Shown here: piece after piece, positions 1 to 32,000 of the stretch
How positions within the stretch are numbered: the stretch's first letter is position 1
How the letters are laid out: each line of letters opens with the position of its first letter
NCBI RefSeq assembly: GCF_003057965.1
Contig: NZ_CP020921.1
Location: 514,916-546,915, forward strand
Direction: 5' to 3'
DNA from: Thermodesulfobium acidiphilum
GTDB lineage: Bacteria; Thermodesulfobiota; Thermodesulfobiia; Thermodesulfobiales; Thermodesulfobiaceae
Length of the DNA: 32,000 nt
The notes under the pieces: model-generated
What the model was told of the DNA's origin: nothing
The model's database searches: none
What the model saw: only the letters and a program-made list of their open reading frames with translations
Program-made: the position numbers and the translations under genes

Positions 1-762
1 ATTACAGTAATTGCACCAGAAGACAAGCAAAAAATTGCACAAGAACTGCTCCAAAATCTTGATAAACCTCTTAAACAAATAGAAGTTCAGGTAATGGTTA
101 TTGAACTTGACAATCAGGGAATAAAACAATTAGGTATACAATGGCCAAATAATGTTCAGGTTTCCGGCAGTGTAACCGGTACAAGGACTTATGGTACCTC
201 AAAAAGTAAATCCAGCGTTTATACCGGTACGATTTCTAATATTACTGCAAGTCTTTATGCTCAGCTAAACAATAATAATGCAAAAATACTTTCAGATCCG
301 AGAATTCTTGCTTTGGATGGGCAGGATTCATATGTGTTTGCCGGTGATAAGTTGTATATACCTCAGGTATCTTCTGCTACTGGGGGTAACGTAACGTATA
401 CTACAAATGAGTATGACGTGGGAGTTTTGTTAAAAATTACTCCATTTATAGGCGAAAATGGAGAGATTACTATCCACGTGACTCCATCTGTTTCTGCATT
501 TAATGGCGATGTGACTCAGCTTCAGATTAATCAACCCTTTACTACGACTATAAGAGAAGCTGACGTTACAGCAAGAGTAAAAGATGGCCAAACATTTTAT
601 ATCGGTGGCCTAATTAACGATCAAGAGAGAAAACAAACTATTTCTGTACCGGGATTAGGAAATATGCCACTTCTTGGTCCAATGTTTAGATATGATTACA
701 CCATGAAGAGTAGGACAGAAGTGATATTCTTGCTTACACCTCATATTGTTAAAAATAGCTAG
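1..762 (+). CDS. Secretin (GspD/PilQ family), C-terminal part; gene starts upstream of the window
   Basis: Frame 1 is open from base 1 (ITVIAPEDKQKIAQELLQNLDKPLKQIEVQVMVIELD...), so listed ORF 94..762 is only the Met-delimited tail. It carries the secretin C-domain pattern: RILALDGQ, KITPFIGENGEITIHVTPSVS, TARVKDGQTFYIGGLI...SVPGLGNMPLLGPMFRY...EVIFLLTPHIV. Confidence 0.8.
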   Translation: MTVIAPEDKQKIAQELLQNLDKPLKQIEVQVMVIELDNQGIKQLGIQWPNNVQVSGSVTGTRTYGTSKSKSSVYTGTISNITASLYAQLNNNNAKILSDPRILALDGQDSYVFAGDKLYIPQVSSATGGNVTYTTNEYDVGVLLKITPFIGENGEITIHVTPSVSAFNGDVTQLQINQPFTTTIREADVTARVKDGQTFYIGGLINDQERKQTISVPGLGNMPLLGPMFRYDYTMKSRTEVIFLLTPHIVKNS

Positions 763-1571
763 TGTTAAAAAGATTTTCTTTTGTTATCTTAATAGTATGT
801 GGGGTATTGTTTCTTTTTGCGGGAAGTAGGGTATTACATACTGATAGACCTCAAAATGACAACGAGCCGGTTAAGGAGGAAGTTGTAAACAATCAAAACG
901 AGAGTATTACTCCTAAAGCTAGTAACAAAAGAACAGCTAAAGAACAAAAAGTTGATGAAGCATCTAAAATTTATAGTTCAAGATATGAGATAGATCGAAC
1001 AAAAGGCAAAACTGTAGTTCTTACATTTGATGCGGGAGCTGATGGTAGTAGGTTACCTGAAATTCTAGATATTTTATCAGAAAATCACGTGAAGGCAACC
1101 TTTTTTCTTACCGGACCCTTTTGTGAAAGGTATCCTAACCTTGTTAAAAAAATTACGGCGTATGGTTTTGAAGTTGGAAATCATTCTTATGCTCATAAAG
1201 ATATGACAACAATGTCGAACGAAGCAATTAGAGAAGACATACTTAAAGCTCAAGAAATAATTATCAGAACTACTGGACAGGATCCAAGGCCATGGTTTAG
1301 ACCTCCTTATGGAGCCAGGGATGATAGGGTTAGAGAGGTATTAAAATCTTTGGGATACGAAACAGTTTATTGGACTATCGATTCTCTTGATTGGGAAGAT
1401 AACATGACTGTTGAAAGGGAAAAAAATAGAATATATAATAATCTTAAAGATGGAAGTATAATCTTACTTCATATCGGAAGTAAAACAACTCCAATAATTC
1501 TTTCGGAAATGATAAAGTACTTTATAGGCAAGGGTTATAGAGTTACAGATCTGTCAGGTGCTCTTAGATAA
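762..1571 (+). CDS. Polysaccharide deacetylase (NodB / CE4 family), N-terminally membrane-anchored
   Basis: The GTG start overlaps the secretin TAG by 1 nt. The N-terminus is hydrophobic (FVILIVCGVLFLFAG). NodB motifs are present: LTFDAGADG, NHSYAHKDM, WFRPPYGARD, IILLHIG. Confidence 0.8.
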   Translation: MLKRFSFVILIVCGVLFLFAGSRVLHTDRPQNDNEPVKEEVVNNQNESITPKASNKRTAKEQKVDEASKIYSSRYEIDRTKGKTVVLTFDAGADGSRLPEILDILSENHVKATFFLTGPFCERYPNLVKKITAYGFEVGNHSYAHKDMTTMSNEAIREDILKAQEIIIRTTGQDPRPWFRPPYGARDDRVREVLKSLGYETVYWTIDSLDWEDNMTVEREKNRIYNNLKDGSIILLHIGSKTTPIILSEMIKYFIGKGYRVTDLSGALR

Positions 1572-1586
1572 GTAAGGAGGGCGTAT

Positions 1587-2045
1587 ATGAAAATTCTTGT
1601 AGCTGTCGATGGCACCAAGTATTCTAGAGAGGCAGTTTTGTGGGCAGTTAAAATAGCTAAAAAAGAAAAGGATGCTAAAATAATAGCACTCTATGTTGAA
1701 AGGCAGCTTTCGAGGGAAGATTATTTATTATCTGATGATGAAATTGATCTTAAAATTGAAAAAAAAGCAAATGATATATTTGTAAAATCGTTTGAAGATA
1801 TAGATATTGAGGGTGTCGAAGTTGAAAGAATAGTAGAAAGGGGTAGTCCTGCATCAAAAATATTAGATGTTTCTGATAGGGAAGATGTAGATTTGATAGT
1901 TGTTGGAAATAGATCGAGATCAGGAATTAGCAATTTCTTTTTGGGATCGGTGTCTGACAAAGTTTTTACTTATTCAGTAAGACCTGTTCTTGTTGTAAAG
2001 ACAAGAGAAAAAGAACCTGAAATAGAAACAGTAGCTATAACTTAG
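1587..2045 (+). CDS. Universal stress protein (UspA family)
   Basis: AAGGAGGG Shine-Dalgarno lies at 1572-1579. The sequence starts MKILVAVDGT and has the C-terminal ATP-binding motif LIVVGNRSRSGISNFFLGSVSDKV. Confidence 0.8.
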   Translation: MKILVAVDGTKYSREAVLWAVKIAKKEKDAKIIALYVERQLSREDYLLSDDEIDLKIEKKANDIFVKSFEDIDIEGVEVERIVERGSPASKILDVSDREDVDLIVVGNRSRSGISNFFLGSVSDKVFTYSVRPVLVVKTREKEPEIETVAIT

Positions 2046-3135
2046 TTTTAAAGATATTTTTAGCTTCTTTGTAATTATCAATAAGAGAAAGCGTAATTTT
2101 TTCCCAGGAGAAATTTATTGCATAAGGTCTTGCTTTTTTTTCCAGTTCTGTTCTTGCATCTTTATTTTTAATCAAATAACATATTTTTTGTGCAAGATCA
2201 TTTGGATCGTTTGGTTCAACTAATAAACCATATTGACCATTTTTTAAAAGACTTCTAAAACCAGTGATGTTTGAAGCAACAACTGCTGTCCCGCATGAAA
2301 GTGCTTCTAGAATAGTCATACCGAAACTTTCGCCACCTAATGCTGGTGAACAAAATATCCAGGCTTTTGAGTATTCTCTTGCAAGGTCTTCTTCGCTTAA
2401 TTCTCCAAGAAACTTTATGCCATCAAGATCTTGAAATTTGTTAATTCTTTTTTCAGTAGAATATCCAGCAATTCTAAGTTGCGCATCAGGGAATTTTTTG
2501 AAAATTTTATTCCATGCTCTTAATAGCACATCAAGCCCTTTTCTTTTTTCAAGTCTTCCAACAAAAAGTATTGTCGGTTGTTGAAATTTTTCAGAGGGGG
2601 CAAATATGTCAATATTAACTCCATTTGGTATGATTTTAAAATCTCCATTAATATATTGTTCTGCAAAGTGCATTGATGCTTCTGAAACAGCAATTTTAAC
2701 ATTTATCCTTTCGGAAAATTTTTTTGAAATTGGTTTAAACCATTCAAAGGGGAAAGGTATATCAGAATAGGCGTGAAAAGTACCTACTATTGGTTTATTT
2801 ATAGTAAATATAGAAAAAAGAGATGGACCTGGTGCAAATGGTTCGTGTATGTGCCATATATCGAAGTTTTCTTTAAGCAAAAGTATTTTTCCGAGAGCTC
2901 CTGGGGTAGGTGCAAGTCTTGCTATAGAACCATTTGTCATAAAAGGAAAAGATCTACCTACTGTGTGAAATCTTGAGTGATCAATATTGTAGGCAAGTGG
3001 TTTTCCTGGTTCTGCAGGAGCAATTATGTGCGTTTCTATGTTGTATTTGTCAAAGAATTTCTGTAGAAAAAAAAGGTGAGTATTAACTCCTCCTTTAAAG
3101 GAGAAAGAGTATGGGCTGACAAGGGCTACCTTCAT
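2035..3135 (-). CDS. pimA: GT4 glycosyltransferase, PimA-like (putative phosphatidylinositol alpha-mannosyltransferase)
   Basis: It resembles my recollection of mycobacterial PimA along its full length: MKVALVSPYSFSFKGGVNTHL, NGSIARL, WHIHEPFAPGPS, PIVGTFHAY, KIAVSEAS, IPNGVNIDIF, GGESFGMTILEALSCGTAVVASN (GT4 E-x7-E region). Its ATGA start overlaps the upstream acyltransferase stop. The GT4 family call is firm; the sugar and acceptor specificity are inferred. Confidence 0.7.
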   Translation of the reverse strand: MKVALVSPYSFSFKGGVNTHLFFLQKFFDKYNIETHIIAPAEPGKPLAYNIDHSRFHTVGRSFPFMTNGSIARLAPTPGALGKILLLKENFDIWHIHEPFAPGPSLFSIFTINKPIVGTFHAYSDIPFPFEWFKPISKKFSERINVKIAVSEASMHFAEQYINGDFKIIPNGVNIDIFAPSEKFQQPTILFVGRLEKRKGLDVLLRAWNKIFKKFPDAQLRIAGYSTEKRINKFQDLDGIKFLGELSEEDLAREYSKAWIFCSPALGGESFGMTILEALSCGTAVVASNITGFRSLLKNGQYGLLVEPNDPNDLAQKICYLIKNKDARTELEKKARPYAINFSWEKITLSLIDNYKEAKNIFKTKL

Positions 3136-3998
3136 TCGTAATCATCTCCAATCCAATTGGGTTGAAAGATAAACCATTGTGTTGGACTGATCTTTATCAT
3201 TTCTTCTAGATTTTTTATTAATAAATTTGTTATTTCTTCCTTTGAACTTTCACTTTTATACTCTATTTCTTTGAAGTATATTTGATATTTTTTGTTTAAT
3301 CTATACAAACCAGCTATAAAAAGTTTTGGGTTAGTTCTCTTTATTAAAATTGAAGGTCCATCGTTGAAGATACATTCTCTTCCAAAAAATGTTGTTTTTA
3401 TTCCGTGTTTTGTTAAGTTTCTGTCGACTACAAGTGCTATTACATTGCCTTTTTTTAACTCTTTTAAAGACTTTATTCCAGTAGATTCATTAAGTGGAAT
3501 TGTTTCTAATCCAGCTTTTTCTCTTGTCCATTTAAAAAATTTAAACAGCCATTTGGGCTTTATTGACTCAGCTACTGCAAATGTTTTTTTGTTACACTCT
3601 TTTGATATTGATGATATTATGTAAGACCCTAGGTCCCAATTGCCAAAGTGAGCAGTAATAACAACTATGCCTTTATCATTTGCTTTTAGAAAACAATTTC
3701 TTAATATTGAATATGATTCTTGAAAGTTATTGATAAAGTATTTAGTAAATTTTATTAAAAGCGGCAATAAAATTATTTCAAGATAATAAATTGAGTAATT
3801 ATAAAAGTTTTGACTGACAAGAATATTTAACTCTTTTTCGCTTAAATTTGGAAATAAATTTTTAAATCTTAATTTTGCTAAACGAAATCCTTTTTTATGA
3901 AGTGATTTCATAAAAAAGGAAATAGGACGTGCAAAAAACCTTATATTTTCGAATATAAAATAACACAGAAAAATTTTAATCCTTTCTTTAAAAAACAT
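3132..3998 (-). CDS. Lysophospholipid/lipid A-type acyltransferase (LpxL/HtrB/PatA family), copy 1
   Basis: It has the HX4D catalytic motif ITAHFGNWD about 117 aa from a hydrophobic N-terminus, and the family-typical C-terminal PTQWFIFQPNW. It sits between the CDP-alcohol transferase and the pimA-like gene, as patA does in mycobacteria. Confidence 0.7.
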   Translation of the reverse strand: MFFKERIKIFLCYFIFENIRFFARPISFFMKSLHKKGFRLAKLRFKNLFPNLSEKELNILVSQNFYNYSIYYLEIILLPLLIKFTKYFINNFQESYSILRNCFLKANDKGIVVITAHFGNWDLGSYIISSISKECNKKTFAVAESIKPKWLFKFFKWTREKAGLETIPLNESTGIKSLKELKKGNVIALVVDRNLTKHGIKTTFFGRECIFNDGPSILIKRTNPKLFIAGLYRLNKKYQIYFKEIEYKSESSKEEITNLLIKNLEEMIKISPTQWFIFQPNWIGDDYE

Positions 3999-4050
3999 TC
4001 TTATGCCTTACTTTAAGAGAGTTTAAAATTCCTGACAAGGATATAGCTTT

Positions 4051-4629
4051 TCAATTTTGTTTATATCCCTTGAATGCTATTAAAATTCTTTGAAAAGTTG
4101 TAAATATCGAAAGTATTGTAAGTATTATAAGTCCCTGTAATAAATAGCCAGTTGCCAAAAACACAACTAGCAATAAAAGCCTTTCTGGTCTTTGCATAAG
4201 TCCACCCTTGATAGGAACATTGTCGCATTCTGCTCTTGCCTTCGAGTAAGATATCATGTAAGAAAAAACCATTGATAAAAAAGAGAAAATTATAATAAGA
4301 TTATTAGTATTTATGATTCCATATATGGCTATAAAAGTAAAAATAAAGCCTTCAGATAGCCTATCAAGAGTTGAATCTAAAAAACCTCCAAATTTGGTTA
4401 TTTTCCCGGAAATTCTTGCAACCAACCCATCTACAGAGTCGAATGAAACTGCAATTAATAAAAGCAAAGCGCTAATTATATTTGGAAGAAATATAATTGA
4501 AAGTGATGCAAGAAAGGTTGTTATAGTGCAAAAAATAGTTATAGAATTTGGAGAAATATTCATTTTTGATAAAAGTTTTGCTATAGGATAAATAATTGGT
4601 TTTATTAATTTTCTTTTATCTATTTCCAT
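4051..4629 (-). CDS. CDP-alcohol phosphatidyltransferase, putative phosphatidylinositol-phosphate (PIP) synthase
   Basis: The complete signature D-x2-D-G-x2-A-R-x8-G-x3-D-x3-D is present in FDSVDGLVARISGKITKFGGFLDSTLDRL. The protein is multi-pass hydrophobic. The substrate assignment is inferred from operon context with ino1. Confidence 0.75.
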   Translation of the reverse strand: MEIDKRKLIKPIIYPIAKLLSKMNISPNSITIFCTITTFLASLSIIFLPNIISALLLLIAVSFDSVDGLVARISGKITKFGGFLDSTLDRLSEGFIFTFIAIYGIINTNNLIIIFSFLSMVFSYMISYSKARAECDNVPIKGGLMQRPERLLLLVVFLATGYLLQGLIILTILSIFTTFQRILIAFKGYKQN

Positions 4630-5350
4630 TTATCAGTTTGCTACCTATTTTTTGTGCGATATTTTTTATATCTGAATTTAGTCTTGTTTTAGCAATTCTT
4701 ATATGATCCTTAACACTCCAAAACTCTCCATATGCTCTGGTTTGTCTATTTATAATAGCGTTTTTCACGTCTTCGAGATTTTTTATACTTTTGGGGAACA
4801 AAGTGTATGCACTTCCTATTGTGTCCAGCGTATGAGAATCAGTACCGGCAAGTTCTGCCAATTTTAAAATTTTATTTAGTTCTATTACCTTTTGCCTGAC
4901 TACTCTACCAGCAAGCGTAGGATTTATTATTTCTATTGCATCTGGTTTTGGAAAGGTTTCTTTTTTAAATATATTTTTTATACAACGAAGTGAGACGCTA
5001 TACGTTAAAGGACTCATTGGATGAGGAAGAACTATTATTCCGCCTGATTCATACGTTATTTCTATAGTTTTATAAATACTGGTAAATTTCCTTATGTGTT
5101 TGTCTATAAAAAGACAAATTATGTGACCTTGTAGGGTAGTTACTTCAACTCCAGGAACTACAATTATTCCATATTTTTCTCCTAATTCAACAGCCTTTAG
5201 GGATCCCTTTATATTGTCATGATCTGTTATGGCAATTATTTTGAGATCCGTATAGTTTGCTACATATCTAACTATTTCTTCCGGTGACGCTATTCCATCG
5301 CTGAAACTGCTGTGTATGTGAAGATCGGCTTTAACAAAATTTTTATCCAT
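4616..5350 (-). CDS. PHP-domain metal-dependent phosphoesterase (TrpH/YciV-like), copy 1
   Basis: PHP motifs are present: DLHIHSSFSDG, IIAITDHDNIKG, PGVEVTT, VLPHP, AGTDSH. It overlaps the upstream gene by 8 nt and the downstream gene by 14 nt. Confidence 0.75.
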   Translation of the reverse strand: MDKNFVKADLHIHSSFSDGIASPEEIVRYVANYTDLKIIAITDHDNIKGSLKAVELGEKYGIIVVPGVEVTTLQGHIICLFIDKHIRKFTSIYKTIEITYESGGIIVLPHPMSPLTYSVSLRCIKNIFKKETFPKPDAIEIINPTLAGRVVRQKVIELNKILKLAELAGTDSHTLDTIGSAYTLFPKSIKNLEDVKNAIINRQTRAYGEFWSVKDHIRIAKTRLNSDIKNIAQKIGSKLINGNR

Positions 5351-6119
5351 TTTTTATCTCCATTGGCAAAAAAATATACCACTGTTGTGGATAAGTTTTT
5401 ACGTATTTTTCAAAATAATTTACCCATTCTTGCATTGTGGCTTTGTAGTCCTTTTTTGGCTTAATATATTCTTCTATGTAGCAATCAAAACTAAATGGTT
5501 GCTTCCTGATTATAAATACTGGTAGAATTGGACACTGCCTTGAAGATGCTATCTGAAAAGCTGCTTTCGGAAAAGGAATTTTATGATTTAAAAAATTTAT
5601 ATATTCAGATGGATGATTTGAAGCTATATCACTAAGCATACATAAAATTTGATTTTTCTTAAGCGAGCTTATTATTTCTCTTAATCCACCTTTTGCAGGA
5701 ATCACATCAAAGCCAATTCTTGAACGGATTAATTTTATTAAATGACCAGCAAAAGGGAAATCAAGGTTTGCAACAACTTTTAATTTGATACCTCTGTGTT
5801 CAAATAAACTTCCTGCATCCCAGTTGCCTATATGTGCCGTATTCACTATTACCCCTCTTTTCAAAGATAAAGCTTCATCAAGTCTTTCTAAATTAAAAAA
5901 ATTTATATTAAAACTCTTTTTATTTAAAACTAATACTAATACTTCGTATATATAGTCGCTATATGATACAAGAGCTTCTTTGGCAAGCGTTTCATAATCT
6001 GGATGATTGGATGCATTGCCTATTATTTTATAGTTGTTTAATATAATTTCCCTCTTTTTTTTATTATCCCAATAAATACCAAAAATAACTCTTTTAATTA
6101 TTTTTTTTATTAATAACAG
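5343..6119 (-). CDS. LpxL/HtrB/PatA-family acyltransferase, copy 2 (N-terminus extended beyond the listed ORF; proposed CTG start)
   Basis: Listed ORF 5343..5864 starts at a TTG only 9 codons before the catalytic NTAHIGNWD (HX4D). The same frame stays open for 89 more codons, to a stop at 6134-6132. That extension encodes family-like sequence (REIILNNYKIIGNASNHPDYETLAKEALVSYSDYIYE...LERLDEALSLKRG) with no ATG/GTG/TTG. AAAGGGAG (6133-6126) is followed by 6 nt and then CTG (6119-6117), 1 nt after the ino1 stop. Confidence 0.6.
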   Translation of the reverse strand: MLLIKKIIKRVIFGIYWDNKKKREIILNNYKIIGNASNHPDYETLAKEALVSYSDYIYEVLVLVLNKKSFNINFFNLERLDEALSLKRGVIVNTAHIGNWDAGSLFEHRGIKLKVVANLDFPFAGHLIKLIRSRIGFDVIPAKGGLREIISSLKKNQILCMLSDIASNHPSEYINFLNHKIPFPKAAFQIASSRQCPILPVFIIRKQPFSFDCYIEEYIKPKKDYKATMQEWVNYFEKYVKTYPQQWYIFLPMEIKNG

Positions 6120-6120
6120 A

Positions 6121-7185
6121 TTATTCTCCCTTTATAAAACTTTCAAGCATTGCTCTTGCTTGTGTGTCAGGATATTGTACTGGGGGGCTTTTCATGAGGT
6201 ATGCGCAAGCGCTGATTATTGGCCCACCTAATTTTCTATCTTTTGCTAACTTTACCAGCCTTAGTGCATCAACTATTATTCCCGCAGAATTTGGGGAATC
6301 CCATACCTCTAATTTGCATTCTATATTCAATGGGACTTCACCAAAAGCTTTGCTTTCTATCCTTATATATGCCCATTTCCTATCATGTAACCATGGAATA
6401 TAGTCTGAGGGCCCTATGTGTATATTTTCTTCTGACATAGGTTCTGGCATTAATGAGTTTACAGCATTTGTTTTGCTAATCTTTTTTGATTCCAGTCTTT
6501 CTCTTTCTAGCATATTTAAGAAATCCAAATTACCCCCAACGTTGAGTTGGAACGTTCTCTCTATTTCAAGACCCCTGTCAAGGCAAATTTGAGTAAGGGC
6601 CCTATGTAAAATTGTAGCACCAAGCTGAGATTTTATGTCGTCACCTATTATTGGCAAATTTTTGTCTTCAAATTTCTTTGCCCAATCACTATTGCTTGCT
6701 ATAAAAACGGGAATCGCATTAATAACGCCTAGATTTGCTTCTAATGCACAGTTCATGTAGAATTCTGTAGCTTTTTGACTCCCCACAGGTAAATAGTTTA
6801 TTAAAACATCTGCCTTTGATTCTTTTAAAACTTTTACTACATCAACTGGTTCTTTTTTCGATTCTATAATTGCTTTTGCAGCATATTTGCCAATTCCATC
6901 ATTCGTGTGTCCTCTCATAACAGTTACGCCTAAGTTTGGAACGTCATGAAGCTTTATGGTATTATTAGGCGCTGTAAATATGGCTTCAGAGAGATCTTTG
7001 TCTACTTTTCTTTCGTCAATATCAAAGGCGGCCACGAAACGAATATTTTCTAATTTATATGGACCAATCTTTTCATGAATTAAACCGATGGGTTTTTTGT
7101 GTGAGTTTTTATAAAATTCAACACCTTGCACTAAAGAGGAGGCACAATTCCCAACCCCAACTATTGCAACTCTTATTTCTTGCAT
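6121..7185 (-). CDS. ino1: myo-Inositol-1-phosphate synthase (MIPS)
   Basis: The N-terminal Rossmann motif is IRVAIVGVGNCASSLVQG. The length (354 aa from this start) and overall pattern fit short bacterial/archaeal MIPS. I place the start at ATG 7185-7183, preceded by GAAAGGAG and 1 nt after the upstream TAA. The 25-codon extension of listed ORF 6121..7260 would overlap the upstream gene. Confidence 0.8.
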   Translation of the reverse strand: MQEIRVAIVGVGNCASSLVQGVEFYKNSHKKPIGLIHEKIGPYKLENIRFVAAFDIDERKVDKDLSEAIFTAPNNTIKLHDVPNLGVTVMRGHTNDGIGKYAAKAIIESKKEPVDVVKVLKESKADVLINYLPVGSQKATEFYMNCALEANLGVINAIPVFIASNSDWAKKFEDKNLPIIGDDIKSQLGATILHRALTQICLDRGLEIERTFQLNVGGNLDFLNMLERERLESKKISKTNAVNSLMPEPMSEENIHIGPSDYIPWLHDRKWAYIRIESKAFGEVPLNIECKLEVWDSPNSAGIIVDALRLVKLAKDRKLGGPIISACAYLMKSPPVQYPDTQARAMLESFIKGE

Positions 7186-7186
7186 T

Positions 7187-7843
7187 TTATAACTCCTTTC
7201 TTTTTTGAAAACTTGCTGATATTTTATAAAAGATATTCTCAAGAAAAAAATATTTTCCAACTATTTTGGCTTCACTCAAAATTTTTACCAAATTTTCTCT
7301 CGAAACGTTTAGTTCTGTTTCAACATAAGAATAGGTTTTACCGAATCCTTCTATTGAGTGTGCATCACTTCCTGCTGCAACCACCTTTCTATTTTTTGTT
7401 GCAAACTCTTTAGCAAGAAAATTTTCATAGGGCAACGATTTAGCATTAAACGATTCAATTATATCAAATTCATCTAAGAGAGCTCTTTTAACAGAATTTT
7501 TTAATGCACTTCTAAAAAAGGAAAACGGATGAGGAAGATATACAAGAGCATTCTGCGCTCTAATTTGCTTTATAGTTTCAGATGCGCTCAGATATGGTTT
7601 AATTTCTTTTTGTAGGAATAGTCCAATTATTTCTCCTTGAGTAGTAAGAATTTCTTCTCCTATAATAATTTCAATATCCCTTATTCTATCCCTTGCAATC
7701 AGTGCCCCCTTTATCGTGTTGTGATCGGTAATGGCGATTACGTTTATGCCACTTAGTATAGACTTTTTGTGCAGTTGTTCTATAGAAATATTTGAATCTT
7801 TAGAAAAATCAGTATGAACGTGTAAGTCTATTTTATATTTCAT
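7187..7843 (-). CDS. PHP-domain metal-dependent phosphoesterase, copy 2 (paralog of 4616..5350)
   Basis: PHP motifs are present: DLHVHTDFSKDS, VIAITDHNTIKG, IGEEILTTQGEIIGLF, YLPHP, AAGSDAHS. The motif order matches copy 1. Its ATGA start overlaps the nth stop. Confidence 0.75.
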   Translation of the reverse strand: MKYKIDLHVHTDFSKDSNISIEQLHKKSILSGINVIAITDHNTIKGALIARDRIRDIEIIIGEEILTTQGEIIGLFLQKEIKPYLSASETIKQIRAQNALVYLPHPFSFFRSALKNSVKRALLDEFDIIESFNAKSLPYENFLAKEFATKNRKVVAAGSDAHSIEGFGKTYSYVETELNVSRENLVKILSEAKIVGKYFFLENIFYKISASFQKRKEL

Positions 7844-8487
7844 TTATTATTAGAAATTCCTACCTTTGGACAAATATCGTTTAATATACATTCCTGACAT
7901 TTAGGATTTTTTGCAGTACATATTGTTCTTCCGTGTTGATTTAACATATATGAGAATTTAAACCAATTTTTTTCTTCCACATTTGAAGAAATCTCTCTTT
8001 CAACAGTTATTGGATCGGCTTTTTTTACAAGAGCTAAGCGCATAGCCAATCTCTTAACGTGAGTGTCAACGACTATAGCGCTTTTATTAAATACATAGCC
8101 TAAAATAGCATATGACGACTTTCTTCCTAATCCAGGAATTTTAATAAGGTCATTGAAATTATTTGGTAAAGTTGAATTGAAGTGTTTGATTATATACTTT
8201 GCCCCTTCCTTAAGAGACTTTGCCTTATTGTGATAGAATCCGGTTGAATGTATTGCTTCTTCTAATTCCTCTAATGATATTCTGTCTAAATCTTCAAAGC
8301 TTTTTATACGTTTAAACAATTCTTTAGTTACCGTATTTACTTTTTCGTCTGTGCACTGAGCCGCAAGAACAATGGCCACATAAAATTCGAAAGGAGTGTT
8401 AAAGTTCAGGTTACTTTTTATTTCAGGATAGAGAATATTAAGTCTATGTAATATTTCGGAATAGATATTAGTTTTGTTTAAAACCAT
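7840..8487 (-). CDS. nth: Endonuclease III (DNA glycosylase/AP lyase)
   Basis: It has the HhH-GPD pattern LIKIPGLGRKSSYAILGY...VVDTHVKRL and the C-terminal 4Fe-4S cluster motif CTAKNPKCQECILNDIC. Confidence 0.9.
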   Translation of the reverse strand: MVLNKTNIYSEILHRLNILYPEIKSNLNFNTPFEFYVAIVLAAQCTDEKVNTVTKELFKRIKSFEDLDRISLEELEEAIHSTGFYHNKAKSLKEGAKYIIKHFNSTLPNNFNDLIKIPGLGRKSSYAILGYVFNKSAIVVDTHVKRLAMRLALVKKADPITVEREISSNVEEKNWFKFSYMLNQHGRTICTAKNPKCQECILNDICPKVGISNNK

Positions 8488-8492
8488 TTTCG

Positions 8493-10658
8493 TTATCTGT
8501 TTGTCCTTTTTTGTTTTCCTGAATGTTTGTTACTTTTAGAATCTGATGAATTTTCTGAAAGAGCCTTTATGCTTAAATTTATTTTTCCGTTGCTTTCAAG
8601 ATCAAGAACTTTCACTGTCACCTCATCTCCTAACTTTAAAACATCTTCAACGTTTTTGACTCTTGTTTTCGAGAGTTCAGAAATGTGGACCAGGCCCTCT
8701 TTTCCAGGAGCAATTTCAACAAGTGCTCCAAAGTTGAATATCTTAGTTACCTTTCCAATGTAAATCTGTCCTGGAACTATTGGTTTAGTTATGTTATTTA
8801 TGATTTCGATGGTTCTATTTAGACCTTCTCTGGAGGTAGATGCTATATAAATTTTACCATCTTGTTCAATACTGATCTTTGAGCCAGTTTCTTCTATGAT
8901 TTTCTTGATTATTTTTCCACCTTGCCCTATTACATCACTTATCTTATCCGGATTAATCTGAATCATTTCTATTCTTGGAGCATAGTTTGAAAGTACTTCT
9001 CTGGGATGTGATATAGCTTGATTCATTTTTTCTATGATTACCTTTCTGCCTTCATTTGCTTTTTTAAGCGCTATTGAAAGAGCGTCAATGGGTATACCAG
9101 GTACCTTTACGTCTAGTTGTAGCGCACTAACTCCGTCAATAGTTCCGGTAACCTTAAAATCCATATCCCCTAATGCATCTTCCAAACCAGTAATGTCAGA
9201 TAGAACAACAATTTCGTCATTTTCATAAATAAGTCCCATAGCTATTCCGCCAACGTGTTTTGAAATAGGAACACCTGCATCCATCAGAGATAAAGAAGAA
9301 CCGCATGTTGAAGCCATAGAAGATGAGCCATTTGATTCAAGTATTTCAGAGACAACTCTTATAGTGTAGGGAAAATCAGATTCTTTTGGTAAAACTGGCA
9401 ATAAAGCTTTTTCTGCCAGGGCACCATGGCCAATTTCTCTTCTTCCCGGCCCCCGTGATGGTCTTGCTTCACCTACGCTAAAACCTGGAAAATTATAATG
9501 ATGCATATATCTTTTTCTGATTTCATTGCTTGATTGATAAAGGGTATCTATTATCTGAGAATCTTCCTGTGTTCCCAGTGTTGCAATGCTAAGTGCCTGT
9601 GTTTGACCTCTGGTAAAAAGTGCTGAGCCATGTGCTCTTGGTAATAAACCCACTTGAATGGATATCGGTCTAATTTCATCTAAATTTCTACCATCAACTC
9701 TTTTTTTGTTTTTTATCACATAGTTTCTTATTATCTTTTTTAATCTATTTTGGAAAGCCTGGTTTATTAACAAGAGATTATTTTCTACAAATTCAGTACC
9801 AAATCTTTCAGACAAAGTAGACAAAATTTCGTCTTTTAATTCCTTTTCTAAATTTTCAAAATCCTGTTTTGTTTTGAGAGGAAATCTATCCGTGATGCTA
9901 CTCGTTAAAATAGAATCTAATGCGTTGATAATGTCTTCTGTTGGTTCTTGCAAATAGACTGAACTCTTAGTTGGATTTATTAAGGATATTAATTCTTTTT
10001 GAAGGTCGCATATTTTTGTTATTGCCGGGAGAGCATAATTAATTACTTCAATTATCTTATCTTCAGGGATCTCGTTAAAACTTCCTTCTATCATTAGAAT
10101 GTTGTTTTCTTTGCCTACTACTACGATATCTATGTCACTTTTTTCGATCTGATCAATTGTGGGGTTTAAAATGAACTTTTTGTCGATTTCGCCAACTCTA
10201 ACAGCGCCTACAGGTCCATTAAAAGGAATGTCTGAAATACATAAAGCTGCACTGGAAGCGATGATAGAAAGCACATCTGCTGGAAAATCATTATCTATCG
10301 AGAGGGGAAAGGAAGAGATACAGACATCATTTCTTAATCCTTTTTGAAACAACGGTCTGATAGATCTGTCTATAATTCTACTATACAGAATAGCTCTTTC
10401 GCTTGGTCTTCCTTCTCTTTTAAAAAACCCCCCAGGAAACTTTCCAGCAGCATACATCTTTTCATCAAAGTCAACTACCAGAGGCATGAAGTCTATATCA
10501 CTTCGGGCTTCTTTAGACATTGTTGCTGCACTAAAAACTATAGTATCTCCTGATCTAACAGTAACCGAACCGTTTGCTTGCTTTGCTAAAAGTCCCGTTT
10601 CAATATTTATAACTATGCCTTCTGCTATTTCTTTTGTGATACTGTGTACTCCGTTCAT
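8493..10658 (-). CDS. pnp: Polyribonucleotide nucleotidyltransferase (PNPase)
   Basis: The 721-aa product has two RNase PH-like domains (LAKQANGSV..., RVDGR...IRPI..., GSSSMASTCGSSLSLMDAGVP), then a KH domain (GQGGKIIKKIIEETG) and an S1 domain (GKVTKIFNFGALVEI). Confidence 0.95.
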   Translation of the reverse strand: MNGVHSITKEIAEGIVINIETGLLAKQANGSVTVRSGDTIVFSAATMSKEARSDIDFMPLVVDFDEKMYAAGKFPGGFFKREGRPSERAILYSRIIDRSIRPLFQKGLRNDVCISSFPLSIDNDFPADVLSIIASSAALCISDIPFNGPVGAVRVGEIDKKFILNPTIDQIEKSDIDIVVVGKENNILMIEGSFNEIPEDKIIEVINYALPAITKICDLQKELISLINPTKSSVYLQEPTEDIINALDSILTSSITDRFPLKTKQDFENLEKELKDEILSTLSERFGTEFVENNLLLINQAFQNRLKKIIRNYVIKNKKRVDGRNLDEIRPISIQVGLLPRAHGSALFTRGQTQALSIATLGTQEDSQIIDTLYQSSNEIRKRYMHHYNFPGFSVGEARPSRGPGRREIGHGALAEKALLPVLPKESDFPYTIRVVSEILESNGSSSMASTCGSSLSLMDAGVPISKHVGGIAMGLIYENDEIVVLSDITGLEDALGDMDFKVTGTIDGVSALQLDVKVPGIPIDALSIALKKANEGRKVIIEKMNQAISHPREVLSNYAPRIEMIQINPDKISDVIGQGGKIIKKIIEETGSKISIEQDGKIYIASTSREGLNRTIEIINNITKPIVPGQIYIGKVTKIFNFGALVEIAPGKEGLVHISELSKTRVKNVEDVLKLGDEVTVKVLDLESNGKINLSIKALSENSSDSKSNKHSGKQKRTNR

Positions 10659-10930
10659 TATGCAGTTTCTCTAAGACCAAGTTTGCCGATCAGCTTTCTA
10701 TATCTATTTATATCTTTATTCTTCACATAAGATAACAATCTCTTTCTTTGGTTTACCATCTTTAAAAGCCCTCTTTTTGAGTGAAGGTCGTTTTTGTGTT
10801 CTTTTAAATGCTCTGTAAGTTTTTCAATGCGATAGGTTAATATCGCTACCTGTACTTCTGCCGAACCAGTGTCATTCTCATGCAGGCCAAAATCTTCTAT
10901 TACCTTTTTCTTAAGTTCTTTGTCTAGCAT
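10658..10930 (-). CDS. rpsO: 30S ribosomal protein S15
   Basis: Diagnostic stretches are [58 protein letters not shown] lies 5 nt upstream of the ATG. The stop overlaps the pnp ATG (TAATG). Confidence 0.95.
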
Positions 10931-10957
10931 AAAATCCTCCTTTAAATAATAAATCCA

Positions 10958-11000
10958 CTATCTGAGCATTGCCCATTGTTATCCCGCAATGCCCAGACAG
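10958..11000 (-). promoter_or_regulatory. rpsO 5'-leader hairpin (candidate S15 autoregulatory element)
   Basis: The minus-strand RNA reads CUGUCUGGGCAUUGC-[GGGAUAACAAUGG]-GCAAUGCUCAGAUAG. It forms a 15-bp stem (13 Watson-Crick plus 2 G.U pairs). On the plus strand the two G.U pairs become A.C mismatches, so the structure is strand-specific. It ends 17 nt before the rpsO GGAGG. Confidence 0.4.
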
Positions 11001-11051
11001 GGTAAGTTTGATAACTTTATGATAATATTGAGTAGTCAAACATTCAAAACT

Positions 11052-11078
11052 ATTCTATCATAAATGTGTAATATTCAA
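11052..11078 (-). promoter_or_regulatory. Candidate rpsO promoter (TTGAAT-15 nt-TGaTAGAAT)
   Basis: On the minus strand, -35 TTGAAT lies at 11078-11073 and an extended -10 TGnTAGAAT at 11060-11052. This is hexamer matching only, in AT-rich DNA. Confidence 0.25.
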
Positions 11079-11100
11079 AAAGTGAGGAGTATATTATATA

Positions 11101-11505
11101 TTGATTTTAGGAATCGATGTTGGAAGTTGTAAAATTGGTTATGCAATTTTAGATGATAAGTATAATGTTTTTTCAAAAGGGATAATACTACTTAATGACT
11201 TCAAAAAAGAGTTTTTAAAATTTATAAAAAGTTATGAGATTGAAGTTGTTGCTGTTGGAAGTGGAACTGGGCATAAAAAGGTGATGGAGTTAATAGATGA
11301 GCTCAATTTGGATTTAAAAGTTGTGATAATATCAGAAAGAAATACTTCGGTACAAGCCAAATGGAGATATATTAATTCGCTAAAAGGATTCAAAGGTTTT
11401 TTTTGTAAGTTTTTTGGATATTTGGATAAGCCAGTTGATGACATTTCAGCTGTAATAATAGCTGAAAGATACTTAAATGAAAAGAGGAAAAAGAGTGAGA
11501 CCTGA
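11101..11505 (+). CDS. YqgF/RuvX-like RNase H-fold nuclease (putative pre-16S rRNA nuclease)
   Basis: The N-terminal [18 protein letters not shown] matches the acidic-triad strand of the YqgF family, and the size (134 aa) fits. TTG start with GAGGAG upstream. The family call is tentative. Confidence 0.5.
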
Positions 11506-11953
11506 TTGGGATTCTTATTTTATGAAAATAGCTTTTTTAGTTGCTACGCGCTCAACTTGTATAAGAAGAAGAGTGGGAGCTGTTATTGTAAAGGAAAAAA
11601 GGATATTGTCAACTGGTTATAACGGTGCTCCTTCAGGACTATTGCACTGTTTTGATATTGGCTGTTTGAGAGATAAGATGAACATTCCTTCTGGTGAGAG
11701 ACAGGAACTTTGTAGAGGATTGCATGCTGAGCAAAATGCAATAATTCAGGGTGCTATGTATGGAGTAAGTCTTATGGGTTCTACAATATACATTACGAAT
11801 CAGCCATGTATAACCTGTGCAAAAATGCTTATCCAGGCAGGGATAGTTAAAATAGTTTATCAGGGCGATTACCCTGATAAACTTGCTTTAGAGATGTTGG
11901 ATGAAGCTGGAGTAGAAATTATAAAATTTATTCCTGATAACAAAGAGGTGTAG
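11477..11953 (+). CDS. comEB: dCMP deaminase (ComEB-type cytidine/deoxycytidylate deaminase)
   Basis: Zinc and catalytic motifs are present: HAEQNAI and [13 protein letters not shown], plus WDSYFM...A.RSTC. An alternative start is GTG 11495, with AGAGGA 6 nt upstream. Confidence 0.85.
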
Positions 11954-11959
11954 TTTATC

Positions 11960-12979
11960 TTGTTGTTTCTTATATGTCTGTTTTCTTTTTTTCTTTCACT
12001 CTTGAACACTAAATTTGTAATTTTTTTATCTGAAAAATTGGAAATTTACGATAAGCCTGATAAGAGAAAGATTCACAGTAAATTAACATCCCGCCTTGGA
12101 GGATTTGGATTTTTTGTACCTTTTCTAATTACATTATTCTTATACTCCCTTTTGGTAAAGGGATTTGAAATTACTGATTTCCTGATTTGCGTTTTTCCAA
12201 TATTTTTCCTTGGGCTATATGACGATCTTTTTGGAATTAATCCTATTATAAAATTAGCAGCCCAAATTTTTGCCTCGTTTATAGCTTTTAATTTAGGTTT
12301 TCGAATAGACTATATTTATTTTCCATTTGTAGGGTATCTTTTTTTTGGAGGATTGTCGTTGTTTTTGACAATTTTTTGGCTTGTAGGGTTATCTAATGCG
12401 CTAAATTTGGTAGATGGTATGGATGGCTTGGCATCGGGAGTTGCTATTTTAATACTTTTATCAATGGCAATAGTTTCTTATGTTCTGGATAGAAATTTTG
12501 TTTTTATAATTTCGATAATACTTTTGTTTTCTATGACAGGTTTTTTTGTTTTCAATATAAATCCTGCTAGAATATTTATGGGAGATAGTGGCTCCTTGAC
12601 TGTGGGTTTTATAATTGGTCTAATCTCTATTAGTGGGTTTATGAAGGGCCTTACACTTGTAACGCTATTTTCAATTATTATTATGCTAATAATCCCTGTT
12701 GCAGATACTTTTTGGGCTATTATAAGAAGATCGGTATCTGGAAGATCAATTTTTTCACCTGATAAAGGTCACTTTCATCATATGCTTTTGGAAAAGGGCT
12801 GGAGTGTAAGGAAGATCAATTCTTTGTTTAGAGGAATCACTGTAATGGGATCTCTGGTATTCTTTTTTGTCTTTTTGCCTCAAGAATATTTTTTGTTTAC
12901 AGCTTCTTTTTTGATTTTTGGTTATCTATTTTTATTTTTACTTGAATCTATTGTTATTGGAGTGAGAAAAAGTGCTTAA
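11960..12979 (+). CDS. Polyprenyl-phosphate N-acetylhexosamine-1-phosphate transferase (MraY/WecA/TagO family)
   Basis: The protein is polytopic and carries the family motifs DDLFGI, NALNLVDGMDGLASG, FMGDSGSL and HFHH. TTG start, 9 nt after GAGGTG. Confidence 0.8.
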   Translation: MLFLICLFSFFLSLLNTKFVIFLSEKLEIYDKPDKRKIHSKLTSRLGGFGFFVPFLITLFLYSLLVKGFEITDFLICVFPIFFLGLYDDLFGINPIIKLAAQIFASFIAFNLGFRIDYIYFPFVGYLFFGGLSLFLTIFWLVGLSNALNLVDGMDGLASGVAILILLSMAIVSYVLDRNFVFIISIILLFSMTGFFVFNINPARIFMGDSGSLTVGFIIGLISISGFMKGLTLVTLFSIIIMLIIPVADTFWAIIRRSVSGRSIFSPDKGHFHHMLLEKGWSVRKINSLFRGITVMGSLVFFFVFLPQEYFLFTASFLIFGYLFLFLLESIVIGVRKSA

Positions 12980-14141
12980 AGCTTTGCTGATTTTTGGGAC
13001 TAGACCTGAAGCTATTAAAATGGCTCCTCTTTTTTTGGAATTAAAGAACTCGAAGTACTTTGAACCTGTCGTGGTTGTTACTGCTCAGCACAGAGAAATG
13101 CTAGATCAGGTTTTGAAAATATTTAATATTGAACCAGATTTTGATCTTGACATAATGAAACCGGGTCAGAGCCTTGAAGGAATAACTATTAGAGCATTGG
13201 AAGGTTTATGTAATATTATGAAGAGGGTTAATCCATCTATTGTTCTTGTTCAGGGAGATACAACGACCACTTATGTGGGAGCATTAGCAGCATTTTATCA
13301 CAGAATAGCAGTTGGACATGTAGAGGCAGGTTTGAGAACTTATGATAAATTCAACCCTTATCCTGAAGAAGTTAATAGAAGGATGACTACCTGTCTTGCT
13401 GATTTACATTTTGCACCTACTATTATTTCTTTTAATAACCTGATCAAGGAAAATGTCAAAAAGGAAGATATATTTATAACCGGGAATACCGTTATAGATT
13501 CTTTACTTCATATATCTAAAAGAGATTATGATTTTCCTCCAATTTTAAATTCAATAATAAATTCTCCTTTAAGAAAGATTTTAGTTACTGCTCATAGAAG
13601 AGAAAATTGGGATGAAATGAAAAATATTTTTCATGCAATAAAAAAGTTAGTTGAGAGCTTTGACGACATACATATAATTTTTCCTGTACATATGAACCCA
13701 AAAATAAGAGTTGATGCTCAAAATATTTTGGGCAATAATTCAAGAGTATCTTTGCTTGAACCCCTTGACTATGAAGCTTTTATACATGTTATGAAAAACT
13801 GTTACATCATACTTACAGATTCTGGAGGCGTTCAAGAAGAAGCCCCCTCTCTTGGTGTTCCTGTGGTCGTTATGAGAAAGACTACAGAGAGACCTGAGGC
13901 GCTCAAGGCAAATGCAGTTGTTTTAAGCGGAACTGATGGAGAAAAAATTTACAATACTGCAGCTAAACTCTTGAGTGATAAAACTTTTTATCTTTCTATG
14001 AAAAAGAAGCTCAACCCCTATGGAGATGGGAGAGCTTCTTTTAGAATTTTGAAATCTCTAGAATATTTTTTTAAACTTAGCTCAGAAAGGCCTGTTGATT
14101 TTAGATACAATTATGAAGATGGTTTACTATTAGAAACCTAA
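12972..14141 (+). CDS. wecB: UDP-N-acetylglucosamine 2-epimerase (non-hydrolysing)
   Basis: Motifs: IFGTRPEAIKMAPL, VLVQGDTTTT, GHVEAGLRT, PEE.NR, TDSGGVQEEAPSLGVPVVVMR.TERPE. Confidence 0.9.
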   Translation: MLKALLIFGTRPEAIKMAPLFLELKNSKYFEPVVVVTAQHREMLDQVLKIFNIEPDFDLDIMKPGQSLEGITIRALEGLCNIMKRVNPSIVLVQGDTTTTYVGALAAFYHRIAVGHVEAGLRTYDKFNPYPEEVNRRMTTCLADLHFAPTIISFNNLIKENVKKEDIFITGNTVIDSLLHISKRDYDFPPILNSIINSPLRKILVTAHRRENWDEMKNIFHAIKKLVESFDDIHIIFPVHMNPKIRVDAQNILGNNSRVSLLEPLDYEAFIHVMKNCYIILTDSGGVQEEAPSLGVPVVVMRKTTERPEALKANAVVLSGTDGEKIYNTAAKLLSDKTFYLSMKKKLNPYGDGRASFRILKSLEYFFKLSSERPVDFRYNYEDGLLLET

Positions 14142-14771
14142 ATGTTCGTTAATTATAAAAACGCTAAATGGGGTTAGAGTTGGTCTCTTCTTTAATATAG
14201 TGGTAATATTACATATCCTTGTCGGTCCTTGACAATCCATACATTCACCTGTTACAGTACAGGGGTTTGGTCTATTTAACCTCTTATTGTTTATTGGTGC
14301 CGCTATTGTTTTGATTCTTTTTCTTGCTTCTTCTTCATCCTTAACTATTTTATTTGTGCCGGCTATTATTATTACCTGTTTAGGTCCAAATATCATTGAA
14401 GCAACCCTGTTTCCAACTCCATCAGTATTTACAAGTTTTCCATCAAGCGTTATTGCATTGGAACTTGCTATAAATGTATCGCAGGTAAGCTGTTTTCTTC
14501 TTAAGTTTAATACTTCTTCTGGTGAAAGATTTGGCTTATTGTGATCTAAGATTGTATTGCCTCTCTTTGCCAGGATATCCAATATGCCCAGGTTTTGTAC
14601 AGTTGTTGAGCCTCCTACTCCTATAACATCTTTGTCTGGAATAATTTCTAAAAGTTTATTTATTAACTCTTCTCTGGTATTAAAGAAATCAGCATTAAAA
14701 TTATTTTTTTTTAAAGCTTCTACAGCTCTTTTGCCAAATACTTCACCATGCCACTTCAGATTTGGATCCAT
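14130..14771 (-). CDS. LUD-domain protein (LutC/YkgG-like, DUF162)
   Basis: It shows the LUD-type pattern (VIGVGGSTTV, FIASSNAITLDGKLVN.DG.GNRV) and a Cys cluster (CTVTGECMDCQGPTRIC). I prefer ATG 14771, which has GGAGG 9 nt upstream, over the listed TTG 14792. Confidence 0.6.
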   Translation of the reverse strand: MDPNLKWHGEVFGKRAVEALKKNNFNADFFNTREELINKLLEIIPDKDVIGVGGSTTVQNLGILDILAKRGNTILDHNKPNLSPEEVLNLRRKQLTCDTFIASSNAITLDGKLVNTDGVGNRVASMIFGPKQVIIIAGTNKIVKDEEEARKRIKTIAAPINNKRLNRPNPCTVTGECMDCQGPTRICNITTILKKRPTLTPFSVFIINEHLGF

Positions 14772-15108
14772 TTTTTCTTTCCTCCATTTCAAAAAATTTT
14801 GATATTATACTAAAATGATACCATCAAATTACTATTTAAGTTACATTGCTCAGTTTTTATTTAATTTTTATATTATAAATATTCAAAAATACCTATTAAT
14901 TTAATTTGTGATATAAATTATTTATTTGTATAAATCTTTTTTATTTAGAAAATTAAGACTTTTCTGACAGAACTAGTGACATATGAGATTGGTGAAACTA
15001 AAATATTTATTTAGTAATTGGAATTTGAAGTGTTTAGTGAAAGTATAATTTTATTATTGACATGATAAGGAAAATCTATTAATCTATAAATGATTTTTGT
15101 AAGTAGGG

Positions 15109-15327
15109 GTGAATAATATAAAAAACAATAAAGGAAAACAAAATTTGCCCCTACACGTTGCTCAATTAGGTTTTAATGTTTTAGGAACTACATTAGGAGG
15201 GTTGTTGCTAGGGTGGTTTTTACAGGAAAAAATGGGCTTTGGATTAGTAGGTTTTTTATTTGGGCTTTTGTTGGGCGTTTTTTCAGGTCTGTGGATCATA
15301 TTAAAACAAATCTTAGTTCAAAAATGA
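15109..15327 (+). CDS. Small two-TM ATP synthase accessory protein (AtpZ/AtpI-like)
   Basis: The 72-aa product has two Gly-rich hydrophobic helices (LGFNVLGTTLGGLLLGWFL, GLVGFLFGLLLGVFSGLWIIL). The gene lies immediately upstream of atpB, as is typical for atpZ/atpI. Confidence 0.55.
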   Translation: MNNIKNNKGKQNLPLHVAQLGFNVLGTTLGGLLLGWFLQEKMGFGLVGFLFGLLLGVFSGLWIILKQILVQK

Positions 15328-15343
15328 AAGGGGGTGAAGAAGG

Positions 15344-16099
15344 TTGCATATTGCTGAAGAATTTATGTTGCACAAAATTATACCTATAAACATTGGTGGA
15401 TTTGATCTTAGTATTACCCAGGCAGTTTTGTGGATGTGGATAGCTTCTATAATTATGATGTTGTATTTGATTTATTGTAGCAGAAGTATGACTGTAGTAC
15501 CGTCTAACAGACTTGTTACTTTGTTTGAAGTACTTATAGATTTTGTTAGGAAAGATTTAGTAGAAAGTTTTATGCACGGAAAAGATGTTGAAAGGTTTTT
15601 TCCTTTAATAGCCTCAATATTTTTCTTTATCTTTGCATCAAATTTTATAGGAATTATTCCAGGTACTTATACTCCTACTGCTAACATTAATACAACCGCT
15701 ATACTTGCAATATTCGTGTTTATACTTTATAACGTTTTGGGAGTATTTAGAAATGGTTTAGTCGGATATTTAAAAAGTATAGTTGTCCCTGGTCTTCCTG
15801 CTCCTATTATTCCGGTTGTTTTTGTCATAGAGGTATTTAGCCACTTTGCAAGGCCTCTTTCATTGGCAATAAGGTTATTTGCCAATATGATGGCTGGACA
15901 CATTATAATCGGTGTTTTGATTTATCTTGCACTGCTTGCGACAGGAGCATTTATGGGTGGCATAATGCTCGGGTCTGTTTCTTTCGCTGCTTCTGTGGGA
16001 ATGTATTTCTTGGAAGTTTTTGTAAAATCACTTCAAGCGATAATCTTTGCTGTTTTAACATCAATGTATATTGCTGGTGCTGTTGCACCTGAACATTAG
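15344..16099 (+). CDS. atpB: F-type ATP synthase subunit a
   Basis: The essential-Arg region LSLAIRLFANMMAGH is present in a polytopic protein. TTG start after AGGGGGTGA. Confidence 0.9.
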   Translation: MHIAEEFMLHKIIPINIGGFDLSITQAVLWMWIASIIMMLYLIYCSRSMTVVPSNRLVTLFEVLIDFVRKDLVESFMHGKDVERFFPLIASIFFFIFASNFIGIIPGTYTPTANINTTAILAIFVFILYNVLGVFRNGLVGYLKSIVVPGLPAPIIPVVFVIEVFSHFARPLSLAIRLFANMMAGHIIIGVLIYLALLATGAFMGGIMLGSVSFAASVGMYFLEVFVKSLQAIIFAVLTSMYIAGAVAPEH

Positions 16100-16145
16100 T
16101 TTTTGTTTCACAACTTTAATTAAAAATTTTTGGAGGTGTTTTTAA

Positions 16146-16397
16146 ATGGATGCAGTAAGTATAAATCTTGGTTTGGCTCAGTTGGGCGCAGGTGTTGCTA
16201 TTGGATTTGCCGCTGCTGGTGGTGGCGCAGGTATGGGTATTTTAGGTGGATATTTTTTGACCGCTCTTGCAAGACAGCCAGAACTTCTTGGACCGCTACG
16301 TACCTATATGATTTTGGTATTGGTCTTTATTGAAGCTCAGGTTCTTTATGGTTTTACTGTTTCTATGATCCTTTTGTTTGCAGCTCCTAAGCACTAG
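16146..16397 (+). CDS. atpE: F-type ATP synthase subunit c
   Basis: The 83-aa hairpin protein has a Gly-rich helix 1 (AAAGGGAGMGILGG), the loop ARQPE, and the carboxylate in helix 2 (VLVFIEAQVLYG). Confidence 0.9.
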   Translation: MDAVSINLGLAQLGAGVAIGFAAAGGGAGMGILGGYFLTALARQPELLGPLRTYMILVLVFIEAQVLYGFTVSMILLFAAPKH

Positions 16398-16428
16398 TCT
16401 TTTATTCTTTTAAGGGAGATCTAAAAAA

Positions 16429-16914
16429 ATGATGAATTTTGAATTTGGACTAGAGTTCTGGACTATTGTCTCCTTTCTAATATTCTTCTTTTTATTTGTA
16501 AAATTTGTTGTTCCACCAATAAACAGTGCACTTAAAGAGAGAGAAAAAGCTATCGCAGGTGCAATAGAACAGGCTCGAAAGGAAAGGGAAGAAGCGGAAA
16601 AACTCTTGCAGGAGTCAAAAAGAGAACTTGAAGAAACAAAGGCTCGTTCTTCAAAAATTGTAGAAGAAGCAAGAGCGTATGCTGAAGAGGTCAAAAAGGA
16701 TATTATCCAAAAAGCTAAAGAAGAGGCGCAAAAAATAGTTGATAGTGCTGCCAAAGACCTTGAAAGGGCTAAGGCAGAGGTTATAGCAGAACTTAAGGTT
16801 GAGGTTGTTAATCTTACTATTTCGCTTACAGAAAAGCTCCTTGAGAAAGAATTGGATAAAAATGCGCAGACAAAATTCGTAACAGAATATTTACAGAAAA
16901 TAGGTAAGAATTAG
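16429..16914 (+). CDS. atpF: F-type ATP synthase subunit b
   Basis: It has a single N-terminal TM helix followed by a long, highly charged Ala/Glu/Lys-rich helix, and it lies between atpE and atpH. Confidence 0.8.
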   Translation: MMNFEFGLEFWTIVSFLIFFFLFVKFVVPPINSALKEREKAIAGAIEQARKEREEAEKLLQESKRELEETKARSSKIVEEARAYAEEVKKDIIQKAKEEAQKIVDSAAKDLERAKAEVIAELKVEVVNLTISLTEKLLEKELDKNAQTKFVTEYLQKIGKN

Positions 16915-16915
16915 A

Positions 16916-17458
16916 ATGAGCAGTAACTATGTTTTAGCCAAAAGATACGCAAGAGCTTTTTTGTCTATTCTCAAGGAAAACAAGAGAAGCCTGCAAGATG
17001 TTGTTGACGAAACAAAAACCCTTCTTAAGAGCTTTAAAGAAACAGGACTTGATAAGATAATCTTAAATCCTGTTCTAGATCTTGGTACCAAGAAGGAGTT
17101 AATCGAACCTTTAAAAAACAATATTTCAAGTGATATTTTTTCTTTGCTAGAATTTCTTATAGATAAAAATAGATTTTTTTTACTTCCTTTTATACTCCAA
17201 TCTTTAGAGGAGACTTTGAATGAAGAAAGTGGAAGAATTGTTGCCAATCTTGAAGTGGCCACTCCATTAACTGACGAATTAAAATCAAAATTTATAGAGT
17301 ACTTTAAGAAGAAATTTAATGCTAAAACAGTAGATATTGTAGAAGTTGTTAACGAAAAGATTATTGGTGGTTTTAGAGCAAAGATTGGAGATTATCTTAT
17401 TGATGCAAGTATTAAGGGGTCCTTGGATAAGGCCAAGAGACTTCTTTTAACCAATTGA
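16916..17458 (+). CDS. atpH: F-type ATP synthase subunit delta (OSCP)
   Basis: The N-terminal LAKRYARAF and C-terminal [22 protein letters not shown] are typical OSCP motifs, and the operon position fits. Confidence 0.8.
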
Positions 17459-17475
17459 AGGGAGGTGTTGTTTTT

Positions 17476-18990
17476 TTGAAGATAAGGGCTGAAGAAATTA
17501 CTGATGTAATAAAAAAGCAGTTATCTAACATAAAGGCTGAGCCAGAATCTGCATTAGTTGGCACAATTATATCTGTTGGTGACGGAGTAGCAAGGATTTG
17601 GGGATTAAAAGATGCTATGATGTCTGAGCTCTTAGAATTTCCAAATGACGTTTATGGGATTGTGTTTAACCTTGAAGAAGACTCTGTTGGTGCAATTATC
17701 TTAGGTGATGACTCAAAGTTAAATGAGGGTGATACAGTTAAATCAACTGGAAGGGTTATATCGGTTCCCGTTGGTCCAGAGCTGGTAGGTAGAGTGGTCG
17801 ATGCTTTAGGAAGGCCCCTTGATGGTAAGGGACCCATCAATGCAAAGAAGTATAGGGTAATAGAAAGAGTAGCCCCTGGCGTAATTACCAGACAATCAGT
17901 AAACCAACCCGTACAAACAGGTATTAAAGCTATAGATGGCATGATTCCTATAGGTAGGGGTCAAAGAGAGCTTGTAATTGGTGATAGACAAACTGGTAAA
18001 ACAGCTATTTGTGTTGATACGATCCTTAATCAAAAAGATCAGAATATGATATGTATTTATGTAGCAATAGGCCAAAAAGCTTCAACTGTCGCAACTATTA
18101 TTAAGACATTGGAAGATAATGGTGCAATGGACTATACAATTGTTGTAGTAGCAAATGCTTCTGATGCCGCTGCTCTTCAATACATTGCGCCATTTAGCGG
18201 TTGCGCAATGGGTGAAGAATTTATGGAGCAGGGTAAGGACGCTTTAATAATCTACGATGACCTTTCTAAGCATGCATGGGCATATAGACAGGTTTCACTT
18301 CTTTTAAGAAGGCCACCTGGTCGTGAGGCTTATCCAGGTGACGTATTTTATTTGCACTCCAGGCTTCTTGAAAGAGCGGCAAAGCTCAATAAAAATTATG
18401 GGGGTGGCAGTTTAACTGCACTACCAATAATTGAAACGCAAGCAGGTGACGTTACGGCTTATATACCCACTAACGTTATTTCTATTACAGATGGTCAGAT
18501 ATACCTTGAGCCAGAACTTTTCTATGCGGGCGTTAGACCTGCTGTAAACGTAGGTCTTTCTGTTTCTCGTGTAGGTGGCTCGGCGCAAACAAAAGCTATG
18601 AAGCAAGTTGCAGGTAGATTAAGACTTGAACTAGCACAGTACCGTGAGTTAGCTGCATTTGCTCAGTTTGCTTCTGATCTTGACCCAGCTACGAAACAGG
18701 TTTTGACTCGTGGTGAAAAGCTTGTTGAGCTTTTAAAACAGCCTCAATATCTGACTTTTTCTCTTTGGAAAGAAGTGTGTTCTATATTTTCAGGAGTTCG
18801 TGGATTCCTTGATGATATTAATACTGAGGATATTCAAAGATTTGAAAAAGAACTTCTATCTTATATCGAAGCTCACAATCAGGATATTATTGAAGCAATA
18901 ACAAAAGAAAAGGCAATTTCAAAAGAGACAGAAGAAAAACTTGAGAAAGCAATCAAAGAATTCAAAGCTCTTTTTGTAGGCGGTAAATAA
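17476..18990 (+). CDS. atpA: F-type ATP synthase subunit alpha
   Basis: The P-loop GDRQTGKT is present and conservation runs the full length. I prefer TTG 17476, which gives the canonical N-terminus [16 protein letters not shown] and has GGGAGGTG 8 nt upstream. The listed start is TTG 17455. Confidence 0.95.
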
Positions 18991-18991
18991 A

Positions 18992-21284
<2,293 letters not shown>

Positions 21285-21296
21285 GGGTGAATATAA

Positions 21297-21725
21297 ATGA
21301 GATTGTTAATCTTAACCCCTGAGGGTGTTGTAGTTGATGAAGAGGTAACGTTTGTTTCAGCAATGGGAGAAGAGGGCTCGCTTGGTATTATGCCCAGACA
21401 TGCACCGCTTGTTACCACTTTAAAGGTAGATGTGATAGAATTTGTTAAAGAGAATTCTGATAGAGAAGTAGTAGCTGCCATCGGAGGAATTCTCGAAGTT
21501 AAAGATAATAAAGTAACAGTTCTGTCTGATGCTGCAGAACTTGCTGTAGATATAGATGAGTTGAGGGCTAAAGAGGCTGAAAAAAGAGCGAGGGCAAGAT
21601 TAACCATGAAAACAGAAGAGGTAGATGTGAAGAGAGCAGAAGCTGCGCTTGCAAGGGCGCTTGCAAGACTTAAGGCAATCGAACTGTTGAATAGAAGAAG
21701 TGGAAGTAGGAAAAGAGGTGCATAA
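21297..21725 (+). CDS. atpC: F-type ATP synthase subunit epsilon
   Basis: Motifs: ILTPEG, EGSLGIMPRHAPLVTTL, plus a C-terminal helical hairpin rich in A/R/E. Confidence 0.9.
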   Translation: MRLLILTPEGVVVDEEVTFVSAMGEEGSLGIMPRHAPLVTTLKVDVIEFVKENSDREVVAAIGGILEVKDNKVTVLSDAAELAVDIDELRAKEAEKRARARLTMKTEEVDVKRAEAALARALARLKAIELLNRRSGSRKRGA

Positions 21726-21730
21726 GGAGT

Positions 21731-23029
21731 ATTTTAGAAACGAATAATTGCAATGGAAATTTTTCTAAACAATATTATAGAATTTGTGGCGGTAATTCTT
21801 TATCAGGTTCTGTAAAAATTAGTGGTTCGAAAAATGGGTCGCTGCCTATTATGGCGGCGGCTCTATTATTCAATTCACCTGTATTTTTGTCTAATATCCC
21901 ATATTTATTGGACGTTAATACTATGGCTAAGATAATTTCCAGTCTTGGGGGCAAAGTTGATTTTAGAGGAAATTCAGAGATTTTAATTGATCCCTCGAAC
22001 GTTTCAAGATACGATCCTCCTTTGGAACCTGTTATTGCTATGAGGGCTTCTTTTTTGGTTGCAGGGGCACTTCTTGCAAGATTTGGTAGAGCAAAGGTAG
22101 CTCTTCCGGGTGGTTGTGCTATTGGTTCGAGACCTGTCGATATTCATCTTAAGGGTTTTGAGGCTCTGGGCGTAAAAAGATCAATTGAACATGGTTTTGT
22201 GAATCTTGAATGCGATAAGCTTAAAGGCGCAAATATTTATTTGTCTTATCCAAGCGTGGGTGCTACTGAAAATTTGATTATGGCATCTGTATTTGCAGAG
22301 GGTATGACAGTTATTGATAATGCTGCAAAAGAGCCGGAGATACTGGGTCTTTCTGAATTTCTAAATTTATGTGGCGCAAAAATTAGAGGGGCGGGTTCAA
22401 GGACTATTGAAATTGAGGGAGTAAAATCTCTTAAACCGATCGATAATTATACGATTATACCTGATCGTATTGAAGCTGGTACTTTAATGCTCGCGGGAGC
22501 AATAACGCGTGGCGATATCCTGGTAGAGAATATAAGCTCTGATTATTTGAGCTCAGTTATTGAAAAGATGATTGAAGCAGGCATTGAAGTTTTGCCAGAG
22601 AAAAACGGTATCAGGGTAAGATGTAATAATAGACCTAAGCCAGTAACAATAAAAACATCTCCACATCCTGGATTTCCTACAGATATGCAGGCGCAATTTA
22701 TGGCCCTTCTATCACTTGGGGAGGGTACTTCTGTTATAACAGAAATGGTTTTTGAAAATAGGTATTTGCATGCTGAGGAACTGAGCAGATTGGGCGCAGA
22801 TATCAGGGTTGATGGAAGGACTGCAGTTGTTGTAGGGGTTGATCATTTGTCTGGTGCGCCAGTAAGAGCTCTTGATTTGAGAGCGGGTGCTGCACTTGTA
22901 ATTGCTGGATTGATGGCAGAAGGTGAGACTAGAGTCTTTGGGTTGTCACATCTTAATCGTGGCTATGAAAATTTGGAAATAAAACTCAGTAACTTGGGTG
23001 CATGTATATCAAAAGAAGTTCTACCCTAA
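21731..23029 (+). CDS. murA: UDP-N-acetylglucosamine 1-carboxyvinyltransferase; 5' end unresolved (non-canonical start or frameshift)
   Basis: Listed ORF 21851..23029 begins at the Met inside the conserved ISGSKNGSLPIMAAALL. The same frame is open back to 21710 and encodes RICGGNSLSGSVKISGSKNGSLPI, the MurA N-terminal strand plus the Lys loop, with no in-frame ATG/GTG/TTG. Downstream motifs (PGGCAIGSRPVD, FPTDMQAQ) confirm MurA. The given start is a candidate ATT; the alternative is ATG 21753 in another frame plus a -1 shift. Confidence 0.85.
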   Translation: MLETNNCNGNFSKQYYRICGGNSLSGSVKISGSKNGSLPIMAAALLFNSPVFLSNIPYLLDVNTMAKIISSLGGKVDFRGNSEILIDPSNVSRYDPPLEPVIAMRASFLVAGALLARFGRAKVALPGGCAIGSRPVDIHLKGFEALGVKRSIEHGFVNLECDKLKGANIYLSYPSVGATENLIMASVFAEGMTVIDNAAKEPEILGLSEFLNLCGAKIRGAGSRTIEIEGVKSLKPIDNYTIIPDRIEAGTLMLAGAITRGDILVENISSDYLSSVIEKMIEAGIEVLPEKNGIRVRCNNRPKPVTIKTSPHPGFPTDMQAQFMALLSLGEGTSVITEMVFENRYLHAEELSRLGADIRVDGRTAVVVGVDHLSGAPVRALDLRAGAALVIAGLMAEGETRVFGLSHLNRGYENLEIKLSNLGACISKEVLP

Positions 23030-23041
23030 TTCGAGGTGAGT

Positions 23042-24112
23042 ATGAAAAGAGTTTGGATAAAAAATACTATTTCTTTTTATGAGAAATTGATAAATTCCTT
23101 TTTGTTTTCTACAAAAATCCTTTTTTATGCTTTTTTTGTTTTTTGTATATTGTTTTTTTATCAAAATAATTCTTATGCTTTTACTGAGAACGAATATGTT
23201 ATTAATAATGCACATTTATATGTGTTTAAATTTAATCCAAAAGAAGTTCGAATAATACCTTACTTAAATGATTATCCCATTAGAGCAATAGACGTGGTTA
23301 ACTACTATAACCCCTTTTTACTTGTAAACGGAACGTTTTTTTATTCTAATAAGCTTTTAGGTGCTCTATACATGCATGGTGAACCTCAGTCATATATGGG
23401 CGATAATAGAGCAACATTTTTTTATTATAAGAATAATACTGCAAGTATAAATTATTTAAAATATAGAGTGAAGCTCAATATTTGTAGTTCTTCTTCAAAA
23501 TGCAAGGTATTATACCTTGATGGGATAAATAGACCACAAAATTATTACGAAAACATATTGTATACGAATGGATATTTAAGGCCCGTTTTACCCACTTCAG
23601 GCATATTAATAAAAATAAATGAGGATGGTACTTTCGAATATTTGTATACTAGAAGTGCATTGCCAACTAAAGGAGGATATATATTATTAGCCAATCATGA
23701 CTTGGACGTATTAAATAACCTTGTGCCTACAGATACAATTAGAGTAAGTGTAGAACCAATAATAAATAGTAATTTGGATTTCTATATTTCTGGTGGTCCT
23801 ATGTTGCTTTATAATGGGCAAAATATTGCCATTCAATCATCTGAAAAAGAATATATAGCAAATGATATTAAGATAGGAAATCGCATGAGAACTGGTTTGG
23901 GAATTGATGCATCATCTAATATTTATGTTTTTTCTGTTTCTTGGCCAGGTTGTACTTTGAATGAGCTTGCAAACTCTTTGGAAAAACTTGGCTTAAAAGA
24001 GGCCATGCTTTTGGATGGTGGATATTCTTCTGTACTTTATGCCAAAAATAGATTTTTGGTTGGGAGTGAAGCAAGGGCGAATATTTCTTATTTGATGTTT
24101 TTTACGAATTAG
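23042..24112 (+). CDS. Phosphodiester glycosidase family protein (NAGPA-like, DUF2233), membrane-anchored
   Basis: C-terminal pattern: ISGGPMLLYNGQ, RTGLGID, GCTLNELANSLEKLGLKEAMLLDGGYSSVLY. N-terminal TM: ILFYAFFVFCILFFY. ATG 23042 follows GAGGTGA; the listed start is GTG 23036. Confidence 0.65.
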   Translation: MKRVWIKNTISFYEKLINSFLFSTKILFYAFFVFCILFFYQNNSYAFTENEYVINNAHLYVFKFNPKEVRIIPYLNDYPIRAIDVVNYYNPFLLVNGTFFYSNKLLGALYMHGEPQSYMGDNRATFFYYKNNTASINYLKYRVKLNICSSSSKCKVLYLDGINRPQNYYENILYTNGYLRPVLPTSGILIKINEDGTFEYLYTRSALPTKGGYILLANHDLDVLNNLVPTDTIRVSVEPIINSNLDFYISGGPMLLYNGQNIAIQSSEKEYIANDIKIGNRMRTGLGIDASSNIYVFSVSWPGCTLNELANSLEKLGLKEAMLLDGGYSSVLYAKNRFLVGSEARANISYLMFFTN

Positions 24113-24168
24113 TTTGTATAATATATTTATTGAGTTTTATATTCTTAAAATACAAAGGGGTAGAAAAG

Positions 24169-25569
24169 TTGAATATAAAATTTGGAACTGATGGTTGGAG
24201 AGCAAAAATTGCTCAGGATTATACTTTTGAAAATCTTGAAAAAGTATCATTGGCATTAGCAATTACCTTAGAAGAAGAAAATCCCTTAAATAAAACTTGT
24301 GTTATTGGTTATGATACAAGGTTTTTCTCAGAAGATTTTGCAAAACACGTTGCTGAAATCTTGTCAGGTGTAGGTTTTGACGTAATAATTTCTGATAATT
24401 TTATCCCAACTCCTACACTTGCATTTTCTGTTAAAGACAAGGCATGTGCGGTGGGCATAATGATAACTGCAAGTCATAATCCGTATAATTATAATGGCTT
24501 TAAAATAAAGCAAAGCTTTGGCGGTTCTGCATCTAAAGATTTCACATCAAAGGTCGAATCCAATCTGGGAAAAATTAAAACTTATAGATTTAGCAATGAA
24601 AAGAAGAAAATTAGAGTGCAAAATCTTTTTGAAAATTATAAAAATTCTCTATTAAAATTTATTGATATCAATGCCATTAAAGAGTCAGGCATTAAAGTTG
24701 CTGTTGATTGCATGAATGGTGCAGGTTCGGGGTATCTTTCAAAACTTTTATCTAATCTAAATATAAATGTATTTCCTGTAAGAAATGAAAAAGACCCATA
24801 CTTTAATGGGTCGAGACCTGAGCCAATTCCTCAACTTTTGGGTCCACTTTCGTATGAAGTTTTTTCTAAATCATTAAATTTAGGTACAGCTCTTGACGGT
24901 GATGGAGATAGGGTGGCATCTTGCGATGCTTCTGGTACTGTTTTTACATCTCAACAAACCTATGCTTTATTGCTCAATCATTTGGTTACAAATAGAAAGC
25001 TGAAAGGAAAAGTTCTCAAGAATTTTGCCGTGAGCGTTTTGGTTGATAAATTATGTAAGCACTACAATATAGAATTTGAAATATTGCCAGTTGGCTTTAA
25101 ATATATTTGTTCTAAGATGATTAGCGAAGGCAATATCTTAATGGGGGGAGAAGAGAGTGGAGGCTTTGGTTTTCTTGGGCACATTCCGGATAGAGATGGT
25201 TTTTTGTCTTCTCTTTATTTGATCGAATCTGTTGTTGTTACAAAGAAATCTTTAATGGAACAACTTGATGAGATATATGATAAAGTTGGTTTTTTTGAAT
25301 ATGATAGATACGATCTAAAATTAGAAATTTCAGTCGAAGAGGTAAGAAAGAGAATTAAAGATCTAATTGAAAATCCGGCAAAGAAGATTAATGATAAAAA
25401 AGTTTTTGAAATTTCTACTATTGATGGAATTAAATATATTTTAGAAGATGAAAGTTGGCTTTTGATAAGGCCATCTGGAACTGAGCCTGTGATTAGAATC
25501 TACGCAGAAGGGAAAAGCATCTACGAAGTTAAAGCTTTAATCAGGTTTGGTACAAAACTTTTTCAATGA
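24169..25569 (+). CDS. Alpha-D-phosphohexomutase (phosphomannomutase/phosphoglucomutase type)
   Basis: Motifs: active-site Ser loop GIMITASHNPYNYNGFK, metal loop ALDGDGDRV, sugar loop GGEESGG, phosphate loop IRPSGTEPVIRIY. I prefer TTG 24169 (MNIKFGTDGWR, GGGG 8 nt upstream) over the listed TTG 24130. Confidence 0.85.
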   Translation: MNIKFGTDGWRAKIAQDYTFENLEKVSLALAITLEEENPLNKTCVIGYDTRFFSEDFAKHVAEILSGVGFDVIISDNFIPTPTLAFSVKDKACAVGIMITASHNPYNYNGFKIKQSFGGSASKDFTSKVESNLGKIKTYRFSNEKKKIRVQNLFENYKNSLLKFIDINAIKESGIKVAVDCMNGAGSGYLSKLLSNLNINVFPVRNEKDPYFNGSRPEPIPQLLGPLSYEVFSKSLNLGTALDGDGDRVASCDASGTVFTSQQTYALLLNHLVTNRKLKGKVLKNFAVSVLVDKLCKHYNIEFEILPVGFKYICSKMISEGNILMGGEESGGFGFLGHIPDRDGFLSSLYLIESVVVTKKSLMEQLDEIYDKVGFFEYDRYDLKLEISVEEVRKRIKDLIENPAKKINDKKVFEISTIDGIKYILEDESWLLIRPSGTEPVIRIYAEGKSIYEVKALIRFGTKLFQ

Positions 25570-25585
25570 AATTAAACTAGGAAAA

Positions 25586-27259
25586 CTATTTAATATTTAG
25601 CGCAATGGCCTGTACAAAAATAGCTGGGTATTTCCTATATTGACTGAAAACTAATTCTTTTATTGAATTAGAGATTTTATCTTCAAGTTTTTGAGTATTT
25701 TCTATTTTTGGACTCTTTAAAAAGAAAGAATATATTGCCGATTCAATTTCTTTTTGAATAATATTATCATGATTTTTCAAACCTAATGTCTTTATTCTTG
25801 GTTCGGCTAATATTTTGAACCTTTCTGGATCAAATGTTAATGATATCAAAATTAACCCTTCTTCTAATAATTTTTTTCTTTCAAGGAAAGAACTTTTATT
25901 AAATTCAATTATTTCTGAACCGCTTGCAATCATATTTCTAATTGCGATTTCATCAACTATTTTAACTTCTCCATTATTCAACTCAACGACTGCTCCATTT
26001 TTTGCCAATATGATATTTTTTTCAGAGTAATTAAGATTTTGGGCAAGATCAGAAAAATGCTTCATATGTCTAAATTCGCCGTGAAATGGTAAGAGATTTT
26101 TTGGTTTTACTAAATTTATGAGGAGCTTTATATCTTCTTTAGAACCGTGTCCTGATACATGCACCTTGTGATTTGGTTCGTATAAAACTTCAGCTCCCAA
26201 CTTAAATAGTTTATTTATGGTCTTGTTGACGAGAGTTTCATTGCCTGGAATTGGTGATGCTGAAATAATAACAGTGTCATTTGGAAAGATTTTAACGTCT
26301 TTATGATTGTTATTTGCTATTCTTGTTAGAACTGAAAGAGGTTCACCTTGACTTCCTGTTGTGATTATTGTGGTTTTTTCAAGTGGCTGATTTTTCAATT
26401 CATGCTGCTTTAACTGAAACTCTTCAGGAAAGGATAAATACCCTAGTTCTTTTGCTATTGATACAGTATTTACCATGCTTTTACCAAGAATACAAAATTT
26501 TCTGTCAAAAGCGATTGACGCGTTAATTGCTTGTTGTACTCTATGGATATTTGAAGCAAAAGTTGTAAGAATTATTCTTCCATTTACTTTCCTGAATACA
26601 TCAAAAAATTTTTCTCCTACTACCCTTTCAGATGGTGTAAAACCTTCTCTCTCAACGTTTGTAATGTCAAGTATCAGGAGGTCTATGCCCTTTGAACTAA
26701 TTGATACTAGTTTGCTGTATTCTGTTGTTTTTCTATCTATTGGAGTTTGATCGAATTTGAAATCGCCAGAATGAATTATTGTTCCATGTGGGGTATGAAT
26801 AGCATATCCTACTCCGTCAGGAATACTATGGTTGACGTGAAAGGATTCAACAAACATATCGTCAACAAAAATAATTTCATTTGAATTAATTTCATGAAAA
26901 GTTATATCCTTTGGGGATATTTTATAATCTCTTAACTTTGCCCTTACCATTCCGAGAGTTAATTTGGTTCCGTATATAGGTATGTTTACTTTTTTTAAAA
27001 GAAATGGAATTGCACCAATATGATCTTCATGCCCATGTGTGATGAAGAGGGCCTTTACCTTATCTTTTTTTTCAATTACGTATTGGAAATCAGCCGTTAA
27101 AAGAGAGGATTCGAAACTTGGATCGGGGAATTTTATTCCACAATCAAGTACAATAAGAGACCTTTCGCTTTCAAAAAGTGTCATATTTCTTCCAATTTCT
27201 TCGATTCCACCTAGTGGTATAATCTTGATGGGTGAGCTTTTTTTAGTAAAATTAAAAAT
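25586..27259 (-). CDS. rnj: Ribonuclease J (beta-CASP metallo-beta-lactamase RNase), proposed ATT start
   Basis: Motif: ITHGHEDHIGAIPFLL, with beta-CASP motifs downstream. Listed ORF 25586..27184 starts inside the conserved first strand. The frame continues upstream as FNFTKKSSPIKIIPLGGIEEIGRN with no ATG/GTG/TTG. AGGAGG (27271-27266) is followed by 6 nt and then ATT (27259-27257). This gives 557 aa, the usual RNase J length. Confidence 0.85.
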   Translation of the reverse strand: MFNFTKKSSPIKIIPLGGIEEIGRNMTLFESERSLIVLDCGIKFPDPSFESSLLTADFQYVIEKKDKVKALFITHGHEDHIGAIPFLLKKVNIPIYGTKLTLGMVRAKLRDYKISPKDITFHEINSNEIIFVDDMFVESFHVNHSIPDGVGYAIHTPHGTIIHSGDFKFDQTPIDRKTTEYSKLVSISSKGIDLLILDITNVEREGFTPSERVVGEKFFDVFRKVNGRIILTTFASNIHRVQQAINASIAFDRKFCILGKSMVNTVSIAKELGYLSFPEEFQLKQHELKNQPLEKTTIITTGSQGEPLSVLTRIANNNHKDVKIFPNDTVIISASPIPGNETLVNKTINKLFKLGAEVLYEPNHKVHVSGHGSKEDIKLLINLVKPKNLLPFHGEFRHMKHFSDLAQNLNYSEKNIILAKNGAVVELNNGEVKIVDEIAIRNMIASGSEIIEFNKSSFLERKKLLEEGLILISLTFDPERFKILAEPRIKTLGLKNHDNIIQKEIESAIYSFFLKSPKIENTQKLEDKISNSIKELVFSQYRKYPAIFVQAIALNIK

Positions 27260-27289
27260 GTATTTCCTCCTGTTAAATTTTAACTATTA

Positions 27290-27298
27290 TGATATAAT
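27290..27298 (+). promoter_or_regulatory. Candidate extended -10 promoter (TGaTATAAT) for rimP-nusA-infB
   Basis: It matches TGnTATAAT exactly, about 100 nt upstream of the rimP TTG. No convincing -35 was found. Confidence 0.35.
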
Positions 27299-27318
27299 AT
27301 TTTCAAATAAGATATTTT

Positions 27319-27327
27319 ATTATAACA
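27319..27327 (-). promoter_or_regulatory. Candidate extended -10 promoter (TGtTATAAT) for rnj
   Basis: It matches TGnTATAAT exactly on the minus strand, about 60 nt upstream of the proposed rnj ATT start. Confidence 0.3.
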
Positions 27328-27343
27328 TTTTAAGTTCTTAGTT

Positions 27344-27375
27344 AGAGTGGGTAATTACCCACTCTTTATGTTTTT
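27344..27375 (+). promoter_or_regulatory. Leader hairpin plus U-tract upstream of rimP (terminator/attenuator-like), or a 22-bp palindromic operator
   Basis: AGAGTGGGTAATTACCCACTCT (27344-27365) is a perfect 22-bp palindrome, followed on the plus strand by TTATGTTTTT (27366-27375). It lies between the candidate promoter and the rimP Shine-Dalgarno/TTG (27399). Confidence 0.4.
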
Positions 27376-27398
27376 AAAACCTGAAAGGAAGAAATTTT

Positions 27399-27878
27399 TT
27401 GAGATCGAAAGACATTAAAGAAAAACTACTTAATATAGTTGAAAAAGTATTGTTAGACATAGGATTTGAGCTCTATGATCTAGAATACTTTAAACAAGGC
27501 AAGAGATGGATATTAAGGGTATTCATCGATAACGTTGAAAAACCCGTTTCTCTTGATGATTGTGAGTTAGTATCAAAAAAATTAAGTGTTGTTTTGGATT
27601 ACTATGACATAATTCCTGAGAGTTTTTATCTTGAGGTATCTTCTCCAGGAATAGAAAGAAAATTAAAAAAAGATTCTGATTTTGTTAGATTCAAAGGAGA
27701 AGAAATAATAGTAACGTTCCAAAAACAAAATATCAATCCTATTATTGGTATACTTGAAGGAATTGATAGTGATGGTAATTATATTTTTGTAAACACTGAA
27801 AAATCTAAAGAAAAGATAAACCGAAATGATATAAAAGAAGTTAGAATACATTTCAGGTTTAAGGGAGATAAGCAATGA
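27399..27878 (+). CDS. rimP: Ribosome maturation factor RimP
   Basis: Motifs: LEVSSPGIERKL, FVRFKGEEIIV. The gene lies directly upstream of nusA with an ATGA overlap. Confidence 0.85.
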   Translation: MRSKDIKEKLLNIVEKVLLDIGFELYDLEYFKQGKRWILRVFIDNVEKPVSLDDCELVSKKLSVVLDYYDIIPESFYLEVSSPGIERKLKKDSDFVRFKGEEIIVTFQKQNINPIIGILEGIDSDGNYIFVNTEKSKEKINRNDIKEVRIHFRFKGDKQ

Positions 27879-28903
27879 AAATAGATTTACATGTACTTGA
27901 ACAGTTAGAAAAAGAAAAGGGTGTTTCTTTGCCTGCTATGGTATCTGCTTTGGAATCGGCTCTTTTAGCTTCATATAAAAAATATTATCCATCAAAGAAT
28001 GTTACTTTAAAAATAATTCCTGACAGTGGAGTTTTAGAAATAGTAGTTAAAAAAACTGTTGTTGATAAAGTTAATAACATCTTTGATGAAATATCCCTTG
28101 CACAAGCTAGGGAGATCGATCCTAAAATTAATATTGGCGAAACTATAGAAGTACAGGTAGATCCTAAAAATTTTGGTAGAATTGCTGCTTTAACAGCGAA
28201 ACAAGTTTGGCAACAAAAAATAAAAGAAGCCGAAAGAGATGCTGTTTATGAAGAATTTAAAGATAGGGTCTTTGGCGTTATTTCTGGAAAGATTTTAAGG
28301 TCTGAAGGAAAGAATTGGATAGTACAGCTTGGAAGAGCTGAAGGGATATTGCCTCAAAAAGAAACAGTTTTTCAAGACAAATATAGCATTAACGAAAGAT
28401 ACGTTTTTTACGTTTTATCGGTTAAAAAGCAGAAAAAAGACGTTGAAATAATTTTATCTAGAAGTCATCCAAATCTGGTTAAAAGGATATTTGAGCTTGA
28501 ATCGGCTGAAATTAGATCTGGTATTGTAGAGATAGTGTCAATAGCTAGAGATCCTGGTAGTAGAACTAAAATAGCAGTTTTATCACGGGATCCTCATGTT
28601 GATCCATTAGGAGTTTGCTTGGGATTGAGGAATTCCAGGATACAAAATGTCACAAGAGAGCTTAGGGGAGAAAAAATTGATGTAATTTTATACAATCCAG
28701 ATCCAAAAATTTATATAGCAAGTGCCCTTTCCCCTGCTAAAATTAGAAGGGTAGAAATATTGGATCAGGTTAAAAAAGAATCAAGAGTATATGTCGATAA
28801 ATCACAGCTTTCTTTGGCAATTGGAAAAGATGCGCAAAATGTAAGATTAGCACATAAATTAACTGGTTATAAAATTGATATTAAAATAGAAGAACAGCTT
28901 TAG
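27875..28903 (+). CDS. nusA: Transcription termination/antitermination factor NusA
   Basis: The N-terminal domain is followed by an S1 domain (VISGKILRSEGKNWIVQLGRAEGILP) and two KH domains (RDPGSRTKIAV...DPLGVCLG, LAIGKDAQNVRLAHKLTGYKIDI). The 342-aa product has no C-terminal AR repeats. Confidence 0.95.
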   Translation: MKIDLHVLEQLEKEKGVSLPAMVSALESALLASYKKYYPSKNVTLKIIPDSGVLEIVVKKTVVDKVNNIFDEISLAQAREIDPKINIGETIEVQVDPKNFGRIAALTAKQVWQQKIKEAERDAVYEEFKDRVFGVISGKILRSEGKNWIVQLGRAEGILPQKETVFQDKYSINERYVFYVLSVKKQKKDVEIILSRSHPNLVKRIFELESAEIRSGIVEIVSIARDPGSRTKIAVLSRDPHVDPLGVCLGLRNSRIQNVTRELRGEKIDVILYNPDPKIYIASALSPAKIRRVEILDQVKKESRVYVDKSQLSLAIGKDAQNVRLAHKLTGYKIDIKIEEQL

Positions 28904-28904
28904 T

Positions 28905-29189
28905 ATGATTAAAGAACATAGAAAGTGTATTTTTTGCGGAAGAATTCTTCCAAAAAAAGATATGATTAGAGTTGCAAAGGTTAAAGATAAAGGTTTAATT
29001 GTGGATTATGAAAAGAAAAATATTGGAAGAGGCTGTTATATTTGTTTCTCATGTATAAGTTCTAGTAATTTTAAGAAAAAAAACATAATTGCAAGATCTC
29101 TTAAAACAAATGTAGACACAAAGATCTATAATGAAATTGAAAGATATTTTAAAAATATAATAATACAAAGTCGAGGAGGTGAGCGCTGA
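28905..29189 (+). CDS. ylxR: YlxR/RnpM-family RNA-binding protein (DUF448)
   Basis: Pattern: RKCIFCGR..PKKDMIRV.....D...K..GRGCYIC.SC. It occupies the canonical position between nusA and infB. Confidence 0.8.
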   Translation: MIKEHRKCIFCGRILPKKDMIRVAKVKDKGLIVDYEKKNIGRGCYICFSCISSSNFKKKNIIARSLKTNVDTKIYNEIERYFKNIIIQSRGGER

Positions 29190-31241
29190 TTGAAAAGAAT
29201 ATATGAACTTGCAAGAGAACTGGGCGTTTCTTCTAAAAAAGTAATGGAAATACTTTCTGGTTTGGGGGTAACTGTTAAGTCTTCTTTGTCTTCTGTGGCA
29301 GAAGAAGAAGAGTTTATGGTTAGATCTACTATTGAAGCTGAAGATAAAGTTGAAGCTACTAAAGAAACTGAAAAAGTTGAGGTTGATAGGAAGATCTTGC
29401 AAAAAGAGGATATGACTAAAGTTGTTGTAGCAGAACAGCCTGAAGTTGCAGTTCAAGAAAAAGAATCTCAGATAAGTGAAGAGCCAAAAGTTGAGGAAAA
29501 AAAGATTTTATATATATCAGATGGCATGACTCCGAGAGAGATTGCACAAAAGATCAATGTTAAAGAGAGCGAAGTCATAAAAAAATTAATAAAGCTCAAA
29601 ACACTTGCAACTATAAATCAAGCTTTAAATATAAGCCTTATCGAGAGAGTAGTAAGTGAATTTGGTTATGAACCAAAGTTAAAAGAGGAAGAATCTTTAA
29701 CTTTTGAAGAGAGTGAAATTGAAAACGAAGCCGATCTCAAACCCAGACCCCCAATTGTTACTGTTATGGGTCATGTAGATCATGGCAAAACAACGCTTTT
29801 AGATAAAATTCAAAAAACAAAAATTGCATCCAAGGAATTTCGTGGAATTACACAAAAGATTGGTGCATATCAAGTAGAAATTAGTGGCAAGAAAATTACC
29901 TTTATTGATACGCCAGGCCATGAAGCATTTACAGCTATGAGAGCAAGGGGTGCAAACGTTACTGATATTGTAATTTTGGTAGTGGCAGCTGATGATGGAG
30001 TAAAACCTCAAACTATTGAAGCAATTCAACATGCAAAAGCAGCGGGGGTCCAGATAATGGTTGCTATAAATAAAATTGATAAACCTGGGGCACAGCCAGA
30101 AAAGATAATGCAACAATTAACTGAATATGGTTTAATTCCTGAAGAATGGGGTGGGAAGACCATATTTGTTAAAGTCTCGGCTAAAACGGGAGAAGGTATA
30201 GACGAGCTTTTAGAAATGACATTGCTATTGGCAGAATTGATGGAATACAAAGCTAATCCGAAGACTTTAGCAAGAGGTCTGGTTTTGGAAGCGAAGTTGG
30301 ATAAAAATAGAGGTCCTGTAGCCACTATATTAGTTCAAAAAGGCACTTTAAAGGTAGGAGATTTTGTCTGTGTGGGTGCTGCTAGTGGAAGAATAAGAGC
30401 ATTAATTAATGACAGGGGTAAAAGATTAAAAGAAGCAGGACCTTCAACCCCTGTTGAGATACTCGGTATCAATATGGTTCCTGAAGCAGGAGATAATCTG
30501 ATTGCTGTAAAGAGTGATAAAGAAGCAAAATTAATGGCTGAAAAAATGCTTAATAAGAAAAAAGAATTACAAATGCAGAGGATGAAAAAACCAACTTTAT
30601 CCTGTTTTGTACAGGGTACAAATCTATCTGAAGTAAAAGAATTAAGGCTTATTTTGAAAGCTGATTCTCAAGGATCACTAGAGGCCATTCTTACATCTTT
30701 GGCGAAGATTAAAGAAGAGAATGTAACTATAAACATTCTATCGTCTGGAACGGGTGGAATTTCTGAATCTGATGTTATGCTTGCTTCTGCTTCTCAGGCT
30801 ATTATAATTGGCTTTAATGTAAGACCATCTAATACGGCTTTAAAGCTTGCTTCTGAGGAAGGTATTGATATTAGGACTTATAGGGTTATATATGATCTTA
30901 TTGAAGATATTTCGAAAGCCGTTAAGGGCTTGCTTCCGCCAAAATATGAAGAGACAATACTTGGAAGGGCTGAGGTTAGACAAACTTTTAAAGTTCCAAA
31001 AATAGGTCTTGTTGCAGGTTGTTATGTTGTGGACGGGAAGGTTACAAGAGATGCAAAGGTAAGAGTTTTGAGAGATAATGTTATTATTCATGAAGGCGAG
31101 TTGTCTTCTTTAAAGAGATTTAAAGATGACGTAAAAGAAGTGAATCAGGGATATGAATGTGGAATTTCGATAAAAGATTTTCACGATATAAAGGAAAACG
31201 ATATTTTTGAGATATATAAATTAGTAGAAGTAGCTTGTTAA
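29190..31241 (+). CDS. infB: Translation initiation factor IF-2
   Basis: N-terminus: [22 protein letters not shown]. GTPase motifs: [27 protein letters not shown] start immediately after the ylxR TGA, with GGAGGTGA upstream. Confidence 0.95.
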
Positions 31242-31347
31242 TATTTTTGAGTTTTATAGAATATAGTTAATTTGATTCAAAACTATTTTAAAAGTATTAA
31301 TTCAACTTTAAAGTTCTAGAAAATTTAAATTTAATTTAGTGATTATT

Positions 31348-31626
31348 ATGATAAGAACTTGTTTAATTGAATTTGAGCTTTATTTTCCATATATTGTTAG
31401 CATAAAAGAACATAGAAAAATTATGCAAGCAATTATTTCGGATATAAAAAAGCAAAATATTAGTGTGCTTGAAGTTCTTAATAAGAATATTAGATCAAGT
31501 ACTTTATATTTATCAGTGGTAAAAGAAAACGAAGTAGATATAAAAAGACTCTATGACTATTATGTTAATTTTTTCCTTGATAGACCTGATATTAGGCTTA
31601 TTTCATATAACATTGAAATTTATTAG
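31348..31626 (+). CDS. DUF503 protein (YlxP-like)
   Basis: The small protein lies between infB and rbfA, as ylxP does in Bacillus. It has the pattern L.IEF.L.....SIKEHRKIMQAIISDIKK..NISVLEV. The start is uncertain (GTG 31339 listed; ATG 31348 preferred). Confidence 0.6.
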   Translation: MIRTCLIEFELYFPYIVSIKEHRKIMQAIISDIKKQNISVLEVLNKNIRSSTLYLSVVKENEVDIKRLYDYYVNFFLDRPDIRLISYNIEIY

Positions 31627-31673
31627 ATCTAATCTATTTTCTGTTTTTACTCTTACAGGAGGTTTAAAATAAA

Positions 31674-32000
31674 ATGAGCGTAAAATCCGAAAGACTGAAA
31701 GAAACAATTAAGAAAGAACTTGCTATTTTATTGTACGAACTAAAGGACGTTCGTATTAAAAGTATGGTTTCTATAATGGAATTAGATATGTCGAGTGATC
31801 ACAAGAATATAAAAGTTTGGGTTAGCATATACGGAGATGAAAAATCAAAAGAAGAAACAATGAAAGGACTTGTTTCCGCATCAAGATTTTTGAGAGGAGA
31901 ACTGGCAAGAAGAATTGGTTTAAAGTATGCTCCACAAATTCTTTTTGCTATAGATAATTCCCTTGAAAGAGGAGATAAAATATTCGAAATACTAAGAAAA
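31674..32000 (+). CDS. rbfA: Ribosome-binding factor A (3' end runs off the window)
   Basis: This gene is not in the ORF track because it has no stop inside the window. ATG 31674 lies after ACAGGAGGT. My translation is MSVKSERLKETIKKELAILLYELKDVRIKSMVSIMELDMSSDHKNIKVWVSIYG...SRFLRGELARRIGLKYAPQILFAIDNSLERGDKI, a typical RbfA. Confidence 0.85.
   Translation, partial: MSVKSERLKETIKKELAILLYELKDVRIKSMVSIMELDMSSDHKNIKVWVSIYGDEKSKEETMKGLVSASRFLRGELARRIGLKYAPQILFAIDNSLERGDKIFEILRK

Follow-up and report, generated by a model that had tools for sequence, protein, structure and literature searches.

Gene content of the locus

The window, a 32,000-nt stretch of Thermodesulfobium acidiphilum DNA, contains an operon in which two genes for PHP-family proteins lie among genes of inositol-lipid synthesis. 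The operon order in Thermodesulfobium is PHP2, MIPS, short acyltransferase, PHP1, phosphatidylinositol phosphate (PIP) synthase, PatA-like acyltransferase, PimA-like mannosyltransferase. The genes of interest are:

2035–3135, minus strand: PimA-like GT4 mannosyltransferase (GT4 Pfam domains; PimA structure match)
3132–3998, minus strand: PatA-like acyltransferase (PF03279, 103.8 bits)
4051–4629, minus strand: CDP-alcohol phosphatidyltransferase (CAPT) of the PIP/AIP-synthase type (PF01066), presumed to make the PHP substrate
4616–5350, minus strand: PHP1, PHP + PHP_C protein, 244 aa (Pfam); best PIP phosphatase candidate
5343–5864, minus strand: short lysophospholipid/lipid A-type acyltransferase, 173 aa from a TTG start (PF03279, 68.9 bits)
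6121–7185, minus strand: MIPS, myo-inositol-1-phosphate synthase (PF01658, 122.9 bits; TIGR03450, 533.7 bits)
7187–7843, minus strand: PHP2, PHP + PHP_C protein, 218 aa, of a second, larger subfamily (Pfam); possible second lipid inositol-phosphate phosphatase
7840–8487, minus strand: nth (ORF, NCBIfam/Pfam), context upstream of PHP2
8493–10658, minus strand: pnp (ORF, NCBIfam/Pfam), context upstream of PHP2
10658–10930, minus strand: rpsO (ORF, NCBIfam/Pfam), context upstream of PHP2

The two PHP ORFs are as the preliminary description gave them, and its account of their boundaries is correct. PHP1 overlaps both of its neighbors, by 8 nt with the upstream acyltransferase gene (5343–5350) and by 14 nt with the downstream CAPT gene (4616–4629), while the PHP2 stop codon (TAA, 7189–7187) is separated by one base from the MIPS start codon. 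This start is the ATG at 7185 and not the TTG at 7260, as judged from the Shine-Dalgarno context and the start in a relative; the Shine-Dalgarno sequence, AAAGGAG, is located within the 3’ end of PHP2. At its other end, PHP2 overlaps nth by 4 nt (7840–7843). The rpsO, pnp and nth genes (7840–10930) are tightly spaced on the same strand as PHP2, and a relative with a 77% identical PHP2 keeps their order.

The highest-scoring NCBIfam models for the CAPT were AIP synthase (146.5 bits, cutoff 180) and PIP synthase (145.7 bits, cutoff 170), both below cutoff. With 53 hydrophobic windows, it is an integral membrane protein. The GT4 protein matches the PimA structures 4n9w and 2gej over its full length (189 bits, E 1.5e-54), compared with only 56 bits for MshA. 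The top NCBIfam model for the PatA-like protein is the phosphatidylinositol mannoside acyltransferase NF005919, at 110 bits (cutoff 209). The short acyltransferase covers only positions 120–290 of the PF03279 profile. No stop codon interrupts its frame between the TTG start and the MIPS stop codon, and the sequence there resembles an acyltransferase N-terminus, but this upstream frame contains no ATG, GTG or TTG start; a relative has a 187-aa version that starts with GTG. No PgpA-type gene was found in the 32,000-nt window.

Sequence and structure of PHP1 and PHP2

Both proteins match the PHP domain (PF02811; 40.1 bits for PHP1 and 42.8 bits for PHP2, cutoff 26.4) and the PHP_C domain (PF13263; 37.5 and 31.8 bits, cutoff 21.3). 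Aligned with BLASTP, they are 29% identical over 180 residues (E 3e-17), which is far beyond chance, and the motif series previously seen to be shared between them corresponds to invariant metal-ligand columns. The ligand positions (D9, H11, H13, D18, H44, E69, H110, N143, D171 and H173 in PHP1 numbering) are essentially invariant across all groups of relatives, the main exception being H11Q in five linked sequences. The AF2 model of PHP1 is a confident PHP fold (pLDDT 94). Neither a transmembrane segment nor a signal sequence was found in PHP1 or PHP2. The C-terminal helix of PHP1 (residues 213–243) is amphipathic and may associate the protein with the membrane, though a basic amphipathic tail also occurs outside the inositol-lipid-linked clade.

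The two had been described as paralogs. Their similarity is clear, but the relationship is not recent – both resemble proteins from other phyla more than they resemble one another. PHP1 shares 91% identity with a PHP protein of Thermodesulfobium narugense and 46–48% with its closest matches outside the genus, which include proteins from Chloroflexota metagenome-assembled genomes (MAGs). PHP2 shares 43–47% identity with proteins that make up a different and larger subfamily. In neighbor-joining trees, made without bootstrap, PHP1 and PHP2 occupy different parts of the family.

Gene neighborhoods of the PHP1 clade

In a survey of gene neighborhoods seeded from PHP proteins, a check that had been proposed beforehand, PHP genes were kept beside PIP synthase (PIPS), ino1 and PimA genes in distant relatives. 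PHP1 homologs of 37–48% identity were found within clusters of PIPS, MIPS, LPLAT and GT4 genes. A genome scan gave 80 loci, across which linkage to inositol-lipid genes rises with similarity to PHP1, and the neighbor-joining tree groups PHP1 and the linked proteins in a single clade. PIP synthase and/or PimA lies within about 5 kb at 46 of the 49 sampled loci of this clade, which include Chloroflexota, Dormibacteria, Goldbacteria and others; three members are unlinked (L023, L051 and L057). There are at least eight gene orders in the clade. The most frequent has PHP directly upstream of GT4, and the smallest is a bare PHP-PIPS pair, seen in Ktedonobacteria (L030, L046 and L050). Unsupervised clustering of the neighborhood ORFs gave as recurrent families: PHP, GT4, PIPS, LPLAT, MIPS, an ArsR-like regulator, and a thioredoxin-like protein. 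No other recurrent phosphatase family was found by this clustering.

The PHP2 subfamily

At E ≤ 1e-5, PHP2 has 1194 relatives. Members of its subfamily are mostly unlinked to inositol-lipid genes: PIPS or AIPS was within 5 kb in only 5 of 25 assessable loci, and six contexts inspected individually held no inositol-lipid enzymes. Because most sampled members are unlinked, PHP2 is not assignable by family membership alone. Its adjacency to MIPS was seen only within Thermodesulfobium.

The subfamily also includes PimA::PHP fusion proteins, encoded beside PIP synthase and MIPS. Few members of this group are named, and these are from Actinomycetota MAGs. One ORF of 634 aa (L098) has GT4, PHP and PHP_C in a single protein, a Rosetta-stone fusion. 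All of the best 120 relatives listed for it (57–94% identity) combine the two GT4 domains with PHP or PHP_C, and 119 of them list PHP and PHP_C together. At three loci (L098, L174 and L175) the order is PIPS-MIPS-[GT4::PHP], and the fused GT4 part is PimA-like (155 bits to PimA vs 70 to MshA). PHP2 shares 38% identity with the fused PHP domain (E 2e-45) and 43% with the PHP protein encoded in a CAPT-PHP-CarS operon (E 2e-50).

Overlapping operons of an inositol-phosphate-type CAPT, a PHP gene and a CarS-like gene are found in GroEL-bearing bacteria, and CarS-PHP-AIPS-DUF63 clusters are found on contigs that also carry FEN1 and class V FBPase, both archaeal markers. Every PHP-adjacent CAPT tested had an inositol-phosphate-type enzyme (AIP synthase or Bacteroides-type PIP synthase) as its top model, with scores under the NCBIfam equivalog cutoffs; the PgsA and PssA models were never the top match. 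Some loci have rival phosphatases: in L173 a HAD gene separates MIPS from AIPS, and in L175 PIPS overlaps with a PAP2_3 gene.

Comparison with known systems

TrpH/YciV-type RNase AM (7ug9, 9etk) and the 3’,5’-nucleotide bisphosphate phosphatase Cv1693 (2yb1) have the PHP fold and the same N-terminal motifs (DxHxH...D and TDH) as PHP1 and PHP2. However, the matches are confined mainly to the first ~80 residues, these enzymes are about 280–290 aa in length rather than 218–244, and the window proteins differ in having a PHP_C domain and in genomic context. Structurally, the PHP1 model is most similar to the structural-genomics proteins TM0559 (2anu) and BVU_3505 (3e38), with Foldseek E values of 1e-11 to 1e-13 and TM scores of 0.66–0.72; the best PDB sequence match is also among these. 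They share the compact PHP + PHP_C architecture of PHP1 but are only 21–25% identical and have no assigned function.

The joining of a glycosyltransferase to a phosphatase in PimA::PHP resembles the synthase/phosphatase pairs for trehalose-6-phosphate, sucrose-6-phosphate and mannosyl-3-phosphoglycerate, where a glycosyltransferase and a phosphatase that serve one pathway are encoded side by side or as a single protein. There, HAD-family phosphatases work on soluble sugars, whereas the fusion has a PHP domain and a presumed membrane-lipid substrate.

BT_1525 of Bacteroides thetaiotaomicron converts PIP to PI, the reaction proposed here for the PHP proteins (PMC9246714). Like the PHP genes, it lies inside an inositol-lipid cluster beside PIP synthase and MIPS, and its role was first suggested by that position. 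It belongs to the PgpA family, unrelated in fold to the PHP barrel with its multinuclear metal site, and its role is genetically proven, as PIP accumulates in the knockout (PMC9246714), while the PHP proteins are candidates by context. Analogous removal of a head-group phosphate after a CDP-alcohol transferase reaction is carried out by the phosphatidylglycerophosphate phosphatases PgpA, PgpB (PAP2) and PgpC (HAD), so that several unrelated families can serve one such step (PMC9385802). Their substrate and folds are different, and none is a PHP protein.

Proposed role of the PHP proteins

Because the genes of their relatives in many microbes adjoin those for the same lipid enzymes or form fusions with them, PHP1 and PHP2 are strong candidates for PIP phosphatases. 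We infer substrate and catalytic activity from this genomic context, through guilt by association; the operon is likely to encode bacterial-route phosphatidylinositol mannoside synthesis in which a PHP-family metallophosphatase takes PIP to PI. Inositol-1-phosphate from MIPS would be joined to CDP-diacylglycerol by the membrane PIP synthase, giving PIP. A cytoplasmic, peripherally membrane-bound PHP metallophosphatase would strip the inositol phosphate, and the resulting PI would be mannosylated by the PimA-like transferase and the product acylated by the PatA-like acyltransferases. The earlier proposal of a PHP protein as PIP phosphatase gains from neighborhood conservation and the PimA fusions, as an assignment by context. 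PHP1 is most likely this enzyme. PHP2 probably also dephosphorylates an inositol-phosphate lipid, as an isozyme or with mannosylated or acylated PIP as its substrate. The best reading is that PHP1, and probably PHP2, acts on PIP or mannosylated PIP.

The same enzymes could work in another order, with PimA mannosylating PIP first and PHP then dephosphorylating mannosyl-PIP. The abundance of PimA::PHP fusions and the common placement of PHP directly upstream of GT4 in the PHP1 clade would suit this order, and glycosyltransferase-phosphatase fusions acting on phosphorylated acceptors have precedent. We consider it unlikely: GT4 is absent from the minimal PHP-PIPS pairs and from the CAPT-PHP-CarS operons, so the PHPs there must use PIP itself, if they are in the pathway. 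Also against it, mycobacterial PimA uses PI in vitro, and the inositol C3 phosphate adjoins the C2 mannosylation site.

A soluble substrate, either inositol-1-phosphate (IMPase-like, releasing free inositol) or a glycosyl-inositol-phosphate (MshA2-like, in mycothiol synthesis), is decidedly improbable, even though PHP2 directly abuts MIPS, PHP phosphatases are not known to use other than soluble substrates, and the window GT4 is a weak match to MshA (94.8 bits, cutoff 462.5). The GT4 proteins are PimA-like (189 and 155 bits to PimA vs 56–70 to MshA), and it is the membrane CAPT that accompanies PHP in every architecture, whereas several linked loci lack MIPS. Linked PHP2 relatives accompany PimA, inositol-phosphate-type CAPTs and CarS, not MIPS alone, and so lend no support to the idea that the second copy dephosphorylates soluble inositol phosphate. 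An IMPase would also be superfluous, as the PIP route takes inositol phosphate directly (PMC9246714).

There is very little likelihood that the PHP proteins serve as housekeeping phosphoesterases of nucleotides or RNA (of the RNase AM/pAp phosphatase type or in another role) with an incidental place in the operon, the link for PHP2 then being to the upstream pnp and nth. RNase AM and the Cv1693 pAp phosphatase are the nearest characterized relatives by sequence and fold, PHP2 is downstream of pnp and nth, and the contexts of its family are mostly unrelated. However, the equivalog scores of 64 and 59 bits are far under the cutoffs of 400 and 375, and PHP1 and PHP2 are ~50–70 residues shorter than either enzyme. 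Given the 46 of 49 linkage in the PHP1 clade over shuffled gene orders and the PimA fusions, the operon place cannot be incidental. Hydrolysis of another by-product or precursor (pyrophosphate from CDP-diacylglycerol synthesis, or CDP-diacylglycerol), tuning flux and not finishing the head group, is scarcely credible: CarS-like cytidylyltransferases adjoin PHP in several loci, but CdsA/CarS is absent from the recurrent neighbors in the PHP1 clade and the fusions, and the partner in common is the inositol-phosphate-type CAPT.

We know of no characterized PHP enzyme that acts on a lipid, and a search of the available library gave no paper joining PHP-type enzymes to PIP dephosphorylation. The PIP phosphatase is called unknown or unidentified in reviews (PMC7502851; PMC9385802); with BT_1525 of the PgpA family already identified, the step is an orphan only outside the Bacteroides lineage (PMC9246714). 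As the window is from Thermodesulfobium and not a mycobacterium, the proposal is not extended to mycobacteria on these data. If it is true, the PHP family would fill the PIP to PI step that has lacked an identified enzyme outside Bacteroides.

Gene content of the inositol-lipid operon

The minus-strand ORFs from rpsO to a GT4 glycosyltransferase gene either overlap or lie very close together, in a window of low GC content (ca. 32%). They are, in order of transcription:

Genes of the operon region (window positions)
10930-10658, minus strand, rpsO (ORF)
10658-8493, minus strand, pnp (ORF)
8487-7840, minus strand, nth (ORF)
7843-7187, minus strand, PHP2 (Pfam PHP + PHP_C)
7185-6121, minus strand, MIPS, myo-inositol-1-phosphate synthase (Pfam/NCBIfam)
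5864-5343, minus strand, short acyltransferase (ORF)
5350-4616, minus strand, PHP1 (Pfam PHP + PHP_C)
4629-4051, minus strand, CDP-alcohol phosphatidyltransferase, PIPS (AIP-/PIP-synthase models)
3998-3132, minus strand, full-length acyltransferase, 288 aa (top NCBIfam match phosphatidylinositol mannoside acyltransferase)
3135-2035, minus strand, GT4 glycosyltransferase (PimA structures, 189 bits)

A phosphatidylinositol phosphate (PIP) synthase, a PatA-type acyltransferase and a PimA-like GT4 are thus encoded together, the combination that defines a phosphatidylinositol mannoside (PIM) operon. The CDP-alcohol phosphatidyltransferase (CAPT) at 4051-4629 scored on a par with the synthase models for PIP (145.7 bits) and its archaeal counterpart AIP (146.5 bits), and far lower with PgsA and PssA. 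Solved PimA structures matched the entire GT4 at 2035-3135 (189 bits, E 1.5e-54), and MshA reached only 56 bits. The MIPS is unambiguous by Pfam and NCBIfam, though under the strict equivalog cutoff. Since the CAPT, PatA, MIPS and GT4 assignments all score under their NCBIfam equivalog cutoffs, orthology to the mycobacterial PIM genes is not certain; judged by sequence, the PIP synthase, acyltransferase and GT4 are probable orthologs of pgsA1-patA-pimA. The operon logic is the same as in mycobacteria, here in a non-actinobacterial thermophile, but the Thermodesulfobium operon adds MIPS, a second acyltransferase and two PHP genes.

PHP1 overlaps both of its neighbors, as the preliminary description had stated, by 8 nt and 14 nt, and the reported spacing of 1 nt from the PHP2 stop to the MIPS ATG is also real, with a Shine-Dalgarno sequence within the 3’ end of PHP2. 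Promoter and terminator scans over 1500-11200 found sites no more frequent than in shuffled sequences, and so gave no basis for drawing operon boundaries. Phosphatases of the PgpA, PAP2, HAD and IMPase types were absent from the 28 window ORFs scanned, 20 of them outside the operon set.

The frame of the short acyltransferase is open upstream of its TTG start (5864) as far as the MIPS stop. This stretch (5865-6122, minus strand) encodes acyltransferase-like N-terminal sequence yet has no ATG, GTG or TTG; near 6045, ATT/ATA codons follow a Shine-Dalgarno-like site (AAGAGGG). It could represent a non-canonical start or a decaying N-terminus. In a relative, the short acyltransferase has a GTG-started version of 187 aa.

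Envelope-sugar genes lie near the operon (24130-25569, 11960-14141 and 23036-24112). These are a phosphomannomutase/phosphoglucomutase, a possible source of GDP-mannose; a WecA-like Glycos_transf_4 protein with a UDP-GlcNAc 2-epimerase; and a protein with an NAGPA phosphodiester-glycosidase domain.

The two PHP proteins

The preliminary description had reported two related PHP ORFs, and this was confirmed: they are 29% identical to each other (E 3e-17) and both match Pfam PHP (PF02811; PHP1 40.1 bits, PHP2 42.8 bits, gathering cutoff 26.4) and PHP_C (PF13263; 37.5 and 31.8 bits, cutoff 21.3). They are 91-99% identical to Thermodesulfobium narugense proteins.

Neither is assigned to a characterized PHP enzyme. 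Scores for RNase AM and 3’,5’-nucleoside bisphosphate phosphatase were 58.8 and 64.3 bits for PHP1 and 32.1 and 29.9 for PHP2, against equivalog cutoffs of 375 (NF047791) and 400 (NF041577) bits, and the matches were confined to about residues 3-90. For histidinol phosphatase HisJ (TIGR01856 and related models), PHP2 scored 26 bits against a cutoff of 90.2, and the sole match of PHP1 was NF004981, with 37.4 bits against 117. PHP1 and PHP2 are therefore filed under none of the characterized enzymes RNase AM, pAp phosphatase or HisJ, all of which score far under cutoff. The top NCBIfam match was the CehA/McbA family metallohydrolase domain (NF038032), a domain-level name with no defined substrate, and it also fell under its cutoff of 80 bits (PHP1 75.1, PHP2 58.5). 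No Pfam or NCBIfam match to PgpA, the family of Bacteroides BT_1525, was found for PHP1, PHP2 or the other scanned window ORFs.

The AF2 model of PHP1 (mean pLDDT 94.1, pTM 0.89) predicts the distorted (beta/alpha)7-barrel of the PHP superfamily followed by a 30-residue C-terminal helix, and all of its top 45 Foldseek matches in the PDB were either PHP proteins or polymerase PHP domains. Among solved structures it most closely resembles BVU_3505 and TM0559, structural-genomics proteins that are themselves uncharacterized, followed by RNase AM and the Cv1693 pAp phosphatase. Sequence similarity to any solved structure is weak (E 1e-7 or worse).

Alignment columns correspond to the His/Asp/Glu ligands of the superfamily – HxH, a third His/Asp, H, E, H, a seventh ligand, and DxH. 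The predicted ligand positions (D9, H11, H13, D18, H44, E69, H110, N143, D171, H173) are essentially invariant across linked, unlinked and PHP2-type groups, “linked” meaning a PIP synthase and/or PimA-like GT4 nearby. Asn143 sits at a position that we take to be His or Cys in other PHP enzymes. Position 76 splits the subfamilies, with His in the PHP1 type and mostly Glu in the PHP2 type. Five cluster-linked PHP1-clade proteins (L003, L022, L027, L029, L035) have Gln for H11 (DLQVH) and keep all other ligands, which suggests an altered metal site in this subgroup.

No transmembrane segments were found in PHP1 or PHP2, as would fit a cytoplasmic enzyme that acts on the membrane surface next to PIP synthase and PimA. 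The C-terminal helix of PHP1 is cleanly amphipathic: its hydrophobic face spans 120° and is bordered by Lys and Arg. A basic amphipathic tail was rejected as a marker of lipid-acting PHP proteins, as unlinked clades have similar tails (linked vs unlinked, mean maximum hydrophobic moment 0.55 vs 0.48, net charge +6.7 vs +6.1); for the same reason the helix lends a membrane role little weight.

The PHP1 clade is linked to PIP synthase

A protein search with PHP1 found 222 relatives (E<=1e-5). Identity does not exceed 48% outside the genus, where the few named relatives come from Chloroflexota, with two weak archaeal matches. Three homologs that were inspected (37-48% identity) all lie within clusters of PIP synthase, PimA-like GT4, acyltransferase and MIPS, in three gene orders.

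One genome per GTDB species was then scanned, giving 80 loci whose neighbors were identified by tblastn with the window proteins. As the surveys were seeded from PHP, the linkage counts describe neighbors of PHP genes. Linkage tracks similarity to PHP1: nearly all loci with at least 144 bits carry PIP synthase and GT4 no more than about 3 kb away, and most below about 125 bits have neither. In a neighbor-joining (NJ) tree, calculated without support values as were all trees here, PHP1 and the linked proteins form one clade in which 46 of the 49 loci are linked (the exceptions are L023, L051 and L057). PHP1 is thus co-inherited with the PIP/AIP synthase. The clade spans Chloroflexota classes, Dormibacteria, one Goldbacteria MAG and other MAGs, and has at least eight gene arrangements. 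PHP>GT4>PIPS is the most frequent order; the most compact one, found in Ktedonobacter racemifer and its relatives, has only PHP and PIPS together with an ArsR-like gene. Unsupervised clustering of all neighborhood ORFs in this survey revealed no other recurrent hydrolase.

An ArsR-like HTH regulator (ca. 121 aa) lies directly upstream as the first cluster gene in 23 loci (e.g. L008, L031, L050). The clusters it heads are inositol-lipid loci of Chloroflexota and Dormibacteria, including the minimal ArsR-PHP-PIPS loci. A thioredoxin-like protein (ca. 287 aa) follows the PIP synthase in nine loci.

Unlinked proteins of Anaerolineae and Patescibacteria form sister clades to the linked clade in the NJ tree. 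The Anaerolineae sister clade (L037, L061, L063, L072, L080) has no nearby PIP synthase, and a different GT4, with 45-70 bits to that of the window, directly follows the PHP gene. The arrangement hints that PHP and glycosyltransferase work as partners on a different substrate.

The PHP2 subfamily and PimA::PHP fusions

The PHP2 subfamily is far larger, with 1194 matches (E<=1e-5). Six inspected contexts of homologs ca. 45% identical to PHP2 contained no inositol-lipid enzymes, and outside the window PHP2 was seen to adjoin MIPS only in another Thermodesulfobium. A seventh context and a metagenome scan showed repeated ties to the inositol-lipid pathway. Co-inheritance of PHP2 with PIP/AIP synthase is seen only in Thermodesulfobium and some subclades of the family. 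A PIPS/AIPS-type transferase lies within 5 kb in 5 of the 25 metagenome-set loci that have 2.5 kb or more of sequence on each flank, loci that are not independent of each other; for a random gene we estimate well under 1%. All PHP-adjacent transferases tested matched inositol-phosphate-type models best (85-154 bits, under the curated cutoffs), the top model being AIP synthase, or the Bacteroides-type PIP synthase for L155 and L050.

One of these ties is gene fusion. L098 and L106 each encode a single protein of ca. 635 aa comprising GT4, PHP and PHP_C, and two further loci carry such genes.

Fusion genes (ca. 630 aa)
L098, 5240-7144
L106, 717-2645
L174, 7001-8893
L175, 7001-8866

The fusion family has at least 120 clusters at 90% identity in NCBI, ENA, JGI and Logan. 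The best 120 relatives listed (57-94% identity) all contain the two GT4 domains plus PHP, PHP_C or, in 119 cases, both. The few that are named come from Actinomycetota MAGs, Thermoleophilia among them. Three of the four loci have the order PIPS-MIPS-[GT4::PHP]; the L106 contig ends within MIPS. In the fusions, the GT4 half resembles PimA rather than MshA (155 vs 70 bits), and the PHP half is nearer PHP2 (38% identity, E 2e-45) than PHP1 (33%, E 1e-27). If the PHP proteins are PIP phosphatases, such fusions may physically couple mannosylation to dephosphorylation. The L175 locus, from Actinomycetota, also has a PAP2_3-family gene (4141-4950) that overlaps the PIP synthase start and may encode either a lipid phosphatase or an inositol-phosphoryl transferase, and a second PHP_C protein (14133-14798).

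Another group of loci joins PHP to a CDP-archaeol-synthase-type (CarS-like) cytidylyltransferase, as three overlapping genes or, in L097, as PHP-CarS.

CAPT-PHP-CarS-like loci
L093, 5384-7201
L100, 2427-4257
L111, 7172-8968
L097, 8001-9207 (PHP-CarS)

The PHP protein of this group is 43% identical to PHP2, and the group is sister to PHP2 plus L091 in the NJ tree. Its CarS gene and a Cpn60_TCP1 match had suggested that L093 was archaeal, but the syntenic L111 carries a true bacterial GroEL, so these contigs are bacterial, probably from CPR-like organisms. A CarS-like enzyme in bacteria is notable in itself.

Two clusters have the order CarS-PHP-(MIPS-HAD)-AIPS-DUF63, and L132 is a third CarS/PHP/AIPS cluster.

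Archaeal-looking clusters (FEN1 or class V FBPase on contigs)
L173, 7391-13626
L150, 7454-11697

We take the L173 contig to be archaeal from its FEN1 and, tentatively, that of L150 from its class V FBPase and DUF63. Both have DUF63 after AIPS. A HAD hydrolase gene in L173 follows MIPS and overlaps the AIP synthase start, making it a rival or additional phosphatase candidate at that locus.

On a contig of 2.5 kb, the closest relative of PHP2 outside Thermodesulfobium (L091, 3-2531; 47% identity) is flanked by thrS and an NAD kinase gene. In mycobacteria thrS is also upstream of the pgsA1 operon, probably a coincidence.

Proposed function

The PHP proteins would take off the phosphate that the CDP-alcohol transferase leaves on the head group, converting PIP to phosphatidylinositol. 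This is the most economical reading, because every other step of the clusters has an enzyme and, of the partners, only the transferase is common to the four architectures. The preliminary description had proposed both PHP genes as candidate PIP phosphatases, subject to conservation of their neighborhood, and on that point the proposal held up strongly – in the linkage of the PHP1 clade (46/49), the PimA::PHP fusions and the CAPT-PHP-CarS operons. From this genomic context, at least one of PHP1 and PHP2 is likely to be a PIP phosphatase. PHP1 is the stronger candidate within the operon, as its own clade is linked almost without exception. That PHP2 acts on an inositol lipid is put at an even chance or slightly less, since its subfamily holds PimA fusions yet is mostly unlinked.

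An unlikely variant in the order of steps has PimA acting first and the PHP protein dephosphorylating mannosyl-PIP; it is suggested by the fusions, and the PHP-PIPS pairs that lack a GT4 argue against it as a general rule. Action on a soluble inositol phosphate is improbable, given the PimA-like GT4s and the linked loci without MIPS. The related reading of the GT4s as MshA2-type enzymes that use soluble inositol phosphate was rejected, as they are PimA-like against solved structures. Other phosphatases compete for the role at single loci (the HAD in L173, the PAP2_3 protein in L175). An incidental housekeeping nuclease or nucleotidase is very improbable, and hydrolysis of PPi or CDP-DAG can be all but dismissed.

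Implications for inositol phospholipid synthesis

Outside Bacteroides, prokaryotic inositol-phospholipid synthesis has a single step with no assigned enzyme, the dephosphorylation of PIP (in archaea, of AIP). This step feeds the mycobacterial PIM/LM/LAM pathway, where it is ascribed to “an unknown phosphatase” (PMC7502851), and a review of archaeal lipids calls the AIP phosphatase “unidentified” (PMC9385802); these reviews date from 2020 and 2022. A “putative AIP phosphatase” was named in Saccharolobus without evidence (PMC10465181). The only identified enzyme is BT_1525 of Bacteroides, of the PgpA family, deletion of which causes PIP to accumulate (PMC9246714). The openly searchable literature yielded no link between PHP proteins and PIP, no PIM clusters in Chloroflexota, and no later identification of the mycobacterial phosphatase, a step that two PIM papers of 2026 do not mention.

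On a wider reading, to which we give even odds, small PHP + PHP_C proteins are the long-missing phosphatidyl- and archaetidyl-inositol-phosphate phosphatases across widely differing prokaryotes: Thermodesulfobium together with Chloroflexota and allies (PHP1 type); bacteria with PimA::PHP fusions, the few named being Actinomycetota MAGs including Thermoleophilia; probably CPR-like bacteria with CAPT-PHP-CarS-like operons; and some archaea with CarS-PHP-AIPS clusters. A PHP enzyme would then occupy the step that the non-homologous, PgpA-type BT_1525 performs in Bacteroides. These candidates do not by themselves identify the mycobacterial enzyme, nor does the evidence here extend to PHP proteins in mycobacteria.

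PHP1 and PHP2 are predicted to represent a subgroup of the PHP superfamily with a lipid head-group substrate, which to our knowledge would be the first lipid substrate in the superfamily. With clonable genes and a natural PimA fusion, this well-supported candidate family makes the question testable by simple reconstitution. It would also be evidence for PIM-type glycolipid operons well outside the Actinobacteria, in Thermodesulfobium, Chloroflexota, Dormibacteria and Goldbacteria, and would give a function to several subclades named only “PHP domain protein” or “TrpH-like phosphoesterase”.
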